Source: Actinocrinis sp.
Lineage (GTDB): Bacteria > Actinomycetota > Actinomycetes > Streptomycetales > Catenulisporaceae
Direction: 5' to 3'
Assembly: GCF_035605935.1 (NCBI RefSeq)
Contig: NZ_DATNGK010000266.1
Coordinates: 24,688-88,687 of the forward strand
Length of the DNA: 64,000 bases
Part shown: piece by piece, positions 1 through 64,000 of the stretch
Layout: every line of letters begins with the position of its first letter
Numbering within the stretch: position 1 is the stretch's first letter
Position numbers and translations under genes: made by a program
The notes under the pieces: model-generated
Seen by the model: the letters and a program-made list of their open reading frames with translations, nothing else
Databases searched by the model: none
Told to the model about the DNA's origin: nothing

Positions 1-32
1 CGTCGGCAAAGGGGTCGGCCGCGGCAGCGCGG

Positions 33-1307
33 TCAGCAGCCGATGCGTGAGGTGCTGAGGGCGACGTCGTCGAACCACAGCGTGTCGTTGCCGTTGCTGT
101 AATTCTCCCAGCCGAGCTTGAGGTCGGTCAGGTTGGGCCGCCAGTTCGCTCCGGAACCGCCGAGCCATTGCGAGTCGATGTCCTGAGTCGGCACGCCGTC
201 TTCGGTCAGGCCGGGCACCAAGGTGCCGTTGTACCAGGTGTAGATCTGGCCGTTGGTCTTGCTCACCGAGAACTCAAGGCACTCCCACGCGCCGGTCGGC
301 ACGACCACGCTCTGCGCGACTCCGGCCGGGCTCTGCGCGGGCAGCGTCGCGTCGTCGGACTGCCGGTTCCACATCAGCGCGCCGTTTTGCGCGCCAAGCC
401 GCAGATCGGTGTTGCCGTCGGCGGAGTTGTTCATGGCCAGGAACGTGGTGTGGTTGGTCGGCAGCGGCGCGGTGTGCTTGAACCAGAACCGCACGTACCA
501 GGTCGGCGCGGCGAGCGGCATGTCCGTGGTGTCGTCGGCGAACACGTGGTTGCAGTACGTGCCGACGCCGTCGATCTCCAACGACTTGACTCCGCCGTGC
601 GCCTGCGCGCCGGTAATGGTCGCGGTGCCGCTGCCGGAGCAGTTGAGGTTGTTGATACTCCACCGGCCGGAGGGCACGCTGCCGACGGTCTGGTTCTCGA
701 AGCCGTCGCAGAACACTGTCGCGCTTGAGCAGCCGCCGCCCGAGTTGCCACTGGGGCTGGCGGAGGGACTGGCCGACGGGCTTGTCGAGGGACTGCTCGA
801 CGGGCTGGTGCTCGGGGTGGCACTGGGCGTCGGGCTGGCGCTACGACTCGCGCTCGCACTCGCGCTCGGCGACGATGAGGAACCACCCGCGCAGGACACG
901 CCGTTGAGGGCGAAGTCGGTGGGCGTCGCGTTGGTACCGGAGAAGGTCCCCTGGAAGCCGAAGCTCGCGGTGCCGCCGGTCGCGATCGAGCCGTTGTAGG
1001 ACAGGTTCACCGCTTTGACCGACTGGCCGGTCTGGGTGATCTGCGCGTTCCAGCCCGAAGTGATCTGCTGATTGCCAGCGAAGGTCCAGCTCAACGTCCA
1101 GCTGGTCACGGCGGCTGCGGTGTTGGTCAGCGTCACGTTCGCGGTGAACCCGCCTGACCACTGGTTGACCTGATAGGCGACGCTGCATGGACCGGCCGCG
1201 GCGCTCACACTGGGCGCCACCGCGACGACACTTGCCGCGACGGCGGCGGTCGCGACGGCCAGGGCGGCATCGCGCAGCCGGCGGGGCCGGCGCGGGAGAT
1301 AAACCAT
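33..1307 (-). CDS. Secreted carbohydrate-binding protein: signal peptide + CBM2 + Ser/Pro/Thr/Ala linker + C-terminal beta-sandwich-like domain of unclear activity
   Basis: The ORF 33..1415 was trimmed to the ATG at 1307 (MVYLPRRPRRL...AVAPSVSAAAG), which gives a signal peptide. The CBM2 signature is 'CSVAYQVNQWSGGFTANVTLTN...WTLSWTF...GWNA...FGFQG...NGVSC'. An SPSASAS/PTPS linker follows. The C-terminal ~230 aa have no motif I can name, so a Cip1/lyase-like fold is only a guess. Confidence 0.75.
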   Translation of the reverse strand: MVYLPRRPRRLRDAALAVATAAVAASVVAVAPSVSAAAGPCSVAYQVNQWSGGFTANVTLTNTAAAVTSWTLSWTFAGNQQITSGWNAQITQTGQSVKAVNLSYNGSIATGGTASFGFQGTFSGTNATPTDFALNGVSCAGGSSSSPSASASASRSASPTPSATPSTSPSSSPSTSPSASPSASPSGNSGGGCSSATVFCDGFENQTVGSVPSGRWSINNLNCSGSGTATITGAQAHGGVKSLEIDGVGTYCNHVFADDTTDMPLAAPTWYVRFWFKHTAPLPTNHTTFLAMNNSADGNTDLRLGAQNGALMWNRQSDDATLPAQSPAGVAQSVVVPTGAWECLEFSVSKTNGQIYTWYNGTLVPGLTEDGVPTQDIDSQWLGGSGANWRPNLTDLKLGWENYSNGNDTLWFDDVALSTSRIGC

Positions 1308-1428
1308 GGGCGCAGTATTCGGGCGGCCGGCTGAGCCGGGCAACCACGCGGCGCGGGCCGCGAGGAGAGATCGGCGGTGTCCTGCGCGGAGAGGCGCAAT
1401 CACCGTGATCGACACGGAAAGTTACATA

Positions 1429-2142
1429 TCAGACGGCTGAAGCGCTGCCGGGGGTGAGCCGGAACACGTAGTAGTCCACGCGCACGCCCTCCTTGACCAG
1501 ATCGCGGTGCGCGAGGACTTCAGTGTGCAGCCGGTGTTCGGCAATCAAGCCGCGTAGATAGCCGAGGTCACCGGAGGAGCCGAAGGCGATCAGCATGCGG
1601 CCCTCGGGAGCCAGATACCGGTGCGCCTCGCGGAAGAACGTGGTCATCGCGCGATAGTTCTCGTCGGTGCTGGCCGCCTCGAGTAGATCGCGCGGCGCGA
1701 ACCAGCGATACGGCGGGTCGAACACGATCAGGTCGAACTCGCCGTCGACCGCGCTGAACACGTCGCTCTCGCGGACCTCGACCCGGTCGGCGACCCCGTT
1801 GGCCTCGGCATTCTCGCGCGCCGCCGCGATCGCGACCGGGTTGATGTCCACCGCGAGCACCCTGCGCGCCGTGCCGGCCGCGAGGATCGCGTTGACGCCG
1901 CTGCCTGTGCCCATGTCGAGCACCCGATCCTCTTCCCTGACCTCGGCGAGCACCACATTGCCCAGAAGCTCGTGCATACCCGTGATCGGCATCACCTCGG
2001 GTGGAACGATCAGGGTCCGGCCGAGATAGTCGAAGGTCTGGCCGCCCGCTCCCTCGGCCTTCATCGCCTGATACGCGCTCAGGTGCCAGGCCCGGATGCG
2101 CTCTACCTGGTCAGCGGAGACGGTGGGGACGAAATCGGTCAC
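1429..2142 (-). CDS. Class I SAM-dependent methyltransferase (HemK/MTS-like, DPPY motif)
   Basis: It has the SAM-binding motif 'VLDMGTGSGVNAILAA', an acidic 'AVDINP' and the substrate motif 'LIVFDPPYRW'. It starts with GTG at 2142. The substrate is unknown. Confidence 0.7.
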   Translation of the reverse strand: MTDFVPTVSADQVERIRAWHLSAYQAMKAEGAGGQTFDYLGRTLIVPPEVMPITGMHELLGNVVLAEVREEDRVLDMGTGSGVNAILAAGTARRVLAVDINPVAIAAARENAEANGVADRVEVRESDVFSAVDGEFDLIVFDPPYRWFAPRDLLEAASTDENYRAMTTFFREAHRYLAPEGRMLIAFGSSGDLGYLRGLIAEHRLHTEVLAHRDLVKEGVRVDYYVFRLTPGSASAV

Positions 2143-2153
2143 CGCCGCAGCTT

Positions 2154-2314
2154 AGGGCGACCGAGGAATGGGGGGCGGATCAGCGAGCGGGTCGAGGGCC
2201 GAGTCTGGCAAGGCGGAGGAGGTAGGCGCAGCGGTGTTCTGCGTCGACCGACGACAACGCAGCCAGGCGAAGGCCATCGGCACGAGAGCCCGGCCCCCAT
2301 TCCTCGGTCGCCCT
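2154..2314. repeat. Long-range perfect 21-bp inverted repeat (arms 2154-2174 and 2294-2314) enclosing 119 nt
   Basis: AGGGCGACCGAGGAATGGGGG at 2154-2174 is the exact reverse complement of CCCCCATTCCTCGGTCGCCCT at 2294-2314. It lies in the divergent intergenic region between the methyltransferase (start 2142) and the CDS starting at 2392. CTTAGGG occurs as a direct repeat at both outer ends (2151-2157 and 2313-2319). Confidence 0.8.
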
Positions 2315-2391
2315 TAGGGTGGTATCCGGCGTGTCGCGACGGATAATCCGTTCAGGGCGGTGCGCTCAAGTAAGGCTCGGAAGGAAAACAG

Positions 2392-3003
2392 GTGTCACAG
2401 GCGCAAGACGGCCCAGTCAGCTGGGACCGTGAAGACCGGCTCGCGGAGGCGGTCGCCGAGCTCTCGCAGACCTGCGATGAGCTCGTCGGGCTGTCCACCG
2501 CGCTCTCGGCCATCGACCGGCAGGACCGGCTCGGGGATTCCGGCAGGTCCGTGGGGCGGCACGTGCTCGACGTGCTGACCAAGACCCGCCGCGAGCTATC
2601 AAAGCTGCGGTGCGTCGTGGAGGCCAGGGCGCTGGAGAACCTGGTCGTGCTCGCCCGGCTCGAAGTGCGCCGCCTGCACGAGATCACCCGCGGCGCGCGG
2701 CTGGAGTACAGCGATTTCAAGACCCTCAGCGCCCAAGGCGCGACGCGGGAAGCGGTCGAGGACCTCGTGCACCGGCCGGAAGCGATCACGCACGCGCAGA
2801 GCTATGTGGACTACGGGCACCGGGTGATCGAGCCGATGCTGCAACGGTTGCTGGACGAGACCAGCGCCAAGTACGACGACCTGGCCGTCGCCACGGCGGA
2901 GGGTGACGCGATGCCGGACCCGTCGCTGCTGTTCGAGCTGCGCGAGTACATCGTCGGTTTGCGCGACGCGCAGGAGCCGGATCATCTGACGAACCTGCTG
3001 TGA
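2392..3003 (+). CDS. Hypothetical protein (soluble, helical)
   Basis: It starts with GTG, preceded by GGAAGGAAAACAG (RBS). The composition is coding-like and the antisense ORFs look Arg-rich and artefactual. No motif was recognised. Confidence 0.6.
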   Translation: MSQAQDGPVSWDREDRLAEAVAELSQTCDELVGLSTALSAIDRQDRLGDSGRSVGRHVLDVLTKTRRELSKLRCVVEARALENLVVLARLEVRRLHEITRGARLEYSDFKTLSAQGATREAVEDLVHRPEAITHAQSYVDYGHRVIEPMLQRLLDETSAKYDDLAVATAEGDAMPDPSLLFELREYIVGLRDAQEPDHLTNLL

Positions 3004-3126
3004 CACGGCATCCGTGCCCCAGGCGGTGCCTGGCGCGCGCGAGTTTTCCGCGGATCGGACCGTTTGGGTCAGGCTCAGGGGGTACTGCGGGGCGGACCCT
3101 GGAGACGGACAGTGAGGAGAAACCCC

Positions 3127-3432
3127 GTGCTCGCAGTTACCCAAACGGCCGTGGGCGTCATCCACGACCTGACCACCCAGCCGGGCCTGCCCGACGGGAC
3201 CGGCCTGCGGATTGCCCCGCAGCCCGCGGACAACGGCGAAGGCCCCGCCTTCGCGCTCTCGTTGACGCAGACCCCGCAAGTGGCGGACGAGGTCATCGAG
3301 ACCCCGGACGCGCGGATCTACCTGGAGCCCGCGGTATCGCAGCTGCTCGACGACAAGGTGCTCGACGCGCGGATCGACGAGCAGGGCGAGATCGCCTTCA
3401 TGATCTCGCAGCAGCCGCCGCAAAGCGTGTAG
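3127..3432 (+). CDS. HesB/IscA-like (Fe-S cluster assembly scaffold-like) small protein lacking the C-terminal Cys motif
   Basis: GTG at 3127 follows GAGGAG (3112-3117). The sequence 'LAVTQTAVGVIHDLT...GLRI...FALSLTQTPQ..DEVIE..DARIYLEP..SQLLDDKVLDA' has the IscA/HesB layout, but the CGCG-type cysteines are not visible. Confidence 0.55.
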   Translation: MLAVTQTAVGVIHDLTTQPGLPDGTGLRIAPQPADNGEGPAFALSLTQTPQVADEVIETPDARIYLEPAVSQLLDDKVLDARIDEQGEIAFMISQQPPQSV

Positions 3433-3447
3433 CGCACTCAGAGCGGC

Positions 3448-3481
3448 AGTCCGCGTGGGCCTGAGGCGTCTGACGCGGACT
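3448..3481. terminator. Hairpin between convergent genes (9-bp stem AGTCCGCGT/ACGCGGACT, 16-nt loop)
   Basis: The inverted repeat was read directly. It lies between the stops at 3432 (+) and 3533 (-). Confidence 0.45.
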
Positions 3482-3532
3482 CATCTTGAGACGGGACTGT
3501 CGGTCTTCGGCGTCGGCTTGGTCAGGTGCGTG

Positions 3533-5032
3533 TCACTTGACGCCGGCGGCGGAGACCGACAGCGCGTCTTTGGTCAGCGCCTGCTGATCCGCCAGCGCGA
3601 TCGTCAGTTCCCCGGCCGCGGTCGGATGGAACGGCGCGGCGTCTTTGAGCCCTTGCACGTAGGACTGGCTGCTGCACAGTTCGTGACCGGCAAAGCTCGG
3701 GCGCACCGTGATGAATCCGAAGGTCTGGGCGCCATCCGCGAGCACCGTGTTGAGTGTCGTCAGACGTGATGAGAGCACCTTCGTCTTCGCGGGCGTGAAG
3801 CCGACGCTGCTCAGGCAGCTCAGGTTCGGCCCCAACGGGTCGAAGTATGTGTTGACCAGAACGCGCGGATGCTGCGGCAACGTGGCCAGGTCGTGCAGCA
3901 TCTCGTAGTACGCGCGAGTGAAATCGTGCAGGTTGCTCTGGAAGTAGGCGGTGGACGCCTGGTCGTCGCAGGCGGCGGCCATCACGCACAGCGCCTCGGT
4001 GGCGACCCACTTCAGATCGTTCGCGCCGATGCTCACCACGACCACCGAAGCGTGGTCCGCCTGCTCCAGAACGCCGATCTGCGGCGGTACGGTCAGCCCG
4101 CCGGTCAGCTGCGGGCCGAGAACACCCTCGCTCACGGTCGCGCCGCTGCACGCCAGATTCAGCACGTTCCAGCCGTTGGCTTGGGCCAAGTCCGCCGCAT
4201 AGGAGTCGGCGCTGCGGCCACAGGCCTTGTCCAGCGCCGAGGCGTGTGCGACCGGCGGGTTGCCGATCGCGGCCGCGGTCGAGTCGCCGATGACGACGGC
4301 CTGCACGCCCGGAAGGTGCGCACCGGCCGCATTCGGGGCGGCCGGGCCGAGCGCGCTGTCACCGACCAGATCGCTGAGCGACTTGACCTGCCGCAACGTG
4401 CTGGGCGCCCCGGTGGCGAAGGCGGCGACCGCGCCGACGTTCGCCGCGACCGCGACCAGCGTCCCGGTCACCACGACCTTGAGCATTCTGCGGTGGGTGT
4501 AGTGGCGCAGGCCCGAGAAGGCGAGCAGCAACAGGACCGCGAACCCGGCCGTTACCGCCGTCTGCCAGAGGAAGTAGTGCTCCCAGCCGCTGACCAGGCT
4601 CGCGGCCAGCCGGCTTTGCGCGCTGGCGCCGCCGTGGTCCGCGGAGGTCTGCACGAACTGGGTGAGCTGGCTGTCGATGGTGATGTGGGTGAGTTCGAGC
4701 TTCGGCCGGATCAGGCCGCTGAACTCCAGGGTCGTGGGCACGGACTGGCCGAAGAGGTCCATTTCGCCCGGACCGGACAAAGCCAGGTGCGGTGAGGTCG
4801 CGCCGACCTTCAGGGTCTGGCCCGCGGCCGAGACCGACTGTGCGGGCGTCACCAGCAACGCCAGCCAGGCCGCCACCGCGGCGACGAGCAGCAGGGCGAG
4901 GGAGACGGTGGTGGCGCGGCGGGTGCGGCCCCAGAACCCGCGGCTGCGCAGGATGCGGCTGACGAGGTTGGCTGGAGGCCGTTCGAAGATGCGCCGCGAG
5001 AGGTTGCTGTGGCTCAAGAGACTCCGGTTCAC
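3533..5032 (-). CDS. Membrane-anchored SGNH/GDSL hydrolase
   Basis: The N-terminal and central regions carry TM helices ([21 protein letters not shown]; [12 protein letters not shown]; [21 protein letters not shown]). SGNH blocks follow: 'VVIGDSTAA', 'LACSGATV' and '[10 protein letters not shown]'. Confidence 0.75.
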
Positions 5033-5174
5033 ACACGAATCAGCACAGGACGCTCATCATCTCATAGGACGATCCAAAAGCGGACTATTGTGCGAAGCTC
5101 GCCGCGCTGCTCGCGCTTCCACTGCCCGCCGCCCCGGCGGCCTGCCGGCCCGATCTCTCGGCCACAATGGACCA

Positions 5175-6224
5175 ATGTCGATCTCCGCCGGAGCCTCCGC
5201 AGCAAGCCGCGCGGCCGCCGCAGGCTCGTCCTCCGCGCCAGCGGGCACCGTGCGCCGTGGCGAGGGCTCGCCCTACGTCGATCTCGATCGAGCGGCCTGG
5301 AGCGCGTTAGGCGAACGCACGCCCTTGCCGCTCACCGCAATTGAGGTCGAGCAGTTACGCGGTTTGGGCGACATGATCGACCTGGACGAGGTACGGGAGA
5401 TGTACCTTCCGATCTCCCGGCTGCTCAACCTCTACGTCGCCGCAGTACACGGTCTGCGCGGTGCCTTGGACACGTTCCTCGGTGCGGGCACGGACGAGAA
5501 AGACGACGACGGCGACGCGGCGAGCCGCACGCCCTTCGTCATCGGGATCGCGGGCAGCGTCGCGGTCGGCAAGTCGACCACCGCACGCCTGCTCCAGGCG
5601 TTGCTGGCGCGTTGGCCGGAGCACCCGCGCGTGGAACTAGTGACCACCGACGGCTTCCTGTTCCCCAACGCCGAACTGGAGCGGCGTGGCCTGATGGCGC
5701 GTAAGGGCTTCCCCGAGTCCTACGACCGCCGGGCGCTGACCCGCTTCGTGGCTGACGTGAAGTCAGGCAGGCCGGAGGTCAGCGCGCCGGTGTACTCGCA
5801 CCTGGTGTATGACATCGTGCCCGACGAGCGGCTGACGGTGCGCCGCCCGGACATCCTCATCGTCGAGGGTCTCAATGTGCTGCAACCAGCTGCCCTCGGC
5901 ACCGACGGCCGCATCCGCATGGGCCTGGCCGACTACTTCGACTTCAGCATCTACGTCGACGCGCGCACCGATGACATCGAACGCTGGTACCTCGACCGGT
6001 TCGCGCAGCTGCGCGCCACCGCGTTCACCGACCCTGACTCGTACTTCCGCCGCTTCGCCGCGCTCTCCGAGCAGGAGGCCTTGGCGCAGGCGCGCACCTT
6101 CTGGCAGCGCATCAACCTGCCGAATCTTGTGGAGAACGTGCTGCCGACCCGGCGGCGCGCGACGCTCGTGCTGCGTAAGGGGCCTGATCACAGTATCGAA
6201 CGAGTGTGGCTGCGCAAGCTGTGA
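5175..6224 (+). CDS. coaA: Type I pantothenate kinase
   Basis: It has the P-loop '[18 protein letters not shown]' plus '[10 protein letters not shown]', 'RKGFPESYD' and '[11 protein letters not shown]'. The ORF 4662..6224 was trimmed to the in-frame ATG at 5175, because the upstream part is antisense to the SGNH gene. Confidence 0.9.
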
Positions 6225-6303
6225 GCTGATCCGTTTCGAATCGCGGTCGCGGGTAGGCGGGAGCAAATACAGAAAAAGGACCGCGATTGTGGAAGAAGGG
6301 ACC

Positions 6304-6723
6304 ATGCAGACGAAGATCGCCGACGTGATGAGCCCCGTCCCGGTGACGCTGCCGCTGACCGCCCCGATGCGCTCCGCCGCCACGCTGATGCGGGACACGA
6401 ACATCGGCGCCGTGCTGGTGGTGGACGGAGACGAGCTGCTCGGCATCGTCACCGACCGCGACCTGGTGGTGCGCGGGATGGCCGAGGGCGCCGACCCGGA
6501 CATCGCGTCGATCGCCGAGGTGACCACCGCCTCCCCGATCACCCTGGCGCCGGACGACGACCCAGCCGAGGCGGCCGCCCTCATGCGCCGGCACGGCATC
6601 CGGCGCGTCCCGGTAGTGGATCGGGGCACCGCGGTCGGCATCGTGTCGCTGGGTGACCTGGCCAAGGACCGGGACGACACCTCGGTGCTCGCCGACATCA
6701 GTGCGCAACCGCCGACCGGCTGA
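6304..6723 (+). CDS. CBS domain pair protein
   Basis: 'MQTKIADVMSPVPVTL...LGIVTDRDLVVR...VMT..PITL..DD...A..LM..HGIRRVPVVD...VGIVSLGDL' shows two CBS repeats. The ATG at 6304 lies within ORF 5875..6723. Confidence 0.85.
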   Translation: MQTKIADVMSPVPVTLPLTAPMRSAATLMRDTNIGAVLVVDGDELLGIVTDRDLVVRGMAEGADPDIASIAEVTTASPITLAPDDDPAEAAALMRRHGIRRVPVVDRGTAVGIVSLGDLAKDRDDTSVLADISAQPPTG

Positions 6724-6761
6724 CGGGTGCGGCGCAGTCGGCCGCTACCCGCGCGCAACGT

Positions 6762-6798
6762 ATCGGCGGCGTGACACAACCTGTGTCACGCCGCCGAT
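6762..6798. terminator. Perfect 17-bp stem hairpin (ATCGGCGGCGTGACACA / TGTGTCACGCCGCCGAT, 3-nt loop), likely a bidirectional terminator
   Basis: Read directly. It lies between the convergent CBS gene (stop 6723) and STAS gene (stop 6862). Confidence 0.6.
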
Positions 6799-6861
6799 TC
6801 GTGTGCCGGTGACTGTGAACTGCGAGCCGCCCTGTTGTCCAGTTCAACTGGACACCGCTGG

Positions 6862-7200
6862 TCAGCCCGCGAGCGCGCTCGGCACGTCATCGCGCATCTG
6901 GAGATAGCCGGCCGCGCCGGCCAGGTCCAGCACGCGCTGCACCGCCTGCTGCGGAGCGACGATCCGGAACACCGCGCCCTCGCTCTCCGCACGCTTGTGC
7001 GCCTGCAGCAGGATCCGCAGGCCGCTGGAATCGAGGAACGTCATATCCGTCCCGTCCAGCACCACGAGCGTGCCGGGAAGCAGCAGCGGCTCGAGCGTCT
7101 CCCACAGCTGATCCGCGGCCGCCAGGTCCAGCTCGCCGCGCGCGGTCACCACCCGGCCGCCTTCTTCGGCTGGCCCGACGCCGACCTCGAAACGCTCCAT
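6862..7200 (-). CDS. STAS-domain anti-sigma-factor antagonist (SpoIIAA/RsbV-like)
   Basis: The 112-aa protein reads 'VTARGELDLAAADQLWETL....LVVLDGTDMTFLDSSGLRILL', a typical STAS sequence with the phosphorylatable DSSG. Confidence 0.8.
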   Translation of the reverse strand: MERFEVGVGPAEEGGRVVTARGELDLAAADQLWETLEPLLLPGTLVVLDGTDMTFLDSSGLRILLQAHKRAESEGAVFRIVAPQQAVQRVLDLAGAAGYLQMRDDVPSALAG

Positions 7201-7347
7201 GGAAGCTCCATTATATTGCTGTAAGAGTCCTGTTGCCCCTTCGGTCCCACCTTATCGCTGATTCGGACGCATGCGAAGGGAGCCCGGACTATGCCCGGGC
7301 TCCCGACTCGCAAACGCCTCCCGCCAGCTGAGTCGAACGAACCTTCC

Positions 7348-8898
7348 CTAGCCGGACTGCGCGGTCCCGGTGGGCCGGATGGTCGGCGTGCGCGTCGTGA
7401 TGGCGGTGGACGCCGCCGCCGTCGCCTGCCGCACCAGCGAGAGCGGGCGGGCGATGCTCTCCAGCGACTGGCGTTCCGCCGCGATGCCGAGCGCCAGTTC
7501 GACCAGCCCGCCGACGACCATCACCGCGGCGCCGATCAGATAGCCGATGAACAGCATGTTCCGGTTGGAGCCGTTGCCGATCAGGTGGCCGTAGAAGACC
7601 GGGCCGAGAGCGCCGAAGCACTGCGCGATGGCGAAGAAGACCGCGATGGCCTGCGCCCGCACCTCCAGCGGGAAGATCTCGCTGACCGTCAGATACGCGG
7701 CGCTCGCCCCGCTCGAGGCGAAGAAGAAGATGACGCACCAGGCGATCGTCTGCGTCGTCGCGGTGAGCACGCCGGAGCGGAACAGCTCCGCGGTGATGGC
7801 CAGCAGCACGCCGGAGAGCAGGTAGGTCGCGCTGATCATCTGCTTGCGTCCGATGGTGTCGAACAGCCGCCCGATGGTCAGCGGCCCGGCCAGGTTCCCG
7901 ACCGCGAAGGCGATGAGGAACCAGGGCGCCGCATTCGCCGCGACCCCGTAGAACTTGGTCAGCACCAGCGTGTAGGTGAAGAAAATCGCGTTGTACAGGA
8001 AGGACTGACTGATCATCAGACTCGCGCCGAGTACCGAACGCTTCGGGTACTCGGAGAACAGGACTTTGACAAGCGCGAGGTATCCGGTGCGCTCGACCGG
8101 CTCGATCTCCATGAGCCGGTCCTGCGGCACCCGCTCCAACTGCCCGCCGCGGCGCGCGACCTCGTCCTCGATCGCGCGGATCGACGCCTCAGCCTCGGCC
8201 TCCCGGCCGTGCATCACCAGCCAGCGCGGGCTCTCCGGCAGGTTGCGCCGCACGAAGATCACCACGACCGCCAGCACCGGACCGACCAGGAAGCCGAGCC
8301 GCCAGCCGACGCTCTCGGAAAGCACGTTCAGCAGGAACAGCGAAGCGAGCGTGCCGAGGATCGCGCCGCCCCAGTAGGTTCCGTTGACCGCGATGTCGAC
8401 CCGGCCGCGGTGCCTGGCCGGGATCATCTCGTCGATCGCGGAGTTGATCGCGGCGTACTCGCCGCCGATGCCGGTACCGGCGATGAACCGGGTGAGGTAC
8501 AGGAAGCCGACCCAAGCCCAGCCCGACCCGAGCGTCAACGCGGTCAGGCCGCTGCCGACGAGGTAGACGGCCAGCGTCACCATGAACAGGTTGCGCCGGC
8601 CCAGCTTGTCGGAGAGACGGCCGAAGCCGAGCGCACCGACGACCTCGCCGGCCAGGTACACCGTCGCGATCGCGCCGACCGCGGTCGACGACATGCCGAG
8701 GGTCTGCTTCGTACTGAGCACGCCCGCGACCGCGCTGGCCACGGTGATCTCCAGACCGTCCAGGACCCACGCCACACCCAGCGCAATCACGAGCCGGGTG
8801 TGGAAACGAGACCAGGGCAGCCGGTCGATCCTGGCTGGGATCAGCGTTCGGATCCGCGCTGGTTGCGAGGGTGAGCCGTCAACATCGATGGCCGACAT
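7348..8898 (-). CDS. MFS transporter (sugar-porter/metabolite:H+ symporter-like, 12 TM)
   Basis: Motifs include 'RLPWSRFH..LVIALGVAWVLDGLE', 'GRLSDKLGRRNLF' (MFS motif A) and 'PESPRWL'. The start was set at the ATG at 8898, which follows GGAGG (ATGGAGGTACGTATG). The longer ORF reaching 9183 is not supported. Confidence 0.85.
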   Translation of the reverse strand: MSAIDVDGSPSQPARIRTLIPARIDRLPWSRFHTRLVIALGVAWVLDGLEITVASAVAGVLSTKQTLGMSSTAVGAIATVYLAGEVVGALGFGRLSDKLGRRNLFMVTLAVYLVGSGLTALTLGSGWAWVGFLYLTRFIAGTGIGGEYAAINSAIDEMIPARHRGRVDIAVNGTYWGGAILGTLASLFLLNVLSESVGWRLGFLVGPVLAVVVIFVRRNLPESPRWLVMHGREAEAEASIRAIEDEVARRGGQLERVPQDRLMEIEPVERTGYLALVKVLFSEYPKRSVLGASLMISQSFLYNAIFFTYTLVLTKFYGVAANAAPWFLIAFAVGNLAGPLTIGRLFDTIGRKQMISATYLLSGVLLAITAELFRSGVLTATTQTIAWCVIFFFASSGASAAYLTVSEIFPLEVRAQAIAVFFAIAQCFGALGPVFYGHLIGNGSNRNMLFIGYLIGAAVMVVGGLVELALGIAAERQSLESIARPLSLVRQATAAASTAITTRTPTIRPTGTAQSG

Positions 8899-9061
8899 AC
8901 GTACCTCCATTCGAAACCCCGGTGCCGGATAACCGGCGCAGCGGTGGGGCAAACGGCGGTGTCGCACTGCGTGATCGAGCCCCGCGTAAGAACCGGTCGG
9001 CCGGGTACTCGGCGCTATCGGTTCCGCGAGACGGAACTCGTATCCGGACTTAGGGAGAGCC

Positions 9062-9295
9062 ATGTCGATCGGGGCGAGCATCACGGTGGTCGCAGTCGGC
9101 GCGATTCTCAGCTTCGCCACGCACGTGCACAGCTCGGGCTTCAGTGTGATCGCGATGGGCGGGGTGCTCATGGTGGTCGGCATCGTCGCGCTGTGCCTTC
9201 AGATCGCGGCCTTGCACCGGCAGCGCCAGATGACCGCGGCGGAGGTCCAGCCGCCGGAGCGGACCGTCGTCGTGCGGCCGCCGTCGGAGTACTAA
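9062..9295 (+). CDS. Small two-TM membrane protein
   Basis: The 77-aa protein has two hydrophobic helices (ITVVAVGAILSFA; VIAMGGVLMVVGIVALCLQIA). GGGAGAG precedes the ATG. Confidence 0.55.
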   Translation: MSIGASITVVAVGAILSFATHVHSSGFSVIAMGGVLMVVGIVALCLQIAALHRQRQMTAAEVQPPERTVVVRPPSEY

Positions 9296-9419
9296 GCCGA
9301 GGGAGTACTGAGCCGCCGACAACGTAACGCAGGACACCTGGTTGCAGCGCATTTTCCACCGCCGACGGGGTACACAAGACCGACAAACACGCACGTTGCA
9401 GTCAGTGCGGAGGCGGGCT

Positions 9420-9776
9420 ATGGATGGAAGACGGCTCTCGGTGCGCGAGCAGCGCATTCTCGCGGAGATCGAGACGGTACTGCGCCGGGACCGGAAGCTC
9501 GACGAGCGACTGCGCGATCTTCGTTTGCCCCTCAGACTCAGGCTGCTGTCGGTCCAACGCAGGCTGCGCGGTGCAGAATTAAGCCTCTTGATACCAACGA
9601 CGCTGCTCCTCGCGCTCGCCGCCGGGCGCACCGGGACTCACGCCGTGGTGATAGCGGCCTGTTGCGTCGGTGCGATGACTGTATTCCTCCTCTACGGCGC
9701 GGTGCGCGGTCGCCTGGAGCGACGCCGCAGGGAGCGATGGGGCACGAGCAGGTCCCGGATGACTTTCCCGGAGTAA
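9420..9776 (+). CDS. DUF3040-like membrane protein
   Basis: The ATG at 9420 follows GGAGG. The N-terminus 'LSVREQRILAEIETVLRRD' is the characteristic DUF3040 opening, and two TM helices follow. Confidence 0.65.
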   Translation: MDGRRLSVREQRILAEIETVLRRDRKLDERLRDLRLPLRLRLLSVQRRLRGAELSLLIPTTLLLALAAGRTGTHAVVIAACCVGAMTVFLLYGAVRGRLERRRRERWGTSRSRMTFPE

Positions 9777-10060
9777 TAGCTTCACCGGAGTCGTAGCCGC
9801 GTCGGCCGGACGCTGAAGATGAGCGCCGCTCACGTGCGGGGTGATTGTGCGGCCCCGTATTCGTGGTCTGCGGCAACTTTCAGCTGCTTTCACGTGAGCG
9901 TCACGTCAATGTCGTTTGCTAGCTGCGGTAACGCAGTGTGATTGGTTGGTTACCTACGCTCACCGCCGCCGCGCACTACCGTCCTGACTCGATCGAACGA
10001 GCCACGCTCAGTTTCGACGAAGAGGCCACAGGCGGCACTGAAACGGGGATCCCCGAGCGC

Positions 10061-10096
10061 GGGTGCGACCGACGGGTCGGCGGGACGGTCGCACCC
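10061..10096 (-). terminator. Hairpin downstream of the kinase gene (11-bp stem GGGTGCGACCG / CGGTCGCACCC)
   Basis: The inverted repeat was read directly, 32 nt beyond the kinase stop (10128) on the minus strand. Confidence 0.45.
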
Positions 10097-10127
10097 GCCC
10101 GGGATGGAAACGGCGGCGCGAGAGGCG

Positions 10128-11873
10128 TTAGTCGGTGACCGTGCCGGACAGGCGCTGCACCTCCGCGGTCAGCTGGTTGGCCGCCATCGCGGAAATCCGT
10201 TCCTTGCCCACCAGCTGGCCCAGCCTGCCGTCGAACTTCGCGATCTTGTTGCGGATCTCCTGCAGATGCGCGGCGCCGCCGTTGCGCTGCGCCGAGACCA
10301 CCGAGTTCTCGATGTCGATGATCGAGTTCTGCAGGTCGCCGCCGCTCGTCGGATCGAGCGTGGCCGGGCCGGCCGCGACGAAGGTACGGATCTGGGCGCG
10401 CACCGCCTCCAGGTAGCGGATCGGGTCGGCGGAGGCCGCCGCGGTTATCGAAGGCGCCGCGCCACCACTCATCCGGGGCATCGGGGCACTAGCGGCTGCG
10501 GTGGGCCCGGCAGTGGGCAGCGACGGGTTCGGCATCTGGTCCGTCACCCGCGGCCCAGCGGAGATCGTGCCCGTGGCCGCGCGGCTGGTGGTGAGCACCA
10601 GCGCGACCGCTCCGACGGCCAGCAGCACGACGAGCGCCGCCATACCGAGGATCATCCGACGCGGCCCTCGCCTGCCGTCGCGATCACCTTGGTCGCGCCG
10701 CCTGCCCGTCTCGGGCTCGCCGCGCGGCCGCATCCTGCCGTCGAAGGCCGCGGTCGACTCCCCGCTCGCCGAGCCGGAGGGGTCCCCCGAGCGCCCCGAC
10801 CGCCGCGAACCGTAGCCGCCGACCTCGCCGAGGTCTGCTTCGTCGTCCTCGTCGAATGCGTTGGACAGCATCGTGTTCTCGCCGGGCGGCGGCGACACGG
10901 CGCTGAACTGTCCGGCGGCCGGATAGGCCGACGCGCCCTGATACGGCACGGCGGCGCGAGGGTCCTGGCCGCCGCGCGGGTCTTGCACCGCCTCGAACGC
11001 GGAAATCGAACGGCGGCCGATGTACTCGTCGCCGAGTGGCAACCCGGCCGCCGCGGCGAGGCCGGACAGCGTCGTGAGCGCCTGGGCCGCGTTGGGCCGG
11101 AAGGCGGGATTCTTCGACAGGCAGGCGTGGCAGAACTCCACGACGCGCGCGGGCAGCCCCGGAACGTCGATCGGCGGCGGCGGATCGTAGAGCTGCGACT
11201 CGAAGATCTCGGTGATGTCTTTGCTCTGATACGGCGGATGGCCGGTCAGCGCCCAGAACAGCACGCAGCCCAGCGCGTAGATATCCGAGGCCGGCTTAGC
11301 TCGCTGCCCGCGCACTTGCTCCGGAGCCATGCACAGCGGCGTGCCGACGGTCAGGTTGCCGGTCAGATCGCCGTCGCCGGCCCCGCGCGCGATACCGAAG
11401 TCCAGCAGCTTCGCGCCGTCCGGCACCAGCATCACGTTCGCCGGCTTCACGTCCCGGTGCACGATCCCGGCATGGTGCGCGGCCAGCAGCGCGTCGGCGA
11501 TCTGCGCGCACACGGACACCGCTTCGGCCCACGGCAACGGCCCTTCCTTCAGCCGCCGGGCCAGGCTGGTGCCGGTGAGCAGTTCGGTGACCAGGACCGG
11601 CACCGTGCTGCCGTCCGGGCGCGGGCTCTCCAGGTAGTCGTGGATCGCGCAGATGCGCGGGTGGGCCAGGCGGGCGAGCGCCCTGGCCTCGCGGCGCAGC
11701 CGCTCGCGCTCGGTCGGGTCGTTCACCGCGGCGCCGCGCAGCAGTTTGACGGCGACCGGTCGGTCCTGGGAGGTGTCGACGGCCTCCCACACGGTCGCGC
11801 TGCCGCCACTGCCGAGCGGCCTGACCAACAGGTAGCGGCCGGCGAGCAGCGTGCCGGGTATCGCGGGCTCCAT
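10128..11873 (-). CDS. Transmembrane Ser/Thr protein kinase (Hanks type) with an uncharacterised helical extracytoplasmic domain
   Basis: Kinase motifs are 'LGSGGSATVW', 'VAVKLL', 'HRDVKPANVML', 'DFGIA' and 'APEQ'. A Pro/Gly-rich linker, a TM helix (MILGMAALVVLLAVGAVALVL) and a ~165-aa C-terminal ectodomain without PASTA repeats follow. The start is the ATG at 11873 (MEPAIPGTLLAGRYLL). Confidence 0.9.
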   Translation of the reverse strand: MEPAIPGTLLAGRYLLVRPLGSGGSATVWEAVDTSQDRPVAVKLLRGAAVNDPTERERLRREARALARLAHPRICAIHDYLESPRPDGSTVPVLVTELLTGTSLARRLKEGPLPWAEAVSVCAQIADALLAAHHAGIVHRDVKPANVMLVPDGAKLLDFGIARGAGDGDLTGNLTVGTPLCMAPEQVRGQRAKPASDIYALGCVLFWALTGHPPYQSKDITEIFESQLYDPPPPIDVPGLPARVVEFCHACLSKNPAFRPNAAQALTTLSGLAAAAGLPLGDEYIGRRSISAFEAVQDPRGGQDPRAAVPYQGASAYPAAGQFSAVSPPPGENTMLSNAFDEDDEADLGEVGGYGSRRSGRSGDPSGSASGESTAAFDGRMRPRGEPETGRRRDQGDRDGRRGPRRMILGMAALVVLLAVGAVALVLTTSRAATGTISAGPRVTDQMPNPSLPTAGPTAAASAPMPRMSGGAAPSITAAASADPIRYLEAVRAQIRTFVAAGPATLDPTSGGDLQNSIIDIENSVVSAQRNGGAAHLQEIRNKIAKFDGRLGQLVGKERISAMAANQLTAEVQRLSGTVTD

Positions 11874-12022
11874 ATCCCGGATTATTGCGCCGCTCGCGGG
11901 GTGCTGGCCGAAACCATGACAGAACTGATGCCCAGTTAAGCGGTTCGTAAGGACCCGGAACGCGACAGCCGGATGGTGACGAGCCGTCACCACCCGGCCG
12001 TGGGCCTTAGCCGCCGCGCGAT

Positions 12023-12217
12023 CTACAAGTCGAACTCGCCCTTCTTGACCCCGTCCACGAAGGCATTCCACTCGGCGTGCGTGTAGACGTGCACCGGACC
12101 GGCGCCCGCGTCCTTGGTGTCCCGCACCCTCACGGCGTGGTCGGTGACCATGACCTCCACGCACTGGCCGCCGTTGCCGCCGCTTGCGCTCGCCTTGCGC
12201 CACACATTGCGTTCCAT
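12023..12217 (-). CDS. DUF397 domain protein (BldB/AbaA-like small partner)
   Basis: The 64-aa protein reads 'WRKASASGGNGGQCVEV......VRVRDTKD', the hallmark DUF397 sequence. Its ATG overlaps the upstream XRE stop (TGATG). Confidence 0.85.
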   Translation of the reverse strand: MERNVWRKASASGGNGGQCVEVMVTDHAVRVRDTKDAGAGPVHVYTHAEWNAFVDGVKKGEFDL

Positions 12218-13059
12218 CAGTGGGTTTCTCTGATCCTCTGCTCGATTATCCGGACAGTCTCCTCCGGCGTGAGCGCCGCGCTGCGCACCCGCTCAAGCGC
12301 TCTGCGCGCCTGGCGGACCTCCAGCGGACCGTCGTGCACGACGGTCGAGAAGATCGATTCCGAGCTCGCCACGGCCGGCCCGCCACCGCCGCCGAACTCG
12401 TAGATGTCCAGCGGCATCCGGGTCACCGGACTGGTCGCCGGGATGCTGCGGAGCACCACGTTGGGCAGCTCTGCCAGCTCTCGAAGGTGCTTGAGCTGCT
12501 CGTTGAGCACACTGACACCGCCGAAGGGGGTACCCAGGACGCTGTCCTGAAGGATCACGTCGACGAGCAACGGTTCGGGTTCGAACAGGCGGCGCTGGCG
12601 CAGCAGGCGCACTTCGACGTGTATGTCCACATGATCCGGATCGCGGATCAGCGCACTGGTCTCGAAGAGGCCCCGCATGTAGCCCTCGGTCTGCAGGAGG
12701 CCGTGGACCACGGAGTTGTGCAGCGCCAGCAGGCGCGTCGCGTCGTTCTCGTAGCCGAGGAGGGTGTAGTACGGCTCGTTGATCCAGGGTCTGAAGCGTT
12801 CCCACCAGCTGTCCGTGCGGCTTTCCCGGGCCATGGTGCACAGCCGCTCGGCGTCCGTGTCGGAGAGCTTGTAGTGCTTTGCCAGCCGGATGACGTCCAT
12901 CGGGTCGATCTTGTTCTCGGCCCGCTCGATCCGGCCCACCTTGGTGTGCGCCCAACCCAGCGCCTCGCCGACCTCGCGCGTGGTGTGCCCCCGCTCTTCG
13001 CGCAGTTCCAGCAGTTCCCGGCCCAGCTGCCGTTGCAGCCAGCTCGCTTGGAACGCCAT
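12217..13059 (-). CDS. XRE-family HTH regulator with DUF5753-like C-terminal domain (WhiJ-like)
   Basis: The HTH reads 'LRELREERGHTTREVGEALGWAHTKVGRIERAEN'. The C-terminal domain is typical of Streptomyces WhiJ paralogues that pair with DUF397. The start is the ATG at 13059. Confidence 0.85.
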   Translation of the reverse strand: MAFQASWLQRQLGRELLELREERGHTTREVGEALGWAHTKVGRIERAENKIDPMDVIRLAKHYKLSDTDAERLCTMARESRTDSWWERFRPWINEPYYTLLGYENDATRLLALHNSVVHGLLQTEGYMRGLFETSALIRDPDHVDIHVEVRLLRQRRLFEPEPLLVDVILQDSVLGTPFGGVSVLNEQLKHLRELAELPNVVLRSIPATSPVTRMPLDIYEFGGGGGPAVASSESIFSTVVHDGPLEVRQARRALERVRSAALTPEETVRIIEQRIRETH

Positions 13060-13303
13060 CGGGAACCCCAACCAGCAAAGAGTAAAGAGTTGGTAAAGCC
13101 ACACGTCGTTGCTTGCACCGGAGCACGCTCCGGTGCATCGTCAGTTTAGTAACTTAGCGTAAAGGCATCCTCACCGTCTGACGAGATGTTAGCGCCCCGC
13201 ACTCGCACACGGCGGATGCACAGCGCATCGGATCTGCACATGTTAAGCGCCGGGTTGTCGCCACGTCGGTAACTCGCGCCTCATCTCTATCTCAGGATTC
13301 GGC

Positions 13304-13735
13304 ATGACGCTCCCCCGCGATGCGTGCGACTGCAAGACCTTCGCGGATTTGACGCTCACCATCCGTGACAGCGGATCGGCGACCGTCCTCGAGCTTTCGG
13401 GGGAGTTCGACGCATACACGGCGTACGAGCTACGCCGCTATCTCGCGCTGTATCCGCCAAGCCGGTTCGTGCATGTGGTGATGGACCTGCGGCGGCTCGG
13501 TTTCATCGACTCGGCCGGCATCGCCGTGATCGTGGCGCTGGGCAAGCAGGCCACCGCCCGGGCCGGCACCCTGCGGCTGGTGATCCCGGAAAGCCACCTG
13601 CTGGTCAAGCTGCGGCGGATGGGCCTGGTCAAGCTCTGGCCCATTCACGCCGACGTCGAATCAGCGCTCGAGGCCGTAAAACGCATCGAGACGGAGTCCG
13701 AGCGCGCACTCATTCGGCGTTCAGTGAGGTTTTAG
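13304..13735 (+). CDS. STAS-domain anti-sigma-factor antagonist
   Basis: 'VLELSGEFDAYTAYELRRYL....VVMDLRRLGFIDSAGIAVIV' is a STAS fold signature. Confidence 0.75.
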   Translation: MTLPRDACDCKTFADLTLTIRDSGSATVLELSGEFDAYTAYELRRYLALYPPSRFVHVVMDLRRLGFIDSAGIAVIVALGKQATARAGTLRLVIPESHLLVKLRRMGLVKLWPIHADVESALEAVKRIETESERALIRRSVRF

Positions 13736-13969
13736 CCACATCCCGTCCGCGCTGTGCATTCATCTTCCCAGTTAGGGGTACTGGAAGCCGCCGAGACCCG
13801 ATTAAGGTCCCGGCGCGCGCACCGTACTATCTAGTAAGGTGAGGCTTACCTACTGGAGCTGAAGCTGGGAGGCTCGATGGACGGACGGCGGCGCGCGGTG
13901 CCCGGTTTCGAGCGCGCGGACGTCCAAGACGCCCCGGCCCTGCCCTTCCGGCCACGCCACCGAGCCGAG

Positions 13970-14494
13970 ATGGCATCTGACACGCAGGAGGTCGCAGCCG
14001 GCGAGTTTCGCGAGGTGCTGGGCAACTTCGCCACCGGGGTCACCGTCATCACCACGCTGGACGGTCCGCGGCCCATCGGCTTTACCTGCCAGGCGTTCAA
14101 TTCGCTCTCGCTCGACCCGCCGATGGTCTCCTTCTCCGTCGCGCGTGCCTCGAGCAGCCGCCCGCGGATACTCGCCGCCGGCCGGTTCTGTGTGAACGTG
14201 CTGGCCTTCGACCAGCACTCGCTGTGCGCCCGGTTCGCCACCCGCGAGGTCGACCGCTTCCTCGGCGTCGACTGGTGGCGCTCGCCCGGCGGCAACCCGG
14301 TGCTTGACGGTTCGCTGGCCTGGATCGACTGCACGGTCGAGGCGGAGTACCCGGCCGGGGATCACACGATCGTGGTCGGTAACGTGCGCTCGCTCGCGGT
14401 GCAGCGAGAGGCGGCCCCGCTGGTCTATCACCGCGGCGCGTTCGCCAATTGCTTCCCGGTCGCGGGTAACGGCGCGCTGCCGCGAGTCTGCTGA
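13970..14494 (+). CDS. Flavin reductase (NAD(P)H:FMN oxidoreductase, split-barrel family)
   Basis: The sequence reads 'FREVLGNFATGVTVITT......GFTCQAFNSLSLDPPMVSFSV...S...I......F.VNVL....' and '..GDHTIVVGNV'. The start is the ATG at 13970; the GTG/ATG at 13877 is an alternative. Confidence 0.85.
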   Translation: MASDTQEVAAGEFREVLGNFATGVTVITTLDGPRPIGFTCQAFNSLSLDPPMVSFSVARASSSRPRILAAGRFCVNVLAFDQHSLCARFATREVDRFLGVDWWRSPGGNPVLDGSLAWIDCTVEAEYPAGDHTIVVGNVRSLAVQREAAPLVYHRGAFANCFPVAGNGALPRVC

Positions 14495-14537
14495 TCAGAC
14501 GGCTGATATCACAGCTGATAGCACGGCTGGCGAGACG
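14490..14537. repeat. Degenerate 12-nt tandem repeat x4 (GCTGATCAGACG / GCTGATATCACA / GCTGATAGCACG / GCTGGCGAGACG)
   Basis: Read directly. It begins at the flavin reductase stop codon. Confidence 0.6.
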
Positions 14538-14540
14538 AAG

Positions 14541-14578
14541 CCGTCCGCGCCTTGGATGACCATCCACGACGCGGACGG
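14541..14578 (+). terminator. Hairpin (9-bp stem CCGTCCGCG / CGCGGACGG, 20-nt loop) after the flavin reductase gene
   Basis: The inverted repeat was read directly. Confidence 0.4.
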
Positions 14579-14730
14579 GCAGTCCTGCTCTGTGCCTCGG
14601 TGACCGGGGAGCGACCCCGGCCACAACCATCCGACGATTACAGACGCGAATGGCCGCCGATCGGATGCAGCCTTGAACCCTTACGTCTACCGTCACGTGT
14701 TGAACAGTGACTGTGACGGACGGTGAGGCA

Positions 14731-15183
14731 ATGATCAAGTACGGACAGGTGGGGTCGCGTCCCGAGACGGGGAGGCAGGCTCTGCTGCGCGTGCTGACTG
14801 CCGCCGGACTGGCCGTGGACGCGTACGTGCACGCGGACCTGGCCTCGGCCTACGATCCGGTACGCAAAAGCATCAGCCAGGGGGACCTGTTCCGCATCGA
14901 GGCCGGCGCGTCCGCGCTCGCCGCGCTGCTCATCCTGCTGAGCGCGCATCGCCTCGTGTGGGCGTTCGCGTTCGTCGTCGCGGCCAGCGGGGTCGGGGCG
15001 CTCCTGCTGTACCGCTATGTCAATGTCGGCACCCTGGGTCCGCTGCCGAACATGTACGAGCCCTTGTGGTTCCCGAAGAAGACCGCCGCGACGATCGCCG
15101 AGGCCGTCGCGACGGTGACCGCGCTGGCCGGTCTCGCGCAGGCCTCCGTGCGGCAACCTCGCAGCAGACGGCTGGCAGCTTAG
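14731..15183 (+). CDS. Integral membrane protein (about 4 TM), unknown function
   Basis: The ATG at 14731 follows GGTGAGG. Hydrophobic helices include ALLRVLTAAGLAV, ASALAALLILL, WAFAFVVAASGVGALLL and AATIAEAVATVTALAGL. Confidence 0.6.
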   Translation: MIKYGQVGSRPETGRQALLRVLTAAGLAVDAYVHADLASAYDPVRKSISQGDLFRIEAGASALAALLILLSAHRLVWAFAFVVAASGVGALLLYRYVNVGTLGPLPNMYEPLWFPKKTAATIAEAVATVTALAGLAQASVRQPRSRRLAA

Positions 15184-15212
15184 CCGGACCGCTCTCAGGG
15201 CTCGCCTCGCTC

Positions 15213-17990
15213 TTAGAACTCTCCGCGGCGCTCGGTCAGGTGGTAGGCCTGGGCGTGCCGGCCGGCCTCGTGGAAGGCCGCGCGTAGATCCATGAAGTCG
15301 TCGCGGCGCGCGGCCCGGGTCAGCATCAAGTCCGCCTCAGCGTCGCAGCCGCGCGTCGCCAGGTTCGAGGCGAGCACGACCAGATCAGCGGGCGGCATGC
15401 TGGCGCCGAGGTGTTCCAGGTAGCGGTCCGTCTGGTCGGAGGCGCGCACCTGTCGCAGCGTGGCCAGGACGCGGCTGGGATCGGTACGCGTAGCCAGCGC
15501 GGTGATCAACAGCTCCCCAGCGGCTTGCGCTCCCTGCCGCGTCTCCGCGAGCAGCGCCATCGCCTCGACCGCCTCGATCGCGGTGGCCTGTGCGGCGAAG
15601 CTGTCGAGCAAACTGGCGGCGTCCTGATGCCGGCCAGCCTGAGTGAGCGCGAGCACCGCGGCGCACATCTGGTGCGGGGCGCCGCGGCCGAGGGCGGCGA
15701 AGAGCAGATCAGCCTCCTCATCCCGCTTGGCGGTTCGCAGCACACTGACGGCGTCGATGAACTCCTGCGGCGAGCGGGCACGCAGCTGCGGATCGAGCAG
15801 CGCCGCGGTCGAGCCTGACGTGGCGAGGGCGACCAGCGACCCGGCGATGTCCACCAGCGGCCTGCTGGCGACGCCGTCGAGCACCCGAGCCGTGTCCTGC
15901 TCGCTGCCGGCCTCCCACAGCTCTCGGGCCACCGCCCCGGCCAACTCGGCGGGACCCTTGGCGGCGAGCGTCAGGACGTGGTCCGCGTCCGCTTCCCGCT
16001 CGGCTGCGCGCAACGCCTCGAGCAGGCCGACGACATAACCGGGTCTGCCGCCGAGCACGCCGAGGATGAGCTTGTCGGCGTTGGCGGCCTCGCGGTGCCG
16101 CCGCAGCACGTCGATGTAGCCGACGGTCGCGGACGGTGGACGGCTGAGCGCGGCGGTGGCGTACGCGTGCACGGCCAGGTCCCGTTGCCGGCCCGCCTCA
16201 AGGTACGAGGAAAGGGCGACCAGCTCGACGTCCGAGTACGCCGGGACGGCGTGGCTGAGCAGCTTGTAGGCGAGGCCGGGGACCTTGGCGGAGGCCAGGT
16301 CGGTGGCGAGGTATGCGGTCAGCGACGGGAACGGGCCCACCGCCTTCTCGGCCGCGCCGAGCAGAGTGTCGATCTCCGCCAGCGCGCCGGCGTCGGACAT
16401 GCGGTGCAGCAGCGCGGCGAAGCGGTCCGGCGGCCAGTTGCCGGCGGCGAGCTGTGCGGCGCGGGCGTAGAGCGCGTAGGAGTAGCGTTCCGCTCCCCCG
16501 GCCTCAAGCTCCTCCGCGAGCGTCAGCACCCTGCCTTCCTGCCAGTGCGTGGTGGCTTCGGCCAGCGCCGGGCCGATCTCGCTCGGCGCGCCGAGCTCCG
16601 AGAGCAGGTCGGCGAAGGGCTCGATCGCGGCGCCGGCCGGGGCGTGTCCGGTGGCCTCGGCGAACAGCAGCGCGGCCTGCGGCCTGCCGCCGCGCGCCAT
16701 CAGCGCCCGCACCAGCCGTTTGATGTGGTCGGCCGGCCGGCGCGCGGCCTGCGCCAGCAGCCTGCCGCATTCCTCTCGGTAGCCGGACTGCACCAGCGCG
16801 AGCGTGATCTCAGCGCTTTGATCCGGCGGCCGCAGCAGCGCGACCGACCCGGCCTGGTCGGCCTCGGCCTCGCGGCCGGCCATTCGCAACACGACCAGCA
16901 GCAGCGCGACGTTCGGGGGCAAGCCGCGCGCGGCTACCCCGGCGAGCACCTCGTCGGCCACCTGTCCCCAGCCCGAGGTGCGCAGCTGCGCGGTCCAGTC
17001 GGCCAGGGCCGACGGCGCCATGGTCAGCGCGGCGTCCTGCCCTTCCGGCACCTTGGGCAGATTGTCGGTGTAGGTGCGATCAGCCGGATCCGGCTCGGCG
17101 GTGGAGCGCTCCTGCCCCGGTGCCGCGGCGCTCCCGGCTCCGGTCGCGCCGCTGTTTGCGGTGCCGTTCGCAGTGCCGTTCGCGGCGCCGGGCCCGGCGG
17201 ACCCGGCTCCGTTCGCTTCCTGAATGTGTGTATTGCGGAGCAGCAAGACTCTCCGTTCGCCTTGGCCCGGCCACAGCCGGGGCGTGGGGAACTGATGGGC
17301 CGATAGGTCCTGGCCGACTTCATGGTGCAGCGCGGCCAGGTCGAGTGCGTCTCCGGCGTCCGCGACGCCGTGTTGCGCGGTACGGATCAGCGAGCCGGTG
17401 AACGCGGTCAACCGCTGCCCAGACGGCACCCAGGACTTCGCGTCCTTCGCGGTGGCGGCGAGGACCGAGGCACCCGGCACGGCCTCGAGGATCGCCGGTC
17501 CGGTGGAGTGCGTGGGCGGGGTCTCGCCGTCATAGCAGTAGTCGAGGATGACGATGCGGTCGGCGGCGCGGCCGGTGTCACGCACCAGCGCGGCGACATC
17601 CGGGTAGCGCAGCGCGCGGTAGAGCCGGGATTCCGACGAACCGGGCAGTGCGAAGTAGAGATCCGGGTGACGGGGCGCGGCCAGGGTGTAGCCGGCGAGG
17701 TAGAGGATGAGTGCCCCCGTCGCTGCCGCGGCCGCCTCGTAGACGACGTCGAAAACCGTCGCCGCGTCGGGCGGATTGCGCAGCACGGTGCAGTGCTCCG
17801 GGGCGAGGCCGAGCAGCCCGGGATCGGTGAGCAACGCGGACAGTTGTTCGACGTTCTCGGCGACGCCGGGTACCGGTCCGAGGTCGTCAGTGGGCAGATA
17901 GTCGTCCACCGCGATGAGGACCGCGCGCGACGTGCTCGGATCTTGCACTGGCAATGCCGCCCCCTCCCTCTGGGCCGCCGCAGGGTTCAT
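15213..17990 (-). CDS. Caspase-like (peptidase C14 fold) domain protein with the His position substituted, fused to a long alpha-helical repeat region
   Basis: The N-terminal ~270 aa are caspase-like: 'AVLIAVDDY', 'LILYLAGYT' where FYFSGHG is expected, and 'IVILDYCYDG' where D-x-C-H-S-G is expected. A Gly/Ala/Asn linker follows, then ~650 aa of ~30-residue Ala/Leu/Arg-rich helical repeats (recurring '..R..EAD.L' motifs). The start is uncertain; I used the ATG at 17990, and the ORF extends to 18194. Confidence 0.6.
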   Translation of the reverse strand: MNPAAAQREGAALPVQDPSTSRAVLIAVDDYLPTDDLGPVPGVAENVEQLSALLTDPGLLGLAPEHCTVLRNPPDAATVFDVVYEAAAAATGALILYLAGYTLAAPRHPDLYFALPGSSESRLYRALRYPDVAALVRDTGRAADRIVILDYCYDGETPPTHSTGPAILEAVPGASVLAATAKDAKSWVPSGQRLTAFTGSLIRTAQHGVADAGDALDLAALHHEVGQDLSAHQFPTPRLWPGQGERRVLLLRNTHIQEANGAGSAGPGAANGTANGTANSGATGAGSAAAPGQERSTAEPDPADRTYTDNLPKVPEGQDAALTMAPSALADWTAQLRTSGWGQVADEVLAGVAARGLPPNVALLLVVLRMAGREAEADQAGSVALLRPPDQSAEITLALVQSGYREECGRLLAQAARRPADHIKRLVRALMARGGRPQAALLFAEATGHAPAGAAIEPFADLLSELGAPSEIGPALAEATTHWQEGRVLTLAEELEAGGAERYSYALYARAAQLAAGNWPPDRFAALLHRMSDAGALAEIDTLLGAAEKAVGPFPSLTAYLATDLASAKVPGLAYKLLSHAVPAYSDVELVALSSYLEAGRQRDLAVHAYATAALSRPPSATVGYIDVLRRHREAANADKLILGVLGGRPGYVVGLLEALRAAEREADADHVLTLAAKGPAELAGAVARELWEAGSEQDTARVLDGVASRPLVDIAGSLVALATSGSTAALLDPQLRARSPQEFIDAVSVLRTAKRDEEADLLFAALGRGAPHQMCAAVLALTQAGRHQDAASLLDSFAAQATAIEAVEAMALLAETRQGAQAAGELLITALATRTDPSRVLATLRQVRASDQTDRYLEHLGASMPPADLVVLASNLATRGCDAEADLMLTRAARRDDFMDLRAAFHEAGRHAQAYHLTERRGEF

Positions 17991-18429
17991 CAGATGATCC
18001 TGCAACGCGACGGTAAAATCCGATGCCCATTCGAGCCGCTGTAACCGAGCCGTTACCGCTGTTGGGCATTGGGATCGATCCCACAGTGTAGGCACAGTTG
18101 AGCCCGCGAATGTCGCGCCCTGAAGAATACCGCGTGCGCCCATGAAAGCCGGGAAATCAACCACGGTGCGTTCTTGCGATACTTCTGCGCGCAATAAGCT
18201 GTTTTGCCCTTAGTGTCGCTTTACTCTGCGCCGAATCCGATCACCCTCGGCTCACTGGCAGGTGAACGTGAATGTGGCTCGGGTTTTTCCGGCTCTTCCG
18301 GACGGGCGTTCGAGCCGGTGTTCGGCCTGCGACGCGGCAGAACACCACTCTCTTGACGTTAGTTGTCCGCGACCACATACTCCCAACCACCACCCCGAAG
18401 CTCAGCGGTTGCGGAGTCGGCAACGGCTC

Positions 18430-18441
18430 GGAAACGTTTCC
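18430..18441. promoter_or_regulatory. Perfect 12-bp palindrome GGAAACGTTTCC (LacI-family operator-like) upstream of the GH16-GH3 operon
   Basis: Read directly. It lies ~130 bp upstream of the GH16 start and has the central CG and AA/TT flanks seen in LacI/CcpA-type operators (TGnAAnCGnTTnCA). Confidence 0.4.
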
Positions 18442-18572
18442 AAGCGCGGCTGGTCCGTGTCTCGTTTCCGACCTGCGGACGCCTTGAGCGCGAGCGCACA
18501 GAACCCAATACTGCTCGGACGGCTCGGCGCGGCCTGACGGGTGCAGGCGTCCAACGCGAGAGGTCGCATGCC

Positions 18573-19967
18573 ATGATCGAAGAGACGCGAGGTCGCGCCA
18601 ATCCCCCTGACCCCGCCGTACCCACCTCATCCACCCACACCCACTCCACCACTACGCGCCGATCGCGCGTCACGCGGCTGCTGCCCGGCCGCTGGTCCCG
18701 GCTGATCGCCGCCGGGGCGGCCGTCGCGCTGGTCGGACTGTTCACCGTCGCGACCACCCAGGCGAACGCGGCGCTGCCCGGCCCGCCCTCGGGCTGGACG
18801 CAGGTTTTCGCCGACGATTTCAACGGCTCCAACGGCAGCGGCATCGACGGACAGTGGATGTACGACACCGGCCAGGGCGTCTGGGGTACCGGTGAGATCG
18901 AGAACATGACCAACTCCACCGCCAACGTCCACCTGGACGGCGCGGGCAACCTCGACATCACCGCGCTCGGTTCCGGAAGCAACTGGACCTCCGGCCGGGT
19001 GCAGACCACCAGCGCGAACGTCGGCGCGCCGGCCGGCGGCAAGCTGGAGGTCACCGCTTCGCTTCAGCAACCGACCGGCGGCCTCGGCTACTGGCCGGCG
19101 TTCTGGATGCTCGGTCCGGGTCAATGGCCTGAGAACGGCGAGATCGACATCATGGAGGACGTCAACGCGCTCTCCGAGGTGGCGGGCACCATCCACTGCG
19201 GCGTCTCCCCCGGCGGACCGTGCAACGAGGGCAACGGAATCGGCAGCGGGCTGCGCGGATGCGGCGGCTGCCAGTCCGGCTTCCACACCTACACGATGAT
19301 CCTCGACCGCACGAACACCTCGAACGAGTCGATCACCTTCTACCTCGACGGCGCGTCGTACTTCACCGTCACCGAGGGGCAGGTCGGCGCCTCGACCTGG
19401 CAGCAGGCCTTCGACCACAACCTGTCGATCATCTTCGACTTGGCGATCGGCGGGGCGTTCCCCAACGGCGTGTGCGGCTGCTCGACGCCGACTGGCTCGA
19501 CCGCGTCCGGCGGCACGATGCGGGTCGACTACGTCGCCGCGTACACCACTAACGGCAGCGGCGGCCCGCCGCCTCCGCCGCCCGGCTCCGGCGCGGTGAC
19601 CCTCGCCTACAACGGCCTGTGCCTCGACGTGCGTGGTGCCAACAGCGCCAACTTCACGCCAGTCCAGGTCTACACCTGCAACGGCACCAACGCGCAGCAG
19701 TGGAACTTCGTCCAAGCCGGCTCCACGCTGCACGCACTCGGTAAGTGCCTCGATATCAACGGAGGCGGGACGGCCAACGGCACGACCGTGGATCTGTACG
19801 ACTGCAATAACACGGCCGCGCAGGTCTTCATCCCGCAGTCCAACGGGTCGCTCTACAACCCGCAGTCCAACAAGTGTCTCGACGACACGGGTTGGGGCGG
19901 CTCTGGGACGCAAACCGAGATCTGGGATTGCACCGGTAACTCCAACCAGAAGTGGAATCTGCCCTGA
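18573..19967 (+). CDS. Secreted GH16 endo-beta-1,3-glucanase (laminarinase-type) with C-terminal ricin-B lectin (CBM13) domain
   Basis: The leader is signal/Tat-like (TRRSRVTRLL...VATTQANA). The GH16 catalytic motif is 'ENGEIDIMED'. A GGPPPPPPG linker follows, then three 'QQW'-type ricin repeats (NAQQWNF, AAQVF, SNQKWNL). The ATG at 18573 lies within ORF 18363..19967. Confidence 0.88.
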   Translation: MIEETRGRANPPDPAVPTSSTHTHSTTTRRSRVTRLLPGRWSRLIAAGAAVALVGLFTVATTQANAALPGPPSGWTQVFADDFNGSNGSGIDGQWMYDTGQGVWGTGEIENMTNSTANVHLDGAGNLDITALGSGSNWTSGRVQTTSANVGAPAGGKLEVTASLQQPTGGLGYWPAFWMLGPGQWPENGEIDIMEDVNALSEVAGTIHCGVSPGGPCNEGNGIGSGLRGCGGCQSGFHTYTMILDRTNTSNESITFYLDGASYFTVTEGQVGASTWQQAFDHNLSIIFDLAIGGAFPNGVCGCSTPTGSTASGGTMRVDYVAAYTTNGSGGPPPPPPGSGAVTLAYNGLCLDVRGANSANFTPVQVYTCNGTNAQQWNFVQAGSTLHALGKCLDINGGGTANGTTVDLYDCNNTAAQVFIPQSNGSLYNPQSNKCLDDTGWGGSGTQTEIWDCTGNSNQKWNLP

Positions 19968-22900
19968 TGTTCTCCCCCGTCGCTGATCGCAGCCGATCTC
20001 GGGCGCGGCGGCGAGCCATCGTGTACGCCGCGGTGCTCGCCCTCCTCGCGGGCCTGCTCGGGCTGGGATTCCAGCGGATCGCCGTGGCCGACACGGCCGC
20101 CGATACGAACATCGCACTCGGCGCCGAAGCCACCGCCTCCTCGGTCCAGGGGGCCGACACGCCGGCCTCCGCCGCCGTGGACGGCGACTCGACCACGCGG
20201 TGGTCTTCCGCGTGGAGCGATCCGCAATGGCTGCAAGTAGATCTCGGCGCGAACGCGGCGATCAGCGGCTTCTCGATCCAGTGGGAAGCCGCCTTCGCCA
20301 CCGCGTACCACATCGAGGTCTCCAGCGACGCGACGACGTGGTCGCAGGTCTCTGCGACCACGTCGGGCGCCGGCGGCACCGAGTCCGTCTCGGTGCCGTC
20401 CGGCACCACCGGCCGCTACGTGCGGCTGACCGGCACCGCGCGCACCACCATCGGCGGCGCGCAGTACGGCTATTCGATCTTTGAGTTCCAGGTGCTCGGG
20501 CACTTCACCCAGCAGGCAGTGAGTACGAGCACTGACGCGGTCAGTCTGCAGCAGGGCACGTCGATAGACCTGCCGGTGAAGCTGAACACGGCCTCGACCG
20601 CACCGGTCACCGTGGACTACGCGACCACCGACGGCAGCGCGGTGGCCGGCGCCGACTACACCGCGGCCGCCGGGACGCTGACCTTCGCGGCGGGTCAGAC
20701 CTCGCAGACGATCCATCTGGTCGCGCTACCGAACGCGCTGCACGCGCCGACCAAGACCTTCAGCGTGACGCTGGCGAACGCGAGCCCGTCCGGGACCGCG
20801 ATCGGCCCGCGTGCCACCACGACTGTCAGTATCCTGAACAACAATCCGGTGCCCAGCGACGGGGCGGTGGCGACCGTCGACGACTTCGAGGGCACGGTCC
20901 CATTCAGCAGCGGCAATCCGGGCATCTTCACCTTCTCCTCCGACGCCGCATCGACGCCCACGCTCACCCAGGTCGCGGCCGCTGACCGGCCCGGCGCCGC
21001 GAGCGGCAACCACGCGTTGCAGGTCTCTTACAAGATCAGCGGCTGGGGCGGGTTCTCGCACGACCTGGCCGCGGCGCAGGACTGGAGCGCCTATGACGGC
21101 TTCAGCTTCTGGGTCAAGGGCACCGGTTCGGGCCAGAAGGTCGAGTTCGAGGTCAAGATGGGCGGCGCGGACGCAGAGCACGCCGAGCTGTGGCAGTCCT
21201 TCTTCACCGACGACGTCAACGGCTGGAAGAAGGTGCAGGTCGGTTTCGCGAACCTGAAGAAGCGGGCCGACTACCAGCCCTCTGGCGCACCGAACTCCGC
21301 GCAGATCTCGCTGGCCAGCATGTGGGGTTATGCGGTCAATCTGCCCGGCAACTCCACGAACACACTGCGGTTCGACGACTTCCAGGTCTACCAGTCGCTG
21401 CAGACCATCCAGGACTTCGAGGGCGCGAACCCGATCACGGACACCAATGGCGCGCTCGCGAACACCGGCGCGTTCTCCTGGGGCGGCGATACCAACAGCA
21501 CCCCGACGCTGAGCATCGCGCAGCTCGACCGGCCGGGCGTGACCAACAACCACGTGCTGCGCGGCGCCTGGGTCTCCGACAGCAGCTACGGCGGCATGAG
21601 CTACGACCTGGCGACGAACACGCCGCAGGACTGGAGCCCCTACGCCGGCATCGAGTTCTGGTTCTACGGCCACAACCCAAGCAATGACGCGGTGCCCGGC
21701 TCCGGCGCCAAATACGAGTTCGAAGTGAAGATGGGCGGCGCGGACGGCGAGCACGCCGAGCTGTGGCAGACCTTCTTCACCGACGACTGGCAGGGCTGGC
21801 ACCTGATCCAAGTGCCGTTCTCCTCGCTCAAGCGGCGCACCGACTTCCAGCCCTCCGGCGCGCCCGGCAACACCACGATCGACCTGACCACGATGCGCGG
21901 CTTCGCCCTCACCGAGCCGGCCGGCACGACCAACGGCGAGTTCGACGTGGACCAGTTCGCGGTCTACGGAATCAACACCGGGACCCTTGGTGCGCACGTG
22001 AGCACCGCTCAGGCCGTCTACGCGGTCAACCCCGGCGGCACCGCCACGGTCGGTGTGACGCTGACGACTGACGGCGGCAAGGCGTTGGATCACGACGTGA
22101 CCGTCAACTACGCGCTCGGCGGCGCAAGCGCGGCAGCCGGCACGGACTACACCGATGCCAGCGGCAGCCTCACCTTCGCCACCGGTTCGGCCTCGGGCAG
22201 CACCCAGTCCTTCACGGTGCAGACGCTGCCGAACACGGCCGCCTCGACCGCGAAGACGATCCCGATCCAGCTGACGCCCACCGGCGCCGACGTGACCGCG
22301 GACAACCCGGTGGTGGTCATCAACGCGCACGGGCTGCCATATCTGGACTCTTCGCTGCCGGTCGCCAAGCGCGTGCAGGATCTGCTTTCGCGGATGACGC
22401 TGGATCAGAAGATCGGCCAGATGACGCAGGCGGAGCGCGGTGACCTGGCGCATCAGTCGGACATCACCGGAGCGGCGCTCGGCTCGCTGCTGAGCGGCGG
22501 CGGCTCGACGCCGACCCCGAACACGGCGCAGGCCTGGGCCGACATGATCGATTCCTTCCAGGCGCGGGCGCAGGCCACGGCGCTGCAGATCCCGCTGATC
22601 TACGGCGAGGACTCAGTACACGGAGACAACAACCTGGTCGGCGCGACGGTCTTCCCGCAGAACATCGCGATGGGCGCGACGCGTGACCCGGCGCTGGTGA
22701 AGCAGGACGGCCAGATCACCGCGACCGAGACCCGCGCGACCGGCGTCACTTGGGCCTTCTCGCCCTGCCTGTGCGTGGCGCGGGACGAACGCTGGGGCCG
22801 CACGTACGAGTCCTTCGGCGAGGACCCGGCGCTGGTCACCCAGATGGAGACCATCATCGACGGCCTGCAAGGGGACGGCGCGCTGAACAAGGACACCAGC

Positions 22901-24538
22901 GTGCTGGCGACGGCGAAGCACTTCGTCGGTGACGGCGGCACGACCTACGGCTCGTCGACCACGGGCTCGTACAAGATCGACCAAGGCGTCACTCAGGTGA
23001 CGCAGGCTCAGCTGCAAGCGCTGTACCTGGCGCCGTTCCAGGCGGCCGTGCAGCAGCACGAGGTCGGCTCGGTCATGCCGTCCTATTCGAGCCTGCAGAT
23101 CATCGGCAAGGACGCCGCGCCGATCAAGATGCATGCCCGCGCCGACATGATCGCCGGAGTGCTCAAGCAGCAGTACGGCTTCTCCGGGTTCGTGATCAGC
23201 GACTGGCAGGCCATCAACCAGCTCGGCCCGGACTACGAGACCGACATCGAGACCTCGATCAACGCCGGCCTCGACATGATCATGGTGCCGGACCAGTACA
23301 CGACCTTCGAGAACGACCTGAAGGACCTGGTGACCAAGGGCCTGGTGGCGCAGTCCCGGATCGACGACGCGGTCAGCAGGATCCTGACCCAGAAGTTCCG
23401 GCTTGGCCTGTTCGAGCAGCCGTACGCGGACCGGACCAACGCCTCGACCATCGGTGACGCGGCGCACCGGGCCGTGGCGCGGCAGGCGGCGGCCGAGTCG
23501 CAGGTGCTGCTCAAGAACGCGGCCGGAGCGGACGGGAAGGCAGCGCTGCCGTTGTCCTCGACCGCGAACATCTATGTCGCCGGAAGCAACGCCGACAATC
23601 TCGGCAACCAGGTAGGCGGCTGGACGGTCACCTGGCAGGGCGCCTCGGGCAACACGGACGTGGGCACCACCATCTACCAGGGCATGCAAGCCGATGCGCC
23701 GAACGCGCACTTCACTTACTCGAAGGACGCCTCGGCTCCTACTACGGGCTCTGATGTCGGCGTCGTCGTGGTCGGCGAAACGCCATACGCCGAGGGCGTG
23801 GGCGACGTCGGCAACGGCCACACGCTCGACCTGACGGCGGCCGACAAGGCAGCCGTGGACAAGGTCTGCGCGGCGATGAAGTGCGTGGTGCTGGTCGTTT
23901 CCGGCCGGCCGATGAACATCGCGCCGATTCAGGCCGAGGCAACCGCGATCGTGGCCTCGTGGCTGCCCGGCTCGGAGGGCGAGGGTGTCGCCGACACGCT
24001 GTTCGGCAAGTCCGCGTTCACCGGCCGGCTGCCCGATACCTGGGCCAAGCAGGTGGACACCACCACTTCGCCTGTGGACGTTGGCGTACCGCATACGACT
24101 GGAACGTACGACCCGCTGTACCCGTATGGCTGGGGCCTGCGGACCGACTCGGAGAAGGCACGCGTTACCGCAGTGCGCGATGCGTTGGCCAAGCAGCCCA
24201 GCTTCATCGCGCAGTTTGGTGCGGTATCGCTCAGCGCGCTGCTGGCAGCAAAGGGCAACTGGAACGCGGACGGCTCGGTACGTAACCAGACAGTGGCGCT
24301 GGTGCTGATCGGACTCGCCTCCCCAGCCGTCTCCGGTACCTCGCCCGCAGCGGAGCAGAACGCGAACCTGCTGGTCTCGGTCGTGCGCGACTTCGCACAG
24401 CAGGCGATCACGGCGGGCGGAGCGGCGGCCATGACGAAGACCGCGGCGACGACGGCCGACGCCGAGCACGCCCTGCTCAGCGGCGAAGCGGAAGCGGCGA
24501 TCAGCGGGTTGACCAAGGCGATGCTCACCGCGAAGTAG
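19967..24538 (+). CDS. Giant secreted multi-domain GH3 beta-glucosidase/exo-beta-glucanase (F5/8 type C + Calx-beta + 2 duplicated CBM-like modules + Calx-beta + GH3)
   Basis: The ATG overlaps the GH16 stop (TGATG at 19965-19969). Domains in order: signal peptide; discoidin 'DGDSTTRWSS...WLQVDLG'; Calx-beta 'VTVDYATTDGSAVAGADYTAAAGTLTF'; two ~170-aa paralogous modules sharing 'DFEG...(V/Y)EFEVKMGGAD(A/G)EHAELWQ(S/T)FFTDD..GW...QV.F..LK(K/R)R.D(Y/F)QPSGAP'; a second Calx-beta; and GH3 'LDQKIGQMTQ' and 'GFVISDW'. Confidence 0.88.
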   Translation: MFSPVADRSRSRARRRAIVYAAVLALLAGLLGLGFQRIAVADTAADTNIALGAEATASSVQGADTPASAAVDGDSTTRWSSAWSDPQWLQVDLGANAAISGFSIQWEAAFATAYHIEVSSDATTWSQVSATTSGAGGTESVSVPSGTTGRYVRLTGTARTTIGGAQYGYSIFEFQVLGHFTQQAVSTSTDAVSLQQGTSIDLPVKLNTASTAPVTVDYATTDGSAVAGADYTAAAGTLTFAAGQTSQTIHLVALPNALHAPTKTFSVTLANASPSGTAIGPRATTTVSILNNNPVPSDGAVATVDDFEGTVPFSSGNPGIFTFSSDAASTPTLTQVAAADRPGAASGNHALQVSYKISGWGGFSHDLAAAQDWSAYDGFSFWVKGTGSGQKVEFEVKMGGADAEHAELWQSFFTDDVNGWKKVQVGFANLKKRADYQPSGAPNSAQISLASMWGYAVNLPGNSTNTLRFDDFQVYQSLQTIQDFEGANPITDTNGALANTGAFSWGGDTNSTPTLSIAQLDRPGVTNNHVLRGAWVSDSSYGGMSYDLATNTPQDWSPYAGIEFWFYGHNPSNDAVPGSGAKYEFEVKMGGADGEHAELWQTFFTDDWQGWHLIQVPFSSLKRRTDFQPSGAPGNTTIDLTTMRGFALTEPAGTTNGEFDVDQFAVYGINTGTLGAHVSTAQAVYAVNPGGTATVGVTLTTDGGKALDHDVTVNYALGGASAAAGTDYTDASGSLTFATGSASGSTQSFTVQTLPNTAASTAKTIPIQLTPTGADVTADNPVVVINAHGLPYLDSSLPVAKRVQDLLSRMTLDQKIGQMTQAERGDLAHQSDITGAALGSLLSGGGSTPTPNTAQAWADMIDSFQARAQATALQIPLIYGEDSVHGDNNLVGATVFPQNIAMGATRDPALVKQDGQITATETRATGVTWAFSPCLCVARDERWGRTYESFGEDPALVTQMETIIDGLQGDGALNKDTSVLATAKHFVGDGGTTYGSSTTGSYKIDQGVTQVTQAQLQALYLAPFQAAVQQHEVGSVMPSYSSLQIIGKDAAPIKMHARADMIAGVLKQQYGFSGFVISDWQAINQLGPDYETDIETSINAGLDMIMVPDQYTTFENDLKDLVTKGLVAQSRIDDAVSRILTQKFRLGLFEQPYADRTNASTIGDAAHRAVARQAAAESQVLLKNAAGADGKAALPLSSTANIYVAGSNADNLGNQVGGWTVTWQGASGNTDVGTTIYQGMQADAPNAHFTYSKDASAPTTGSDVGVVVVGETPYAEGVGDVGNGHTLDLTAADKAAVDKVCAAMKCVVLVVSGRPMNIAPIQAEATAIVASWLPGSEGEGVADTLFGKSAFTGRLPDTWAKQVDTTTSPVDVGVPHTTGTYDPLYPYGWGLRTDSEKARVTAVRDALAKQPSFIAQFGAVSLSALLAAKGNWNADGSVRNQTVALVLIGLASPAVSGTSPAAEQNANLLVSVVRDFAQQAITAGGAAAMTKTAATTADAEHALLSGEAEAAISGLTKAMLTAK

Positions 24539-24613
24539 TCGCTCACCGCGCGGACAGTGCTCATCGAGAAGAAGGGACCTACGGGCGGCGTCCGGTCGGG
24601 CGCCGCCCGTACC

Positions 24614-25816
24614 ATGTCCTGCGTGACCTTCCGCCTTACCGCCCGCTGCGTACGCGGCCTCGAGTGGCTTCTCGCAGCCGAAGTGGCGGGCATCGCGGAC
24701 GGCGCGGCGCGCGAGATCACTTTCGGCGAACGCCAGGTGTCCTTCGAAACCGCCGAGATCGACGCGGGCTGGCTCGATCTGCGCACCGCCGACGATGTGC
24801 TGCTGGATCTGGGGACCTTGCACGGCGTCGACCACACGCGCGCCGCGGTGGCCGAGCTTTCCCGGCAGCTGGCCGGCATCGATTTCGGCACCGGGCTCGC
24901 CTTGGTGCAGCGAGCGCGTGGCGATGAAGGCGACGAACTCGGCGCGCTCGCCTTCGATGTGGTGGTGAGCCTGCTCGGCCGGCGCAACTACAACCGGTTC
25001 ATGGTCGAGGACGCCGCCGGTGAGGTCGTGGCCAAGGCGGTCGGCGCGCGGTACGCCTCACGCAATCCCGCGGCCGGCTTCGGCCGGGCACTCGGGGCGG
25101 CGGAGGCCGAGTTCACGGTGCGGCTTTCGCTAAGCGGCGACTCTGTCGACGTCGCGCTGCGCCTCTCCCGCAAGCCGCTGCATCGGCGCTCGTGGAAGCT
25201 GGCCACCGGCCCGGGCACGCTGCACCCGCCGTTGGCGGCCGCGCTCGCCCGGATCGGCGGCCAAGGCCCGCTGGAGACGGCGCTCGATCCGTTCTGCGGC
25301 GATGGCACCCTCGCCATCGAAACCGCGCACGCCTTCCCCGGCGCCCGCGTCGTGGCCGCCGACCTGGACGCGGAGCGCTTAGGCAATGCCCGCGCGAACG
25401 CCGCGCGAGCCCGCGTCGCGACCCGTACGCGCTTCGTGCTGGCCGATGCCGGGCGTCCGACGTGGGCCGACGGACGGTTCGATCTGCTGGTCACCAACCC
25501 GCCGTGGAATCGGGCCGTGGGCGCGGCAGGCTCGCTGGCCGAGTCGCTCGACCCCTTCTGGCGCACAATTGCGGGCGCGCTCGCGCCGCATGGCCGGATC
25601 TGCACCGTGGCCGAGGCGGATCTCGAGGTTCCGTCACGACTGGATCGGGCTGGATACACGGTCGCGCTGGTGCAGACGATCCGCCTCGCCGGGCGCGTCT
25701 CGCACGTCATCCTCGCCGCGCCCGGCTACAGCGCCGAGGTCCGGCTGCCCAACACGCTCGACCGGTGGCGTGAGCGCGCGATCCGGGCCGGAATCGTGTC
25801 AGACGGTGGCTTTTAG
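24614..25816 (+). CDS. SAM-dependent methyltransferase of the UPF0020/RlmL-like (NPPW) type, probably RNA-directed
   Basis: Motifs are 'LDPFCGDGTLAIE', 'VVAADLD' and 'DLLVTNPPWN'. The N-terminal ~190 aa may be THUMP-like. The start is the ATG at 24614. Confidence 0.65.
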   Translation: MSCVTFRLTARCVRGLEWLLAAEVAGIADGAAREITFGERQVSFETAEIDAGWLDLRTADDVLLDLGTLHGVDHTRAAVAELSRQLAGIDFGTGLALVQRARGDEGDELGALAFDVVVSLLGRRNYNRFMVEDAAGEVVAKAVGARYASRNPAAGFGRALGAAEAEFTVRLSLSGDSVDVALRLSRKPLHRRSWKLATGPGTLHPPLAAALARIGGQGPLETALDPFCGDGTLAIETAHAFPGARVVAADLDAERLGNARANAARARVATRTRFVLADAGRPTWADGRFDLLVTNPPWNRAVGAAGSLAESLDPFWRTIAGALAPHGRICTVAEADLEVPSRLDRAGYTVALVQTIRLAGRVSHVILAAPGYSAEVRLPNTLDRWRERAIRAGIVSDGGF

Positions 25817-26006
25817 GCGGCTCCTGGGCGGTGCATGCCGGAGGCGCCGCGGTGTCCAGTTGATCGGGACAGTCGTGTTCAGTTGAACGGGACAGTTGCC
25901 CGTCTCGTTGAGCGGGGCAGGGGTGTCCGCTCACGAGACAGGCAGCGGCGACCAGAAACTTCGCCGCGCAGTACCCGGCGGCGAGCGCACAGAGGACACT
26001 GGAAAC

Positions 26007-27161
26007 ATGGGAATCTCCGAGGTCGAGTTCCTCGGCCCGGACGACGAAGCCGAGCCGGAACCCGACGCTGCCGGCGCCGAAGGCCCGGCCGATTCAGCGG
26101 CCGGCTCAACCTCCCCAGCGCGATCCGAAGATGCAGCAGAGTCCGACCGCGAGGCCCTCGGCTCAGAGCCGCCGCGCCGCCGCGTCCAACTGCCGGGACT
26201 CGCGCTTCGCCGCCGGATCCGGGCGAACGCCTGGATCACGCCGGTCACCACGCTGCTGGCGGTGCTGGTCCTCGCAGTCGCCGGCGGCGCGTATGCGGTC
26301 GTGCGGCACCAGGACCGCACGAGCGACGACTTCGACGTCACGCTGATCTCCGCGCAGTACACGCTGCGGCAGGACGCCTCCGGCATCGATCTGGCGATGG
26401 CCGTGCAGAACATGGGCTCGACAATGATCGAGCTGACCGGGGTGTCGATCTACCAGCCCGGGCTGATCAGGTTCACGCAGGCCGAAGAGGCGCCCGGCGT
26501 CACCGAGTTCGAAGTCGGCTCGCCGCAGCAGTCCGCGTTCGGCCTCGGCACCGCGATCAATCCGGTCGCGATCTCCCCGCGCGACGTCGAAATGGTCACC
26601 GTGCCGTTCCGCTACGACTGCTCGAACCGGACCGACCCGGCGGTGACGCACACCGTGGGCATTACCGGATTCAGCTCGCGCGGCAACTCACGCACGATCC
26701 AACTCGCCCTCCCCCTCGATGCGACGCCCTGGCAGTCACGCGACGCACTGCGCACGGCGCTATGCGACCAGCCCTCGCCCCAGACCGACCTCAAGGTGGC
26801 GTACGGCGGTTACGGCGACACCATGGTGGGACTGACTCCGGTTCACTTCAATTACAGCCTGACGCTCACCGCGCCACCGAGCACCGTCGTCACGGTCAGC
26901 AGCATCTCGCAGGACAATCCCGGCATCAGCGCGACGACCGATCCGCCGGTGCCGGTTACCGTGCTCGACGGGCAGACCGTCCGGCTGACCGTCACCTGGC
27001 GCGTGATGAGCTGCGTCATCGCCACCTCGGTGCATTCGGCGCCCGGAGTGGAGATCACCGCTCTGGCGAATCAGACCACGCAGACCTGGGACGCGAAGCT
27101 CGGCGCGCAGTTCACCAAGGATCTGGACGCCGAGATCAGCACCGTCTGCTCCGGCGGCTAA
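26007..27161 (+). CDS. Membrane-anchored hypothetical protein (acidic cytoplasmic N-terminus, one TM, ~260-aa ectodomain)
   Basis: The ATG at 26007 follows GAGGA. The TM helix is 'WITPVTTLLAVLVLAVAGGAYAVV'. No known motif was found. Confidence 0.55.
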   Translation: MGISEVEFLGPDDEAEPEPDAAGAEGPADSAAGSTSPARSEDAAESDREALGSEPPRRRVQLPGLALRRRIRANAWITPVTTLLAVLVLAVAGGAYAVVRHQDRTSDDFDVTLISAQYTLRQDASGIDLAMAVQNMGSTMIELTGVSIYQPGLIRFTQAEEAPGVTEFEVGSPQQSAFGLGTAINPVAISPRDVEMVTVPFRYDCSNRTDPAVTHTVGITGFSSRGNSRTIQLALPLDATPWQSRDALRTALCDQPSPQTDLKVAYGGYGDTMVGLTPVHFNYSLTLTAPPSTVVTVSSISQDNPGISATTDPPVPVTVLDGQTVRLTVTWRVMSCVIATSVHSAPGVEITALANQTTQTWDAKLGAQFTKDLDAEISTVCSGG

Positions 27162-27333
27162 GCCCGTCAAGGTCTCATATCTACCTCGAGGCCTCATATC
27201 TACGCAGGCCTCGGACACGCCATGAACCGCCACACCGCAGTAGCGCGTGCAGAGGCATGCGAAAGGGAAAGGCGGGCATGTTCGAAGCCACGCGCGCAGG
27301 ATAGGACGGAGTGCCGCGATCGTGACCAGGACG

Positions 27334-28098
27334 ATGTACGACGGCGTGGACGCGAGCAGACTGCCGACGAACGCGCAACTCGTCGCCGGTTACGTGGACG
27401 GGTTGTACGCGTGGTCCGCCGCCGATTGGGCGAGGTTCCCGCATTCGGTCAAGGTGCGCATCGCCGTGTTGTCGGGCACGAACGACGGCGAGGTGCTTGA
27501 CGTCGAACCGGGCAATGCGACTCCGGCTGAATCAGTGGACTGGGTACTGCGGCGTCGCGGCGCGGGCGTGGACCCGACCGTCTACATGAACACCTCTACC
27601 TGGTCCACCGTGCGCTCTGCGTTCAGGGCGCGCGGGGTGGCCGAGCCGCACTACTGGATCGCCCAGTACGACGGGGTCGCCTCCCTGCCCGCCGGGGCGG
27701 TCGCCAAGCAGTACTACAACAACAACCAGGCGGGCTATGACCTGTCCGTGGTCGCCGACTACTGGCCCGGCGTCGACTCGGCGTCCGGGGGCACCTTCGC
27801 CGCGCGTCTCAGGAGGAACGACATGCACGTCGACCTGAAGCTGAACACCCCGGTGGTGTTCACCAATCCGGCGGCGGCGCTGGGCGGCAGCTCGACCATG
27901 CTGCTGGCCAGTGACTATGGCAACGCGACGGTGCGCGTGGCCACCTTCAGCTTCAAGAACAACAGCTGGACGGTGGTCAATCACACGGTCGCGGCGAACG
28001 GCGGCGCGGTGAGCATGCCGCTGCCCGCGGACACGAACAAGGTCTCGGTGAACGTGACGGACGGCGACGTCCCGGTCGGCCTCGACGTGCTCGCCTGA
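27334..28098 (+). CDS. DUF1906/Rv2525c-like glycoside-hydrolase-like domain protein with a C-terminal beta-rich domain
   Basis: 'VAGYVDGLY...KVRIAV......GEVLDVEPGNATP..SV.WV' resembles the TIM-barrel DUF1906 family. No signal peptide is visible. The start could be the ATG at 27334 or the GTG at 27322. Confidence 0.45.
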   Translation: MYDGVDASRLPTNAQLVAGYVDGLYAWSAADWARFPHSVKVRIAVLSGTNDGEVLDVEPGNATPAESVDWVLRRRGAGVDPTVYMNTSTWSTVRSAFRARGVAEPHYWIAQYDGVASLPAGAVAKQYYNNNQAGYDLSVVADYWPGVDSASGGTFAARLRRNDMHVDLKLNTPVVFTNPAAALGGSSTMLLASDYGNATVRVATFSFKNNSWTVVNHTVAANGGAVSMPLPADTNKVSVNVTDGDVPVGLDVLA

Positions 28099-28103
28099 TC
28101 GCT

Positions 28104-28133
28104 GTGCCGAGCTTGGGCGTGCCGAGCTTGGGT
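28104..28133. repeat. 15-bp tandem direct repeat x2 (GTGCCGAGCTTGGGC / GTGCCGAGCTTGGGT)
   Basis: Read directly in the 47-bp gap between convergent stops at 28098 and 28146. Confidence 0.6.
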
Positions 28134-28145
28134 GTCCCGGTCTCG

Positions 28146-29591
28146 TCAGGACGGCGGGCGCGTCATCCCGAGCACGTCGAGCAGTTCGTCAAGGCGCTGC
28201 TCGCTGATCGCACCGGATTTGACGTGACCGCGGTCGATGACGGCCTGCCGGATCGTCGTGCCCTGCGACAGCGACTGCTTGACGATCTTCGCCGCCTCCT
28301 CGTAGCCGACGATCCGGTTGAGCGGCGTGACGATCGACGGCGAGGACTGGGCGTGCTCGCGCAGCCGGTCCACGTTGGCTTCGATGCCTGATACGCACCG
28401 CTCGGCCAGCAGCCGCGCCGAGGAAGCCAGCAGCCTGATGGACTCGAGCAGGTTGCGCGCCAGCACCGGCAGCGTGACGTTGAGCTCGAACTCGCCCGAG
28501 GCGCAGCCGAAGGCGACCGCCGCGTCGTTGCCGACCACCTGGATGCACACCATGCGCACCGCCTCCGGGATCACCGGATTCACCTTTCCCGGCATGATCG
28601 AGGAACCGGGTTGCAAATCCGGCAGCGCGATCTCGCCGAGTCCGGCCCGCGGCCCAGAGCCCATCCAGCGCAGATCGCCGCAGATCTTGAACAGGGCGAG
28701 GGCAAGGGCACGCAGCTGGCCCGAGCACTCGGCGAGCGCGTCGCGCGAGCCCTGCGCCTCGAAGTGGTTACGCGCCTCGGTGAAGGGCAGGCCGGTGTCC
28801 TCGGCGAGCCGCGCCACCGCGGTCTCGGCGAAGCCGGGCGGAGCGTTGAGGCCGGTACCCACCGCGGTACCGCCGAGTGGCAGCTCGGCCAGCCTGGGCA
28901 GCGCGGACTCGAGCCGCTGCACCGCGCGGCGGACCTGCGCCGCGTAGCCGCCGAACTCCTGGCCGAGGGTGACCGGCGTGGCGTCCATCAGGTGCGTGCG
29001 CCCGGCCTTGACCACCTCGGCGAACTGCGCGGCCTTGGTCGCCAGCGCGTTCTCCAGCAGGTCGAGCGCTGGCAGCAGGTCACGCACCAGCAGGTCGGTG
29101 GCCGCGACGTGAATCGACGACGGGAACACATCGTTCGAGCTCTGCGACGCGTTCACCTCATCGTTCGGGTGCACCGGCCGGCCGAGCCGTTCGGCCGCGA
29201 GCGTCGCGATGACCTCGTTGGCGTTCATGTTGGAGGAGGTACCGGAGCCGGTCTGGAAGACGTCGATCGGGAACTGCTCGTCCCAGCGGCCGTCCGCCAC
29301 CTCGGTCGCGGCGGTCCTGATCGCCTCGGCCAGGTCGGGCTCGAGCACGCCGAGCTTTCCGTTCGCGGCCGCCGCCGCTGCCTTGATCCGGCCGAGCGCG
29401 CCGATGTGCGCCCGTTCGAGCCGCAGCCCGGAGATCGGGAAGTTCTGGACCGCGCGCTGCGTCTGCGCCCGCCACTTGGCGTGCTGCGGGACCAGGACTT
29501 CACCCATCGAGTCGTGCTCGACGCGCATGCCCTCGCGCGACTCGACGCGCCCGCGATCGCCGCCGGTCACGGCGGCGTCGTCACTGTTCAT
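28146..29591 (-). CDS. fumC: Class II fumarate hydratase
   Basis: Motifs are '[10 protein letters not shown]....W.AQTQRA..NFPISG', '[10 protein letters not shown]' and the signature '[11 protein letters not shown]'. The ATG at 29591 is preceded by AGGAGGAGG. Confidence 0.9.
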
Positions 29592-29621
29592 GCCGGTCAC
29601 CTCCTCCTACCATCCTCACCT

Positions 29622-30824
29622 ATGACCGCTTCCGATGTCCCGAACCCGGTCCCCGCGAAGGATTGGTCCGCGTTCCAGTTCGAGATCTACCTCAACGGCC
29701 TGGCCGGCACGGTGCCGCGGCTGCCGACCGACCTGACCCGGCTGGAGGAGATCGCCGAGCGGCGGCTCGGTCCCGGGCCGGTCGGGTATGTCGCGGGTGC
29801 GGCGGGCGACGGGAAGACGGTGCGGGCGAATCGGGAGGCGCTGGACCGGTGGCGGATCGTGCCGCGGATGCTGCGCGACGTGCGGCAGCGTGACCTCTCA
29901 GTCGAGCTGTTCGGCACGCGCGTGCCCGCTCCGGTCGCGCTGGCACCGGTGGGCGTTCTGTCGATCATGCATCCGGATGCCGAGCCGGCGGCGGCGCGCG
30001 CCGCCGCCGCGCAGGGACTGCCGTTCATCCTGTCTACGGCATCGAGCACGACGCTGGAGCAGGTGGCTGAGGCGATGGACAGTGTCAGCGCTGCGGCTGA
30101 ACGATGGTTTCAGCTGTACTGGCCGAAGGATCGCGAGGTGACTGTCAGCCTGCTTACTCGTGCGGCGAAGGCCGGCTACCGGGTCCTGGTCGTCACCTTG
30201 GACACCTGGCTGCTGGCCTGGCGACCGCGCGACCTGGACCAGGCGTATCTGCCGTTCCTGCGCGGCGTCGGCACCGCCAACTACTTCTCCGATCCGGCGT
30301 TCCAGGCCGGGCTGGCCAAGCCGGTGCACGAGGACTTGAACGCGGCGGTGCTGCACTTCGCGCAAATGTTCGCCGATCCCGCGAAGACTTGGGCGGATCT
30401 GGCGTTCCTGCGCGAGCACTGGGACGGACCGATCGTGCTGAAGGGAGTTCTGCATCCAGACGACGCCCGGCGCGCCGCGGACGCCGGAATGGACGGCCTG
30501 GTCGTGTCGAACCACGGTGGCCGGCAAGTCAACGGCTCGATCGGCGCGGCGGACGCGCTGCCGGGGATCGCGCGGGCGGTCGGCGACCAGATCACTGTGC
30601 TCTTCGACAGCGGCGTGCGCAGCGGCGACGACGTGTTCAAGGCCCTGGCGCTCGGCGCGCAAGCGGTGCTGCTGGGCAGACCGTATGCGTACGGGCTCGG
30701 GTTGGACGGACAAGCGGGGGTCGAGCATGTGCTGCGGTGCCTGCTGGCCGAGTTCGATCTCACCCTCGCCTTGTCGGGCTACACCGAACCCGGCCAGCTG
30801 ACGCCGGACGCGCTAGTACGTTAA
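29622..30824 (+). CDS. FMN-dependent alpha-hydroxy-acid oxidase family, lactate 2-monooxygenase-like
   Basis: From memory, it aligns closely along its length to the mycobacterial lactate 2-monooxygenase: 'FEIYLNGL.G..P.LP', 'YVAG.AGD..T.RAN.EA...W.IVPRML', 'LDTW..(A/G)WRPRDL', 'FLRG', 'ILKG..HPDDARRA.D.G.DG..VSNHGGRQ' and 'GRPYA.G'. The ATG at 29622 lies within ORF 28611..30824. Confidence 0.85.
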   Translation: MTASDVPNPVPAKDWSAFQFEIYLNGLAGTVPRLPTDLTRLEEIAERRLGPGPVGYVAGAAGDGKTVRANREALDRWRIVPRMLRDVRQRDLSVELFGTRVPAPVALAPVGVLSIMHPDAEPAAARAAAAQGLPFILSTASSTTLEQVAEAMDSVSAAAERWFQLYWPKDREVTVSLLTRAAKAGYRVLVVTLDTWLLAWRPRDLDQAYLPFLRGVGTANYFSDPAFQAGLAKPVHEDLNAAVLHFAQMFADPAKTWADLAFLREHWDGPIVLKGVLHPDDARRAADAGMDGLVVSNHGGRQVNGSIGAADALPGIARAVGDQITVLFDSGVRSGDDVFKALALGAQAVLLGRPYAYGLGLDGQAGVEHVLRCLLAEFDLTLALSGYTEPGQLTPDALVR

Positions 30825-30871
30825 TGCGCTGACGCAATAACGCGCGAGCACTGAGTCGTCCTTGCAGATGG

Positions 30872-31528
30872 TTATCGCTTGGCTGAGATCGTCGCAGGCT
30901 TCTTCTTCGACGGGTGCTTTTGCGCTGCGGCCCGCATGGAGGCGGCGTGGCCGTCCCCGTTCTTCACGGCGGCCTGGCTCGGCAGCGGCCCGAAGATAAG
31001 GTTGCCCGGCGCCTGCGGGTCATCGCTGGTGTAGAACTCGCGGATCGCCTGCTGCACCTCCTTGACGTCCAGCAGGCCATCGCCGTTGCGGTCCACCGCC
31101 CGGAACGCGCGTTCCGCGTCGTCCGCGCACACGCCGTACGCGTTGAACCAGGTGGTGAGTTCCTCGATGTCCAGCGTGCCGCTGTCGTCGGCGTCGATGA
31201 GGTCGAAGATGGTCAGCGCGATCGGGCCGATGATCCGGTCATAGCCCTCCTCGGCCTCCAGGATGACCCGCTCGCAGGAAGCGACGAACTGCTGGCGGGA
31301 GATCATGCCGGTCTGCTGCTGGTCCATCCGGCGGCTCAGGGCCACCCACAGCCGCAGGTAGAGCACGTGCACCTTCTCGTACTGCGGCGAATCCGTCGCG
31401 AAGTCGAAGGCGCGGCACACGCTCGCCGAGGCCACGTCGTAGTCGTTCGCGGTGATGTAGCCGTCGCCGTCCATATCGAGCAGTTCGAAGCGGCGTTCGA
31501 GCTTGGCCCGCTGGAAGTCGCTGAGCAT
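30872..31528 (-). CDS. EF-hand calcium-binding protein (calerythrin/CabB-like) with a Lys-rich tail
   Basis: The EF loops are 'DMDGDGYITAND', 'DADDSGTLDIEE' and 'DRNGDGLLDVKE'. The ATG at 31528 is preceded by AAGGAG. Confidence 0.85.
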   Translation of the reverse strand: MLSDFQRAKLERRFELLDMDGDGYITANDYDVASASVCRAFDFATDSPQYEKVHVLYLRLWVALSRRMDQQQTGMISRQQFVASCERVILEAEEGYDRIIGPIALTIFDLIDADDSGTLDIEELTTWFNAYGVCADDAERAFRAVDRNGDGLLDVKEVQQAIREFYTSDDPQAPGNLIFGPLPSQAAVKNGDGHAASMRAAAQKHPSKKKPATISAKR

Positions 31529-31722
31529 GAGCACTCCTTGCCTGGCTGGGGCGCGGCGTGGCCGGGTCGCGGGCGCGACGGTCCGCTGCGCGGTTCTCGC
31601 CCTCCAGTCATCCGGGTGCGCCGCCGGGCCGCATCCCCATGCATCCACGCAGGTGAAGGCCGAACCGGTGACGCGCGGGCGCTCAGCTGCGCACCTCGGC
31701 ACGCCGCTTCAGCCGCACCGCC

Positions 31723-33366
31723 TCAACCGAGCCGCGGCTGTGCCCGATGCAGGATCGTCTTCGTGTCCGTACCGGCCGGGAGCGTGCCGAACGTGTGACC
31801 GGCGTTCCCGGCGAGGCGCGTGGCGCAGTATGCGTCCGCGACGGCTGTCGGCGCGTACCGGACCAACAGCGAGCCCTGGAGCACCGTCGCGAGCCTTTCG
31901 ACCAGCCGCCGAGCCTGGAATTCCGCTTCCGCGAGATCGGCCAGGCTGGTCAACTCGTCACGCAAACGAGCGAAAGCGGCGTCGAAGCGTGAATCTGAAC
32001 CCTGCGCCGCTCCCGCCTCCGCGAGAAACGCTTCCGCGCTTTCCGGCTCGCGGGCCAGCGCCCGCAGCACGTCCAGGGCGTTGACGTTCCCTGATCCCTC
32101 CCAGATCGAGTTGACCGGAGCTTCGCGCAGCAGCCGCGGCATCCCGGATTCCTCGACGTATCCGTTGCCGCCCAAGCACTCCAGCGCCTCGGCCGCGACC
32201 CCGATCGCCCGCTTGGTCACCCAGTACTTGCCCACCGCGACGCCGAGGCGGCGGAAGGCACGCTCGGCCGGATCCGCCGCGTCGAACGCGGCGGCCAGCC
32301 GGATGCCGAGCGCGGTCGCCGCCTGCGACTCGACCGCGAGATCGGACAGCACGTTGCGCATCAGCGGCTTGTCGATGAGTACCGAGCCGAAGGCCCGGCG
32401 GTGCGCGGCGTGATGTGTCGCCTCGGTAATCGCGCGGCGCATGATCGCGGCCGAACCCAGCACACAGTCCAGCCGCGTCATCGAGACCATCTCGATGATG
32501 GTCGCCACTCCGCGCCCCTCAGGGCCGAGCCGGCGTGCCCACGCGCCATCGAACTCGATCTCGCTCGACGCGTTGGAGCGGTTGCCGAGCTTGTCCTTGA
32601 GCCGTTGCAAGGAGATCCGGTTGCGGGTGCCGTCAGGTAACACGCGCGGCACGACGAAGCAGGTCAGACCTTCAGGCGCCTGGGCGAGGACGAGGAACAG
32701 GTCGCTCATCGGAGCCGAACAGAACCACTTGTGGCCGGTGAGCAGGTATTCGGCTTCTGCGTCGAGGGGCGCGGCCGCTGTCGTGTTCGCGCGCACGTCC
32801 GAGCCGCCCTGCTTCTCGGTCATCGCCATGCCGCACAGCAGCCCGGCCTTTCCCGCCGGCGCCCGCAGCCCGAAGTCGTAAATCAGGGACTTGAGTCCAG
32901 GCTCCCACATCGCCGCGGCCTCGGGATCGGTGCGCAGCGCGGCGATCCCGGCGTAGGTCATCGAGATCGGGCATCCATGCCCTGATTCCGCGGTGCTCCA
33001 GGCCATGAACCCGGCCGCGCGGGTCACGTGGGCTGCGGGGCCGCCGGACCAGGCGGCGCCGGCCAGGCCGTGCGAGACCGCCACTTCCATCAAGTGGTGC
33101 CAGGCCGGATGGAATTCGACCTCGTCGATGCGGTTTCCGTAACGGTCGTGCGTGCGCAGAACCGGCGTATACGTGTTCGCCTGCTGCGCCCAATGCAGGG
33201 TCCGGTGCGCTCCGGCGAGCCGGCCGAGCGTGGACAGGCCGTCGAGCGCGGCGCGGCCGCCGTGCCGGTCAACTGCCTCGACCAGGGTGTCGTCGCAGCC
33301 GAAAACGTCGTAATCCTGCAGCGGAGGCGCCTGATTCGGCGCGATGCGGGCGTCGTTGACCGTCAT
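31723..33366 (-). CDS. AidB-like acyl-CoA dehydrogenase family protein
   Basis: The 547-aa protein matches remembered E. coli AidB blocks: 'FHPAWH.LM', 'GM.MTEKQGGSDV..NTT', 'GHKWF.S.P.SD..LVLAQ', 'RLKDKLGNRSNASSE.EF' and 'PVNSIWEGSGN'. Confidence 0.88.
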   Translation of the reverse strand: MTVNDARIAPNQAPPLQDYDVFGCDDTLVEAVDRHGGRAALDGLSTLGRLAGAHRTLHWAQQANTYTPVLRTHDRYGNRIDEVEFHPAWHHLMEVAVSHGLAGAAWSGGPAAHVTRAAGFMAWSTAESGHGCPISMTYAGIAALRTDPEAAAMWEPGLKSLIYDFGLRAPAGKAGLLCGMAMTEKQGGSDVRANTTAAAPLDAEAEYLLTGHKWFCSAPMSDLFLVLAQAPEGLTCFVVPRVLPDGTRNRISLQRLKDKLGNRSNASSEIEFDGAWARRLGPEGRGVATIIEMVSMTRLDCVLGSAAIMRRAITEATHHAAHRRAFGSVLIDKPLMRNVLSDLAVESQAATALGIRLAAAFDAADPAERAFRRLGVAVGKYWVTKRAIGVAAEALECLGGNGYVEESGMPRLLREAPVNSIWEGSGNVNALDVLRALAREPESAEAFLAEAGAAQGSDSRFDAAFARLRDELTSLADLAEAEFQARRLVERLATVLQGSLLVRYAPTAVADAYCATRLAGNAGHTFGTLPAGTDTKTILHRAQPRLG

Positions 33367-33395
33367 GTCGTCAGTTTGTCATGTCGCTCCACCCG

Positions 33396-33424
33396 CTGTG
33401 GATCATCGTCGCGTAGATCCACAG
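33396..33424. promoter_or_regulatory. Inverted repeat CTGTGGATC-N11-GATCCACAG in the divergent aidB-like / WXG-operon intergenic region
   Basis: The 9-bp perfect arms were read directly. This is a candidate operator. Confidence 0.35.
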
Positions 33425-33540
33425 ACAGATAATCCGATCCTGCCGATTCGGTTCCGCGACGTCAGCGCGAGGGTCTAAGGTCTACCTGGATTCCCCAGGC
33501 GAGGAGGGGGGTTCACAGCCGAACCGGGGAGGCAAACACG

Positions 33541-33897
33541 GTGGGAAACTTTTTCCAGGTCGACCTCGACGTGCTCCAGCGCATGACCAAGACGCTGGGC
33601 GACGCCGGGGATCAGATGGAGTCCGCGCTCAAAGCGATGACTTCGTCGCAAGCGGGGCAGGTCGGCACCGAGGCGCTGAACAAGGCCGCCGACGCATTCC
33701 AGCACACCTGGCAGTACGGCCTCGGCCAGCTGCAGCAGGTGATCAAGGAGACGTCCGAGGGCGTCAAGAAGGCGCACGACGCATATAAGCAGTGCGACGA
33801 CGGCATCGAGCAGGCCATGTCGAAGATCAACAGCCAGGCCATGGGGGCCATCGACCAGGCGGTGCAGGCCGCGGCGGTGCACGGAGGGGCCAAGTGA
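33541..33897 (+). CDS. Small helical WXG100-superfamily-like protein (118 aa), first gene of a 4-gene operon
   Basis: The GTG start follows GGGGAGG. The opening 'FQVDLDVLQRMTKTLGDAG' is typical of Esx/Esp-type helical hairpins. The protein has two predicted long helices and no strict WXG ('HTWQYGLG'). Confidence 0.6.
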   Translation: MGNFFQVDLDVLQRMTKTLGDAGDQMESALKAMTSSQAGQVGTEALNKAADAFQHTWQYGLGQLQQVIKETSEGVKKAHDAYKQCDDGIEQAMSKINSQAMGAIDQAVQAAAVHGGAK

Positions 33898-35267
33898 GCG
33901 TGGTCGCGGAAGACGCAACGACGTACCCGAACCTCGGCTTCAACCCGGTACCAGGCGTGCCGGCGGATGTGGAGTCGATGAGCGCCGGCCTGGGGCAGGC
34001 GGTGTCCTCGATGCAGGAGTCCGGCTCGCTGCTCGACCAGATGCGCGACGCGGGCAGCGGGGTCTGGCAGGGCGAGGCCGGCGACAAGTTCCGTGAGCAC
34101 CTGGACACCAAGCTGGTCACCGACCTGCAGCACGCGCACGAGTCGCTCAACAACGCGGTCGGGGTGCTCAAGAGCTGGCACGGGGACCTACTCGGCTTCA
34201 AGGACGTGGCGGCCAAGCTGGACCAGGAGGCGGCCGAGGCCAAGCAGGCGGCGGCGCGCGCCGACGAGGCGGTCAAGCAGGCCGAGGCCAATCCGGACCT
34301 CAAGCTGGTCGGCCAGTTCTTCAACACCCAGGAGGCGCTCCAGGCCGCCCAGTCGCGAATAGACCAGGCGCAGGGCGCACTGCGGGACGCGGGTTCGGCC
34401 GCGCAGAACGCGCACGCCGAACTGGACTCGATCATGAAGCGGGCGCAGGAGCTGGCCGCGCAGCACGAGGCGGCGGCCCGCAAGTACGCGCAGGAACTGG
34501 AGCAGGCCACCAAGGGCCTTGCCCCGCACAAGCCGGGCTTCTTCAGCAGCCTGTGGAACGACTTCACCAGCGGCCTGAGCGCGGTGGGCAACTGGGTGAA
34601 GAACCACATCGACGTGATTCACTCGGTGCTGTCCACGATCTCCGCGGTAGCCGGCCTGATCGCGCTGTGCACCCCGCCGCCGATCGATGCGATCGCGGGC
34701 GCGGTGGCCATCGGCGCCGGAATCGGCGCGCTGGCCTGCGACCTGGCCAACCCGAAGGTGCGCGACGCCGTCGGCGGCCTGCTGACCGGCCACTTCACCA
34801 TGGACAACCTGAAGAACGCGTCCGCGATGGGCCTGGACGCGCTCAGCCTGATACCGGGCGGGAAGCTCGCGGGCGCGGCGCTGAAGGACGGCGAGGTGGT
34901 CCTCAAGGGCGCCGAAGGGATACCGACCCTGGCCGCGAAGCTCCCCGGGCTCGCCCAACTCGGCGGCGACGCGACGCGGGCGTTCGGCGACGCGGCGCAG
35001 GCCGGGGTCACCACGTTGGAGGACGGCACCAAGGCGTTCGACGCGGCCGGCAACGTGCTGCGTCAGGGCTCGAATATCGCGCACGGCCTGAGCCTGCCGG
35101 TCAAGCTCGGCGTCGGCGCGGCGAACAAGATCTTCAAGCTCGCCGACACCGCCACCGTGGACGGGGCCAAGTCGCTCGCCCAGCTCTCGCAGAACCTTGA
35201 GCTCGGCTGGAAAGCCAAGTCCGTGGTGAGCAGCCTGTACGGCGACGTGAAGCAGGCGGTGTCGTGA
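33894..35267 (+). CDS. T7SS-style effector-like protein: WXG100-like N-terminal domain + coiled coil + hydrophobic helical hairpin + Gly/Ala-rich C-terminal domain
   Basis: GTG at 33894 overlaps the upstream stop (GTGA) and follows GGAGGGG. Features are 'YPNLGFNPVPGVPADV', 'GVWQGEAGDKF' (W at nt 34065) and an Ala/Gln/Glu-rich coiled coil of ~130 aa. Two hydrophobic segments follow, 'VLSTISAVAGLIALC' and 'AIAGAVAIGAGIGALAC' (small-xxx-small zipper). Confidence 0.65.
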   Translation: MSVVAEDATTYPNLGFNPVPGVPADVESMSAGLGQAVSSMQESGSLLDQMRDAGSGVWQGEAGDKFREHLDTKLVTDLQHAHESLNNAVGVLKSWHGDLLGFKDVAAKLDQEAAEAKQAAARADEAVKQAEANPDLKLVGQFFNTQEALQAAQSRIDQAQGALRDAGSAAQNAHAELDSIMKRAQELAAQHEAAARKYAQELEQATKGLAPHKPGFFSSLWNDFTSGLSAVGNWVKNHIDVIHSVLSTISAVAGLIALCTPPPIDAIAGAVAIGAGIGALACDLANPKVRDAVGGLLTGHFTMDNLKNASAMGLDALSLIPGGKLAGAALKDGEVVLKGAEGIPTLAAKLPGLAQLGGDATRAFGDAAQAGVTTLEDGTKAFDAAGNVLRQGSNIAHGLSLPVKLGVGAANKIFKLADTATVDGAKSLAQLSQNLELGWKAKSVVSSLYGDVKQAVS

Positions 35268-35983
35268 GCACGCTCGGCAATATCCTCGACTCCGCTCCCG
35301 ACACGGAGGATCCGGACGCGCTCAACTGCTGGGTAGAGCTGCCGCCCGGCTACTTCCCGCTGCCGCTCGACGACATCGACAACGCCCTGGCCACCGCGGA
35401 GGCGAACCTGCGCGAGCTGGCTCCGGAGGAACAGCGGCCGCTGCTCGCCGCGGTGGTGGGCACGCTGATGGTGCTGCTGGAGCAGTTGCAGGAGCGCAAC
35501 GCCGCGTACTGCGGCATCGGCTGGCACACCGCCGAGGACGACACGGTCGTCCCCTCCAGCCTGGTGGTCTCGATCCAGCCATTCCCGCACAAGCGCAACC
35601 CGCGCCTGGTGATCAAGGACCTGGTCGAGGCGCGCGCGGAGGCCGGCGAACACGGCCAGGTCGACGTGGTCGACCTCAGCCGCGGCCCGGCGCTGTTCTT
35701 CGAGAGCGTGCTGACCCTGCCGCGCCCGCAGCTGCCCGGCCAGCCGCCGAACGAGCAGCCGGACGCCGAGGTCTACCAGCTCCAGGCCCTGGTGCCGAGC
35801 GCGGACGGCCGCAAGCTCGCCGCGATCGACTTCACCACGCCCGACATCCCACATGGACCGAGATTCCGGGCCATGATGGTGCTCATGGCCGACTCGGTGT
35901 CCTTCACCGCTCCTGCGGGGAGCGAGGAGGGCGGGGAGACGGCCAGGTCGATCAGCCAGATCCTTGGAGGACTCGCCCCGTGA
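35264..35983 (+). CDS. Hypothetical soluble protein (239 aa), third gene of the operon
   Basis: GTG at 35264 overlaps the upstream stop (GTGA). It has no TM or signal sequence and no motif I recognise. Confidence 0.6.
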   Translation: MSTLGNILDSAPDTEDPDALNCWVELPPGYFPLPLDDIDNALATAEANLRELAPEEQRPLLAAVVGTLMVLLEQLQERNAAYCGIGWHTAEDDTVVPSSLVVSIQPFPHKRNPRLVIKDLVEARAEAGEHGQVDVVDLSRGPALFFESVLTLPRPQLPGQPPNEQPDAEVYQLQALVPSADGRKLAAIDFTTPDIPHGPRFRAMMVLMADSVSFTAPAGSEEGGETARSISQILGGLAP

Positions 35984-36651
35984 CCGGCTCGCTCCCGTCG
36001 TGGTCGCCGCTCAACGACCCGCAGTTGTCCGCGCAGATTCAGGCCCGGCTCGCCAACGGGCAGGAGAAGACGCGGGTCGAGGCGCAACGCGATTTGTACT
36101 TCCTTGAGCGGTTCGAATGGCGCGAGTACCCCGCCAAGTGCGGACGCTGGCATTTGGGCGAGGCCGGGTCGTTCACGCTGACCGGCGGCAGCAACCTTTC
36201 GGGGCCGTGGACCAAGATGGACTGGAGCCCGGACTACCGGTGGGTGCTGCTGCTCGATCCGGCCAGCCGGCAGCCGATCGCCGCCCATATCGTCAACGAC
36301 TGGTGGGTCGAGGATCCGAAGGCGCGTCAGGTCGTGCCGGTAGCCAACGGGGTGACGAGCTTCTGGTTCGCGGGCAACCCCCTGCTCGGCGGAATGTTCA
36401 CCCCGGCCGGCAACGGCCATCGGGCAGTGTTCGGATACCGCAGCGGGCACTCGGAGGTCGCCAACTTCGTCAACTGGACGAGCGGTCCCGCCCGATTCGA
36501 GCAGCTCGCCGCTCAAGCCGCTTCGTGGACCTACACGGATAAGGTGGCGAGCGAATTCGGTCCCTGGCTCGCCGATCAGCCGCAGCAGCCGCCGCGGCCG
36601 CGCCGCTTCAGCCGCCTGGCCTGGCAGGCCACTACCCCGACGCAGCCATAG
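35980..36651 (+). CDS. Hypothetical Trp-rich soluble protein (223 aa), fourth gene of the operon
   Basis: GTG at 35980 overlaps the upstream stop (GTGA). It is Trp-rich (13 W), probably beta-rich, with a Pro/Gln-rich tail and no recognised motif. Confidence 0.6.
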   Translation: MTGSLPSWSPLNDPQLSAQIQARLANGQEKTRVEAQRDLYFLERFEWREYPAKCGRWHLGEAGSFTLTGGSNLSGPWTKMDWSPDYRWVLLLDPASRQPIAAHIVNDWWVEDPKARQVVPVANGVTSFWFAGNPLLGGMFTPAGNGHRAVFGYRSGHSEVANFVNWTSGPARFEQLAAQAASWTYTDKVASEFGPWLADQPQQPPRPRRFSRLAWQATTPTQP

Positions 36652-36664
36652 CGCCGAGCGGGCG

Positions 36665-36940
36665 CTACAGGCGGGCCGCACCCTCGCGCGCGGCTTTATC
36701 CAAGCGCAGGGCGAGGGCCGGGCAATCGGTCACCGCCCTGCGTGCGTCTGCGAGCAGCTGTGCGGGGATGGCGCGGTCCGCGATGATCGGATAACCCCAT
36801 TCGTCCAGCGCTATGTGTTCGCCGAGCAGTTCGGCGCATAGGCCGTGGCCGCTGCATCTCGTCGGGTCCAGCCGCAATCGAGCGCCCGCGCCCGAAGCAG
36901 TGCCGGAGTCTGTGGCTGCGTTCGTTGCGTGCATCGTCAT
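36665..36940 (-). CDS. Small single-cluster ferredoxin (CxxHxxC...CP type)
   Basis: The sequence 'RLRLDPTRCSGHGLCAELL......DEWGYP........A..AV..CPALALRL' fits this type. Its ATG overlaps the upstream stop (ATGA at 36937-36940). Confidence 0.75.
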   Translation of the reverse strand: MTMHATNAATDSGTASGAGARLRLDPTRCSGHGLCAELLGEHIALDEWGYPIIADRAIPAQLLADARRAVTDCPALALRLDKAAREGAARL

Positions 36941-38268
36941 CGCCAGTCCTCGTCGGTGCGCGGCGGGTTCATCGGCGAGGGCAGGGGAAGGAACGCGCGG
37001 TCGTTCGACGCGACGCACATTCCCTGCCCGTGCCGCCATAGCTCCTCTTCGAAGACTGTCAGGGCGCTGCGCACCAGCCGGATACTTCCGTCCGGGTGAT
37101 GGCAGGCGCCGCGCCGCTCGATCTGTCCCGCCCAGCGGGACACATCGGCGCGCTCTCGGGCGTGAACGCCCGGCCCCGCGAGTACTCGCAACGCGTGCGC
37201 GATGCGTGGCAGACCATTGAGGCACGGCCCGCATTGCCCGGCTGACTCGGCGGCGAGGTACGAAACGACCCGCGCGGTCTCCCGCAGTCCGCAGCAGTCA
37301 GCGGGCAACGCCGCCAGCACTCCGGCGCCGAGCGAGGCGCCTTCTGCTCGCAATGCCGCGTTGGTGAGCGGCAGTGCGGTAGCGCGATCCGCGGGCAGCC
37401 AGGTGCCGTGGTAGCCGCCGATCAGCACTGCGCGCGGCGCCGATCCGCCTCCGGCGGCGGCCGTGGCGGCATCGAGCCCGAGCAACTCACCCAGCGGGGC
37501 GCCGGGCGCCGTCTCGATCACCCTCGGGGTCGCGTTCGGCCGGTGCACCGTCGCCAACAGCGTGCCGGGTTCGTCCGAAGTCCCGGCCGCACGAAACCAG
37601 CCGGCTCCGTAGTCTGCGATCAGCGCGAGATGGGCAAGCGTCTCAACGTTCTGCACCAGAGTCGCAGCGCCGCCGATGCCGCGTTCGCTGACGCGCAGCG
37701 GCGCGTATCGAGGCAGCGCAAGGCCGCCCTCGATACGGTGCACAACCGCGGTTTCCTGACCGGCGATGAAACGCGGCGCAGCTTCGACCACCGTGACCGG
37801 CACGCGGTCGACACCAGCGCGCACTCGCTCCGCGACGGCTTCCCGTACCCGTCTCAGCACCCGTTGATCGGGGTGTATGTATGCGTATGCCTGCCGTGCG
37901 CCGACGGCTTCGGCGGCCAGCTGCAGCCCGTCGAGCACGAGATGCGGGTCCGAGTAAAGCAGGGTTCTGTCTTTGCACGAGGCGGGCTCGCCTTCCGCGC
38001 CGTTCGCCACGACCACTGCGCCGCCAGCTGCCCGCAATACCGCCTCAAGCTTGCGATAGGTAGGGAATCCGGCTCCGCCCCGACCGGTCAAGCCCGCCGC
38101 ACGGACCTCGTCTATCAACACCTGGGGCGCGCCCCGATACGAGGCGGGACCGTACAGCGCCCGGTGCTGTTCGAGGCTGAGCGACCGGTCGGGGTAAGGC
38201 AGAAGCCGGCGGAAATCGGAGCCTTGGTACACCGACGTATCCGAGGGCTGAGTCGCCATGACGTTCAC
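36937..38268 (-). CDS. NuoF-like NAD(P)H-binding flavoprotein with SLBB and 4Fe-4S region
   Basis: It has 'GLTGRGGAGFPTYRKLEAV' (the NuoF 51-kDa Gly-rich motif) and the cluster region 'SAGQCGPCLNGLPRIA...RGACHHPDG'. GTG at 38268 overlaps the upstream stop. Confidence 0.8.
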   Translation of the reverse strand: MNVMATQPSDTSVYQGSDFRRLLPYPDRSLSLEQHRALYGPASYRGAPQVLIDEVRAAGLTGRGGAGFPTYRKLEAVLRAAGGAVVVANGAEGEPASCKDRTLLYSDPHLVLDGLQLAAEAVGARQAYAYIHPDQRVLRRVREAVAERVRAGVDRVPVTVVEAAPRFIAGQETAVVHRIEGGLALPRYAPLRVSERGIGGAATLVQNVETLAHLALIADYGAGWFRAAGTSDEPGTLLATVHRPNATPRVIETAPGAPLGELLGLDAATAAAGGGSAPRAVLIGGYHGTWLPADRATALPLTNAALRAEGASLGAGVLAALPADCCGLRETARVVSYLAAESAGQCGPCLNGLPRIAHALRVLAGPGVHARERADVSRWAGQIERRGACHHPDGSIRLVRSALTVFEEELWRHGQGMCVASNDRAFLPLPSPMNPPRTDEDWR

Positions 38269-38885
38269 TGCTGCCTACCCCCGCTGAGTTGTTCGGTCAG
38301 GACGGAAACGCGCGCGGCGCGCGGCACATCGTGCGGCCTTCGACCCTCGCTGACCCGCCAGGCCAGCGCCGCGAGGACGGCGAGGACGCATCCGATGCCG
38401 AGGCCGAGCAGCCAGCCGCTCTGCATGTCGGTGCTGCTGCCGAGGCTGTGTGCGACGGATACCGGCCAGGAGAGGTAAGCCAGCCAGTGCACCCACCGCC
38501 AGGTGCGATGCCCAATCCGGGCGCGAAGCAGGCTCGTGATGATCAGAGCGAGGATGAGGTCGAAGGCGACCGTACCGAGCCCGAGCCACAGTGGCTCGTA
38601 AGAGGCGGCGAACGGGATTATCGCGTCTGTGAGGCGGATGTTCACGTAGGAGTCGGCGACCGCGGTGACGATATGGATCGCCAGGAAGGCGACCGAAAGT
38701 AACGAGATGCTGCGGTGCAGGCCGACCACGGCGAACCTCGGCAGGCCGGGCAGCCTGCCATGTTTCTGGACCGCGACGCCGAGCACGACGACACCGGTGA
38801 GCATGATCAACGACACGACGCCGGTGGCTCGGCTGGTGTACCAGAGCGCGGTACTCGACGTGATGCCGCTCGCCGCGGCGCTCAT
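38265..38885 (-). CDS. Ferric-reductase-like transmembrane (heme b, MsrQ/YedZ-like) protein
   Basis: The 206-aa protein has 5-6 TM helices with conserved His residues ('GLHRSISLLSVAFLAIHIV', 'VHWLAYLSWPVSVAHSL'). Its start overlaps the ApbE stop (ATGA). Confidence 0.75.
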   Translation of the reverse strand: MSAAASGITSSTALWYTSRATGVVSLIMLTGVVVLGVAVQKHGRLPGLPRFAVVGLHRSISLLSVAFLAIHIVTAVADSYVNIRLTDAIIPFAASYEPLWLGLGTVAFDLILALIITSLLRARIGHRTWRWVHWLAYLSWPVSVAHSLGSSTDMQSGWLLGLGIGCVLAVLAALAWRVSEGRRPHDVPRAARVSVLTEQLSGGRQQ

Positions 38886-39928
38886 CTTCCGATTCCAGTC
38901 CCAGGCGAGAGCGCCGCGCGCATTCCGCCGCCCGCGAGCGAGCCGACTGACTCAGCCTGCTGATCCGGCGGCCAACCGCCAGTGGTCCGCACCCGCCCGT
39001 CCAAGTCCACCAACCGGGCCGCAATCCCCCGCTGCTCGAAGCGCGCGAGCGCCGCACGCCCCCTGATGATCGCGCCGGTCGCCGCGACGTTCGCGGTGAG
39101 ACAGTCCGGCGCGGTGACCGAGACGGTGCGCCACACGGTCGGCGCCGGCAGTCCGTCGCGCGGGTTGAGGATGTGGTGCAGCACGGCGCCGCCGCGTTCC
39201 CAGCGCCGAGCGGTCGTGCTGGAGGTGGCCAGCGCGCCGCCGCGCAACGCGATCGTCTGCGCCGGGCCGGTCGGCGCGTCATCCGGATGACCGGTCACGT
39301 CCTGGACCCGCACCCGCCATCCGCCGCGCGGCGCCGGTCCCGCGGTGGCGATGTCGCCGCCCAGTGAGACGAGCACGCCGCAGCGCAGCCGTTGCGCGAT
39401 CCGCGTCGCCGCCCGGTCCGCGGCCCACGCCTTCGCGGTCGCACCGAGGTCGAGGCGGGTGCCCGGCGGCATACGCAGGCTGCGCGAGGCTCGCTCGAAG
39501 GTGATCCGCCGCCATCCCGGCACCGGCCGCGCGCTGAGCGTGATCGCGGGGCCGTTCGGCGCGACCAGCGCGAAATCTCGGTCGTATCCGAGGGCTGACA
39601 TTGCCTCGCCGACGGTCGGGTCGATGTCGCCGTCGCTGGCGCGCGCCGCGTCCAGCGCCACGCCGATCGCCTCGGTCAGCAAAGGGGAAAGAGTCACCCA
39701 GCGGCCGTCAGCGGCGTCGAGCGCGGCCAGTTCGGAATCCGCGCGAAAACGGCTGCACGCGCGGTCGAGACCATCGAGGTCTGATTCGAGGAGCGAACGC
39801 GCCGCGGCGAGCCGGCCGGGGTTGGTGACCAGCAGGCTGATTCGGGTGCCGATGGCGGTCCAGTCGCTCGCCCCGACGCGCTCCTCGATCGGCGGGGCGG
39901 GCCGGGTCGCGGTGGTGGCGCTCATCAC
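38882..39928 (-). CDS. apbE: ApbE-family FAD:protein FMN transferase
   Basis: Motifs are 'SRFR.DSEL..LN', 'GDIDPTVG', 'LDLGATAKAWAAD' and 'LVSLGGDIA'. The start is the GTG at 39928 or the ATG at 39925, and both overlap the upstream stop. Confidence 0.85.
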   Translation of the reverse strand: MMSATTATRPAPPIEERVGASDWTAIGTRISLLVTNPGRLAAARSLLESDLDGLDRACSRFRADSELAALDAADGRWVTLSPLLTEAIGVALDAARASDGDIDPTVGEAMSALGYDRDFALVAPNGPAITLSARPVPGWRRITFERASRSLRMPPGTRLDLGATAKAWAADRAATRIAQRLRCGVLVSLGGDIATAGPAPRGGWRVRVQDVTGHPDDAPTGPAQTIALRGGALATSSTTARRWERGGAVLHHILNPRDGLPAPTVWRTVSVTAPDCLTANVAATGAIIRGRAALARFEQRGIAARLVDLDGRVRTTGGWPPDQQAESVGSLAGGGMRAALSPGTGIGR

Positions 39929-40218
39929 GAACCTCCCGAGGTGACTTGGGCGTTCTGGTTCGTGGACTGCGGGGCCTGGCTGGTGCTGCCGCTGTTGGTC
40001 GTGGTGTCGTTACTGGTGCCGCTGTCGCTCGTCGTGCTCTGCGACGTGCTGCCCGATGACGATGATGACGAGGTGGAACTGGACGAACTGTGCGTCGATC
40101 CGGGCAACGCGACGGCGAGGGCGACGGCTCCGGCGACTCCGGAGACGCCCACGACGGAGGTAATGGCGTTCACCCGAGCGCGATCGCGCCGCCTGGTGCG
40201 CTTCGGCTGGTCGAACAT
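39925..40218 (-). CDS. Small membrane-anchored Ser/Thr-rich protein ending in ...QVTSGGS (candidate minimal flavinylation substrate)
   Basis: The 97-aa protein has a basic N-terminus, a TM helix (AITSVVGVSGVAGAVALAVAL), ~55 aa of S/T/N/Q low complexity and a C-terminal TSGGS. It is translationally coupled to apbE. Confidence 0.5.
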   Translation of the reverse strand: MFDQPKRTRRRDRARVNAITSVVGVSGVAGAVALAVALPGSTHSSSSSTSSSSSSGSTSQSTTSDSGTSNDTTTNSGSTSQAPQSTNQNAQVTSGGS

Positions 40219-40359
40219 CGCTGCGTACTCCGTCCGCTAGGTCCGCTGATCACTGCTGTATCGCGGTCCACTATCCGCGGCGCTGATGAGCGGCACGCTG
40301 GGCTGCGGCGAAGGGGAAGATGAGAAAACTCAAGGAAGTTGCTGAGAGCGGACGCCGAG

Positions 40360-40806
40360 CTACTCCGGAGGCAGTCGGCGCAAACGCTTGATCTGCGAGC
40401 GCCGCGTCTTGTCCTCCAGCCGCCGCGCCACCGCCCCCTTCGACGGCTTGGTCGCCCGCCGCGCCCGCGGCGCAGCGGCGATCGCCTCGGCGAGCAGCGC
40501 GGCCAACCGGTCGCGGGCGGCTTGGCGATTGCGCAGCTGAGAGCGGAATTCCGCGGCGGAGATGGCGAGTTGACCGTTCGTCAGGCGGCGCTCCAGCCTG
40601 GCGAGCGCTCGGGCCTTGAGTTCGGGCGGCAGCGCGGACGAACCGGCCAGGTCGAAGATCAGCTCGGCCCTGCTGTCGGTCGTGTTCACGCCTTGGCCGC
40701 CGGGCCCGGACGATCGGGAGAAGCGCCAGTTCAGCTCGTGCGCCGGAATCACCACGGCGGCGGTGACGCGCAGCGGTCCGGAGGCAAGGTCCTCGTCCGA
40801 AGGCAT
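40360..40806 (-). CDS. arfB: Alternative ribosome-rescue factor ArfB (peptidyl-tRNA hydrolase, YaeJ family)
   Basis: The 148-aa protein has the GGQ motif 'SSGPGGQGVNTTDS' and a basic C-terminal tail (KTRRSQIKRLRR). Confidence 0.9.
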   Translation of the reverse strand: MPSDEDLASGPLRVTAAVVIPAHELNWRFSRSSGPGGQGVNTTDSRAELIFDLAGSSALPPELKARALARLERRLTNGQLAISAAEFRSQLRNRQAARDRLAALLAEAIAAAPRARRATKPSKGAVARRLEDKTRRSQIKRLRRLPPE

Positions 40807-41003
40807 GACCCGCTCCCCCCACGTTTCGCGATCACCAGACGACGGCGCAGTCTACGGGCATCGATGGCCGGCGGCCAGGGACTTGTTCGCAAAGCGCGGC
40901 GCCATCTCGTTCCCGACATCTCGTCCGCGACAAGCAACGGTCGCGCCGGCCGGATGGTTGGACCCGGGCGGCGCGACCGTGAGCGCTTGTGCGAGGCGCC
41001 TGA

Positions 41004-41588
41004 CTACAGCGACGGCAGGCCCGGAACCGGGAGCGAGCCGACTCCCGGAACACCGGGCAGGCCTGGCAGACCCGCCGCGCCCGGAAGCGAGGGCGCGCTG
41101 GGAGCGCCAGGGAGCGAAGGCAGTGAGGGCAGGCTCGGCACGCCGGGCAGGCTGGGCGCGGCCGGGAGGTTCGGCGCGGAGGGAAGCTGCGGCGCCGCCG
41201 GGAGTTGCGGCGCCGCGGGAAGCGACGGGGCGCCTGGCACCGATGGCGCGCCGGGTGCGGACGGTGCGCCGGGTGCGGACGGTGCGCCGGGTGCGGACGG
41301 CGTGCCGGCCGTGGCGCAATCCAGGCTCTTAATCGCGTCGTTGAGCTTGTTGGCCTGCGCGACCTGCGCCGTCGCGCCGGCCAGATCAGGCGGGGTGGCC
41401 AGCAGGCTCTTCGCCGCCTGGGTCAGCGTCGCGGAGTAGTCCGCGAGCAGGCCCGCGCAGGTGGACGGGGAGACCTGCTTCGGCCCCTGCGCGCCGTTCG
41501 TCGCCGCCTCGGCTGCGGTCGCCCCGCAGAACGCCGTGGTTCCCGCGATGGCGAGGGTCGCGATCCAGCGAGCGTGTCGCTTCTGCAC
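41004..41588 (-). CDS. Secreted protein with a helical N-domain and a Pro/Ala/Gly/Ser/Leu-rich repeat C-terminus
   Basis: GTG at 41588 follows AGAGGA and gives the signal peptide (V)QKRHARWIATLAIAGTTAFCGATAAEA. The C-terminal half reads 'SAPGAPSAPGAPSAPGAPSVPGAPSLPAAPQLPAAPQLPSAPNLP...'. Confidence 0.65.
   Translation of the reverse strand: MQKRHARWIATLAIAGTTAFCGATAAEAATNGAQGPKQVSPSTCAGLLADYSATLTQAAKSLLATPPDLAGATAQVAQANKLNDAIKSLDCATAGTPSAPGAPSAPGAPSAPGAPSVPGAPSLPAAPQLPAAPQLPSAPNLPAAPSLPGVPSLPSLPSLPGAPSAPSLPGAAGLPGLPGVPGVGSLPVPGLPSL
41245..41298. repeat. 18-bp tandem repeat x3 (GG(C/T)GCGCCGGGTGCGGAC) encoding SAPGAP hexapeptides, within a broader degenerate Pro-rich repeat tract
   Basis: Read directly. 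It is in frame within the CDS 41004..41588. Confidence 0.8.
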
Positions 41589-41775
41589 TGTGGTCCTCTT
41601 TCGGGCTGGTACCCCCCTCGGGTTCCGCAAGGCAGGTACCCGCTCCGGCCCGCGCCGCCGACTTCCGCCGTTGACATTCATCCGCTTGCCAGTTAAGTCG
41701 TACAACTCACCCGGACAGCAGCGGTCCCCGGCGTGGAGTTGGGAAGCTGCGCCACGCCGGGGACCGGATGATCCG

Positions 41776-43326
41776 TCAGATCAGCTCGTTCTCGAGCGCC
41801 GCGAGTTCCTCGGGCGTGCCATAGCTGATCGGGCCGTTGAACGTGCGCCGGGCGGTGACGAACCACCAGACCGCGGAGATCAGCAGCACCACACCGAGCG
41901 CGAGCGGCGCGTAGTTGAAGTTGTGCGCAGTGATCGGGTTGGCCTGCGGCAGCAGGAAGACCAGGCTGCTGATCACCACCCAGATCACCGCGATCAGGGC
42001 CACCGGCTTGCCCCACTTGCCCAGGTTCCACGGACCGGCCTCGAACTCCTCGCCGCGGCGCAGCCGCAGGAAGATCGGGATCGCGTACGAGCCGAACAGA
42101 CCGATCACGTTCACCGACACGACCGCGGTGAAGGCCACCGTGGACCACAGCGACGGCAGCACCAGGATGAACGCGCCGACCGCGGCGAACCACACGCTCT
42201 TGACCGGCGTGCCCGTGCGCGGGTTGACCGAGTGCCACAGCCGCGAGCCGGGGATCGCGCCGTCCCGGGAAAACGCGAAGATCTGCCGCGAGTTGCTGGT
42301 CAGGTTCGCCATGCCGCAGAACAGCAGCGCGCCGATCACGATCAGCAGCAACAGCTTGGCCAGGCCGCCGCCCACCGCGTCGAGCACGATCTGCGCCGAG
42401 GCGAAGCCGGTGCCGCTGCCTGCCTCGTTACCGTAGTTCTGCACGGAGAACAGCAGCGCCAGCAGCAGCACGAAGCCGCCGATGCCCGAATACGCGATCG
42501 AACGTACGATGCCGCGAGGCGCGGAGAGCGCCGCACTGCTGGTCTCCTCGGTCAGGTGCGCGCTGGCGTCGAAGCCGGTGAACACCCAGGAGATGGACAG
42601 CAGGCCGATCATCGTCGCATACAGCCCGCTGGAGAATCCGGTCTGGTTCTCGAACTGGGTGAACACGAACGAGGCGGACTGGTGGTGCGACGGCTTGAAC
42701 ACCAGTACGGCTGTGATGATCAACGCGCCTACCAGCAGCCACCACACCGAGATGCGGTTGAGCAGCCCGACCAGCTTGACCGTGTAGGTGTTCGCCAGCG
42801 CGTGCACCAGCAGGATCACCGCGAAGATGCCCAGCGTGGTGTACTTCGTCGGGCTGTAGCTGGGCGATTCGACGCCGATCAGCACGTTGATGAAGCTGGC
42901 GGCGGCGAAGTCGGTGGCCGCGGTTCCGGCGATCTGCCCGGCGAAGTTGAGCCAGCCGGTGAACCAGGACCAGGCCGCGTTGTGCCGCTTGGCCAGCTTC
43001 GCGGCCCAGTAGTAGAGCGCGCCCGAGGTCGGATAGGCGGAGCAGACCTCTGCCATCGCCATGCCGACGAACAGGATCAGGGTGGAGACCACGATCCAGC
43101 CCCAGACCAGGGTGCGCGGGCCACCGGCACCGAAGCCGACGCCGAAGCCGGTGAACACTCCGGCGATGATGTTGATGATGGTGAAGGAGACCGCGAAGTT
43201 GTCGAACCAGGTCAGCCGGCGCGACAGCTTGCGCGGATAACCCAGCTCGTGCAGCCGCTGGTCATCGTCGAGCAGCGCGGCCCCGGCGGACCGTTGATCC
43301 TGTGACGCCCGTGTCGTGAAAGACAT
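41776..43326 (-). CDS. APC-superfamily amino acid/polyamine permease
   Basis: It has about 12 TM helices, with 'AEVCSAYPTSGALYYW' and 'FTGFDASAH.TEE' typical of APC transporters. The start is the ATG at 43326. Confidence 0.85.
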   Translation of the reverse strand: MSFTTRASQDQRSAGAALLDDDQRLHELGYPRKLSRRLTWFDNFAVSFTIINIIAGVFTGFGVGFGAGGPRTLVWGWIVVSTLILFVGMAMAEVCSAYPTSGALYYWAAKLAKRHNAAWSWFTGWLNFAGQIAGTAATDFAAASFINVLIGVESPSYSPTKYTTLGIFAVILLVHALANTYTVKLVGLLNRISVWWLLVGALIITAVLVFKPSHHQSASFVFTQFENQTGFSSGLYATMIGLLSISWVFTGFDASAHLTEETSSAALSAPRGIVRSIAYSGIGGFVLLLALLFSVQNYGNEAGSGTGFASAQIVLDAVGGGLAKLLLLIVIGALLFCGMANLTSNSRQIFAFSRDGAIPGSRLWHSVNPRTGTPVKSVWFAAVGAFILVLPSLWSTVAFTAVVSVNVIGLFGSYAIPIFLRLRRGEEFEAGPWNLGKWGKPVALIAVIWVVISSLVFLLPQANPITAHNFNYAPLALGVVLLISAVWWFVTARRTFNGPISYGTPEELAALENELI

Positions 43327-43385
43327 CTCAGCGCTCACTTTCTCGGTATTTGCTCTGTGGGTGGGTGGGTGCGAAGCGGTGGAGC

Positions 43386-44336
43386 TTAAGGGGTGCGGAC
43401 CCGGCAACGCTGGCGGGCGCGCGTGAGCTGTTCGACGGGATCACCGAACAGCGACCACGGATGGGTGGAGGCGTAGGGGCCCATGGCGCGGAACACCTTG
43501 GCCGCCTCCCAGAGCCGGTCGCCCATGTAGAGGGCGTGTGCGAGCACCGAGAAGTCCGCGACCGGCACCAGCGGCTCGCGCTCCACGGCGCGGAACCAGC
43601 CGTCGAACACGTGCATCGAGGTGAACAGCGCGTGCTGGTCGGTCCACTGGCGGTCGGCGAACTGGCCGCGGGAAGGATCGTCGCGCAGGTCGCGGTAGTG
43701 CTCCACGTATGCGGTCAGCGGCAGGACCTGCAACGCGCAGTCGGCCGGGCTGTGCAGCGAGACCCAGCGCGCGACCTCCCACATCGCGTCCGGGCTGCCG
43801 CCGTAGCGGGGATAGAAGCAGGCCAGCAGCCGGTGGTGCGCCTCGCGGCCGAGCGGGTCGCGCTCGCGCGCCTCGCCGAGCAGATCCCACGGGCCCGGCG
43901 AGGTGACGCCTTCGGGTCCGGGCACCTTGGCGTGGCCGAGCCGGGCGAGGGCAAGCAGCCCGACCCACGGCGTCGGGTCAGGCGGATCAGCGTCCGCGCA
44001 CACCAGGCAGGCGCGCTGGGCCAGGGCGGCCAGATCCCCGGCGCGTTGGTCGCCGGAGTCGGCCGCGCGCAGCGCCCGCGCCACCGCGGTGCGCGCGTAG
44101 ATCAGCAGGGCATCAGGGTTCGATGGTTCATCGGACAGCCAACGCTCCGCGACGTCCAGCCCGGCGGCCACCGAGGCGAGCACCAGCGAGCGCTGCGCGC
44201 GCAGTTCGAAGTCGCCGCGGGTGGCGGCGATCAGCGCGCGCGCCTCGTGGAACCGGCCCGCCTTCAGGTCCAGGGCCACCTGGGCCAGATCGCGATCCGC
44301 ACCGGCCGGGTTCCATACGAAGGCTGGTTTGCTCAC
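43386..44336 (-). CDS. Hypothetical soluble helical protein (316 aa)
   Basis: It starts with GTG at 44336 and has coding-like composition. No motif was recognised. Confidence 0.55.
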   Translation of the reverse strand: MSKPAFVWNPAGADRDLAQVALDLKAGRFHEARALIAATRGDFELRAQRSLVLASVAAGLDVAERWLSDEPSNPDALLIYARTAVARALRAADSGDQRAGDLAALAQRACLVCADADPPDPTPWVGLLALARLGHAKVPGPEGVTSPGPWDLLGEARERDPLGREAHHRLLACFYPRYGGSPDAMWEVARWVSLHSPADCALQVLPLTAYVEHYRDLRDDPSRGQFADRQWTDQHALFTSMHVFDGWFRAVEREPLVPVADFSVLAHALYMGDRLWEAAKVFRAMGPYASTHPWSLFGDPVEQLTRARQRCRVRTP

Positions 44337-44708
44337 CGCGCCTCCCGGTCGCGGAGCCGAGCGCGCGGGCCTGCTATCGCACAGGCACTCGTGATCGGCA
44401 CAGCGGCTCCCGGCTTGCTCGGCGGTGCGTTCCAGTGACAGATCCGGTCAAACGCAGGACACGATATCAACAACGGCAGCAGGTGAAAGCAGGCACCGAA
44501 TTCGGCACGTTACGTGCGTGCAATCTGTAGCTCACAGTGCAGGTCGAGCGGTGTTTGGCGCGGCGCGAGGGTGGCGTCGCCGGATGCGATCAAGGTGGCG
44601 GCACCGACTCGGAGCGATCATGATCAGGGCACGTCGATTGTGATTGATGACAGCCGTGATGATCGAGTACGAAGATCACTACCGCAGGATGCTGTCTACC
44701 GCCGGAGA

Positions 44709-45419
44709 TCAGAGGTCTTGCTGACGCCTGACGTCGACATGCGCGCTACCGCGCCGGTAGCGCGGCCAGCACTGCATCGCCGAATGCAGATCGTCGTCGC
44801 CCAGCTCCGGCTCGGTCAGCTCGGTCACGCCGTCGCGGCTCGCACTTAGCCCGTCCAGCACCATCGGCACGTATCGCCGCCAACCGCCGTCGCGCACGCC
44901 GTGGGTGAACTCCACCGTGGCCGAGATCATCAGCTGCACGGCCATGATGTCCGTCGCGCGGAAGTCCGCACGCAATCGGCCCTGCTCCTGCGCGCGCTCG
45001 ACCAGTCGCTCCATCATCGGCTTGATCCGGTCCCGCATCTGGGCGATCCGGTCGCGGCCGTAGGTCTCCGAGAGCATCACGTCGCGCAGCCCGAAGTCGG
45101 CGGCCTGGACCTCGGCCATCCTGGTCAGCAGCCCCACCAGGCCCTGCCACGCGTCGGGGTTCGCCAGCGCCTGCTCGGTCAGCTCGAGGATCTGCGCGAA
45201 ACCCTCCTCGAACAGCGCGTCGATCAGCGCCTCCTTGTTCGGGAAGCGGCGGTAGACCGTGCCGACGCCGAGGCCGGCGTGTTTGGCGATCTCGTCGAGG
45301 GTGGCTTCCAGCCCGCGCTCGGCGAAGACCTCCTTGGCCGCGACCAGGATCCGCTGCCGATTGAGCTCGGCATCGCGGCGCAGCGGTCGGGGGGCGGCGG
45401 GCGGCGTGGTCGGGTCCAT
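44709..45419 (-). CDS. TetR-family transcriptional regulator
   Basis: The N-terminal HTH reads 'RQRILVAAKEVFAERGLEATLDEIAKHAGLGVGTVYRRFPNKEAL'. Confidence 0.9.
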   Translation of the reverse strand: MDPTTPPAAPRPLRRDAELNRQRILVAAKEVFAERGLEATLDEIAKHAGLGVGTVYRRFPNKEALIDALFEEGFAQILELTEQALANPDAWQGLVGLLTRMAEVQAADFGLRDVMLSETYGRDRIAQMRDRIKPMMERLVERAQEQGRLRADFRATDIMAVQLMISATVEFTHGVRDGGWRRYVPMVLDGLSASRDGVTELTEPELGDDDLHSAMQCWPRYRRGSAHVDVRRQQDL

Positions 45420-45492
45420 GGCGCGGCAGTCTACCTCCGGCGAAAAACAAGTGGAGGTCTTTCCTCCGGTTCTATGATACGCTCACCGATAG

Positions 45493-45515
45493 ATGTGGAG
45501 AACCATCCTCCAGAT
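45493..45515. promoter_or_regulatory. Imperfect inverted repeat ATGTGGAG-N7-CTCCAGAT in the TetR/MFS divergent intergenic region (candidate TetR operator)
   Basis: Read directly; the arms match at 7 of 8 positions. Confidence 0.3.
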
Positions 45516-45530
45516 ACGTGGGGACAGCTC

Positions 45531-47090
45531 ATGACTGACACCACTACGGGCAACTCCGAATCCCCGGGCCGCACCGGCTCCGGCGCGGTCGACGCAAGGC
45601 CCCTCGGCGCGACGCCGACGCCGGCCGGAAACCTCCCGGCCGAGAATCCGCACCACGCGCGGCGCTGGCTCATCCTCGCCGTGATCGGTATCGCCCAACT
45701 GATGATCGTGCTCGACGCGACCATCGTGACCATCGCGCTGCCGGACGCCCAGAAGGACCTCGGCTTCGGCAACGGCGACCGGCAGTGGATCGTGACCGCG
45801 TACTCGCTGGCCTTCGGCGCGCTGCTGCTGTTCTTCGGCCGGCTGGCCGACCTGATCGGCAAGAAGAACACCTTCATCATCGGCCTGATCGGCTTCGGCC
45901 TCGCCTCCGCCCTGGGCGGGGCGGCGCCCAACTTCGAGGTCCTGGTCACCGCACGCGCGCTGCAGGGGGCGGCCGGCGCGATGCTGGCGCCAGCGGCGCT
46001 CTCGCTGCTGACCACCACCTTCACCGAGCCCAAGGAACGTGGTACCGCTTTCGCGGTATTCGGCGGAATCGCCGGCTCCGGCGCCGCGATCGGCATGCTG
46101 CTGGGCGGGCTGCTCACCGAGTACTTCAACTGGCGCTGGACGCTGTTCGTGAACGTCGCGTTCACGGTGGTGGCGCTGGCGGGAGCCGTCGTCTTGCTGC
46201 ACACTCAGCGCTCTGAGAATCGCCCGAAGCTGGACCTGTTCGGCACCGTCACCATTTCCGGCGCACTGTTCTGCCTGGTCTACGGCTTCTCCAACGCCGC
46301 CTCGCATCCGTGGAGCGCGCCGTCCACCTGGATGTTCCTGGCGGTCGCCGCGCTCGGCGTGGTGATCTTCACCTGGTGGCAGACCCGCGCGTCACACCCG
46401 CTGATGCCGCTGCGCATCCTGCTCGACCGCGACCGCGGCGGCTCGTTCGCGGCGGTGTTCATCACCGGCGCCGGCATGTTCGGCGTCTTCCTCTTCCTCA
46501 CCTACTACCTGCAGATCATGTTGGGGTACTCGCCGGTCAAGACCGGCCTGGCCTTCCTGCCGATGGTGTTCGTGCTGATGGCCTCGGCGACACTGGCCAC
46601 CACGCGGCTGCTACAGACCGTCGGCGCACGCCCGCTGGTCGCCATCGGCATGGCGCTGTCCGGTGCCGGCATGGCCTGGATGACCGGGATCGACGTCACC
46701 ACCAGCTACCCCACGCACATCCTCGGCCCGCTGCTGGTCATCGGGATCGGCATCGGCCTGGTGATGGCCCCGGCGATGAACGTCGCCACCTTCGGGGTGA
46801 ACGCGGACGACGCGGGCGTGGCCTCGGCGCTGGTCAACACGATGCAGCAAGTCGGCGGCTCGATCGGTACCGCACTGCTCAACACGCTGGCGACCGCCGC
46901 GGCGACGAGTTACCTGGCGGGCAAGCGGCCGACCCCGCTGGTCCTCGCGCACGCGCAGCTGCACAGCTACATCACCGCGTTCTGGTGGTCGGCGGGAATC
47001 TTCGCGGCCGGCGCGATCATCTGCGGCCTGCTGCTGCGGCCCGGCGTGCATACCAACGAATCGGACGCGGCGCCCGCGCTTCACGGATAG
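45531..47090 (+). CDS. DHA2-family (EmrB/QacA-type, 14-TM) MFS efflux transporter
   Basis: Motifs are 'LILAVIGIAQLMIVLDATIVTIALP' and 'GRLADLIGKKNTF', with 14 hydrophobic segments. It is divergent from the TetR gene. Confidence 0.88.
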   Translation: MTDTTTGNSESPGRTGSGAVDARPLGATPTPAGNLPAENPHHARRWLILAVIGIAQLMIVLDATIVTIALPDAQKDLGFGNGDRQWIVTAYSLAFGALLLFFGRLADLIGKKNTFIIGLIGFGLASALGGAAPNFEVLVTARALQGAAGAMLAPAALSLLTTTFTEPKERGTAFAVFGGIAGSGAAIGMLLGGLLTEYFNWRWTLFVNVAFTVVALAGAVVLLHTQRSENRPKLDLFGTVTISGALFCLVYGFSNAASHPWSAPSTWMFLAVAALGVVIFTWWQTRASHPLMPLRILLDRDRGGSFAAVFITGAGMFGVFLFLTYYLQIMLGYSPVKTGLAFLPMVFVLMASATLATTRLLQTVGARPLVAIGMALSGAGMAWMTGIDVTTSYPTHILGPLLVIGIGIGLVMAPAMNVATFGVNADDAGVASALVNTMQQVGGSIGTALLNTLATAAATSYLAGKRPTPLVLAHAQLHSYITAFWWSAGIFAAGAIICGLLLRPGVHTNESDAAPALHG

Positions 47091-47272
47091 AAGCCCGAGA
47101 GCGTGTTTCGAAACTAGCGGCGGATAAGGCCGCGGCGTCTGGCGCGTGCGATCGCAAGGCGGAGGGTCGTTCTCGTACCGGGCGTACGCGGACGATCCGA
47201 CAACGCAGCGAGCGTGCGTGGCAGGCGCCGCGGCCCCGGCGAGACTTTCCAACACGCCCAAGCCGCAGAGTC

Positions 47273-50200
47273 TCAGGACTCTTCGTCAGCGTCATCCAGC
47301 TGCGCGCGGCTCGCGAAGAACTCGGCGTTCTCGCGGGCCGTGCGCGCGAACTCCGGGTAGCCCCAGCGCTCGCAGCCCTCTGCGAACGCCAGCTGCCACT
47401 GGGAGGCGCCCGCGGCGTTCTCCCCGAGCACCGCGATGGCCAAGCTCAGTGTCTTGAGTGCGGCCTCCAGCGCCGCGACGAACTCTTCGCGCGCGTCGCC
47501 CTCTTGCGGATGCTCGAGCAGTGACCACAGGTCGCGCGCCCCGGCTTCGGCGGCCCTCTGTGCTTCCGGGAGCAGTTCCTCGGTCTCCTCCTGCGACAGC
47601 GTCTGCATCTCGATCCGCTTGACCACGTGCTTGAGCCGCAGTGTGCGCGCCCGCGCGATCAGAAAGTCCCGATAGCGCTCGGCAGTCGAGTCGTCCTCGG
47701 CGCAGGCGCGTAGGTGCGCGACCGCTTCGTCGAGCTGTTCGAGTGCTGCTTTGATATCGGTCGCGGCCAGCAGCCGGGCCACCGACTCGAGCGCCGCGGT
47801 GGTCGGTTGGTGACCTGCCGACGACCGGCCGTCCCGCGCCGATTCCCGATACGCCTCAAGCGCTGCCGCCTCATCGCCGTCCTGCTCGGCCGACTCGGCG
47901 AGTTGGTGCAGCAGCCAGGCGCGCGCGGTCGGGTAGTCCTTCGGGACGAGCGCGAGCACGTCGCGCAGCACACGTGCCGCGTCGCGCGCTCGATCGAGCT
48001 TGCACAGGCTGATCGAGTAGTGCAGAGAACTGAGATGGATCAGCTCTCGGCATTCGTCGTCATCCCAGCGCCCCATGATCTGTGCGAGCGCCGGATGAAA
48101 GAAGTTCAGCGCCGTTTCGTGGCGCCCTGCGCGGTGATGCACCTCACCCATCAGCAGCCTGGCTCGCGCCGCGCCCACCGGATCGCTGCCCGCCAGCAGG
48201 CGCGCCGCCTGCACCGCCGCCTGCGCCACCTCGTCGTCCCGCGCGTGCTCCGGATCCCGTGAGCTTTGCGCGTTAATCGCCTCGGCGAGCAGCAGCGCGG
48301 TCAGCCCGGGCAGGTCGGGGGCGACCGGTGGATTGCCGAGCTGCGAGACGCGCCGGGCGCAGCGCTCGGCATCGGCGGGCTGGTGTGCGGCGAGCAGCAC
48401 CTGTCCTCGGCGCAGCAGTGCCTCCGCAGCGAGCCAGGGCTGGTATACCGCGCTGTACACGTCGGCCAGGTCGCCGAGGCGATCCAGCAGGCTGCTGATA
48501 TACCCGGTGGCTTCACCTTCGTCGCCCTGCCGAGCGAACATGCGAGCCATGGCGCCGGTGACCTCGGCCCAAGCCCGCGCCGCGGCGGCGTACTGAGGCG
48601 TGGCGCCGTGCGCGTCGGCCAGCTCCCGGAAGGTCCGGTACTCCTCGGAGGCTTCCTCGGCGATGAGCCGGCCGGCCTCCTCATCGATGTCCGGTTCGGC
48701 GTCCACGGCCCGCCGCCAGCGGTCCAGGTGCCGGTAGAGCCCGTACAAGCGGACCGTCACGAGCTGGGTCCCGGTGATCCGACCCCCCTCGAACTCGGCT
48801 TGCGCCGCTTTCCAGGCTTCCGCCTGCACGGTCGCAGCAGCCTCAGCCTCTTCTGCGCCGACGAGGTACCGCTGGAACGCGCTCATCGCCCGGCAGCGCA
48901 GCGCGTCGCCGGTGCGGCCGAGCGTCGCGTAGAGCGTTGCGGCGAAGGCGAGTTGTTCGTGGGCCGCGGCGTGATCGGCGCGCTGCGCGAGCGCGGTACC
49001 GCGGCTTTCGGACAGTTCCGCCGCCACATCGTCGCTCAGCCCGGTTCCGCTCGCGGCGACCTGCTCCCAGGCCGCGCATGCGTGCGGATGCCGCAGGAAG
49101 GAGAGGTAGCGCGCACGAGCCGCCAGCGCGTCCACGGCTGCGAATCCACGCGGGAGTGTCCGCGCAGCGCTGCCGTCGACGCGGCCGCGGGCGTCCCAGG
49201 GCATCGGGATCGGTGGCCATGTCGCTTCAAGCCAGCCCGACTCCAGCCATCCGGTCGGCGGCGGCAACTCGTCGTGCCGCAGCTTGGCGGTGCGCCAGGA
49301 CTCCAAGGTCTCCGCATGCTCGCTGCCGCCGACGGCCGCGTCCTGGTGCGCGGCGTAGTCGGCGAGCACTGCGTCGAGTTCGGCGTAGAGGGCCGCGGCG
49401 GTGACGATCTGGCGCGGCGAGCGGGTGATCGGCAGGTCCCCGTGTCCGGCATCGACGAGCAGCTTGAGGAAGAGCAGAAAGCGCCCGTGCACCCACCAGT
49501 ACTCGCCGACCGCGTCACGATGTGCGGGCAGCCAGTCGATGTGGTCGTGCAGGATCTCCAGGCCGCGCAACACATCGCGGGTCCGGTTGACGAACAGCGC
49601 GTGCAGTTCCAGTTGGCGCGGCAGGTCGCGGCGGCGGCGGACCACCGGGTACCCGAGCCGGTGGTGTTGCCGGGCCTTGTCGAAGCGGTCGAGGTTGAGC
49701 AGGTCGATCATCACCTCGCCGTGGGCGATGCCGACGTGCGAGCGTTCGCAGCTGCGCACCCCGGCGATGATCGCCAGCCAAAGGTCCACGGCCTTGGGCA
49801 GTTCGTCCTGCCGCTCGTACCAGTAGGCCGCGGTGGCCAGGTCACAGGCGTCGCAGGCGGCTCCGGCGTCCCCATCCTCGGCCAGCAGAGCCTCGATACG
49901 CAGGGTGGCCAGCTCGTTCTCGCCGCGGCGGCGGTGAATCCAGTACCGGCTGCGGTGTACCGCCCGCAGGCTGTAGCCGCCGGTCAGGTAGAAGGATTCC
50001 ATTTCGTCGGTGAGCCGATCGACCTCCGCGGCGGGCACCCGCTCGTCGGCGTCGAGGACATCGACGACATGCTGGAAGTGCTCACGGAAGCGGAAACGCA
50101 GCGCCGCGTCGAAGACCTCTGACTTGGTCTGCCAGATCCGCCAGGCCCGGCTGAAGGCGAGGACCATGCCCTGCTCGTCGCCGTCCTCCTGGCAGTCGTC

Positions 50201-50350
50201 GGCGAGGCTGAGCAAGGCGGAGGCGAGGGCCGCCGGGTCACCGATCTGCTCGGCCTGCGCGACCAACTCCTCGCGCCGCGCGGTGCGCTCCCGGCCATAG
50301 GGCAGCTCGTCCGCGGCGGCGAGCGCGGCGTGGAGCTGGGCGAGGTCCAT
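47273..50350 (-). CDS. Large (1025 aa) alpha-helical TPR-like repeat protein with an N-terminal CxxC...CxxH module; paralogue of the upstream gene
   Basis: It is all-helical and Ala/Leu/Arg/Glu-rich with no P-loop. The module reads 'AACDACDLATAAYWYE...VRSCERSH'. The ATG at 50350 lies 16 nt after the upstream stop. Confidence 0.7.
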   Translation of the reverse strand: MDLAQLHAALAAADELPYGRERTARREELVAQAEQIGDPAALASALLSLADDCQEDGDEQGMVLAFSRAWRIWQTKSEVFDAALRFRFREHFQHVVDVLDADERVPAAEVDRLTDEMESFYLTGGYSLRAVHRSRYWIHRRRGENELATLRIEALLAEDGDAGAACDACDLATAAYWYERQDELPKAVDLWLAIIAGVRSCERSHVGIAHGEVMIDLLNLDRFDKARQHHRLGYPVVRRRRDLPRQLELHALFVNRTRDVLRGLEILHDHIDWLPAHRDAVGEYWWVHGRFLLFLKLLVDAGHGDLPITRSPRQIVTAAALYAELDAVLADYAAHQDAAVGGSEHAETLESWRTAKLRHDELPPPTGWLESGWLEATWPPIPMPWDARGRVDGSAARTLPRGFAAVDALAARARYLSFLRHPHACAAWEQVAASGTGLSDDVAAELSESRGTALAQRADHAAAHEQLAFAATLYATLGRTGDALRCRAMSAFQRYLVGAEEAEAAATVQAEAWKAAQAEFEGGRITGTQLVTVRLYGLYRHLDRWRRAVDAEPDIDEEAGRLIAEEASEEYRTFRELADAHGATPQYAAAARAWAEVTGAMARMFARQGDEGEATGYISSLLDRLGDLADVYSAVYQPWLAAEALLRRGQVLLAAHQPADAERCARRVSQLGNPPVAPDLPGLTALLLAEAINAQSSRDPEHARDDEVAQAAVQAARLLAGSDPVGAARARLLMGEVHHRAGRHETALNFFHPALAQIMGRWDDDECRELIHLSSLHYSISLCKLDRARDAARVLRDVLALVPKDYPTARAWLLHQLAESAEQDGDEAAALEAYRESARDGRSSAGHQPTTAALESVARLLAATDIKAALEQLDEAVAHLRACAEDDSTAERYRDFLIARARTLRLKHVVKRIEMQTLSQEETEELLPEAQRAAEAGARDLWSLLEHPQEGDAREEFVAALEAALKTLSLAIAVLGENAAGASQWQLAFAEGCERWGYPEFARTARENAEFFASRAQLDDADEES

Positions 50351-50366
50351 GGCCGGCGCTCCGCTC

Positions 50367-53300
50367 TCAGGCCACGGTCGAATAGCGGAGGCTGAGCGGT
50401 GGTGCGGACGGCGCGGCCGGCGCCGTGGTGAAGAGCGGGAGGACCGATCCGCCCGGGTGCAGTTGCTCGGCGCGTTCGGTCAGCCGGCGCGCGAGTTCCG
50501 GCTTGTCCCAGGACTCGAATTCAGCCGCCCAGTCGCGCAGCTTGGCGGCCGCGGCCAGTGCGCGGTCCAGGTGGCCGCCCTCGATCCGGGCCGCCGCCAT
50601 CAGCGCGACCGCGAGCCGTTCGAACAGCAGGCCGTCGGGTACGGGCCTTGGCCCGGCGGCGCCGGAGGTTTCGCTCGCTGCCCCGGCCGGAACCAAGCGT
50701 CGCAGACCACTGATTGCGGCGGTCGCGTGCTGGTACGCCTCGCCGAGCAGCTTCTCGCTCTCGTCGGCGGCGAGCGACCGGTTCTGCGCGAGGTTGAGCA
50801 CGATGCGCGCCCGCTGCAAATGCGTCTCAGCAAGCTCATATCGAGCCGGCCCGTGCCGTGCGTCGCTTCCGTCGTCGGCGGCCAGCACGGTGATCAGCTC
50901 GCCGCCGGCGCGATCCATCACGGCGAGCGCCGCGTCCAAATCCTCCGCGGCGAGCAGCCAGGCCGCCGATCGCAGGCACTTGACGCGCACCAGCGGCTCG
51001 CCGACCTGCTGCCAGAGCTGCGCCGCGCGCTCGAACGCCGCGGCAGCGTCCGCATGCCGGCCCGCACGCTCAAGCGCGGTCGCGGCGTCCGCGGCCAGCA
51101 TCGCGTGCGGAACCTGATTCGGCCACGCCTTGACCCGATCTGCCATGCTCAGCAGGAGTTCAGCGGCGCGACGCGGATCGCCAGCCGCTATCAGGCTGTT
51201 GCCATAGGCGCGGGCGGCCTGCGCGATCACGGGCTTCCACTCGTCCTGCTCCCAGCGCGCCTGCGCGGTCTTGAGCGCGGGCTCGAAGAGCGCGATCGCC
51301 TCCTCGGGTCGTCCGGCCACGGACAACGCCTCAGCCGCGAGCAGGTGCGCCCGCGTCTCTTCGTCGCCGCGGCCTTCCTGGCGGGCGAACGCGGCCGCCG
51401 CGGCCAACGCCGGAGCGACGGCCTCCGACTCGCGTCCGTCCTGGAGCCAGATTGCCTCGGCGAGCAGCATCGCGGCCGAACCGCGCAGCGCCGTGTCGAG
51501 ATTGTGCTCGACCGCGGCGCGAGCGTACCGCTCGGCCGCCGGAAACTCGCCGCGCGCACGCGCGATCCGGCCGAGAGTCAGCTGCGCCGCCGTCGCGCAC
51601 CAGGGCGCGCCGCCCTCGTGGTAAAGCTCGGTTGACAGGCGCAGGCTCTGCTCGGCGGACTGCGCCTCGCCGGCGGCGAGGCGCACCTGCGCCGTCATTG
51701 CGGCCGCAGCGGCGCCATACAGGGCGACCTCGAACCGGCGGCACTCCTCGGTCAGCTCGTGCAGTTCGGCGAGCGCGTCGCGCGCGGCAGCCGCAAGGGC
51801 GTCGCGACCCTTATCAGGCTCCGGTGATGGCGGGGTCTTGCCGCCGCCGCTTTCGCCGGGTCCCGTGTCCGTGCGTGGTTTTCCGCCGAACCAGGGTGAG
51901 GGCGCGGGGCGGTCAGCGGTGTCTTCACCGCTTCCGGCGTGCTCACCCGGCTGCGCGGTCGCCAGGGACTGCCAGATGTGGAACTTCTGATACCCGCTGC
52001 CGATCCGCACGGCCAGGTATTCGTTCGGCGTGATTTCGTGCCCTGCGAGAGCGTCGGCGGCCGCGAGGCGAAGTGCGGACTGGTCGCTCGCCGCGGCATC
52101 CTGCTGACCACTGCGCAGGAGCGCGAAAGCCGCGCGGCTTGACGCGCGCAACGCGAAGCCGAGTCTGCCCTGCGACCGATAGCGCTCGGCGATCTCCAGC
52201 AGCCGCGCGCGCTGCACGGCCGCGGCCACACCGTCGTTGACCCCGATGGTGGCGCCGTCCGCGAGCACCGCCTGCTCGTCGAACTCAGTCTGCGCGTCCT
52301 CGGGCAGCGGTCTGCCGGTTGCCTTGGCCGCCGCCTGCGCTCGCTGCCAGGCGTCAAGGGCGTCCGGGTGCCAGAGCTCTGTCAACCGGCGCGCTTCGGT
52401 GATCAAGTCTTCGACGGGACGTGGCTTCTGGCGCGGCGCTGGGGTAGCGGCCGACCGGCCGCCGCGCGCGGAGGTTGCCGGCAGCACGGTGCGGGCGTCG
52501 AGAGCCAGGGCGCTGAGGAACGGCTGCCTGCTGCGGCGATGCACGATCCGGCTGCTGAAGGCCGCGGTGCCGTTGCGTTCGTCGAACCGGGCCGCGATCG
52601 AGGAGAGTTCCTCGTCCACCTCGTCCCGCAACTCGCCGATCGGCTTCGTGGCGCCCCCGATGATCGCGAACGGCAGATCATCGAGGCCTGACGTGGTCAG
52701 CACACGCAGCAGCACGCTGACACCGCCGAGAAAGGCGGCGCGGCGCTCGGTGGCACTGCGCCCGGCGGCTTCCTGGTTGCCGTCAACCCGCCCGGTCGCG
52801 CTGCGGTCCGTCAGCCAGTGCCCGTGCTCGGCCAGCAGCTCAAGCCCGCGAGCTGTGTTGCCGGTGAGCGCACAGAACTCGATGTGCGCGCCGATCTCAG
52901 CGCACATAGACGGCTTCAGCCGGGAGATCCGGTAGCCCTCGACGTGATTCGCCTGGGCCTGCGTTCCCTTTCCTAGCCGGATCAGCGGTATCAGGGAACG
53001 GGCGAGCACTCCGTGCGGCTCCGCGTCGCAGAACACAGAACCGTCCAGGATCTTTTCCCAGGCCTCGAATGCCCGCGCGTCCTCGCCACGCTCGGCATAC
53101 CAGTCCCCTATCTGGCTCTGCTCGCAGACGAAGCAGCCCGCGGAAAGATCACGCGGCGCGGCCAACCACAGCTCGAATTCCTGCTCCGCCGTCGCGGTGT
53201 GGCCGACTTGCCGCGCGAGGCGGTGGCGGATTTGGTGGACGGCGCGGGTACTGTCACCGCGCCCGCGCGTCTGCTCCTCGAGAGCGTCCAGCGCACGGTA

Positions 53301-53540
53301 GATCTCATCGAGCGGAACGGCGGCGTCCTCGACTAACCCAGAGGCGATCACCGGAGCGCCGATCACTGTAGCGTCGATGAAAGCGGCGCCGGCCTGCCCA
53401 GGGACACTGGACCCGGGGTCGGCGGGCTCGGCATCTTCGAGCGAAGGCACCGGTGCACACCTCCCCGAAGGTTCCCGTCCCGTCGCCTTGTCCCGGAAAC
53501 CTACCGCACTCTCATCGCGCACAGTCACGACCGTCGACAC
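50367..53540 (-). CDS. Large (up to 1057 aa) alpha-helical TPR-like repeat protein with an N-terminal CxxC...CxxxH module; paralogue of the downstream gene
   Basis: 'SAGCFVCEQSQIGDWYAE...SVFCDAEPH' aligns with the same block in the neighbour, and the N- and C-terminal blocks are also similar. The start is uncertain. GTG at 53540 gives a ~75-aa extension relative to the paralogue. Confidence 0.65.
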   Translation of the reverse strand: MSTVVTVRDESAVGFRDKATGREPSGRCAPVPSLEDAEPADPGSSVPGQAGAAFIDATVIGAPVIASGLVEDAAVPLDEIYRALDALEEQTRGRGDSTRAVHQIRHRLARQVGHTATAEQEFELWLAAPRDLSAGCFVCEQSQIGDWYAERGEDARAFEAWEKILDGSVFCDAEPHGVLARSLIPLIRLGKGTQAQANHVEGYRISRLKPSMCAEIGAHIEFCALTGNTARGLELLAEHGHWLTDRSATGRVDGNQEAAGRSATERRAAFLGGVSVLLRVLTTSGLDDLPFAIIGGATKPIGELRDEVDEELSSIAARFDERNGTAAFSSRIVHRRSRQPFLSALALDARTVLPATSARGGRSAATPAPRQKPRPVEDLITEARRLTELWHPDALDAWQRAQAAAKATGRPLPEDAQTEFDEQAVLADGATIGVNDGVAAAVQRARLLEIAERYRSQGRLGFALRASSRAAFALLRSGQQDAAASDQSALRLAAADALAGHEITPNEYLAVRIGSGYQKFHIWQSLATAQPGEHAGSGEDTADRPAPSPWFGGKPRTDTGPGESGGGKTPPSPEPDKGRDALAAAARDALAELHELTEECRRFEVALYGAAAAAMTAQVRLAAGEAQSAEQSLRLSTELYHEGGAPWCATAAQLTLGRIARARGEFPAAERYARAAVEHNLDTALRGSAAMLLAEAIWLQDGRESEAVAPALAAAAAFARQEGRGDEETRAHLLAAEALSVAGRPEEAIALFEPALKTAQARWEQDEWKPVIAQAARAYGNSLIAAGDPRRAAELLLSMADRVKAWPNQVPHAMLAADAATALERAGRHADAAAAFERAAQLWQQVGEPLVRVKCLRSAAWLLAAEDLDAALAVMDRAGGELITVLAADDGSDARHGPARYELAETHLQRARIVLNLAQNRSLAADESEKLLGEAYQHATAAISGLRRLVPAGAASETSGAAGPRPVPDGLLFERLAVALMAAARIEGGHLDRALAAAAKLRDWAAEFESWDKPELARRLTERAEQLHPGGSVLPLFTTAPAAPSAPPLSLRYSTVA

Positions 53541-53568
53541 GTTTCACGCGACTTTCCGGTTCGACTTT

Positions 53569-54387
53569 CTAGGGCCGGGTCGCGACGATCGCCGCAGCCT
53601 CTGTTTCGTCGTCGAGAACGACCCGAGGCGATAGCCCTCCATCAGCCATGATGCGTATCGCCTCCGGCAGTTGCCGGTCGCTGGCCTCGACGAGCAAGTG
53701 GCCACCCGGCGCGAGCCAGCGTGCGCTTTGACGGGCGACCGCGCGCATCACGTCGAGGCCGTCACCGCCCCCGTCGAGCGCAACCAGCGGTTCGTGATCA
53801 CGTGCCTCCGCAGGCAGCAGCGCGATGTCTTCAGTGGGCACGTAGGGCACGTTCGCGATCAGAACATTGATCTTGCCGCGCATGGCATCGGGCAGCGCGT
53901 TATAGAGGTCACCCTGATATACCCGGCCGCCGAAAGACGCCAGGTTGCGCCGCGCGCACTCGACGGCCGCCGGATCGATGTCCACCGCGTGCAGGTCGAC
54001 CGATCGTGTCACGTTCGCCGCGAGAGCAGCTCCCAGAGCGCCGGATCCACAGCAGAGGTCGACGACAGTCAATGGAGCCCGCGATGAAACTTGCGCGGAG
54101 AGTCGAGCGGCCTCGCGCGCCAGCAGCTCGGTGCGGCGCCGCGGAACGAACACGCCGGGGTCGACCGCGATGCGCAGGCCGCAGAACTGCGCCCAGCCGA
54201 GTACCTGCTCAAGCGGCAGCCCGCCGGCCCGCCGCCGGACCATGCGATCAAGCTGCTCAGGCGTGTCCGCCTGAGCGATGAGCAGCCGCGCCTCATCCTC
54301 GGCGAAGACGCAGCCTGCCGCGCGCAACGCGGCGACCACGGACTCGGATGCTGATACGGACGTTGACGAGGGTTCGAAGATCGACAC
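53569..54387 (-). CDS. PrmC/PrmB-related putative protein N5-glutamine methyltransferase (NVPY variant)
   Basis: Motifs are 'VVDLCCGSGALGAALA', 'AVDIDP' and 'VLIANVPYVP' in place of NPPY, plus 'FVPRRRTELL'. The GTG at 54387 lies within ORF 53569..54573. Confidence 0.75.
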   Translation of the reverse strand: MSIFEPSSTSVSASESVVAALRAAGCVFAEDEARLLIAQADTPEQLDRMVRRRAGGLPLEQVLGWAQFCGLRIAVDPGVFVPRRRTELLAREAARLSAQVSSRAPLTVVDLCCGSGALGAALAANVTRSVDLHAVDIDPAAVECARRNLASFGGRVYQGDLYNALPDAMRGKINVLIANVPYVPTEDIALLPAEARDHEPLVALDGGGDGLDVMRAVARQSARWLAPGGHLLVEASDRQLPEAIRIMADGGLSPRVVLDDETEAAAIVATRP

Positions 54388-54732
54388 AGCGGCCCTTCGG
54401 AGAGCTTGGGGAGCCCTCCGCCCGGCTAGCCGACGTGACGCTCGGCGGCGCGAGGGGAGAACGTCCCGCTTGACCTGACTGCGGTGTGCGAAACACGCAC
54501 GGCTGTCCTCACCTCCTCGAAGCTCGCCCTGCCGCCATGCGGCCTGAAGCAGCGAGTCTAGGGCATGTTCCAAACACGCTCTAGCGAAAACCGCTGCTCA
54601 GAGACACCCGATCGTGATCGTCCGAATTGGCCCCAATCGGCCGGACTTTCACGTCTGGCGGCCGGGGCCGGTTCAATCCGGCCGGATCAACGACTGGTTT
54701 CGATCGCGTTGCGGACCCTTGACCCCCCGGAA

Positions 54733-54746
54733 TGTTTGCGCTAACA
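54733..54746. promoter_or_regulatory. LacI-type operator-like palindrome TGTTTGCGCTAACA upstream of the LacI-family regulator gene
   Basis: It is palindromic at 12 of 14 positions. It shares GCTAACAAT with the site at 56009-56022. Confidence 0.45.
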
Positions 54747-54860
54747 ATTCTCCATCGACGCCGGGAACGGCGCTCGCCGCCCACGTCCAGTGGGCGGACG
54801 TCCTAGACTCAGGCCACCGCGGCGACGGGGCCGCGGACACGGAGGGAGGCGGAGCAAGGC

Positions 54861-55895
54861 ATGCGCGTCATCGACGGCGATCGGGCACCGGTCATGGCCG
54901 ACGTCGCACGTATCGCGGGCGTCTCGCACCAAACCGTCTCCCGAGTGCTCAACGACCACCCGAACGTGCGGCCGGCCACCCGTGACCGGGTGCTCGCCGC
55001 CATCCGCGAACTGGGCTACCGGCCCAACGCCGCCGCCCGCACCCTGGTCACCCGGCGCACCAACACGCTCGGCGTGATCAGCTTCAACACCACGCTCTAC
55101 GGGCCGGCCTCGATGCTCTACGGCATCGAGCAGGCCGCCAAGCAGCACGACTACTTCGTCACCGTCGCCGCCCTGGCCGCGCTCGACCGCCGGTCGGTGC
55201 TCGACGCGGTGGAGCGGCTGCGCGACCAGGCGGTCGAGGGCATCATCGTGATCGCCCCGCAGACCACCGCGGTCGGCGCGCTGGCGAACGTCCCCTCGGA
55301 CGTGCCGCTGGTCGCGGTCGGCTGTGGCACCCATTCCTCGCTGGCCTCGGTGGCCGTGGACAACGAGGGCGGAGCCGAGCGCGCCACCAGCTACCTGCTC
55401 GACCTCGGCCACCGCACCGTGCACCACATGGCCGGACCCGCCTCCTGGCTTGACGCGCAGGAACGCGAGATCGGCTGGCGGCGCACCCTGGAGTCCCGCG
55501 GCGCCTCGGTGCCCGAGCCGCTGACCGGCGGCGACTGGTCCGCACGCACCGGGTTCGAACTGGGCCACCGGATCGCCCGCGACCCGCAGATCACCGCGGT
55601 GTTCTGCGCCAACGACCACATGGCGCTCGGGTTGCTGCGCGCGCTGCAGCAGGCCGGACGCCGGGTGCCCGAGGACGTGAGTGTCATCGGGTTCGACGAC
55701 ATTCCGGAGGCCGAGTACTTCGGGCCGCCGCTGACCACGGTCCGGCAGGACTTCGACGAGCTGGGCCGGCGCGCCCTGCGCTCGCTGATCCAGCTGATCG
55801 ACGCCGACCTGTCCGGAGTGGGGCGCGCGTCGGTTCGCGTGTCCATCGACCCCGGACTGGTGGTACGCGCCTCCGCGGCGCGTCCCGCGCTGTAA
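54861..55895 (+). CDS. LacI-family transcriptional regulator (probable arabinose-locus repressor)
   Basis: The HTH reads 'MADVARIAGVSHQTVSRVLN', followed by a periplasmic-binding-like sugar domain. It sits immediately upstream of araBDA. Confidence 0.88.
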   Translation: MRVIDGDRAPVMADVARIAGVSHQTVSRVLNDHPNVRPATRDRVLAAIRELGYRPNAAARTLVTRRTNTLGVISFNTTLYGPASMLYGIEQAAKQHDYFVTVAALAALDRRSVLDAVERLRDQAVEGIIVIAPQTTAVGALANVPSDVPLVAVGCGTHSSLASVAVDNEGGAERATSYLLDLGHRTVHHMAGPASWLDAQEREIGWRRTLESRGASVPEPLTGGDWSARTGFELGHRIARDPQITAVFCANDHMALGLLRALQQAGRRVPEDVSVIGFDDIPEAEYFGPPLTTVRQDFDELGRRALRSLIQLIDADLSGVGRASVRVSIDPGLVVRASAARPAL

Positions 55896-56003
55896 GCACA
55901 ACGCAGAGCACGAGTACGACGAGCGACGAGCACTGATAAGCCGGGCCCGGCTGGGCGGCCGGCGGCATTCCCGAGGAAGGTTCGACTATGACAGAGGCGC
56001 GAC

Positions 56004-57791
56004 ATGGTTGTTAACGCTAACAATCATGGCGGTGGGGACCGGTACGTGATCGGAGTGGACTTCGGCACGCTGTCGGGACGCGCCCTGGTGGTCCGGGTCG
56101 AGGATGGCGCGGAGCTGGGGACCGCGGTGCACGAGTACGCCCACGGCGTGATCGACGAGGCGCTGCCGAATTCGGCCGGCGGCCGCGCACTGCCGCCGGA
56201 CTGGGCGCTTCAGCACCCTGACGACTATCGCGAGGTGCTGCGCCGCGCGGTGCCCGCAGCCGTGGCCGCGGCCGGTGTCGACCCGGCGCAGGTCATCGGG
56301 ATCAGCACCGACTTCACCGCCTGCACCGTGCTGCCGACCCTGGCCGACGGTACCCCGCTGTGCGAGCTCGACGAGTTCCGTGACCGGCCGCACGCCTACG
56401 TGAAGCTGTGGAAGCACCACGCCGCGCAGCCGCAGGCCGACCGGATCAATACTCTGGCACACAAGCGCCCCGAGCCGTGGATCGCCCGGTACGGCGGCAA
56501 GATCTCCTCCGAGTGGGAGTACGCCAAGGGCCTGCAACTGCTGGAGGAGGACGCGGAGATCTACGCGCGCACCGAGCGCTGGATCGAGGCGGCCGACTGG
56601 ATCACCTGGCAGCTATGCGGCAGCGAGACGCGCAACGCCTGCACCGCCGGTTACAAGGGCATCCTGCAGGACGGCGTGCGCCCCTCGGCGACCTTCCTCA
56701 CCACGCTCAACGCCGGTTTCGCCGACTTCAACGACAAGCTCGACCTGGCCCCCGGCGCGCCGGGCATCTCCCCGCTCGGCGCGCGGGCCGGGTCGCTCAC
56801 CGCGCAGGCCGCCGCCTGGACCGGACTGCCTGAGGGCATCGCGGTCAGCGTCGGGAACGTGGACGCGCACGTGACCGCCCCGGCCGCGCAGGCCATCGAG
56901 CCCGGCCAGATGGTCGCCATCATGGGCACCTCCACCTGCCACGTGATGAACGGCGAGCAGCTGGCCGAGGTCCCCGGCATGTGCGGAGTGGTCGACGGCG
57001 GCATCGTCGACGGGCTGTGGGGCTACGAGGCCGGGCAGAGCGGCGTCGGCGACATCTTCGCCTGGTTCACCGAGCAGTCCACGCCCGGCTACGTCCAGGC
57101 CGAGGCCGCAGAGCGCGGTATCTCCGTGCACGAACTGCTCACCGAGCAGGCTGCCGCGCAACCGGTCGGCGCGCACGGACTGGTCGCGCTGGACTGGCAC
57201 AGCGGCAACCGCTCGGTCCTGGTCGATCACCACCTCTCCGGCGTGATCGCCGGCCTGACGCTCAGCACCAAGCCGCACGAGGTCTACCGCGCGCTGCTGG
57301 AAGCGACGGCGTTCGGCACCCGCGTGATCATCGACGCGTTCGAAGAGAGCGGCGTGCCGGTCAACGAGTTCGTGGTCGCCGGCGGCCTGCTGCGCAACAG
57401 CTTCCTGATGCAGCTGTACGCCGACATCACCCGCCGTCCGCTCAGCCTGATCGGCTCGTCGCAAGGTCCGGCGCTCGGTTCCGCGATCCACGCCGCCGTC
57501 GCCGCCGGGGCGTACCCGGACGTGCCGACCGCCGCGCGTTCGATGGGCAAGATCGAACGCGCCGCGTACACCCCGGACCCGAAGCGCGCCTCGGCCTATG
57601 ACGCGCTCTACGCCGAATACCTTCGGCTGCACGACTACTTCGGGCGCGGCGCCAACGAGGTGCTGCACCGGCTGCGCGAACTGCGGATCGAAGCCCTCGC
57701 TGACTGTGATTCAGCAGAGCGTGATTCAGCAGCGTCCGATTCAGCACAGCGTGATTCAGCAACGCTCAATGCAACAGGGGCGGAGGCCTGA
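56004..57791 (+). CDS. araB: Ribulokinase (FGGY family) with a C-terminal pentapeptide-repeat extension
   Basis: 'YVIGVDFGTLSGRA' is the FGGY N-terminal motif, and the length and order with araD and araA fit. The true start may be the GTG at 56046 (RBS GGTGGGGA), which would leave the operator in the leader. Confidence 0.85.
   Translation: MVVNANNHGGGDRYVIGVDFGTLSGRALVVRVEDGAELGTAVHEYAHGVIDEALPNSAGGRALPPDWALQHPDDYREVLRRAVPAAVAAAGVDPAQVIGISTDFTACTVLPTLADGTPLCELDEFRDRPHAYVKLWKHHAAQPQADRINTLAHKRPEPWIARYGGKISSEWEYAKGLQLLEEDAEIYARTERWIEAADWITWQLCGSETRNACTAGYKGILQDGVRPSATFLTTLNAGFADFNDKLDLAPGAPGISPLGARAGSLTAQAAAWTGLPEGIAVSVGNVDAHVTAPAAQAIEPGQMVAIMGTSTCHVMNGEQLAEVPGMCGVVDGGIVDGLWGYEAGQSGVGDIFAWFTEQSTPGYVQAEAAERGISVHELLTEQAAAQPVGAHGLVALDWHSGNRSVLVDHHLSGVIAGLTLSTKPHEVYRALLEATAFGTRVIIDAFEESGVPVNEFVVAGGLLRNSFLMQLYADITRRPLSLIGSSQGPALGSAIHAAVAAGAYPDVPTAARSMGKIERAAYTPDPKRASAYDALYAEYLRLHDYFGRGANEVLHRLRELRIEALADCDSAERDSAASDSAQRDSATLNATGAEA
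56009..56022. promoter_or_regulatory. LacI-type operator-like palindrome TGTTAACGCTAACA at the araB 5' end
   Basis: It is palindromic at 12 of 14 positions and overlaps the first codons if araB starts at 56004. Confidence 0.45.
57706..57766 (+). repeat. 15-bp tandem repeat x4 (core GATTCAGCA at 57709, 57724, 57739 and 57754), in frame at the araB 3' end
   Basis: The exact 15-nt periodicity was read directly. It encodes (C/R/S/R)DSA(E/A/Q/T). Confidence 0.85.
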
Positions 57792-58510
57792 TGAGCATCC
57801 AATCCCACGAGATTGACCCGCTGCTGCGCGCGAAGATCACCCGGCTGCGTGCGGAGGTCTGCGCGCTGCACGCGCTGCTGCCGAGCAACAACCTGGTCGC
57901 CTGGACTTCCGGCAACGTCTCGGCGCGCGTGCCGGGCGCGGAGCTGATGGTGATCAAGCCCAGCGGCCTTGACTACGAGGACCTGACTCCCGAGTCGATG
58001 GTGCTGTGCGATCTGGACGGCAACGTCGTCGAGGGCGCATACAAGCCGTCCAGCGACACCGGCTCGCACGCCTACGTCTACCGGCACCGGCCCGAGGTCG
58101 GCGGCGTGGTGCATACGCACTCGACCTACGCGACGGCCTGGTCCGCACGCGCCGAGGCGATTCCCTGCGTGATCACCGCGATGGCCGACGAGTTCGGCGG
58201 CGAGATCCCGGTCGGGCCGTTCGCCCTCATCGGCGACGAGGCGATCGGCAAGGGCATCGTCGAGACGCTGGCCGGGCACCGCTCCCCCGCGGTCCTGATG
58301 CGCAACCACGGCGTGTTCACCATCGGCAAGGATGCCCGCTCGGCGGTCAAAGCCGCGGTGATGACCGAGGACGTGGCCCGCACCGTGCACCTGGCCCGCG
58401 CCTACGGCGAGCCGATCCCGATCCCGAGCGCCGACATCGACGCCCTCTACGACCGATACACCAACGTCTACGGACAGCAGCCCTCTGCGGACGGAGTCAA
58501 CCAACAATGA
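57791..58510 (+). CDS. araD: L-ribulose-5-phosphate 4-epimerase
   Basis: It is class II aldolase/adducin-like ('GNVSAR', 'MVIKPSG', 'HTHS.YATAW', 'LM.NHG.FT.G'). Its ATG overlaps the araB stop. Confidence 0.9.
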
Positions 58511-60063
58511 CGTCACTGGACGCCGCCCCCGGGTCCCTCTCCGGAGCCCCCCGGCGGCAGGTCTGGTTCCTCACGGGGAGTCAGGGCCTTTACGGCGAGG
58601 ATACGCTGCGGCAGGTCGCCGACCAGTCCCGCGCGATCGCCGAGCAGCTTTCCGCGGCGCTCGGGGAGGGCGCCGACGGATCTACCGGCCCGGTCGAGCT
58701 GGTCTGGAAGCCGGTGCTCACCGACGCGGCCGCGATCCGGCGGCTGTGCCTCGACGCGAACGGCGAGGACAACTGCGTCGGCCTGATCGCGTGGATGCAC
58801 ACCTTCTCGCCGGCCAAGATGTGGATATCGGGGCTCGACGCGCTGCGCAAGCCGCTGCTGCACCTGCACACGCAGGCGAACGTGGCGCTGCCGTGGTCGA
58901 CGATCGACATGGACTTCATGAACCTTAACCAGGCCGCGCACGGCGACCGCGAGTTCGGGTTCGTGCAGACCCGGCTCGGCGTGCCGCGCAAGACCGTGGC
59001 CGGGCATGTGAGCGACCCGAGCGTGGCCGAGCGGATCGGCACCTGGGTCCGCGCCGCGCAGGGGCTCGCCGAGGTGCGCACGCTGAAGCTGGCCCGGTTC
59101 GGCGACAACATGCGCGACGTCGCGGTGACCGAGGGCGACAAGGTCGAGGCGCAGCTGCGCTTCGGCGTCTCGGTCAACACCTATGGCGTCAACGACCTGG
59201 TCGCGGTGGTCGACGCGATCACCGACTCGCGGATCGACGACCTGGTCAAGCAGTACGAGGACGAATACCGCGTCGCGCCCGAGCTGCGCAGCGGCGGCGA
59301 GCGGCACGACTCGCTGCGGTACGCCGCGCGCATCGAGCTCGGCCTGCGCGACTTCCTGACCTCGGGCGGCTTCCGGGCCTTCACCACCAACTTCGAGGAC
59401 CTCGGCGGGCTACGGCAGCTGCCGGGCCTGGCGGTGCAGCGGCTGATGGCCGACGGCTACGGCTTCGGCGGCGAGGGCGACTGGAAGACCTCGGTGTTGC
59501 TGCGCACGGTCAAGGCGATGGCGGCGGGCCGGCCCGGCGGTACCTCGTTCATGGAGGACTACACCTACAACTTCGAGCCCGGCCGCGAGGTCATCCTCGG
59601 CGCGCACATGCTCGAGGTCTGTCCCTCCATCGCGACCGAGACACCGTCCTGCGAGATCCACCCGCTCGGCATCGGCGGGCGCGAGGACCCAGTGCGCCTG
59701 GTCTTCGACGCGCAGCCCGGTCCGGCCGTGGTGGTCGGGCTCGCGGACCTCGGCGAGCGCTTCCGCCTGGTGGCCAACGAAATCGACGTGCTGCCTCCGC
59801 TCGAGCCGCTGCCCAAGCTGCCGGTGGCCCGCGCGGTGTGGACGCCACGGCCGAACCTGCGTACCTCCGCGGAGGCGTGGCTGACCGCGGGCGCCCCGCA
59901 CCACACGGTCATGTCTTCCGCGGTCGGCGCCGAGGAACTGCACGACCTGGCCGAGATGCTCTCGGTCGAGCTGCTGGTGATCGACGCCGACACCACCGTC
60001 CGCCAATTCACCAGGGAGCTGCGATGGAACCAGGCCTACCACCGCCTGGCGCAGGGCTTCTAA
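58507..60063 (+). CDS. araA: L-arabinose isomerase
   Basis: Motifs are '[12 protein letters not shown]', '[11 protein letters not shown]', '[13 protein letters not shown]' and 'FMEDYTY'. The ATG at 58507 overlaps the araD stop (ATGA). Confidence 0.9.
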
Positions 60064-60099
60064 GAGCCCTGCCGAGCGAATCCGCGGCTCACAAAGACC

Positions 60100-60133
60100 C
60101 CCCGGCCGCGCTGCCGCACCAGTGCGGCCGGGG
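60100..60133 (+). terminator. GC-rich hairpin after araA (10-bp stem CCCCGGCCGC / GCGGCCGGGG, 14-nt loop)
   Basis: Read directly, 37 nt after the araA stop. Confidence 0.55.
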
Positions 60134-60164
60134 TGACCAGTACCACCCTCACCAGCACCACCCG

Positions 60165-60200
60165 CAGTACCCGCACCACCGGCAGTACCCGCACCACCGG
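60165..60200. repeat. Perfect 18-bp tandem direct repeat x2 (CAGTACCCGCACCACCGG) inside a degenerate repeat tract
   Basis: Read directly. It lies between the araA terminator and the ABC transporter operon start (60260). Confidence 0.75.
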
Positions 60201-60259
60201 CTGTACCGCACAAAAGGCTCGTTCCGACCTATCCACCACATGAAGGGCACCGATCAACG

Positions 60260-61435
60260 ATGATTGGCACACAAACGACCCGGTCCATCGCGGCGGTCTC
60301 GGCTGCCGCGCTGCTGGCCCTCTCGGCCGCCGCCTGTTCGAAGTCGAGCACCGGCTCGTCCGCGGGCAGCGCTCCGTCCGGTGGCGCCAGCGTCGCCAGC
60401 AACTGCCTGACCTCGCCGACCGCCACGCCGAACCCGGCCACCGACCCGGTCGGCTTCAACCAGGCGAACCTGGCCGACCTGGACAAGGCGCTCAAGTGCG
60501 CGATGAACGGCAAGGACCTGTCCTCGGTCAACATCGCCATGGTGGTCAACGTGGCGGCCGCCTACTGGAAGGCCGGTCAGACCGGATTCCTCAAGGGCTG
60601 CGCTGACCTGGGCATCTCCAACAGCAAGTGCACCTACTTCGCCCCGCCGAACGGCAAGCTGACTGAGCAGACCAGTGAGCTCGAGACGCTGCGCTCGCAG
60701 GGCGTGACCGGCTACTCGATCTCCGCGATCGACCCGGCCACCGCTAAGGGCACCATCGCCACCGACACCGCAGCCGGCATCGACGTGCTCGCGATCGACT
60801 CGCCGCTGCCCGGCACCGCCGCAGCCTCGCTGTACCTCGGCACCGTCAACTACGACGCCGGGTTCGCCGCGGGCACCCAGATGAAGAAGGTCCTCAACGG
60901 CACCGGCAAGGTGGCGATCCTGGTCGGCTCGCTCACCGCGTCGAACGCCACCCAGCGCATCGCCGGCTTCAAGGCGGCCATCGGTTCGGGCATCTCGGTC
61001 GTCCAGACCGTCAACGACGACCTGTCCGCGAGCACCGCGACATCTGACGCGGAGACCATCCTCGCGAACAACCCGGACGTCAACGGCCTCTACGGCGTGT
61101 ACTCGTACGACGGCGGCGCCCTGGCCAGCGCAGTGACCACGGCCCACAAGACCGCCACGGTGCACATCGTGTCGGACGACTCGGACCCGGACACCCTGGC
61201 CGCGATCAGCTCTGGCGTCATCTCCGGCACCATCGTGCAGATGCCGTACGAGCAGGGCTACACCGGCGCCTACATCCTGGCTGCGGAGAAGGTCCTGGGT
61301 AAGGACGCGACGATGAACATCATCAAGCCGTACCTCGCCTCCGACGGCACCACCCTCAGCTCGGGCGTCGGCGTGATCACCAAGGACGACCTGAGCCAGT
61401 ACAACTCGCTCGCCTCCTCCCTGGGAATCAGCTAA
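60260..61435 (+). CDS. Sugar ABC transporter substrate-binding lipoprotein (periplasmic-binding-protein type I)
   Basis: The lipobox is 'LLALSAAAC'. A Ser/Gly-rich tether and a PBP1 fold follow ('VAILVGSLTASNATQRI.GF', 'DG.ALASAV'). Confidence 0.85.
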   Translation: MIGTQTTRSIAAVSAAALLALSAAACSKSSTGSSAGSAPSGGASVASNCLTSPTATPNPATDPVGFNQANLADLDKALKCAMNGKDLSSVNIAMVVNVAAAYWKAGQTGFLKGCADLGISNSKCTYFAPPNGKLTEQTSELETLRSQGVTGYSISAIDPATAKGTIATDTAAGIDVLAIDSPLPGTAAASLYLGTVNYDAGFAAGTQMKKVLNGTGKVAILVGSLTASNATQRIAGFKAAIGSGISVVQTVNDDLSASTATSDAETILANNPDVNGLYGVYSYDGGALASAVTTAHKTATVHIVSDDSDPDTLAAISSGVISGTIVQMPYEQGYTGAYILAAEKVLGKDATMNIIKPYLASDGTTLSSGVGVITKDDLSQYNSLASSLGIS

Positions 61436-61437
61436 CG

Positions 61438-63021
61438 ATGAGTCTGCCCCAAAGCCCTGCAACATCGGGCACCCCCAGCCGCGCGGTTCTCGCGCGGCTG
61501 CGGGGGGTGCACAAGACCTACGGCCCGGTACGGGTGTTGGACCTCCCTGAACTCGACCTGTATGCAGGGCAGGTCGTCGGGGTGGTCGGGGAAAACGGCG
61601 CGGGCAAGTCCACGCTGATGGGCACTCTCGCCGGCTCCGTCCACCGGGACGGCGGAGAGATCGAGATCGACGGCGCGCCGCTGGTACCCGGTTCCACCCA
61701 TGCCGCGCAGGACCTGGGCGTAGCCCTGGTCTCGCAGGAGTTCCCGCTGGTTGGGCAACTCTCCGTGGCGGAGAACCTGCTGCTCGGGCGGCGCCCGAAG
61801 GAGTCGAAGCGCAAGGTGCTGACGGACCGGCGGGCGCAGCGTGCCGAGGCCGTCGCCATCCTGGCCAGGATCGGCGTGACCGAGCGGGAGATCCCGGTCG
61901 GCCGCACGGTGCGCACCCTTCCGGTGCCCGCGCGGCAGCTGATCGAGATCGCCAAAGCCTTCGGCCGCAAGCCCCGGCTGCTCATCCTCGATGAGCCGAC
62001 CTCATCGCTCGGCCCGGTCGAGGCGGCGCGCGTGCTGCGTCTGGCCCGGCAGCTGGCCGACGAGGGCGGCACGGTGCTGTTCATCGGCCACCGGCTCGAT
62101 GAGGTGCGTCAGGTCAGCGACCGGATCATCGTGCTTCGCAACGGCCGGCTCGTCGCGGACCTGGATCGCGCGGAGGCGAGCGAAGACCGGTTGATCCGCG
62201 AGATGGTCGGCGGTGAGATCGCGCACAGCGAGCCGAAGGTCGCCGACCGGGAGAAGCCGGTGTTGCTGACCATCAAGGGTCTGACCGCCGACGGCCTCGG
62301 CCCGGTCGACTTGGAGGTGCGCGCGGGCGAGATCATGGGCATTGCCGGGCTGATGGGTTCTGGTCGCAGCCGGCTGATCCACACCGTGGCGGGCGCTCAA
62401 CCCGCCACCGGCGGCACCATGCAGCTGGAAGGCGCGGCTTACGCGCCTCACGGCGTCGGAGACGGCGCGCAGGCGGGGATCGCGCTGATTCCGGAGGACC
62501 GCAAGGAACAGTCGCTCGTCCTGTTCGCCCCGATCAAGGACAACGTGACCGTCGGCATCCTGCGCAAGATCAGCTCCCGCGGCGTGCTCGGCCCGCGGCG
62601 CAGGCGCCAGGAGGGCCAGCGGATCGCCGAGAGCGTCAACGTGCGGATGCAGTCGGTCGAGCAGCCGATCGGCTCGCTCTCTGGCGGCAACCAGCAGCGG
62701 GCGATCTTCGGGCGGGCCTTCGCCTCCAACCCGAAGCTGCTGCTGCTCGACGAGCCGACCCGTGGCGTCGACGTCGGCGCCAAAGCCGAGATCTACGAGT
62801 TGATCGATCGCGCTGCGGCACAGGGCATGGCGGTTCTGGCGGCTTCCTCCGAGCTGGAGGAACTGCTGTGGATCTGCAACCGGATCGCGGTGATGAACCA
62901 CGGCCGCGTCGTCGAGGTACTGGAACGAGCCGAGGCCACTAAGGAACGAATCATGACCGCGGCCGCGGGCACAGCCGTGTCCACGCTGAACGGGCCGCTT
63001 ACGAACGGAGCAGTCGCGTGA
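61438..63021 (+). CDS. Sugar ABC transporter ATP-binding protein (tandem ABC domains, RbsA/AraG/MglA-like)
   Basis: Features are Walker A 'GENGAGKST', 'LILDEPTSSL', the second-domain signature 'LSGGNQQR' and 'LLLDEPTRGVD'. Confidence 0.9.
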   Translation: MSLPQSPATSGTPSRAVLARLRGVHKTYGPVRVLDLPELDLYAGQVVGVVGENGAGKSTLMGTLAGSVHRDGGEIEIDGAPLVPGSTHAAQDLGVALVSQEFPLVGQLSVAENLLLGRRPKESKRKVLTDRRAQRAEAVAILARIGVTEREIPVGRTVRTLPVPARQLIEIAKAFGRKPRLLILDEPTSSLGPVEAARVLRLARQLADEGGTVLFIGHRLDEVRQVSDRIIVLRNGRLVADLDRAEASEDRLIREMVGGEIAHSEPKVADREKPVLLTIKGLTADGLGPVDLEVRAGEIMGIAGLMGSGRSRLIHTVAGAQPATGGTMQLEGAAYAPHGVGDGAQAGIALIPEDRKEQSLVLFAPIKDNVTVGILRKISSRGVLGPRRRRQEGQRIAESVNVRMQSVEQPIGSLSGGNQQRAIFGRAFASNPKLLLLDEPTRGVDVGAKAEIYELIDRAAAQGMAVLAASSELEELLWICNRIAVMNHGRVVEVLERAEATKERIMTAAAGTAVSTLNGPLTNGAVA

Positions 63022-64000
63022 GCACCCAGACCACCCTTCCGCCGGCCGGTGCCCAGGGCACCGCGCAGCCGGCGCAGCGCAGCGGCCTGACCAGGCTGCT
63101 GATCGAGACCCCGGAGACGGGCGTCATCGCGGCGTGCGTCGTCTTCTTCATCCTGATCTCGTTCAAGGCGCCGACCTTCCACAGCGTGGGCAACCTCCAG
63201 GTGGTGGGCCGCGACCTCGGCCAGACCGGCATCCTCGCGATCGGCGAGTCCCTGGTCATCCTGACCGGCGGAATCGACCTGTCGGTCGGCGCGCTGGCCG
63301 GCCTGGCCGGCATCCTGGCGGCCTGGTTCAACGTAAGCGGGCACATGCCGGCCCCGCTGGCGATCCTGCTGACCATCGTCATCTGCGGGATCGCCGGGCT
63401 CTGGCACGGTCTGATGGTGACCCGCCTGAACGTGCCACCATTCGTGATCACCCTGGTGACATATACGGTCACCATCGGCGCGGCGCTGGCGATCACCTCG
63501 GGCACGCCGATCAGTGGCACCGACCCGCTGTTCCAGAACCTGAGCGCGTTCTATGTGGGCCAGATCCCGGTTCCGGCGCTGATCTTCGTGGGCGCGGTGA
63601 TCATCACCTGGTTCCTGCTTGAACGCACCTATGTCGGCCGCCAGATCTACGCGGTGGGCGGCAACAAGGAGGCGGCGCGGCTCGCGGCGATCCCGATCAA
63701 GCGCCGGATCACCTCGGTGTACGTCGCCAGCGCGGCGCTCGCCGGCGTGGTCGGCGTGCTGACCGTCGGCCGGGAGAGCGGCACGGCCGACCCCTCGGTC
63801 GGCGGCTCCGGGTGGGAGCTGATCGCCATCGCGGCGGCAGTGGTCGGCGGCGTCTCGCTGTTCGGCGGCGAGGGCCGGATCATCGGCATCGCGGCCGGCG
63901 CGATCCTGCTGGAGATCATCCACAACGGCCTGCTGTCCATGCACGTGAACCAGTACGACATCCAGATGGTTCAGGGCGCCGTGCTCGGCGTCGCGATCCT
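63018..64000 (+). CDS. Sugar ABC transporter permease (RbsC/AraH-like), 3'-truncated by the window end
   Basis: It is absent from the ORF track because no stop falls inside the window. GTG at 63018 overlaps the ATPase stop (GTGA). My translation reads 'VSTQTT...LLIETPETGVIAACVVFFILISF...GILAIGESLVILTGGIDLSVGALAGLAG...', with the family motif GGIDLSVG. Confidence 0.8.
   Translation, partial: MSTQTTLPPAGAQGTAQPAQRSGLTRLLIETPETGVIAACVVFFILISFKAPTFHSVGNLQVVGRDLGQTGILAIGESLVILTGGIDLSVGALAGLAGILAAWFNVSGHMPAPLAILLTIVICGIAGLWHGLMVTRLNVPPFVITLVTYTVTIGAALAITSGTPISGTDPLFQNLSAFYVGQIPVPALIFVGAVIITWFLLERTYVGRQIYAVGGNKEAARLAAIPIKRRITSVYVASAALAGVVGVLTVGRESGTADPSVGGSGWELIAIAAAVVGGVSLFGGEGRIIGIAAGAILLEIIHNGLLSMHVNQYDIQMVQGAVLGVAI

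Follow-up and report, generated by a model that had tools for sequence, protein, structure and literature searches.

A conserved four-gene cassette of Actinomycetota resembling a stand-alone T7SSa substrate pair with putative cytosolic helper proteins

We describe a four-gene operon on contig NZ_DATNGK010000266.1 of Actinocrinis sp., an Actinocrinis-like soil actinobacterium. It lies on the plus strand of a 64-kb stretch of DNA with a GC content of 69% (the window, to whose full length all coordinates refer; Table 1). It encodes a WXG100-type pair (g1 and g2) that looks built for ESX export, and two further proteins predicted to be cytoplasmic (g3 and g4). The explanation we favour, and consider fairly probable, is that of a stand-alone substrate module, i.e., the g1/g2 pair plus cytosolic proteins dedicated to chaperoning or neutralising it, for an ESX-4-like T7SSa encoded elsewhere in the genome. 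A preliminary description of this DNA had suggested an orphan secreted effector with a partner and chaperone or immunity proteins, which is supported in silico by family matches, motifs, synteny and a homologous cassette inside an ESX locus of Streptomyces canus. The cassette is conserved across filamentous Actinomycetota and appears never to have been studied before; no mention of DUF6317 or PF21725, two families that recur below, was found in the literature searched.

Table 1. Features of the cassette, with window coordinates.
Feature	Coordinates	Strand	Description	Basis
Shine-Dalgarno-like GGGGAGG	33526..33532	+	8 nt before the GTG start codon of g1	direct reading
g1	33541..33897	+	118 aa; WXG100-clan helical hairpin (DUF6317), small partner	Pfam and profile match
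g1 Y82-K-Q-C-D86	33784..33798	+	YxxxD/E motif after helix 2	codons read directly
g2	33894..35267	+	457 aa; large partner	homologue names, PF21725 in relatives, profile match
g2 YPNLGFNPVPG	33924..33956	+	residues 11-21; family N-terminal signature	alignment
g2 W58-Q-G60	34065..34073	+	WxG motif	alignment
g2 putative membrane hairpin	34620..34748	+	residues 243-285; two hydrophobic small-residue-rich helices, T-P-P-P-x-D turn	hydropathy and alignment
g2 fast-evolving region	34914..35183	+	residues 341-430; Ala/Gly-rich	block identities
g3	35264..35983	+	239 aa; predicted cytoplasmic alpha/beta protein, Mog1/PsbP/DUF1795-like fold; proposed dedicated chaperone	AF2 and Foldseek
g4	35980..36651	+	223 aa; predicted cytoplasmic Trp-rich alpha/beta protein, undescribed family	AF2; iterated HMM

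As first described, ORF calls and sequence give four consecutive reading frames, joined at all three junctions by a GTGA start/stop overlap (33894-33897, 35264-35267 and 35980-35983). Third-position GC is of the coding type in all four genes (0.87-0.92), and the proposed starts are located where protein conservation begins in the homologues. On reading the sequence, we observe that the starts of g1, g2 and g4 are closely preceded by purine-rich sequence resembling a Shine-Dalgarno site, and that of g3 by a weaker one. Neither a sigma-70-type promoter nor an intrinsic terminator was found in 33200-36950. The overlaps had been taken as a sign of strict co-translation and fixed stoichiometry. Taken alone, they are no such sign: overlaps of 4 nt or 1 nt join 8 of 30 same-strand neighbour pairs in the window, and the neighbouring minus-strand operon (36665-39928) has three consecutive -4 overlaps. 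Since such overlaps are routine here, the triple GTGA is ordinary operon architecture for an actinobacterium of 69% GC. What goes beyond chance is the conserved gene set and order, together with the lasting overlap of g2 and g3 across loci.

Across actinomycete orders, the four families occur together and in a conserved order. The first set of loci compared numbered 29 and came from Catenulisporales, Kitasatosporales (Streptacidiphilus), Pseudonocardiales, Micromonosporales and Nocardia. The order g1-g2-g3 is held in these 29 loci across five actinomycete orders, two of the 29 being rearranged or degenerate. Wherever g2 is intact and adjacent to g3, their junction overlaps by -1, -4 or -17, again across the five orders. 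An iterated HMM search places g4 in most of the 29 loci, downstream of g3 or, in Micromonosporales, between g1 and g2, while a 2-TM protein replaces it in Streptomycetaceae (Streptomyces, Kitasatospora and Allostreptomyces).

The small partner g1 had been regarded as a two-helix, Esx/Esp-like protein, and this assignment stands. It matches Pfam DUF6317 with 28.1 bits (cut-off 27.4) and shows weak matches to EspC, WXG100 and TIGR03930. The best match of a profile from 19 homologues is the ESAT-6-like MAB_3113 (4i0x_B; E 1.9e-4, residues 3-88). Homologues of g1 are located upstream of g2 in 27 loci, and in 26 of these 27 homologues Y-x-x-x-[D/E] is kept after helix 2, with Y82 invariant. According to PMC6107294, which cites Daleke et al. 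2012, YxxxD/E is the general T7SSa secretion signal.

The large partner g2 starts with a WXG/T7SS_signal-like region, which is followed by a coiled coil and a hydrophobic hairpin of two helices; a variable part rich in Ala and Gly then leads to a C-terminal helix that is conserved. Both motifs quoted for it at the outset are present, VWQGEAGDKF including the WxG motif. Y11, P12, L14, G15, F16, P18, P20 and G21 of the N-terminal signature are invariant across 24 g2 homologues; L14, G15, F16, P18 and G21 are still so when Streptomyces, Kitasatospora and Allostreptomyces representatives are added, and neither alignment shows any variation at W58 or G60. Among the 24 homologues, eight match PF21725 (T7SS_signal), six WXG100 and three LXG, and NCBI names g2 homologues "putative T7SS-secreted protein". 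In our scan of Pfam/NCBIfam-type profiles, the window g2 itself lies below the PF21725 and WXG100 thresholds. For the g2 profile the best match is the ESAT-6-like MAB_3112 (4i0x_A; E 0.0093), with the WxG motifs of the two aligned. The two best matches of g1 and g2 are thus chains B and A of one Esx heterodimer crystal structure, and a WXG hairpin in g2 is supported as a prediction from sequence.

We propose that a helix-turn-helix is formed both by g1 and by the N-terminal ~100 residues of g2, and that the two would pair into an Esx-like four-helix bundle, which would show a composite export signal, WxG from g2 and YxxxD/E from g1. The M. abscessus pair MAB_3112/MAB_3113 is comparable in that the g1 profile resembles chain B over its full length and the g2 N-terminus chain A at WxG, g1 and g2 are neighbouring genes with coupled translation, and g1 has ~100 aa. 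Both E-values are marginal (1.9e-4 and 9.3e-3), the g1 turn reads W-x-Y-G, not W-x-G, and g2 extends to 457 aa with its coiled coil, hydrophobic hairpin and C-terminal extension. Unlike in the WXG100 family, a Pfam cut-off is reached by g1 only, for DUF6317 and not for WXG100. The proposed division of labour would be the same as in PE/PPE, EspC/EspA and EspF/EspE. Such WxG/YxxxD-E partner pairs with dedicated chaperones are known, and espACD lies 260 kb from ESX-1 (PMC6107294). PE/PPE-EspG, EspC/EspA-EspD and EspF/EspE-EspH likewise combine a small YxxxD/E partner, a large WxG partner with a C-terminal domain and a co-encoded cytosolic chaperone. In contrast to these mycobacterial pairs, the small gene comes first in our cassette, no Pfam match to PE, PPE or EspG was obtained, and EspG is absent from the top 50 Foldseek matches of g3. 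EspD and EspH resemble YbaB and g3 resembles Mog1/PsbP, and a hydrophobic hairpin such as that of g2 is missing from the mycobacterial Esp substrates.

Kyte-Doolittle 17-residue means in this hairpin reach 2.06, with centres near residues 251 and 274, and AxxxGxxxG occurs at 270-278. T260, P261, P262, P263 and D265 of the turn are invariant in the g2 alignment. Among the blocks of g2, 211-340, which includes the hairpin, shows the highest conservation at almost all evolutionary distances covered. The lowest block identity is found in residues 341-430, e.g., 31-32% where the hairpin block has 75-81%, and this region is gapped and unalignable between genera. The Ala/Gly-rich helix pair with its TPPP turn would represent the business end of g2, inserting into a membrane after export, and we lean slightly towards a membrane-active effector rather than a protein acting on the producer's own envelope.

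The N-terminus of g2 had also been likened to that of T7SS-associated polymorphic proteins. The targeting part of this claim agrees with the PF21725, WXG100 and LXG matches and the names of g2 relatives, while the idea of a polymorphic g2 whose C-terminal toxin is swapped was rejected. Searches returned 1261 g2 representatives at E<=1e-3; none of the best 150 of these, all single proteins, exceeds 526 aa, and most are ~380-500 aa long with the same architecture and covered over the same stretch through the hairpin. Strong vertical conservation, a stable chromosomal context and the lack of swapped C-terminal domains among these best 150 speak against a classical polymorphic toxin.

A uniform architecture, vertical conservation in mycelial orders and a hairpin as the most conserved block could also be expected of a housekeeping envelope or developmental factor. 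Here, ESX would export or insert g1-g2, g2 would be anchored by its hairpin in the producer membrane, e.g., at hyphal tips or sporulation septa, g3 and g4 would act as assembly chaperones, and no weapon would be involved. The cassette also occupies core chromosomal sites: it adjoins mfd in Amycolatopsis and Streptomyces monomycini and lies near metG/rsmI/rpf in a Pseudonocardiaceae MAG. For the ESX system of Streptomyces, effects on sporulation and development are known rather than effects on virulence, which counts for this reading as well. We nevertheless judge it quite unlikely, since degenerate or rearranged copies exist (e.g., L029 and L008), and since rapid divergence, as in g4 and g2 341-430, and a fourth gene that is replaced from clade to clade are not what one usually finds in a housekeeping complex.

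The last two genes had been called soluble and not nameable. For both, neither a TM segment nor a signal peptide was found, in agreement with solubility, and no sequence match exists in Pfam, NCBIfam or PDB. The fold of g3 can be named, while g4 stays without a sequence or fold match. The AF2 model of g3 (pLDDT 81, pTM 0.77) has as Foldseek top matches SciW (6xrb, 9mvg, 6xrr), MTC28, DcrB, Tsi3, Mog1, PsbP and LpqN, with probabilities of 0.92-1.0 and TM 0.26-0.62, TM-scores on the query being low (0.26-0.39). It is closest to the T6SS chaperone SciW, whose matches include both the apo form and the complex with the Rhs1 transmembrane domain. The Mog1/PsbP/DUF1795-like fold also covers the immunity protein Tsi3 and the secreted lipoproteins LpqN and MTC28.

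As part of the favoured substrate module, g3 may be a dedicated chaperone, made from the overlapping start, that would keep the g2 hairpin soluble and harmless in the producer cytoplasm before export; its type of fold is the one used by T6SS Eag chaperones to cradle effector transmembrane helices. Eag chaperones (DUF1795: SciW, EagT6, EagR1) shield such TMDs prior to export (PMC7773334), and g3 similarly adjoins an effector-like protein with two hydrophobic helices. It differs from them in several respects: a comparison of 14 family members at a cut-off as loose as E<=1 gave no sequence link to DUF1795, the TM on the query is only 0.25-0.27, and g3 has two extra N-terminal helices. The secretion system served would also be a different one, and the hydrophobic helices lie in the middle of g2, not at the N-terminus.

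The AF2 model of g4 (pLDDT 80, pTM 0.76) finds no credible match in PDB or BFVD (probability <=0.20), and g3 and g4 are not homologues of each other (hhalign probability 0.09). It is the fastest-evolving member of the cassette: between locus L006 and the window, identities amount to 96% for g1, 90% for g2 (tblastn) and 91% for g3, compared to 64% for g4. It might represent a second, clade-specific cytosolic partner, a co-chaperone or neutraliser, and possibly binds the equally fast-evolving g2 341-430. A comparable situation is that of EsxX, a T7SS toxin of Staphylococcus aureus, whose glycine zipper is sequestered in the cytoplasm, prior to secretion, by the soluble ExiA-ExiB (PMC12744356). 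EsxX shares with g2 a helical N-terminal targeting domain, bound by a small export-motif partner, and a hydrophobic small-residue helix; ExiA and ExiB are, like g3 and g4, two soluble alpha/beta proteins co-occurring with the effector (PMC12744356). EsxX comes from another phylum and another T7SS subtype (T7SSb), carries an LXG domain and has two Lap partners (LapX3/LapX4), compared to a single small partner for g2. The two Exi proteins are paralogues (DUF5085), but g3 is unrelated to g4 and neither has a Pfam DUF5085 match, and the EsxX locus encodes the polytopic immunity ExiCD, which is absent from this cassette.

The rapid evolution of g4 and g2 341-430 could also indicate an interbacterial toxin-immunity module, in which g2 would be a toxin that is delivered by the T7SS and depolarises membranes or forms pores, with g4 (or g3) in the role of cognate immunity protein instead of chaperone. 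[quoted passage not shown] In line with this, some genomes carry more than one or tandem copies (A. puniceicyclus, L008 and L012; Allostreptomyces, L033), the Ala/Gly small-xxx-small helices of g2 resemble the TelE, EsxX and TspA zippers, and the g3 fold extends to Tsi3, an immunity protein of T6SS. We consider such a module unlikely. Soluble, cytoplasmic g3 and g4 could protect only against toxin still inside the producer, and the Actinocrinis clade lacks a membrane immunity gene. Orphan immunity gene arrays were not seen, nor was domain swapping among the best 150 g2 representatives. The cassette is chromosomal, with a context stable within the genus, and is essentially absent from plasmids. 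A strict (G/A/S)xxxGxxxG is not kept across the family either, G274 being Val in the consensus.

No ESX/Ess machinery had been seen in the window, and a Pfam scan of its ~40 GC3-supported ORFs confirms this, without a match to EccB/C/D/E, Peptidase_S8 (mycosin) or FtsK_SpoIIIE. Two ORFs of ~1000 aa have no family at all; an EccC would be expected to match FtsK_SpoIIIE strongly. In S. canus, a homologous cassette (DUF6317, g3-like, g2-like and a 2-TM protein) is located inside an ESX locus, with EccE, EccB, two WXG100 genes (EsxAB) and two S8 mycosin-like peptidases as neighbours. Since no machinery was found within 6-10 kb at the 12 stand-alone cassette loci checked, the link to ESX comes from this one Streptomyces locus and from family annotation. 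ESX-4-type systems are the ancestral T7SSa and the only type outside mycobacteria (10.64898/2026.08.24.746431; PMC11217815).

The lack of secretion machinery near most loci would also fit a coiled-coil complex like PspA, apolipophorin or DivIVA that is not secreted but stays in the cytoplasm in association with the membrane, and that has only an ancient helical-hairpin ancestry in common with WXG100. Some sources name homologues DivIVA, YhgE or ElaB-like, and the g2 coiled coil weakly matches MscS_porin, apolipophorin-III, PspA_IM30, SMC and ZorA tails. These matches are low-complexity noise, all far under curated cut-offs, and the conservation of YxxxD/E and WxG, the paired 4i0x chain matches and the S. 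canus ESX-locus copy would be left unexplained, so that we regard this as highly improbable.

The conserved hairpin and the g3/g4 partners belong to no described family. With regard to PF21725 proteins, the NCBI name is a prediction only and the window g2 falls below detection, while domain and name occur in g2 homologues and the YPxLGFxPxPG...WxG signature is common to both. For ESX-4, export of a toxin along with WXG100-like partners has been described (10.64898/2026.08.24.746431). This M. abscessus effector, the arabinanase EatA, has two Tap partners (TapA1/TapA2) and a lipoprotein for immunity, whereas g2 has no enzymatic domain and only one small partner; as proposed for g2, the larger effector is pre-assembled with its co-encoded WXG100-like partners (10.64898/2026.08.24.746431).

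The four plus-strand ORFs of the cassette and the GTGA at every junction are borne out by the ORF calls and by the sequence itself. With a GC3 of 0.87-0.92 in a window of about 69% GC, g1 to g4 are of coding type, their N-termini align with those of homologues from the proposed starts, and a Shine-Dalgarno-like purine stretch is located 5' of g1, g2 and g4, with a weaker one before g3. The preliminary description had taken the triple GTGA overlap as an argument for strict co-translation and fixed stoichiometry. The overlaps are genuine, but they are rejected as a special feature because they are frequent in the window: 4-nt or 1-nt overlaps occur in 8 of 30 same-strand neighbour pairs, and the convergent operon downstream, which served as a control for the ordinariness of such overlaps, exhibits three successive 4-nt overlaps. 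This operon encodes a ferredoxin, a Nuo51-like FMN/4Fe-4S protein, a ferric-reductase-type membrane protein and an ApbE flavin transferase. The divergent upstream flank carries an AidB-like acyl-CoA dehydrogenase and an EF-hand protein. The nearest relatives of the window are Actinocrinis MAGs, and g2 shares 99% identity with a protein encoded on a contig of 1.5 Mb, where the neighbourhood is that of the window. No RNA elements, sigma-70 promoters or intrinsic terminators were found in the 30-40 kb part of the window.

Coordinates of the cassette genes, of other ORFs in the window and of features in homologous loci (L numbers)
Feature	Location	Strand	Size
g1	window 33541-33897	+	118 aa
g2	window 33894-35267	+	457 aa
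g3	window 35264-35983	+	239 aa
g4	window 35980-36651	+	223 aa
Ferredoxin/Nuo51-like/ferric-reductase/ApbE operon	window 36665-39928	-	four genes
ORF with caspase-type match	window 15213-18194	-	993 aa
Ricin-B-lectin protein	window 18363-19967	+	
Glycoside hydrolase	window 19952-24538	+	1528 aa
ORF without family	window 47273-50350	-	~1000 aa
ORF without family, weak TPR match	window 50367-53540	-	~1000 aa
Rearranged cassette, Actinocrinis puniceicyclus NODE_17	L008 3132-6971		
Apparent tandem g4-like ORFs, Nocardia sp.	L027 6602-7752		
Cassette with g2 remnant, Nocardia speluncae	L029 5535-7532		
ESX locus, Streptomyces canus	L032 1-20230		
Small membrane protein in place of g4	L031 2878-3390		
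Small membrane protein in place of g4	L032 11617-12075		
Small membrane protein in place of g4	L033 12210-13202		
Small membrane protein in place of g4	L033 6243-6833		
Small membrane protein in place of g4	L035 11440-12051		
mfd, Amycolatopsis	L021 7373-10945		
mfd, Streptomyces monomycini	L035 5950-9489		
Deaminase/SUKH-4 protein, S. monomycini	L035 1-1048		892 aa

The first gene of the cassette belongs to DUF6317 (PF19840), a family of WXG100/EsxAB-type helical hairpins, with 28.1 bits against a Pfam gathering threshold of 27.4 over residues 1-91 of 118, and its homologues are marked DUF6317 in the gene tables of six loci (L002, L004, L031, L032, L033 and L035). It matches EspC, WXG100 and TIGR03930 weakly and stays under the WXG100 cut-offs (PF06013, 18.9 bits with a cut-off of 27.3; TIGR03930, 22.1 bits with a cut-off of 44.85). 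Its turn, W57-Q-Y-G60, is a WxxG, and W-x-[YF]-G is kept in 27 homologues. Behind it lies an export motif, Y82-K-Q-C-D86, which is retained as Y82-x-x-x-[D/E]86 in 26 of 27 homologues and agrees with the motif of T7SSa substrate pairs as defined in PMC6107294. According to that source, T7SSa substrates are in general marked for export by YxxxD/E following a helix-turn-helix; EsxB, PE35, EspC and EspF bear this motif, and their partners EsxA, PPE68, EspA and EspE bear WxG (PMC6107294).

The corresponding WxG is found in g2, where residues 11-21, YPxLGFxPxPG, and W58-Q-G60 are invariant in the alignments. The best PDB sequence match of the g2 profile is the ESAT-6-like MAB_3112 (4i0x_A, E 0.0093), aligned at the WxG of both proteins, and that of the g1 profile is MAB_3113 (4i0x_B, E 1.9e-4) over its full length. 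Hence, the two profiles select both chains of one solved Esx heterodimer of M. abscessus, a symmetry that a four-helix bundle of g1 and the g2 N-terminus would predict, although both match scores are marginal. A direct profile-to-profile comparison of g1 with the g2 N-terminus gave a weak off-register match (probability 20.6) and was left unused. From these profiles and motifs, and with their genes overlapping, g1 and g2 are a predicted WXG100-type pair. Residues 1-100 of g2 together with g1 would form an Esx-like bundle, offering WxG plus YxxxD to EccC.

On its own, g2 stays under every curated threshold of Pfam and NCBIfam (TIGR03930, 16.6 bits). The T7SS_signal family PF21725 does not match the window protein at E<=1; it matches 8 of 24 aligned homologues (best 1.3e-7) and is precomputed for many homologues. 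WXG100 is matched by six of these 24 at E<=0.01 and LXG, weakly, by three, and many relatives are named 'putative T7SS-secreted protein' by NCBI. Both g1 and g2 fall in catalogued, uncharacterised families (DUF6317 and the PF21725-type 'putative T7SS-secreted protein'). Neither a signal peptide nor an enzymatic domain (Pfam, NCBIfam) was found in g2.

Downstream of the WxG domain, residues ~95-210 of g2 are an Ala/Gln/Glu-rich coiled coil, which explains many spurious matches to SMC, ApoLp and ZorA. Of all parts of g2, block 211-340 is the most conserved at almost all evolutionary distances that were sampled. A conserved LAPHKPG, W234 and H238 precede two small-residue-rich hydrophobic helices (243-260 and 264-285) with an invariant T-P-P-P-x-D turn between them. 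The helices are seen by hydropathy only, with Kyte-Doolittle 17-residue means of up to 2.06. A zipper-like pattern, A270-xxx-G274-xxx-G278, is present in the window protein; A275, G276 and G278 are conserved and G274 is not. Block 341-430 is the least conserved, and the last ~30 residues form a helix that is conserved in near clades.

A g2-family HMM, searched against 1.84 billion representatives (clusters at 50% identity), retrieved 1261 proteins at E<=1e-3, 566 at <=1e-10 and 159 at <=1e-30. The best 150 of the 1261 are all at most 526 aa long; most have ~380-500 aa and are matched from the N-terminus through the hairpin. From this uniformity in size and matched stretch we conclude that g2 belongs to a large family of uniform architecture, and a polymorphic architecture, as in the proteins to which the preliminary description had likened its N-terminus, is not sustained. 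An LXG-type polymorphic toxin with swapped C-termini was rejected on the same size limit, the weak LXG matches and the missing enzymatic domain.

The remaining two genes had been described as soluble and as matching nothing nameable. By sequence this stands: g3 and g4 have neither a transmembrane segment nor a signal peptide, and no relative was found by Pfam, NCBIfam or PDB sequence search. The g3 family, represented by 14 diverse members, likewise gave no Pfam match at E<=1, DUF1795 included. At the level of fold it no longer holds for g3, whose confident AF2 model (pLDDT 81, pTM 0.77) is an alpha-beta-alpha sandwich in the Mog1/PsbP/DUF1795 fold. Foldseek matches comprise SciW (apo and bound to the Rhs1 transmembrane domain), MTC28, DcrB, Tsi3, Mog1, PsbP and LpqN, with probabilities of 0.92-1.0 and modest TM scores of 0.26-0.39 on the query and <=0.62 on the target. 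Among the top 13 PDB matches (probability 0.98-1.0, query TM only 0.27-0.34), eleven are SciW, MTC28, DcrB, Tsi3, Mog1 or PsbP and two the uncharacterised BT_1490. The g4 model is equally confident (pLDDT 80, pTM 0.76), but neither PDB nor BFVD holds a credible match to its fold. EspG is found for neither protein, be it by Pfam or within the top 50 Foldseek matches of either model.

In the T6SS, SciW and the other Eag proteins act as chaperones by shielding the transmembrane helices of effectors while these are still in the cytoplasm, ahead of export (PMC7773334). The Eag chaperones (DUF1795) have their fold in common with the g3 model, but g3 has no DUF1795 sequence match. As adjacent g2 and g3 genes with an intact g2 always overlap and g2 has a hydrophobic hairpin, we infer that g3 may bind and shield this hairpin. 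A paralogous g3/g4 pair in the manner of ExiA/ExiB was rejected (hhalign probability 0.09, not homologous). A PADLOC scan for anti-phage defence gave weak coiled-coil-type matches for g1 and g2 (ZorA tail, JetC) and none for g3 and g4, which rules out the cassette as a defence system.

Whether the gene order is kept across Actinomycetota, a check called for in the preliminary description, was followed in 29 loci gathered by a g3-profile genome scan and contig look-ups. They stem from Actinocrinis and Actinospica; Streptacidiphilus; Pseudonocardiaceae, Amycolatopsis and Gandjariella; Planosporangium, Actinoplanes and Krasilnikovia; and Nocardia. The order g1-g2-g3 is present in all 29, two of which deviate in detail, and g4, traced by an iterated HMM, is located 3' of g3 in most loci and between g1 and g2 in Micromonosporales. 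Wherever the genes are adjacent and g2 is intact, the g2-g3 junction overlaps (-1, -4 or -17). One deviating locus, L008, is rearranged to g1, g2, a g4-like gene, a 22-aa g2 N-terminal fragment, g3 and a g4 fragment; in the other, L029, an N-terminal remnant of ~37 aa is all of g2 between g1 and g3, and this cassette looks degenerate. A. puniceicyclus has a second, more divergent cassette (L012, NODE_237), where the YxxxD of g1 is degraded to YKQCGG, and a Nocardia locus (L027) appears to hold two g4-like ORFs in tandem.

Streptomyces, Kitasatospora and Allostreptomyces keep a trio of DUF6317, g2-like and g3-like genes, the latter with A2-HMM E-values of 5.7e-9 to 8.5e-7 in the first two genera and weaker in Allostreptomyces. 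Here, a small 2-TM protein takes the place of g4. The five proteins of this kind carry their hydrophobic segments close to the N-terminus (L031, L032 and L035) or in mid-protein (L033); a C-terminal '...YYRQLGA...A...HGW' domain is common to three of them, and those of L035 and L031 are BLAST-related. Immunity or assembly at the membrane are candidate roles of this uncharacterised protein.

Within the cassette, g4 and g2 residues 341-430 evolve fastest; the locus L006, for example, is 96%, 90% and 91% identical to the window in g1, g2 and g3, and 64% in g4. There is only a hint that g4 co-varies with g2 341-430, from a comparison that ignores phylogeny. Together with the swap of the fourth gene between clades, this rapid evolution would suit a weapon, with g2 as the toxin of a toxin-immunity system, and it speaks against g2 as a factor of the producer's own envelope. 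The vertical conservation of the cassette, its uniform architecture and its core-genome context agree instead with an envelope factor and disfavour the weapon. As a reading in its own right we hold the toxin-immunity system to be unlikely, and the self-envelope factor to be rather improbable. The flanks of the cassette vary from genus to genus, and it is essentially absent from plasmids, the sole weak match being on a 2.8-Mb Streptomyces replicon without annotation. The transcription-repair coupling factor gene mfd adjoins it in Amycolatopsis and S. monomycini, in two orders and on opposite sides, and may mark a remnant of an ancestral chromosomal position.

As the preliminary description had stated, the window is free of ESX/Ess machinery: Pfam scans of ~40 GC3-supported ORFs over the 64 kb gave no EccB/C/D/E, mycosin or FtsK/SpoIIIE ATPase. 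The same was found for ecc/mycP machinery within 6-10 kb in 12 other stand-alone loci (L001, L002, L004, L015, L016, L020, L021, L024, L026, L031, L033 and L035). In S. canus (L032, JBEXSU010000030.1), a homologous cassette is located inside an ESX locus. It follows directly after EccE, EccB, two WXG100 genes, an S8 mycosin-like peptidase, DUF2563 and another S8 peptidase, this one anchored at its C-terminus, and its order is DUF6317, g3-like, g2-like (P0345) and 2-TM protein. Three observations link the cassette family to type VII secretion: the S. canus locus, its export motifs and the names of its members. We consider it very improbable that the genes encode a coiled-coil complex that is not secreted; if so, they would still represent a conserved four-protein membrane-associated complex in mycelial actinomycetes. 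ESX-4-like systems are the sole T7SS of non-mycobacterial Actinomycetota (PMC11217815) and are able to export larger effectors, which assemble with WXG100-like partners beforehand (10.64898/2026.08.24.746431).

The S. canus ESX locus, with its two S8 mycosin-like peptidases, holds more WXG-type substrate candidates: a DUF2563 gene with a 488-aa WxG protein that has a long Gly-rich tail, a 144-aa gene with a 750-aa WxG protein, and a 107-aa gene with a 376-aa WXG100_2/PPE-like protein that has a TM segment and precedes a 482-aa polytopic membrane protein.

As a whole, the cassette is probably a T7SS substrate with dedicated chaperones. In this model, g3, translationally coupled to g2, would keep the hydrophobic hairpin in the cytoplasm, g4 would act as a second, clade-specific cytosolic partner, and after export the hairpin would insert into a membrane. 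The closest experimentally characterised parallel is EsxX of S. aureus, whose pre-secretion complex comprises small Lap partners with an export motif and a soluble ExiA-ExiB that sequesters the glycine zipper (PMC12744356). Mycobacterial parallels are EspC/EspA-EspD and EspF/EspE-EspH (PMC6107294). The glycine-zipper membrane toxins TspA, TelE and EsxX are marked by (G/A/S)xxxGxxxG in a hydrophobic helix, a pattern that the window g2 has and in which G274 varies across the g2 family.

Neither Pfam and NCBIfam nor the searchable literature appears to describe the conserved set of four genes, the families of g3 and g4, the Eag-like fold of g3, or the hairpin as the conserved core of the g2 family. 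No paper describing the g2 family was found under DUF6317, PF21725 or 'T7SS-secreted protein', nor a study of it in the literature on Streptomyces T7SS in general. To our knowledge, almost nothing is known about what ancestral ESX-4-type systems export outside mycobacteria, i.e., in Streptomyces, Amycolatopsis, Actinoplanes, Nocardia and relatives. The cassette marks a very large family with clear export motifs, a conserved, putatively membrane-active core and two helper families in no database, and may represent a new membrane-targeting effector family of antibiotic-producing soil bacteria. A T7SS specialist would not be surprised by it but would have in it a useful, fairly large lead. If confirmed, it would provide a defined substrate and chaperone set for T7SSa recognition in genetically tractable, non-pathogenic hosts, and a test case for the handling of hydrophobic cargo by a secretion system whose exports are folded helical bundles. 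A more far-reaching reading is offered tentatively and with some doubt: g1-g2-g3 would be a large unstudied class (>1200 sequence clusters) of ESX-4-exported membrane-inserting hairpin proteins in soil actinomycetes, their helices held before export by a Mog1/PsbP-fold chaperone, with g4 or the Streptomyces 2-TM protein as alternative neutralising partners of a new membrane-depolarising antibacterial effector family. The g3 protein would then represent the first transmembrane-domain chaperone to serve a T7SSa substrate, either independent of the T6SS Eag chaperones or anciently shared with them.

Some further ORFs were observed along the way. About 9 kb upstream of the S. monomycini cassette, a protein of polymorphic-toxin/immunity type combines XOO_2897-type deaminase and SUKH-4 domains. 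In the window, two neighbouring minus-strand ORFs have a coding-like GC3 of 0.83-0.86 and no Pfam or NCBIfam family, a weak MalT-type TPR match in the second being its sole one. The gene of a ricin-B-lectin protein overlaps by 16 nt with that of a glycoside hydrolase carrying F5/8 type C, Calx-beta, two CBM11 and GH3 N- and C-terminal domains. A further ORF without Pfam match scores 153 bits (cut-off 140) over residues 89-299 with NCBIfam NF047832, 'caspase, EACC1-associated type', and has the appearance of a caspase-like protein from a conflict or defence system.

Follow-up and report, generated by a model that had tools for sequence, protein, structure and literature searches.

A Four-Gene Actinobacterial Module Encoding a Candidate Esx Secretion Cargo with a Predicted Membrane-Inserting Hairpin

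Introduction

Esx (T7SSa) secretion is widespread in actinobacteria, but what it does there outside mycobacterial virulence is for the most part unknown, and the cargo families for which an activity has been predicted are few. The closest described systems for a membrane-active cargo are the firmicute glycine-zipper toxins TspA, TelE and EsxX. The LXG toxin EsxX carries a glycine zipper that is sequestered by the soluble alpha/beta pair ExiAB, and in this way the toxin is neutralised in the cytoplasm (PMC12744356). TelE forms a multi-protein pre-secretion complex. In T6SS, the transmembrane domains of effectors are shielded by Eag chaperones (PMC7773334), and the structure of one of them, SciW, has been solved in complex with an effector transmembrane domain. 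As for Actinomycetota, the genes of candidate Esx substrates that lie outside the Esx clusters adjoin small WXG100-like genes, and a defensive role has been described recently for an Esx effector that is not a toxin (PMC13622651).

Here we report on a locus of Actinocrinis lying in a 64-kb window, the window being the whole stretch of DNA that was analysed. Its central gene, g2, is tentatively read as the second gene of a self-contained four-gene module for an Esx (T7SSa) secretion cargo with a membrane-inserting hairpin, a reading to which we give slightly less than even chances. We think that the module is a testable candidate for this field, as it combines a conserved cargo bearing a predicted membrane-active element with targeting through one partner and with two dedicated accessory proteins.

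Gene Organization and Distribution of the Module

The locus is formed by four genes on the same (+) strand, g1 to g4, whose successive starts and stops overlap as GTGA at all three junctions. The first one, g1 (33541..33897), codes for a WXG100-like small helical protein of 118 aa (DUF6317), likely the targeting partner of the 457-aa product of g2 (33894..35267), which has a GTG start. They are followed by g3 (35264..35983), encoding a soluble alpha/beta protein of 239 aa that may serve in the cytoplasm as a chaperone or neutraliser for the g2 hairpin, and by g4 (35980..36651), a fast-evolving accessory gene whose 223-aa product is soluble in this window. Shine-Dalgarno sequences are found ahead of the GTG start of g1 (GGGGAGG) and upstream of g4 (GGAGGA). 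The GC3 of g2 (0.90), its GTGA overlap with g1 and the 457-aa homologues that start at the same position mark it as a genuine reading frame. A longer form starting at 33792 (491 aa) was dropped, given its 105-nt overlap with g1 and the homologues, which begin at the position of 33894. Contigs from a rhizosphere metatranscriptome span g1 to g4, with DNA carry-over in the RNA run being possible. A scan for consensus promoters and terminators gave no match, as expected for a high-GC actinobacterium.

More than 200 relatives of g2 were found. The order g1-g2-g3 is kept without exception in about 80 loci. These span five orders, with representatives from Catenulisporales, Streptacidiphilus, Pseudonocardiales, Micromonosporales and Nocardia, and some belong to genera that can be cultivated, Nocardia, Actinoplanes and Streptacidiphilus among them. 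Identity within the four-gene set follows taxonomy and the flanks are stable within genera, so the module seems to have been inherited vertically. The 64-kb window contains no T7SS core gene, and none recurs in the flanks of 80 related loci, where clustering yielded only common families (MFS, SDR) and neighbours confined to one genus. Plasmid carriage was considered and is essentially absent, the single match (34% identity, on a 2.8-Mb Streptomyces replicon) being this module again in a divergent form.

Ala/Gly-rich segments are common at a genome GC of 68–70%, and the features discussed below might be taken for chance products of such coding sequence with no specific function, in line with the compositional nature of the weak coiled-coil HMM matches of g2. 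This explanation is refuted by conservation: the number of relatives, the invariant motifs, the four-gene synteny across orders, the GC3 value and a hairpin that is the best-conserved part of the protein leave it a practically negligible probability.

Targeting Features of g1 and of the N-Terminal Half of g2

The g1 product scores 28.1 bits against Pfam DUF6317, above the GA of 27.4, and gives weak matches to EspC (19.8 bits, for a GA of 23.5), WXG100 and TIGR04197. Papers on PF21725, T7SS_signal or DUF6317 were not found in our literature search. Two motifs stand out in g1, a WxG-type one, W57-Q-Y-G60 (33709-33720, + strand), and a YxxxD/E export motif, Y82-K-Q-C-D86 (33784-33798, + strand). 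W57 and G60 are kept, as W-x-[YF]-G, in 79/79 relatives of g1, and the export motif in 78 of the 79, with Y82 present in all of them and D/E86 in 78. The small gene ahead of g2, to which it is translationally coupled through a GTGA overlap, thus resembles WXG100 and carries a near-invariant export motif.

The earlier note had assigned a WXG domain to g2, and the conservation data bear this out. Residues 1-105 (33894..34208, + strand) form a WXG-like N-terminal domain according to invariant columns, the AF2 model and HMM matches in relatives. It opens with the invariant motif Y11-P-x-L-G-F-x-P-x-P-G21, for which the AF2 pLDDT is 93 over residues 11-20, and has its turn at W58-Q-G60 (34065-34073, + strand), where W58 and G60 are invariant in two alignments of 97 and 81 relatives. 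In the AF2 model this turn is flanked by helices 23-52 and 61-131, a helix-turn-helix with a conserved W-x-G. The HMM support is weak for the Actinocrinis protein itself, which lies below every curated threshold for WXG100, LXG and T7SS_signal (PF06013, PF04740, PF21725, TIGR03930), scoring 16.6 bits on TIGR03930, whose cut-off is 44.85, and giving no PF21725 match at E up to 1. Among 20 family members, WXG100 is matched by 16 (best 4.6e-4), T7SS_signal PF21725 by eight (best 1.3e-7) and LXG by six. A family profile searched against PDB sequences gave a weak match to the ESAT-6-like 4i0x (E 0.011). Many relatives of g2 also bear a precomputed PF21725 label.

The domain is continued by an Ala/Gln/Glu-rich antiparallel helical rod, residues 106-215 (34209..34538, + strand), which turns at A130-N-P-D-L and terminates in a conserved L209-A-P-H-K-P-G215. 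AF2 predicts two helices of 60 residues each (72-131 and 146-205; pLDDT of 92-98), connected by an invariant A130/N133/P134 turn. Invariant Ala/Leu with 3-4-7 spacing occur at 106, 109, 113, 116, 123 and 130 in the first helix and at 152, 159, 166, 184, 187, 199 and 202 in the second. Of the long coiled coil claimed before, the heptad-like helical sequence is real, but we do not read it as a coiled coil separate from the WXG domain. The model rather points to an intramolecular antiparallel rod that would prolong this domain, as in LXG targeting domains. Weak HMM matches of g2 to many coiled-coil families are compositional.

The Hydrophobic Hairpin of g2

Two hydrophobic helices around TPPPID had been noticed before, and they correspond to the sole hydrophobic stretch of the protein (KD19 >1.4), the helix-turn-helix hairpin of residues 241-283 (34614..34742, + strand). 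Its tip is the turn T260-P-P-P-I-D265 (34671-34688, + strand), in which the 97-sequence alignment shows no variation at T260-P-P-P263 or D265; over 81 loci, TPPP is kept in at least 93%. When the protein is taken in blocks of 20 residues over the same 81 loci, conservation peaks at residues 241-280, and in every lineage region 216-325 shows the highest identity to the Actinocrinis g2. AF2 places helices at 229-259 and 264-284, with low confidence (pLDDT 42-55). The A/GxxxG zipper that had been proposed for the second helix is present in Actinocrinis g2, as A270xxxG274xxxG278, and both helices have small-xxx-small faces. This spacing is kept in the family, yet G274 is not, most other genera having V or A there, and a canonical GxxxGxxxG is not family-wide.

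The summed Hessa dG of the hairpin helices is about +0.9 to +1.7, which is marginal for a transmembrane helix. The use of this scale for discriminating between a toxin hairpin and a resident anchor was given up, since the values overlap those of the weaker helices in an MFS transporter that the window also encodes.

A phmmer search of residues 216-457 against 1.84 billion representative proteins returned 38 matches, almost all of which measure about 300-500 aa and carry their hairpin in an equivalent relative position, or are pieces of proteins of this kind. In no match of this search was the hairpin module fused to another delivery domain. The g2 family thus departs from LXG-type polymorphic toxins, in which an N-terminal domain is combined with interchangeable C-terminal toxin domains, and no sequence homology to TspA, TelE or EsxX was detected in searches of Pfam, PDB sequences and the representative library.

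Such a fixed architecture would also suit a protein that is not secreted at all, in the sense of the membrane-embedded structural component that the earlier note gave as its alternative. g2 might be a scaffold residing at the cytoplasmic face of the membrane, with the hairpin as a monotopic or re-entrant anchor and with the rod and the C-terminal region in the cytoplasm, where g1, g3 and g4 (and, in some lineages, an RDD protein) would be its cytoplasmic and membrane partners in an envelope or housekeeping process. Agreeing with this are the hairpin that is never shuffled onto other domains and is the slowest-evolving part of g2, the stable synteny and seemingly vertical inheritance over five orders, and sequence inspection and hydropathy, by which no N-terminal signal-peptide-like hydrophobic segment was seen in any of the four products, a feature that also agrees with an Esx cargo. 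To these may be added the structural neighbours of g2, since a Foldseek search of its model against PDB gave only long helical bundles of the BAR type, at E >0.06 and thus not significant. Nevertheless, the near-invariant YxxxD/E of g1 and WxG of g2 would have no obvious reason in a complex that is not secreted, and the hairpin is only marginally hydrophobic, less so than the anchor helices found in some g4 proteins. We consider a resident role of this kind unlikely, though worth keeping in mind; if it were true, WXG/YxxxD/E modules would serve outside secretion.

The C-Terminal Region of g2

The part of g2 beyond the hairpin is Gly/Ala/Leu/Lys-rich, as had been said of it (A17 L14 G14 K8 %). 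Residues 326-430 (34869..35183, + strand) make up a fast-evolving Ala/Gly/Leu/Lys-rich region, whose identity to the Actinocrinis g2 is 56% among Actinocrinis-like loci and falls to 9-12% in other orders, compared with 91% and 41-60%, respectively, for the hairpin region. Conservation partly recovers in an amphipathic tail, residues 431-457 (35184..35264, + strand), with the consensus N-x-x-L-x-W-K-x-K ... L-Y-x-D-V-K-x-A and a near-invariant D451. The confidence of AF2 is low for the C-terminus, as it is for the hairpin.

The rate of region 326-430 is consistent with a surface-exposed part, and this brings up the case in which g2 is exported by T7SS without being a toxin. The hairpin would then anchor the protein in the envelope of its own or of a partner cell and the variable C-terminus would be displayed on the surface, for example in cell-cell or hyphal interaction or in defence against surface-attached parasites, g3 and g4 being only export chaperones. 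The export-signal evidence (YxxxD/E of g1, WxG of g2, HMM matches in relatives) and a conserved, seemingly vertical module would serve this proposal equally, and the defensive non-toxin Esx effector of Actinomycetota gives it a precedent (PMC13622651). Against it, Pfam/HMM searches found no cell-wall anchoring or adhesin-type domain, and the tandem duplication and the membrane/RDD forms of g4 fit neutralisation better than pure chaperoning. As the data give it no direct support, we regard display on the surface as rather improbable.

The Accessory Proteins g3 and g4

g3 adjoins g2 in all loci. Its product has no match in Pfam or NCBIfam, nothing meaningful in a PDB sequence search and no transmembrane segment by hydropathy, and it is characterised by the signature Y82-C-G-x-G-x-H88 (35507-35527, + strand), conserved in 81 loci. 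The AF2 model is confident (pLDDT 83.6, pTM 0.80). Foldseek relates it to MTC28 (E 1.5e-3), Tsi3 (2.1e-3), SciW (4.7e-3, probability 0.99; including the form bound to the Rhs1 transmembrane domain), DcrB (5e-3), PsbP, LpqN and TiME. E spans 1.5e-3 to 8e-2 and the probability is 0.94-1.0 for the leading matches through rank 15; the E-values are weak, starting at 1.5e-3, and the query-normalised TM-scores are low (0.25-0.39). The matches all belong to the PsbP/DcrB/DUF1795 class, so that g3 probably has a fold of this type; the class covers the Eag chaperones, yet several of its members are not chaperones. To this fold the AF2 model adds an N-terminal helical pair, and the invariant YCGxGxH motif is its own. 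A Pfam search of 77 members for DUF1795 or PsbP found neither at E up to 5. The possibility that g3 and g4 are paralogues in the style of ExiA/ExiB was dropped, as the hhalign probability is 0.2%.

g4 is present in 74/84 loci (about 88%), and its core motifs are PW..Y..GRW, LLDP and WFAGDP..G. The Actinocrinis protein has no match in Pfam or NCBIfam, PF06271 included, and the g4 profile gave nothing meaningful against PDB sequences. Immunity genes are often fast-evolving and tandemly duplicated. g4 evolves as fast as residues 326-430 of g2 and occurs in tandem copies in at least five loci (three copies in L079; also L063, L062, L055 and L029). There is hence a hint that g4 behaves like an immunity gene, and the matching rates hint at an interaction between g4 and that region of g2.

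In Nocardia and in one Streptomyces, g4 starts with two or three hydrophobic helices, with a summed dG of about -1 to +1, compared with about +1 to +3 for the helices of the g2 hairpin. By the positive-inside rule (Arg/Lys flanks), the conserved core of these anchored forms would face the cytoplasm. The RDD domain PF06271 is found in 6/29 relatives of g4, all of them long Nocardia forms (best 2.4e-8), and an RDD membrane domain is fused to g4, or encoded beside the module, in some lineages. A core held in the cytoplasm at the membrane and a linked RDD domain are also what one would expect if the whole complex stayed at the membrane of the producer, a case in which the rapid change of g4 and its tandem copies would be unusual for a housekeeping partner. 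Hydropathy of the proteins of the window revealed no polytopic membrane immunity protein at this locus.

Proposed Mechanism and Significance

Coming back to g2 as an Esx cargo, its association of a T7SS-type targeting domain with a membrane hairpin, a central claim of the earlier note, has gained strength from the WxG and YxxxD/E motifs of g1, the predicted fold of g3 and the fast, duplicated g4. The sequence of events that we infer begins with the pairing of g1, a WXG100-like hairpin with YxxxD/E, with the WxG-bearing N-terminal helices of g2. The resulting elongated helical bundle, which the Ala-rich rod of g2 would prolong in a manner similar to LXG/Lap complexes, would be recognised by an EccC-type ATPase whose gene would lie in another part of the genome. 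Before export, g3 would keep the hairpin soluble in the cytoplasm of the producer by means of its Eag/DcrB-like fold, and g4 may contribute to this. After export, the hairpin would enter a lipid bilayer, self-associate via its small-residue faces and perturb the membrane by ion leak or depolarisation. g4 might interact with the variable residues 326-430 of g2 and act as a specificity or immunity factor.

That g2 is a toxin is plausible, because g4 behaves like an immunity gene; what weakens this role is the fixed architecture, together with an apparently vertical inheritance and the absence of a membrane immunity protein from the window. Of the membrane-disrupting effector originally proposed, the targeting domain and the hairpin stand, and the disruption step has against it a module that is not shuffled, seems to be vertically inherited, encodes no polytopic immunity protein in this window and shows no homology to TspA, TelE or EsxX. 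A bolder version would see here the first family of membrane-inserting actinobacterial Esx/T7SSa effectors, with a helix-PPP-helix hairpin exported together with a single WXG100-like partner, an Eag-fold chaperone that keeps it soluble beforehand and g4 as a fast-evolving and sometimes membrane-embedded immunity factor; we consider it doubtful. If g3 does shield the hairpin, a link would be established between the chaperoning of Eag type in T6SS and the neutralisation of ExiAB type in T7SS, and, if the shielding is done by an Eag fold, two unrelated secretion systems would export a hydrophobic helix using the same fold.

Comparison with Known Systems

In our opinion, the module is best read as analogous, not homologous, to the firmicute T7SSb toxins TspA, TelE and EsxX with their Lap partners and ExiAB/TipE neutralisers. 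In both cases there is a helical targeting domain of the WXG superfamily that is lengthened into a rod, an adjoining small helical partner gene with an export motif, a small-residue-rich hydrophobic segment that is likely the active part, and soluble alpha/beta proteins encoded downstream, the genes being co-transcribed. The differences are also clear. No sequence homology is detected for g2; with an actinobacterial host, one would be dealing with T7SSa; g1 is the only small partner, where the firmicutes have two Lap proteins; and g1-g4 do not lie at a T7SS locus. The hairpin is a central helix-PPP-helix followed by about 170 aa, whereas the firmicute zipper is C-terminal, and the canonical GxxxGxxxG is not conserved in the g2 family, whose payload is not polymorphic. 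g3 and g4, unlike the firmicute neutralisers, have no DUF5085 match.

With the Eag chaperones of T6SS (DUF1795; SciW, EagR, EagT6), g3 has in common a predicted fold that matches SciW and a position next to a protein whose hydrophobic helices must stay soluble before export. The likeness is at fold level only, given the E-values, the TM-scores and the missing Pfam DUF1795 match already mentioned, and g3 differs by its extra helical pair, by YCGxGxH and by the secretion system concerned.

The mycobacterial pairs EsxA/EsxB, EspA/EspC and EspE/EspF offer a third comparison, since a small WXG100/EspC-like protein (g1) is likewise paired with a larger WxG-bearing one (g2), with YxxxD/E on one partner and WxG on the other. 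The espACD operon is also located away from the core ESX-1 locus. The match of g1 to EspC is nevertheless weak, no EspA_EspE family appears among the listed matches for g2 relatives, and a conserved hydrophobic hairpin of a similar kind is not known to us from these pairs.

Finally, pore formers such as colicins and the diphtheria-toxin T domain bury a hydrophobic helical hairpin in an initially soluble protein. The g2 hairpin recalls them in general terms, being in its case marginally hydrophobic and Ala-rich, with an acidic tip (D265) and predicted amphipathic helices at its flanks; g2 has no sequence or fold match to these proteins, and its surrounding C-terminal helices are modelled with low confidence.

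Gene organization and distribution

The effector candidate g2 (33894-35267, +, 457 aa) is the second of four translationally coupled genes, since GTGA overlaps are present at all three junctions: with the stop of g1 (33541-33897, +, 118 aa), with g3 (35264-35983, +, 239 aa) at 35264-35267, and between g3 and g4 (35980-36651, +, 223 aa) at 35980-35983. The GTG at 33894 is taken as the true g2 start because of this overlap, the preceding Shine-Dalgarno GGAGGGG and the 457-aa homologues, which start on the same residue; the ORF 33792-35267 of the ORF list was dropped. The window has the GC content of high-GC actinobacterial DNA (65-73%), and third-position GC of g2 is 0.90. In a rhizosphere metatranscriptome, near-identical contigs span the bulk of g1-g4; the set reaches from 8 nt ahead of the g1 start to 8 nt short of the g4 end. 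This is weak evidence of transcription, as the flanking genes show similar depth and DNA carry-over is possible.

Both flanks are unrelated to the module and lie on the opposite strand, with an AidB-like acyl-CoA dehydrogenase upstream. Directly downstream, a cluster (36665-39928, -) that encodes a 4Fe-4S ferredoxin-domain protein, a NuoF-like FMN/Fe-S protein, a membrane protein resembling ferric reductases and an ApbE flavin transferase has the look of a small electron-transfer system of the membrane, dependent on flavin. A 276-aa protein with several EF-hand calcium-binding motifs (30872-31702, -) is encoded two genes ahead of the module.

Elsewhere in the window, 18363-24538 (+) probably encodes a secreted pair for beta-glucan degradation: a GH16 protein that also has a ricin-type lectin domain and, after it, a GH3 enzyme of 1528 aa carrying F5/8 type C, Calx-beta and CBM11 modules. 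An L-arabinose utilisation cluster (54807-63021, +) comprises a LacI-type regulator, FGGY kinase, class II aldolase/epimerase, AraA isomerase, sugar-binding protein and ABC ATPase. Large regulators may be encoded by three ORFs of roughly 1000 aa (15213-18209, 47273-50479 and 50367-53543, all -), which have no Pfam domain or just a sub-threshold MalT-like TPR match. The collagen triple-helix repeat match at 40339-41439 (+) is probably a GC-rich off-frame artefact; it overlaps an ORF on the other strand (40360-40851, -) that has an RF-1 (peptidyl-tRNA hydrolase) domain and better codon-position GC.

The nearest relatives of the g2 protein are from Actinocrinis (Catenulisporales; 90-99% identity). 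Scanning a single genome of each species with a sequence pattern gave 204 relatives, and the 80 best loci were compared. They belong to Actinocrinis, Actinospica, Streptacidiphilus, Pseudonocardiaceae, Amycolatopsis, Actinoplanes, Paractinoplanes, Winogradskya, Krasilnikovia, many Nocardia, Tomitella and one Streptomyces. HMM searches of the locus ORFs placed g3 beside g2 at every locus, g1 at all but two (at one of these the end of the contig truncates g2) and g4 at 74 of 84; in Micromonosporales the order is g1-g4-g2-g3. Beyond the module no gene is conserved, the neighbours being genus-specific or of ubiquitous families such as MFS and SDR, and the 64-kb window holds no T7SS core gene. The module is well conserved and its inheritance appears vertical. 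In the plasmid collection it is almost absent: the single hit, unannotated in its record, is a divergent copy of the whole module on a 2.8-Mb linear replicon of Streptomyces sp. BHT-5-2 (locus L084, 4628-7840). Its first gene is WXG-like, 98 aa long and bears YxxxE; then come a 483-aa g2-like protein with the turn CPPLSG replacing TPPPID, a 252-aa ORF that takes the g3 position in gene order, and a protein of 191 aa that has a single hydrophobic helix.

Predicted targeting domain and helical rod

All the elements listed for g2 in the earlier note were found: a WXG domain, a heptad-like region, a hydrophobic hairpin and a Gly/Ala/Leu/Lys-rich C-terminus. HMM evidence for the WXG domain is weak in the window protein alone, and is clearer over the family: among 20 members, WXG100 matches 16, T7SS_signal (PF21725) eight (best E 1.3e-7) and LXG six, and the family profile matches an ESAT-6-like protein in the PDB (E 0.011). 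W58-Q-G60 never varies in the 97-protein and 81-locus alignments, and the AF2 model places it at the turn between helices 23-52 and 61-131. Equally invariant is the N-terminal motif Y11-P-x-L-G-F-x-P-x-P-G21 (pLDDT 93).

The likely partner g1 is above the Pfam threshold for DUF6317, with weak matches to EspC, WXG100 and the Lap1-type TIGR04197 model. None of 79 orthologues departs from W57, G60 (W-x-[YF]-G) or Y82, and 78 of them have D or E at position 86. The motif YxxxD/E reportedly marks mycobacterial T7SS substrates (work of Daleke et al. in 2012), and Y82-x-x-x-D/E86 matches it. As g2 has the WxG, the two motifs are thus divided between the partners in the same way as in Esx heterodimers.

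The long coiled coil proposed for g2 stands as far as two long helices with heptad spacing are concerned. In the AF2 model, the region forms two 60-residue helices (72-131 and 146-205, pLDDT 92-98) meeting at an invariant A130/N133/P134 turn, and its invariant residues are Ala or Leu with a/d-type spacing. We read it as an intramolecular antiparallel 'alacoil' rod, with packing inferred, that would extend the WXG hairpin in the manner of LXG domains or EspB; a separate oligomerising coiled coil was set aside.

The hydrophobic hairpin

Residues 241-283 are the sole hydrophobic stretch of g2. The turn T260-P-P-P263 is kept at no less than 93% across 81 loci, D265 never varies among the 97 aligned proteins, and both helices have small residues every 3-4 positions. 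The stacked A/GxxxG helix was correctly noticed in the window protein (A270xxxG274xxxG278), but G274 is limited to Actinocrinis; judging from the alignment, the family keeps a small-xxx-small face, not a canonical glycine zipper. The hairpin region (216-325) is the slowest part of g2, its identity to the window falling from 91% in Actinocrinis-like loci to 41% in Nocardia. The fastest is 326-430 (56%, 29% and about 10% from nearest to farthest lineage), and the C-terminal region is rich in Ala (17%), Leu (14%), Gly (14%) and Lys (8%).

The hairpin and C-terminus gave 38 hits among 1.84 billion representative proteins, none with another delivery domain. Almost every hit is either a protein of some 300-500 aa in which the hairpin has the same relative place or a fragment of one, and the named ones are all 'hypothetical'. 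This uniform architecture indicates that the hairpin is not a payload shuffled among delivery domains.

With a summed dG of about +1 to +3 on the Hessa scale, the hairpin is marginally hydrophobic, and its values overlap those of genuine transmembrane helices. One rival explanation, which we consider unlikely, is a cytoplasmic scaffold anchored by the hairpin and never secreted.

The accompanying proteins g3 and g4

In the window proteins, g1, g3 and g4 have no hydrophobic segment, and inspection of g1 to g4 revealed no N-terminus that resembles a signal peptide. Searches of Pfam, NCBIfam, PDB sequences and relatives' profiles returned no named relative of g3. Its AF2 model is confident (pLDDT 83.6, pTM 0.80), and the leading Foldseek matches are of one fold class: MTC28, Tsi3, SciW (a T6SS Eag chaperone; its complexes with the Rhs1 transmembrane domain are among the matches), DcrB, PsbP, LpqN, TiME and Mog1. 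Because E-values are modest (1.5e-3 to 1e-2) and TM-scores low, membership of the PsbP/DcrB/SciW class is only probable on this model, and chaperone a candidate role. Across 81 loci of five orders, Y82-C-G-x-G-x-H88 (35507-35527), S98 and P113-R114 are invariant. The Cys and His lie on the same predicted beta-strand with a spacing of five residues; instead of a chaperone feature, they could form a metal or ligand site or a catalytic pair.

No relatives of g4 were detected outside the module, Pfam, NCBIfam and PDB-sequence searches included, and profile-profile comparison found it unrelated to g3. Its identity to the window falls from 54% to 26% and about 17% (nearest to farthest lineage). Tandem arrays of 2-3 copies lie downstream of g2-g3 (L079 11953-14276; L063 11808-12987; L062 11780-12981; L055 11870-14021; L029 8045-10174): three copies in Streptomyces sp. 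NPDC003077, two each in Tomitella biformata, Nocardia paucivorans and N. pseudobrasiliensis, and two plus a fragment in Streptacidiphilus sp. N8-3. In Nocardia and Streptomyces sp. NPDC003077, g4 has two or three N-terminal hydrophobic helices, and the Streptomyces tandem copies have 2-3 predicted transmembrane helices each. Six long Nocardia forms are fused to an RDD membrane domain (e.g. L058 11935-13149). In Pseudonocardiales, RDD is a separate gene adjoining the module (L001 9962-10537, -, convergent with it; L019 3702-4448, -); in the window no RDD gene lies beside g1-g4. Immunity genes at T7SS toxin loci typically change fast, are duplicated and have membrane-embedded variants (PMC9484751). 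The behaviour of g4 is typical of such genes, which is not proof of that role. Arg/Lys-flanked anchors in Nocardia would put the conserved core of g4 on the cytoplasmic face, a topology that fits a resident membrane complex and a pre-secretion complex equally well.

Proposed mechanism and comparison with known systems

The most economical reading, in our opinion, is an Esx/T7SSa cargo module, the steps from g1-g2 pairing onward being inferred. The g1 protein and the g2 N-terminus would pair so that WxG and YxxxD/E form a two-part signal on a long helical rod. In the cytoplasm g3, perhaps also g4, would shield the marginally hydrophobic hairpin, which, once exported, would enter a bilayer and self-associate by its small-residue faces. 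As a precedent, small WXG100-like genes adjoin candidate Esx substrates that Actinomycetota encode away from the Esx cluster (PMC13622651).

The earlier suggestion of a membrane-disrupting effector keeps its basis in a targeting-type domain joined to a hairpin. We nevertheless withhold the toxin label and keep two rivals, given the fixed architecture, apparent vertical inheritance and lack of toxin homology, the absence of a membrane immunity protein from this organism's copy of the module, the hydrophobicity overlap and the g4 anchor topology. Besides the scaffold, the second rival is an exported, non-toxic envelope protein, to which we give slightly less credence still.

No description of the module was found in papers or annotations. 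We think that the cargo reading offers a well-defined and experimentally accessible candidate family of predicted activity, of value as the Esx/T7SSa role outside mycobacteria is poorly understood.

T6SS Eag chaperones hold transmembrane helices of effectors (PMC7773334); the predicted g3 fold is probably Eag-like, without a DUF1795 sequence match. Among firmicute T7SSb toxins, TelE travels in a seven-protein complex. S. aureus EsxX, an LXG protein with a glycine zipper, depolarises membranes and is toxic from either side; its cytoplasmic neutraliser is the soluble alpha/beta pair ExiAB, a groove of which holds the zipper, and the polytopic ExiCD guard from outside (PMC12744356). The module has no polymorphic payload and no DUF5085 sequence match, and the zipper motif is not conserved in it. 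Judged by sequence, the module would thus lie outside both the Eag and the TspA/TelE/EsxX families. Although no homology to these three toxins was found, the module would, as proposed here, work much as they do.

Follow-up and report, generated by a model that had tools for sequence, protein, structure and literature searches.

The five minus-strand genes g1-g5, located within a 64-kb window (the whole stretch of DNA that was analysed, 64,000 nucleotides), can be read as an operon for a conduit of the 'MsrQ-like, NuoF-type' kind that carries electrons across the membrane in one direction, in which the flavinylated acceptor would be the C-terminal end of the g1 protein rather than a folded FMN-binding domain. 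We regard this reading as modestly probable. The g1 protein seems to represent a novel type of flavin carrier, namely a membrane-anchored floppy tail that ends in an ApbE target motif. The five genes, their order and their coordinates, as given in the initial annotation, are borne out by the ORF calls and Pfam domains (Table 1), and the motifs quoted there are found as 'GRGGAGFP' at residues 63-70 of g4 and as CxxHxxC...CP in g5. The overlaps of 1-4 nt described for the gene junctions also hold: each of the four junctions is a 4-nt overlap, GTGA (as at g1/g2) or ATGA, and the g1/g2 overlap shrinks to 1 nt if g2 starts at its second in-frame ATG. The sole non-overlapping gap in the gene string is the 141-nt region 5′ of g1, where a sigma-70-like promoter and an IdeR box were sought and neither was detected. 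No acceptor, transporter or iron-regulatory site linked to the operon was found within the window.

Table 1. Features of the operon and its upstream region, in window coordinates
Feature	Position	Strand	Description
Five-gene string g1-g5	40218..36665	minus	Gene order as first noted (ORF calls)
Upstream intergenic region	40219..40359	minus	141 nt 5′ of g1; likely operon promoter and leader
g1	39925..40218	minus	97 aa; 'flavin-leash' protein
g1 membrane-anchor segment	40102..40170	minus	Residues ~17-39, NAITSVVGVSGVAGAVALAVALP; followed by juxtamembrane motif LPGSTH
g1 C-terminal heptapeptide QVTSGGS	39928..39948	minus	Residues 91-97; putative ApbE flavinylation site
g2	38882..39928	minus	348 aa; ApbE-family FAD:protein FMN transferase; PF02424
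g3	38265..38885	minus	206 aa; MsrQ-like / ferric-reductase-domain membrane protein; PF01794
g4	36937..38268	minus	443 aa; NuoF-like flavoprotein; PF01512 + PF10589
g5	36665..36940	minus	Small ferredoxin; 91 aa counted from the ATG overlapping the g4 stop; PF13459

The g1 gene is preceded by a Shine-Dalgarno sequence GGAG at 40231-40228, 9 nt ahead of its ATG, and its product has no family match in Pfam or NCBIfam. A basic N-terminus (7 K+R within 17 residues) leads into a single hydrophobic helix with a highest 12-aa Kyte-Doolittle mean of 2.37, after which a 60-aa tail rich in Ser, Thr, Asn and Gln, with zero K or R, runs to the stop codon. An AF2 model built from a 14-sequence alignment gave a single helix at residues 11-36 and coil for the remainder, with a mean pLDDT of 50. 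The same plan characterizes the family of tail genes, whose products of 90-165 aa carry a basic N-terminus, one membrane helix and a Ser/Thr/Gly tail of 46-103 aa almost without Lys or Arg. The juxtamembrane motif LPG[SA]TH is kept across the family, with ALVGTM[QE]S in its place in Streptomyces, and the conservation of the N-terminal and juxtamembrane regions indicates a genuine protein on the operon strand. The charge split, with a median of 7 K+R ahead of the helix and a median of 0 in a tail of median 82 aa, predicts an N-in/tail-out topology by the positive-inside rule. FMN_bind, DUF2271 and DUF3570 gave no match at E ≤ 1 in 14 members of the family. The N-terminal region of the tail protein shows no consistent twin-arginine signal.

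A survey of genomic neighbourhoods, which the initial annotation had called for, shows that the gene order recurs in other actinomycetes. In a comparative set of 80 related loci, 73 of them with upstream sequence, the NuoF-like gene is adjoined by the MsrQ-like gene in 76 and by the ferredoxin gene in 79; apbE lies directly 5′ in 45 of the 73, and 15 of the 73 have no apbE within 7 kb. This conserved linkage spans Streptomyces, Frankia, Streptosporangiaceae, Trebonia and Dermatophilaceae, among others. In 63 of the 73 loci, an ORF ending in [ASV]TSG[GA]S-stop directly precedes either apbE, usually with a 4-nt overlap, or the MsrQ-like gene. Three more loci have the tail gene a few kb upstream, three carry variant ends TSAAS or TSGS, and at a few (L064, L069 and L079) no recognisable tail gene was found. 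When 1.84 billion and 5.8 billion proteins were searched independently with profiles, small unannotated proteins with the same ending were recovered, and those with readable, intact context (L081 and L083) are found in the same operon type.

The end of the tail is its most telling part, and it was overlooked in the initial annotation, as was the missing signal peptide of the ApbE. The g1 C-terminus, QVTSGGS-stop, resembles an ApbE-type flavinylation motif and is the sole match to [ST]G[AG][ST] among the five operon proteins. Across 56 orthologue ends, T is found at position -5 in 53, S at -4 in 55, G at -3 in all 56 and S at -1 in 55, while position -2 is G in 35 and A in 21, giving a family consensus of [A/S/V]-T-S-G-[G/A]-S-stop. 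Synonymous variation is free in all of the last seven codons, because of which selection acts on the terminal peptide, not on the DNA. This bears on the view that the ending is no functional peptide but mirrors low complexity, or else the ribosome-binding site or start context of the next gene, which overlaps it. In the window, the codons TCG GGA GGT do contain GGGAGG 6-8 nt ahead of the apbE start, the tail is of low complexity, and an antisense ORF (39941-40240, plus strand) is also open across g1. However, GGAG or GAGG occurs at the terminal codons in only 14 of 59 tails, and the motif is retained where a gap of 77-157 nt comes after the tail gene and as additional internal copies in 25 of 59 tails (L044 has four SGAT and two SGGS). 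Moreover, 75 of 13,749 background ORFs share the ending, of which ~70 are tail genes and only ~5 arise by chance. Together with the N-terminal conservation on the operon strand, these observations render an artefact hardly credible.

The putative FMN acceptor is Ser97, the final residue of g1; the preference of ApbE for Thr over Ser counts against this reading. All 16 aligned Streptomyces tails end in DSTSGAS, which exactly matches the minimal seven-residue ApbE motif. That motif, D-x-x-[S/T]-G-A-[S/T], is sufficient for flavinylation at a protein terminus (PMC12052999; PMC9400968), and QVTSGGS differs from it at two sites, with Q in place of D and G in place of A. In motif mutagenesis, D to A had minor effects and A to V left ~50% flavinylation (PMC12052999); no report on A to G was found in the accessible part of the Flavin-tag literature. 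The tested C-terminal Flavin-tag GVDGLSGATLTS has three residues beyond the acceptor, and the available part of that literature documents no modification of a truly terminal residue (PMC9400968). The non-canonical motif of the window, and the lack of a nearby apbE at some loci, would fit a conduit whose acceptor is a conventional extracytoplasmic flavinylated protein, FMN_bind or other, encoded elsewhere. The g1 protein would then be only a subunit for structure or anchoring, or a spacer associated with the wall, and its C-terminal motif would not be flavinylated. We consider this model, in essence that of the initial annotation and of the published work, quite unlikely. None of the five operon genes encodes an FMN-binding-domain protein and no FMN_bind gene was found in the inspected neighbours, an ApbE without a signal could not serve a folded exported substrate, and the near-invariant terminal TSG[GA]S, its synonymous drift and its tight coupling to apbE would otherwise go unexplained. 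The initial description of g1 as an anchored Ser/Thr-rich protein stands as to the helix and the tail, but the comparison of orthologues points to g1 as the probable ApbE substrate itself.

The genes g3-g5 would provide the electron path. The g3 protein matches Ferric_reduct (PF01794, E = 6e-8) and has about five predicted TM helices. Its four His residues (H57, H71, H133 and H146), paired 13 and 12 apart, are invariant in 58 sequences and are predicted to be positioned as ligands of two b haems, one above the other across the membrane; its charge distribution predicts an N-out/C-in orientation, and the outer loops are strongly conserved. Across H133-H146, g3 weakly resembles the TM domain of two bacterial NOX structures, 8QQ7 and 8QT6. 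These two entries are annotated as 'FAD-binding FR-type domain-containing protein'.

The g4 protein matches Complex1_51K (PF01512, E = 4.8e-35) and NADH_4Fe-4S (PF10589, E = 5.7e-14) and shares ~30% identity with structures of NuoF, NDUFV1 and HydB (7P5H and 2FUG, among others). Its FMN loop GRGGAGFP and nucleotide loop NGAEGEP are conserved among NuoF-like orthologues, and its Fe-S region reads ESAGQCGPC...GAC; C326, C346, C349, C389 and C418 are invariant, and the first Cys of the N3 motif is replaced by Ala. An assignment of g4 as a complex I subunit was rejected, the NCBIfam NuoF score being 195 against a cut-off of 558. We propose that g4 is the NAD(P)H input module. The g5 protein matches Fer4_15 (PF13459, E = 1e-10) and has the cysteine pattern C29-x2-H32-x2-C35...C72-P73 of a single-cluster ferredoxin; the C-x2-H-x2-C...C-P type binds [3Fe-4S] in related actinobacterial ferredoxins. 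Its best solved relatives are an M. tuberculosis ferredoxin fused to CYP143 (8AMQ), 8AMP and 4ID8, and it is proposed to link g4 to the inner haem of g3.

In the proposed mechanism, the NuoF-like protein would oxidise NAD(P)H on a non-covalent FMN and pass single electrons to its own Fe-S cluster, from which the [3Fe-4S]-type ferredoxin would carry them on to the MsrQ-like protein, at its inner b haem (H57/H133). The electrons would then cross to the outer haem (H71/H146) and be accepted by an FMN esterified by ApbE to Ser97, at the end of the 60-residue disordered leash that the N-terminal membrane helix of g1 would keep beside the conduit. Once reduced, the tethered flavin could range through the cell wall and hand its electrons to an acceptor outside, for instance ferric chelates, quinones, O2 or a partner enzyme; sequence discriminates between none of these acceptor alternatives. 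Electrons might instead be taken up externally or drawn from the quinone pool and delivered to ferredoxin or NAD(P)+, a reversal that Méheust et al. regard as possible in principle (PMC8238504), or else the system could produce superoxide or H2O2 outside the cell in the manner of a NOX. The latter is consistent with the MsrQ-like fold common to NADPH oxidases and with the ready reaction of a solvent-exposed free reduced flavin with O2, which is established chemistry. However, reverse flow would require uphill reduction of NAD(P)+ without visible energy coupling, and these alternatives taken together appear distinctly improbable.

The location of the transferase introduces a tension into the model of outward flow onto an external tail, since the predictions put the ApbE in the cytoplasm and the tail outside. 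The g2 protein matches PF02424 with E = 3.9e-51, its nearest solved structures are ApbE/Ftp entries including 1VRM, 4XDT and 6NXI, and the motifs HHI[LV]DP, DLGATAK, LGGD and DPT are kept in 45 orthologues. Neither the window ApbE nor 44 orthologues carry a signal peptide or lipobox, because only a median of 16 non-hydrophobic residues lie ahead of the conserved fold. The general rule invoked in the initial annotation, that ApbE flavinylates extracytoplasmic proteins, is therefore not straightforward here. Since an export signal is missing, flavinylation would most likely act on the C-terminus as soon as it is released, in the cytoplasm with its supply of FAD, and the modified unfolded tail would be exported afterwards. 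No precedent for this order of modification and export was found. Export of a modified tail is physically plausible, as the SecYEG lumen opens to ~2.4 nm for substrates with rigid organic tails (PMC6028853).

Alternatively, ApbE may flavinylate g1 and the flavin may stay inside, where it would either shuttle electrons from the NuoF-like/ferredoxin module to the inner haem, much as free flavin links Fre to MsrQ in E. coli, or dock in the flavin site of a partner, the external acceptor then being unrelated to g1. This is unlikely, although several observations speak for it: the export signal is absent from every ApbE orthologue, some ApbEs are known to work in the cytosol on cytosolic substrates, one of these being K. 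pneumoniae fumarate reductase (PMC12052999), and the flavinylated unstructured C-terminal extension of FMN_red folds back into the flavin-binding site (PMC11334425). On the other hand, a cytoplasmic tail would break the positive-inside rule, an uncharged Ser/Thr/Gly spacer of 46-103 residues is typical of cell-surface linkers and would seem needless for a short hop, and conservation is high in the outer loops of the MsrQ-like protein.

Among known systems, Rnf, Nqr and Nqr/Rnf-like complexes resemble the conduit proposed here in having subunits flavinylated by ApbE together with an NAD(H) or ferredoxin module in the cytoplasm, whereas the operon lacks the membrane subunits NqrB/RnfD, NqrC/RnfG, NqrD/E and RnfA/E, and similarity to RnfC goes no further than the common 51K fold (score 40, cut-off 246). 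E. coli MsrPQ with Fre and the FRD, NOX and STEAP families likewise have a b-type dihaem ferric-reductase-domain membrane protein, a flavin between NAD(P)H and the haems, and outward electron flow. They differ in that g3 has about five TM helices rather than six, the operon has no fused FAD/NAD domain but a NuoF-like/ferredoxin pair as donor, and apbE and a flavinylation motif are present; in addition, no MsrP-like molybdoenzyme is encoded in the inspected neighbourhood. The initial statement that the architecture is not Nqr, Rnf or MsrPQ is correct.

The idea of a self-contained electron chain, put forward in the initial annotation, fits every domain assignment, from NAD(P)H module through dihaem protein to flavinylated acceptor, but it is not new: the architecture is already catalogued, as a family of putative NAD(P)H-fed haem conduits, and the initial reading is essentially the hypothesis of Méheust et al. 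2021, who defined 'MsrQ-like' flavinylation-associated clusters (PMC8238504). These clusters, mostly from Actinobacteria, have a PF01794 dihaem membrane protein by apbE, and 31 have a cytoplasmic NuoF-like (PF10589) module, with outward flow. They 'typically include' a gene for an FMN-binding domain, whereas here the motif lies on a domain-less tail protein, and no mention of a ferredoxin partner was found in the same part of the source. Clusters were retained in that study only if ApbE or its substrate had a predicted signal peptide or lipobox, and the window ApbE has neither; this filter is the likely cause of the low count there, 31 NuoF-type clusters, compared with at least 558 species-level matches here.

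[quoted passage not shown] PplA, however, is a lipoprotein with folded FMN-binding domains that is flavinylated outside by secreted FmnB using exported FAD, whereas the carrier here would be unfolded, anchored by a TM helix, modified by a predicted cytoplasmic transferase and served by a dihaem membrane step rather than quinone and EetAB. Among the flavinylated FMN_red and Flavodoxin_4 proteins (Huang et al., mSystems 2024; PMC11334425), FMN_red similarly has its motif on an unstructured C-terminal extension with a Ser acceptor, but that extension belongs to a folded flavoprotein and its flavin returns to its own pocket, while the leash polypeptide has no folded domain. The synthetic 'Flavin-tag' (Tong, Fraaije et al.; PMC12052999, PMC9400968) is alike in that a terminal peptide of 7-12 residues suffices for FMN attachment. 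It is engineered and placed on folded carriers, whereas the leash would be a natural, disordered and membrane-anchored counterpart with a Ser acceptor and often Gly in place of Ala.

The five genes on the minus strand encode a small anchored protein with a Ser/Thr-rich tail (g1), an ApbE (g2), a membrane protein of the MsrQ-like, ferric-reductase-domain type (g3), a NuoF-like flavoprotein (g4), and a ferredoxin (g5). The genes overlap at all four junctions, by GTGA or ATGA. A GGAG is found 9 nt ahead of the ATG of g1, and a gap of 141 nt separates g1 from the RF-1-domain gene upstream. Since the ORF coordinates, the junctions, and the Pfam and NCBIfam results agree, the five-gene operon described in the initial annotation is confirmed in every detail. 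A gene finder that naively follows GC3 would prefer an antisense ORF lying exactly opposite g1, but this ORF only mirrors the run of Ser/Thr codons in g1, and conservation favours the minus-strand gene. Automated annotation could miscall the g1 locus.

Coordinates of the operon genes, of other features in the window, and of selected features in related loci (L numbers)
Feature	Coordinates	Strand	Description
g1, tail protein	40218-39925	-	97 aa; no Pfam match
g2, ApbE	39928-38882	-	348 aa; ApbE (PF02424), 3.9e-51
g3, MsrQ-like protein	38885-38265	-	206 aa; Ferric_reduct (PF01794), 6e-8
g4, NuoF-like protein	38268-36937	-	443 aa; Complex1_51K + NADH_4Fe-4S
g5, ferredoxin	36940-36665	-	91 aa; Fer4_15
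Antisense ORF	39941-40240	+	99 aa; GC3 0.86
RF-1-domain protein	40360-40806	-	148 aa; ArfB-like peptidyl-tRNA hydrolase, upstream of operon
Predicted secreted protein	41004-41705	-	C-terminal half of short proline-rich repeats (APSAPG / APSLPG / APQLP...)
Convergent gene cluster	33541-36651	+	four tightly overlapping genes
IdeR-type box	13835-13853	+	TAAGGTGAGGCTTACCTAC; 2 mismatches to consensus
ORF after IdeR-type box	13877-14494	+	205 aa; NAD(P)H-flavin-reductase-like (FREVLGNFATGVTVITT...)
L044, tail protein	4785-5177	+	four tandem GSGAT repeats and two TSGGS
L039, second tail paralogue	4098-4514	+	split cluster
L046, second tail paralogue	4057-4464	+	split cluster
L053, second tail paralogue	5018-5497	+	split cluster
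L025, second tail paralogue	4060-4374	+	split cluster
L083, regulator and kinase	3959-6195	+	18 nt after ferredoxin gene
L021, regulator and kinase	8522-10828		after ferredoxin gene

An alignment of the NuoF-like protein was scanned against one genome per GTDB species, where at least 558 stretches encode a relative. The best 80 of these loci were fetched and come from Streptomyces, Frankia, Streptosporangiaceae, Trebonia, Dermatophilaceae, Nocardiopsis, and many soil MAGs. Among these 80, the MsrQ-like gene adjoins the NuoF-like gene upstream in 76 and the ferredoxin gene adjoins it downstream in 79. For the 73 of the 80 with enough upstream sequence, apbE lies directly upstream in 45 and elsewhere in the locus in 13, and 15 show none in the fetched 7 kb. 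It could be deduced from these strong adjacencies that the MsrQ-like, NuoF-like, and ferredoxin genes form the core, to which apbE is usually attached.

The survey of Méheust 2021 (PMC8238504) describes 1,797 'MsrQ-like' flavinylation-associated clusters, mostly in Actinobacteria, 31 of them with a NuoF-like PF10589 protein, and proposes NAD(P)H as the cytosolic donor. Because these clusters match the operon, the earlier reading of it as a conduit from NAD(P)H to the extracytoplasm, right in outline, re-derives a published bioinformatic hypothesis, for which no experimental test was found in the literature searched. The operon is another case of this MsrQ-like/NuoF-type class. The class is defined operationally by a PF01794 gene no more than five genes away from an ApbE or flavinylation-substrate gene, and here g3 adjoins g2. 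The operon departs from the survey in having an ApbE without a signal and no FMN_bind, DUF2271, or DUF3570 gene; the PF04205 substrate gene, 'typical' and not obligatory in the survey, is also absent. The lack of an ApbE signal and of a recognised substrate gene may explain why the survey counts 31 such clusters, as against the hundreds of species found here. The operon was also rightly set apart from classical Nqr and Rnf systems, as it contains no RnfD/NqrB, RnfG/NqrC, or RnfA/E / NqrD/E membrane subunit, and from MsrPQ, as no periplasmic molybdopterin MsrP gene occurs in it or in its immediate neighbours.

The membrane protein g3 carries two histidine pairs, H57-x13-H71 and H133-x12-H146, which are invariant in 58 sequences, on two predicted transmembrane helices, in agreement with the definition of a ferric-reductase domain (FRD) as two His pairs on two such helices, 12-14 residues apart. 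With a PF01794 score of 33 bits (cut-off 28), it can be assigned as a classical FRD dihaem wire, predicted from its charge pattern to be oriented N-out/C-in, with H57 and H133 near the cytoplasmic face and H71 and H146 near the outer face. Its only match among solved structures, a weak one, is the transmembrane domain of a bacterial NOX (8QQ7/8QT6, annotated 'FAD-binding FR-type domain-containing protein').

The flavoprotein g4 shares about 30% identity with NuoF, NDUFV1, and HydB structures, and its FMN loop (GLTGRGGAGFPT) and NGAEGEP loop are conserved. By its score of 195 against a cut-off of 558.65 for NCBIfam TIGR01959, it is not a NuoF (complex I 51-kDa) protein, with which it has only the fold and the FMN/NADH loops in common. 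In the N3 [4Fe-4S] motif, alanine takes the place of the initial cysteine (ESAGQCGPC, residues 341-349, then ...GAC, compared to canonical ES-C-G-x-C-x-P-C...C), and two additional invariant cysteines, C326 and C418, could complete a cluster. Cluster ligation thereby appears to differ from that of complex I NuoF, and possibly the docking surface does too. The family also has a conserved C-terminal FLPLP...EDW extension, and neither nuoE nor nuoG is found among the neighbours of g4. The ferredoxin g5 contains C29xxH32xxC35...C72P73, the motif of actinobacterial [3Fe-4S] CxxHxxC(x)nCP ferredoxins, and matches the M. tuberculosis ferredoxin-CYP143 fusion (8AMQ), 8AMP, and 4ID8; by motif and homology, it can be placed in this ferredoxin type.

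PF02424 covers g2 over 264 of 266 profile positions, and the protein aligns to 1VRM, 4XDT, and 6NXI. The HHI[LV]DP, DLGATAK, LGGD, and DPT motifs are at least 95% conserved in 45 ApbE orthologues, and the canonical TADALST stretch reads DANAAST here. About 22 non-hydrophobic residues precede the conserved fold (orthologue median 16), and this stretch has a median maximum Kyte-Doolittle value of 0.13 in the orthologues, compared to 2.37 for the g1 helix. Inspection and hydropathy revealed no signal peptide in g2 or the 45 orthologues, and g2 is predicted to be cytoplasmic. Cytoplasmic ApbEs do exist, according to a 2025 ApbE review (PMC12052999).

The gene that directly precedes apbE, or the MsrQ-like gene in loci without apbE, is always of one type. 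Its product has a basic N-terminus (median 7 K+R) and one hydrophobic helix ending LPG[SA]TH (ALVGTM[QE]S in Streptomyces), followed by a tail of 46-103 residues (median 82) with 79-97% S/T/G/N/Q/A/P and a K+R median of zero. A cryptic FMN-binding domain is rejected, since no match to the FMN-binding domain (FMN_bind, PF04205), DUF2271, DUF3570, or any other Pfam family was found at E <= 1 in 14 members, and the AF2 prediction for g1 (14-sequence alignment) consists of one helix (residues 11-36) and coil, with a mean pLDDT of 50. PF04205 matches none of the operon proteins either. Tat export of g1 is likewise discarded for want of a consistent motif: twin arginines flank the hydrophobic stretch in some lineages, such as KRRIAAA in Streptomyces, the window has RARVNAI, and many others lack them. 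A g1-ApbE frameshift fusion, which would place ApbE outside, is unsupported by any slippery heptamer at the junction, and an apparent 455-aa fusion in one MAG (L063) is an alternative open frame in low-complexity sequence, with the TSGGS end in another frame.

Owing to its low complexity, g1 recovered only one true homologue in a single-sequence search. A profile search of 1.84 billion representatives gave 16 matches, about ten of which are small proteins ending in TSGGS, TSGAS, SSGGS, or VSGGS. An N-plus-C-terminal profile, run against 5.8 billion proteins, gave a further 18 matches without any Pfam domain, named in their sources only 'hypothetical protein' or 'uncharacterized membrane protein'. 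Gene contexts were read for three recovered proteins: one MAG locus (L081) is syntenic with the window, in a second (L083) all five genes recur, with a response regulator and a histidine kinase after them, and the third (L082) is a fragmented contig. Where apbE and the MsrQ-like gene are separated, apbE is followed by another, paralogous tail gene. Several of the encoded proteins have a His-rich patch (e.g., TRHHRHHHHARP) and a Pro/Ala-rich stretch before a terminal ...PPQ[AT]VSGGS, and could be metal-binding variants of the tail.

The most conserved part of the family lies at its very end. Counting back from the stop codon, which directly follows position -1, position -1 is S in 55 of 56 sequences, -2 is G in 35 and A in 21, -3 is G in all 56, -4 is S in 55, -5 is T in 53, and -6 is A, S, or V in all 56; at -7, Q, D, or H predominate. 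The minimal ApbE motif, as given in the 2025 review (PMC12052999), is the heptapeptide D-x-x-[S/T]-G-A-[S/T] with FMN on the last residue; the same source reports only minor effects of changing D to A and the best performance of the flavinylation tag at a protein N or C terminus. The aligned Streptomyces tails (16/16) end in DSTSGAS, a full match, whereas g1 ends in QVTSGGS, retaining the [S/T]-G-x-[S/T] core with Q for D and G for A. The TSG[GA]S end is, as judged from its sequence, a putative ApbE flavinylation motif; it closes a tail that is predicted to be disordered, and the g1 terminus is the sole [ST]G[AG][ST] in all five operon proteins.

An origin of this motif by chance or low complexity is ruled out by the background count. 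The same loci contain 13,749 six-frame ORFs with a length of 40 aa or more, and 75 of them have [ST]G[AG][ST] as their last residues. These comprise 61 cluster-upstream genes, 9 evident second paralogues located in split clusters between apbE and the MsrQ-like gene (a few of them with the His-rich patch), and about 5 chance matches. Among the 73 loci with upstream sequence from the best 80 of at least 558, a motif-ending ORF is at the expected place in 63 and a few kb upstream in 3, and the variants TSAAS and TSGS occur in 3. The ending could also have been a shadow of the apbE Shine-Dalgarno sequence, as the Gly-Gly codons of g1 form GGGAGG just ahead of the apbE start in the window. Codon analysis of 59 tails rules this out: all seven motif codons drift synonymously (Gly -3: GGC 31, GGA 14, GGG 13, GGT 1; Ser -1: TCG 32, TCC 13, TCA 12, AGC 1), GGAG or GAGG occurs within the motif codons in only 14, and the motif is kept where a non-coding stretch of 77-157 nt comes after the tail. 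Extra internal copies, present in 25 of the 59 tails, are easier to reconcile with a site of modification than with a terminal signal. The tail protein of L044, with four SGAT and two SGGS, may have as many as six potential sites for flavinylation along a single disordered chain.

Taken together, we regard g1 as a likely substrate of the ApbE, and what the operon adds to the published class is probably a new type of substrate for ApbE, in combination with an ApbE predicted to be cytoplasmic. From the anatomy of the operon we infer a path in which electrons would pass from NAD(P)H to the FMN and Fe-S of g4, then to g5, the inner haem of g3, its outer haem, the covalent FMN on the C-terminal Ser of g1, and an external acceptor; nothing in the window names such an acceptor. 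The tail would act as a leash anchored beside the conduit, its contour length of about 20-35 nm (estimated at ~0.36 nm per residue) letting the flavin revisit the outer haem to be reduced and afterwards extend into the wall.

This path poses a topology puzzle, as the transferase is predicted to be cytoplasmic but the tail outside. The main rival explanation is that the flavin stays cytoplasmic, as a tethered mediator to the inner haem of g3; the charge bias of g1 and the composition of its tail speak against it, and we lean, with some reserve, towards a flavin that works outside the membrane. Under this external placement, flavinylation would take place inside the cytoplasm first and the tail would be exported afterwards, unfolded, which is a speculative step. 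The disordered C-terminal tag would leave the ribosome last, with apbE translationally coupled to g1. According to PMC6028853, which cites Bonardi 2011, SecYEG passes up to 2.4 nm with rigid organic adducts, so an unfolded chain bearing FMN (~0.45 kDa) should be within its capacity. Such an order would explain a substrate without a fold and would require no FAD exporter. The full mechanism as stated is favoured by a narrow margin. In its widest form the proposal is tentative and, as a whole, somewhat less likely than not: g1 would represent a new, widespread substrate class without a folded domain, a natural flavin tag on a leash made of an anchor and a C-terminal-Ser FMN, with up to six flavins in some species, modified by a signal-less cytoplasmic ApbE, exported unfolded without FAD export, and serving as a swinging-arm electron shuttle that would link a dihaem MsrQ-like conduit, across the thick wall of actinomycetes, with acceptors outside the cell.

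None of the neighbouring genes is decisive as a functional clue. The operon is surrounded in the window by the RF-1-domain gene, which is probably unrelated to it, a Pro/Ala-rich protein predicted to be secreted, whose only match is a sub-threshold formin FH1, an amino-acid permease, and a convergent cluster encoding a 118-aa DUF6317 protein and then 457-, 239-, and 223-aa proteins without a Pfam family. This neighbourhood is syntenic, because in L081, a related MAG locus, these four genes likewise come after the operon. The genes upstream in Streptomyces are housekeeping by sequence reading (ispG-like, GNAT-like, proS-like), and some clusters are interrupted by an MFS_3 (EntS-like) transporter or a mannosylglycerate-hydrolase-like gene. 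In about a dozen loci, the ferredoxin gene is followed, in the same orientation, by genes for an OmpR-type regulator and a HAMP histidine kinase, which suggests a dedicated two-component regulator in many lineages; together with MFS_3, these neighbours hint at envelope- or iron-related control. None of these four gene types is present in the window. Iron regulation of the operon is rejected here, since the window scan found no IdeR-box-like site near it. The only box in the window is near-perfect (0 expected in 100 shuffles) and lies about 25 nt before an ORF that could encode an iron-regulated flavin or ferric reductase, apart from the operon. A promoter and terminator consensus scan was uninformative.

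If the proposal is true, it pinpoints the outer end of an electron-export system that occurs in several hundred species of actinomycetes or more, Streptomyces and Frankia among them, with candidate roles in iron reduction, quinone or humic reduction, extracellular ROS, and the delivery of electrons to secreted enzymes or those of the wall. A substrate class that has so far been missing would be added as well, in line with the genomes with orphan apbE, from which unidentified substrates are deduced in Méheust 2021 (PMC8238504). Pipelines demanding an ApbE signal peptide or a substrate Pfam domain would systematically miss such systems, and the route by which a flavin attached in the cytoplasm reaches the outside would become a question of cell biology. 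These claims can be tested cheaply by two-gene co-expression. A domain-less, tethered, C-terminally flavinylated peptide would mean that nature already uses the 'Flavin-tag' principle. To our knowledge, all known ApbE substrates are folded domains, namely FMN-bind1/2, NqrB/RnfD, DUF2271, DUF3570, Flavodoxin_4, and FMN_red. No paper on a domain-less substrate was found in the searchable literature, where absence is not proof, and a 2024 follow-up (PMC11334425) deals with folded substrates only. The nearest precedent is FMN_red (PMC11334425), in which an unstructured C-terminal extension is carried by a folded substrate.
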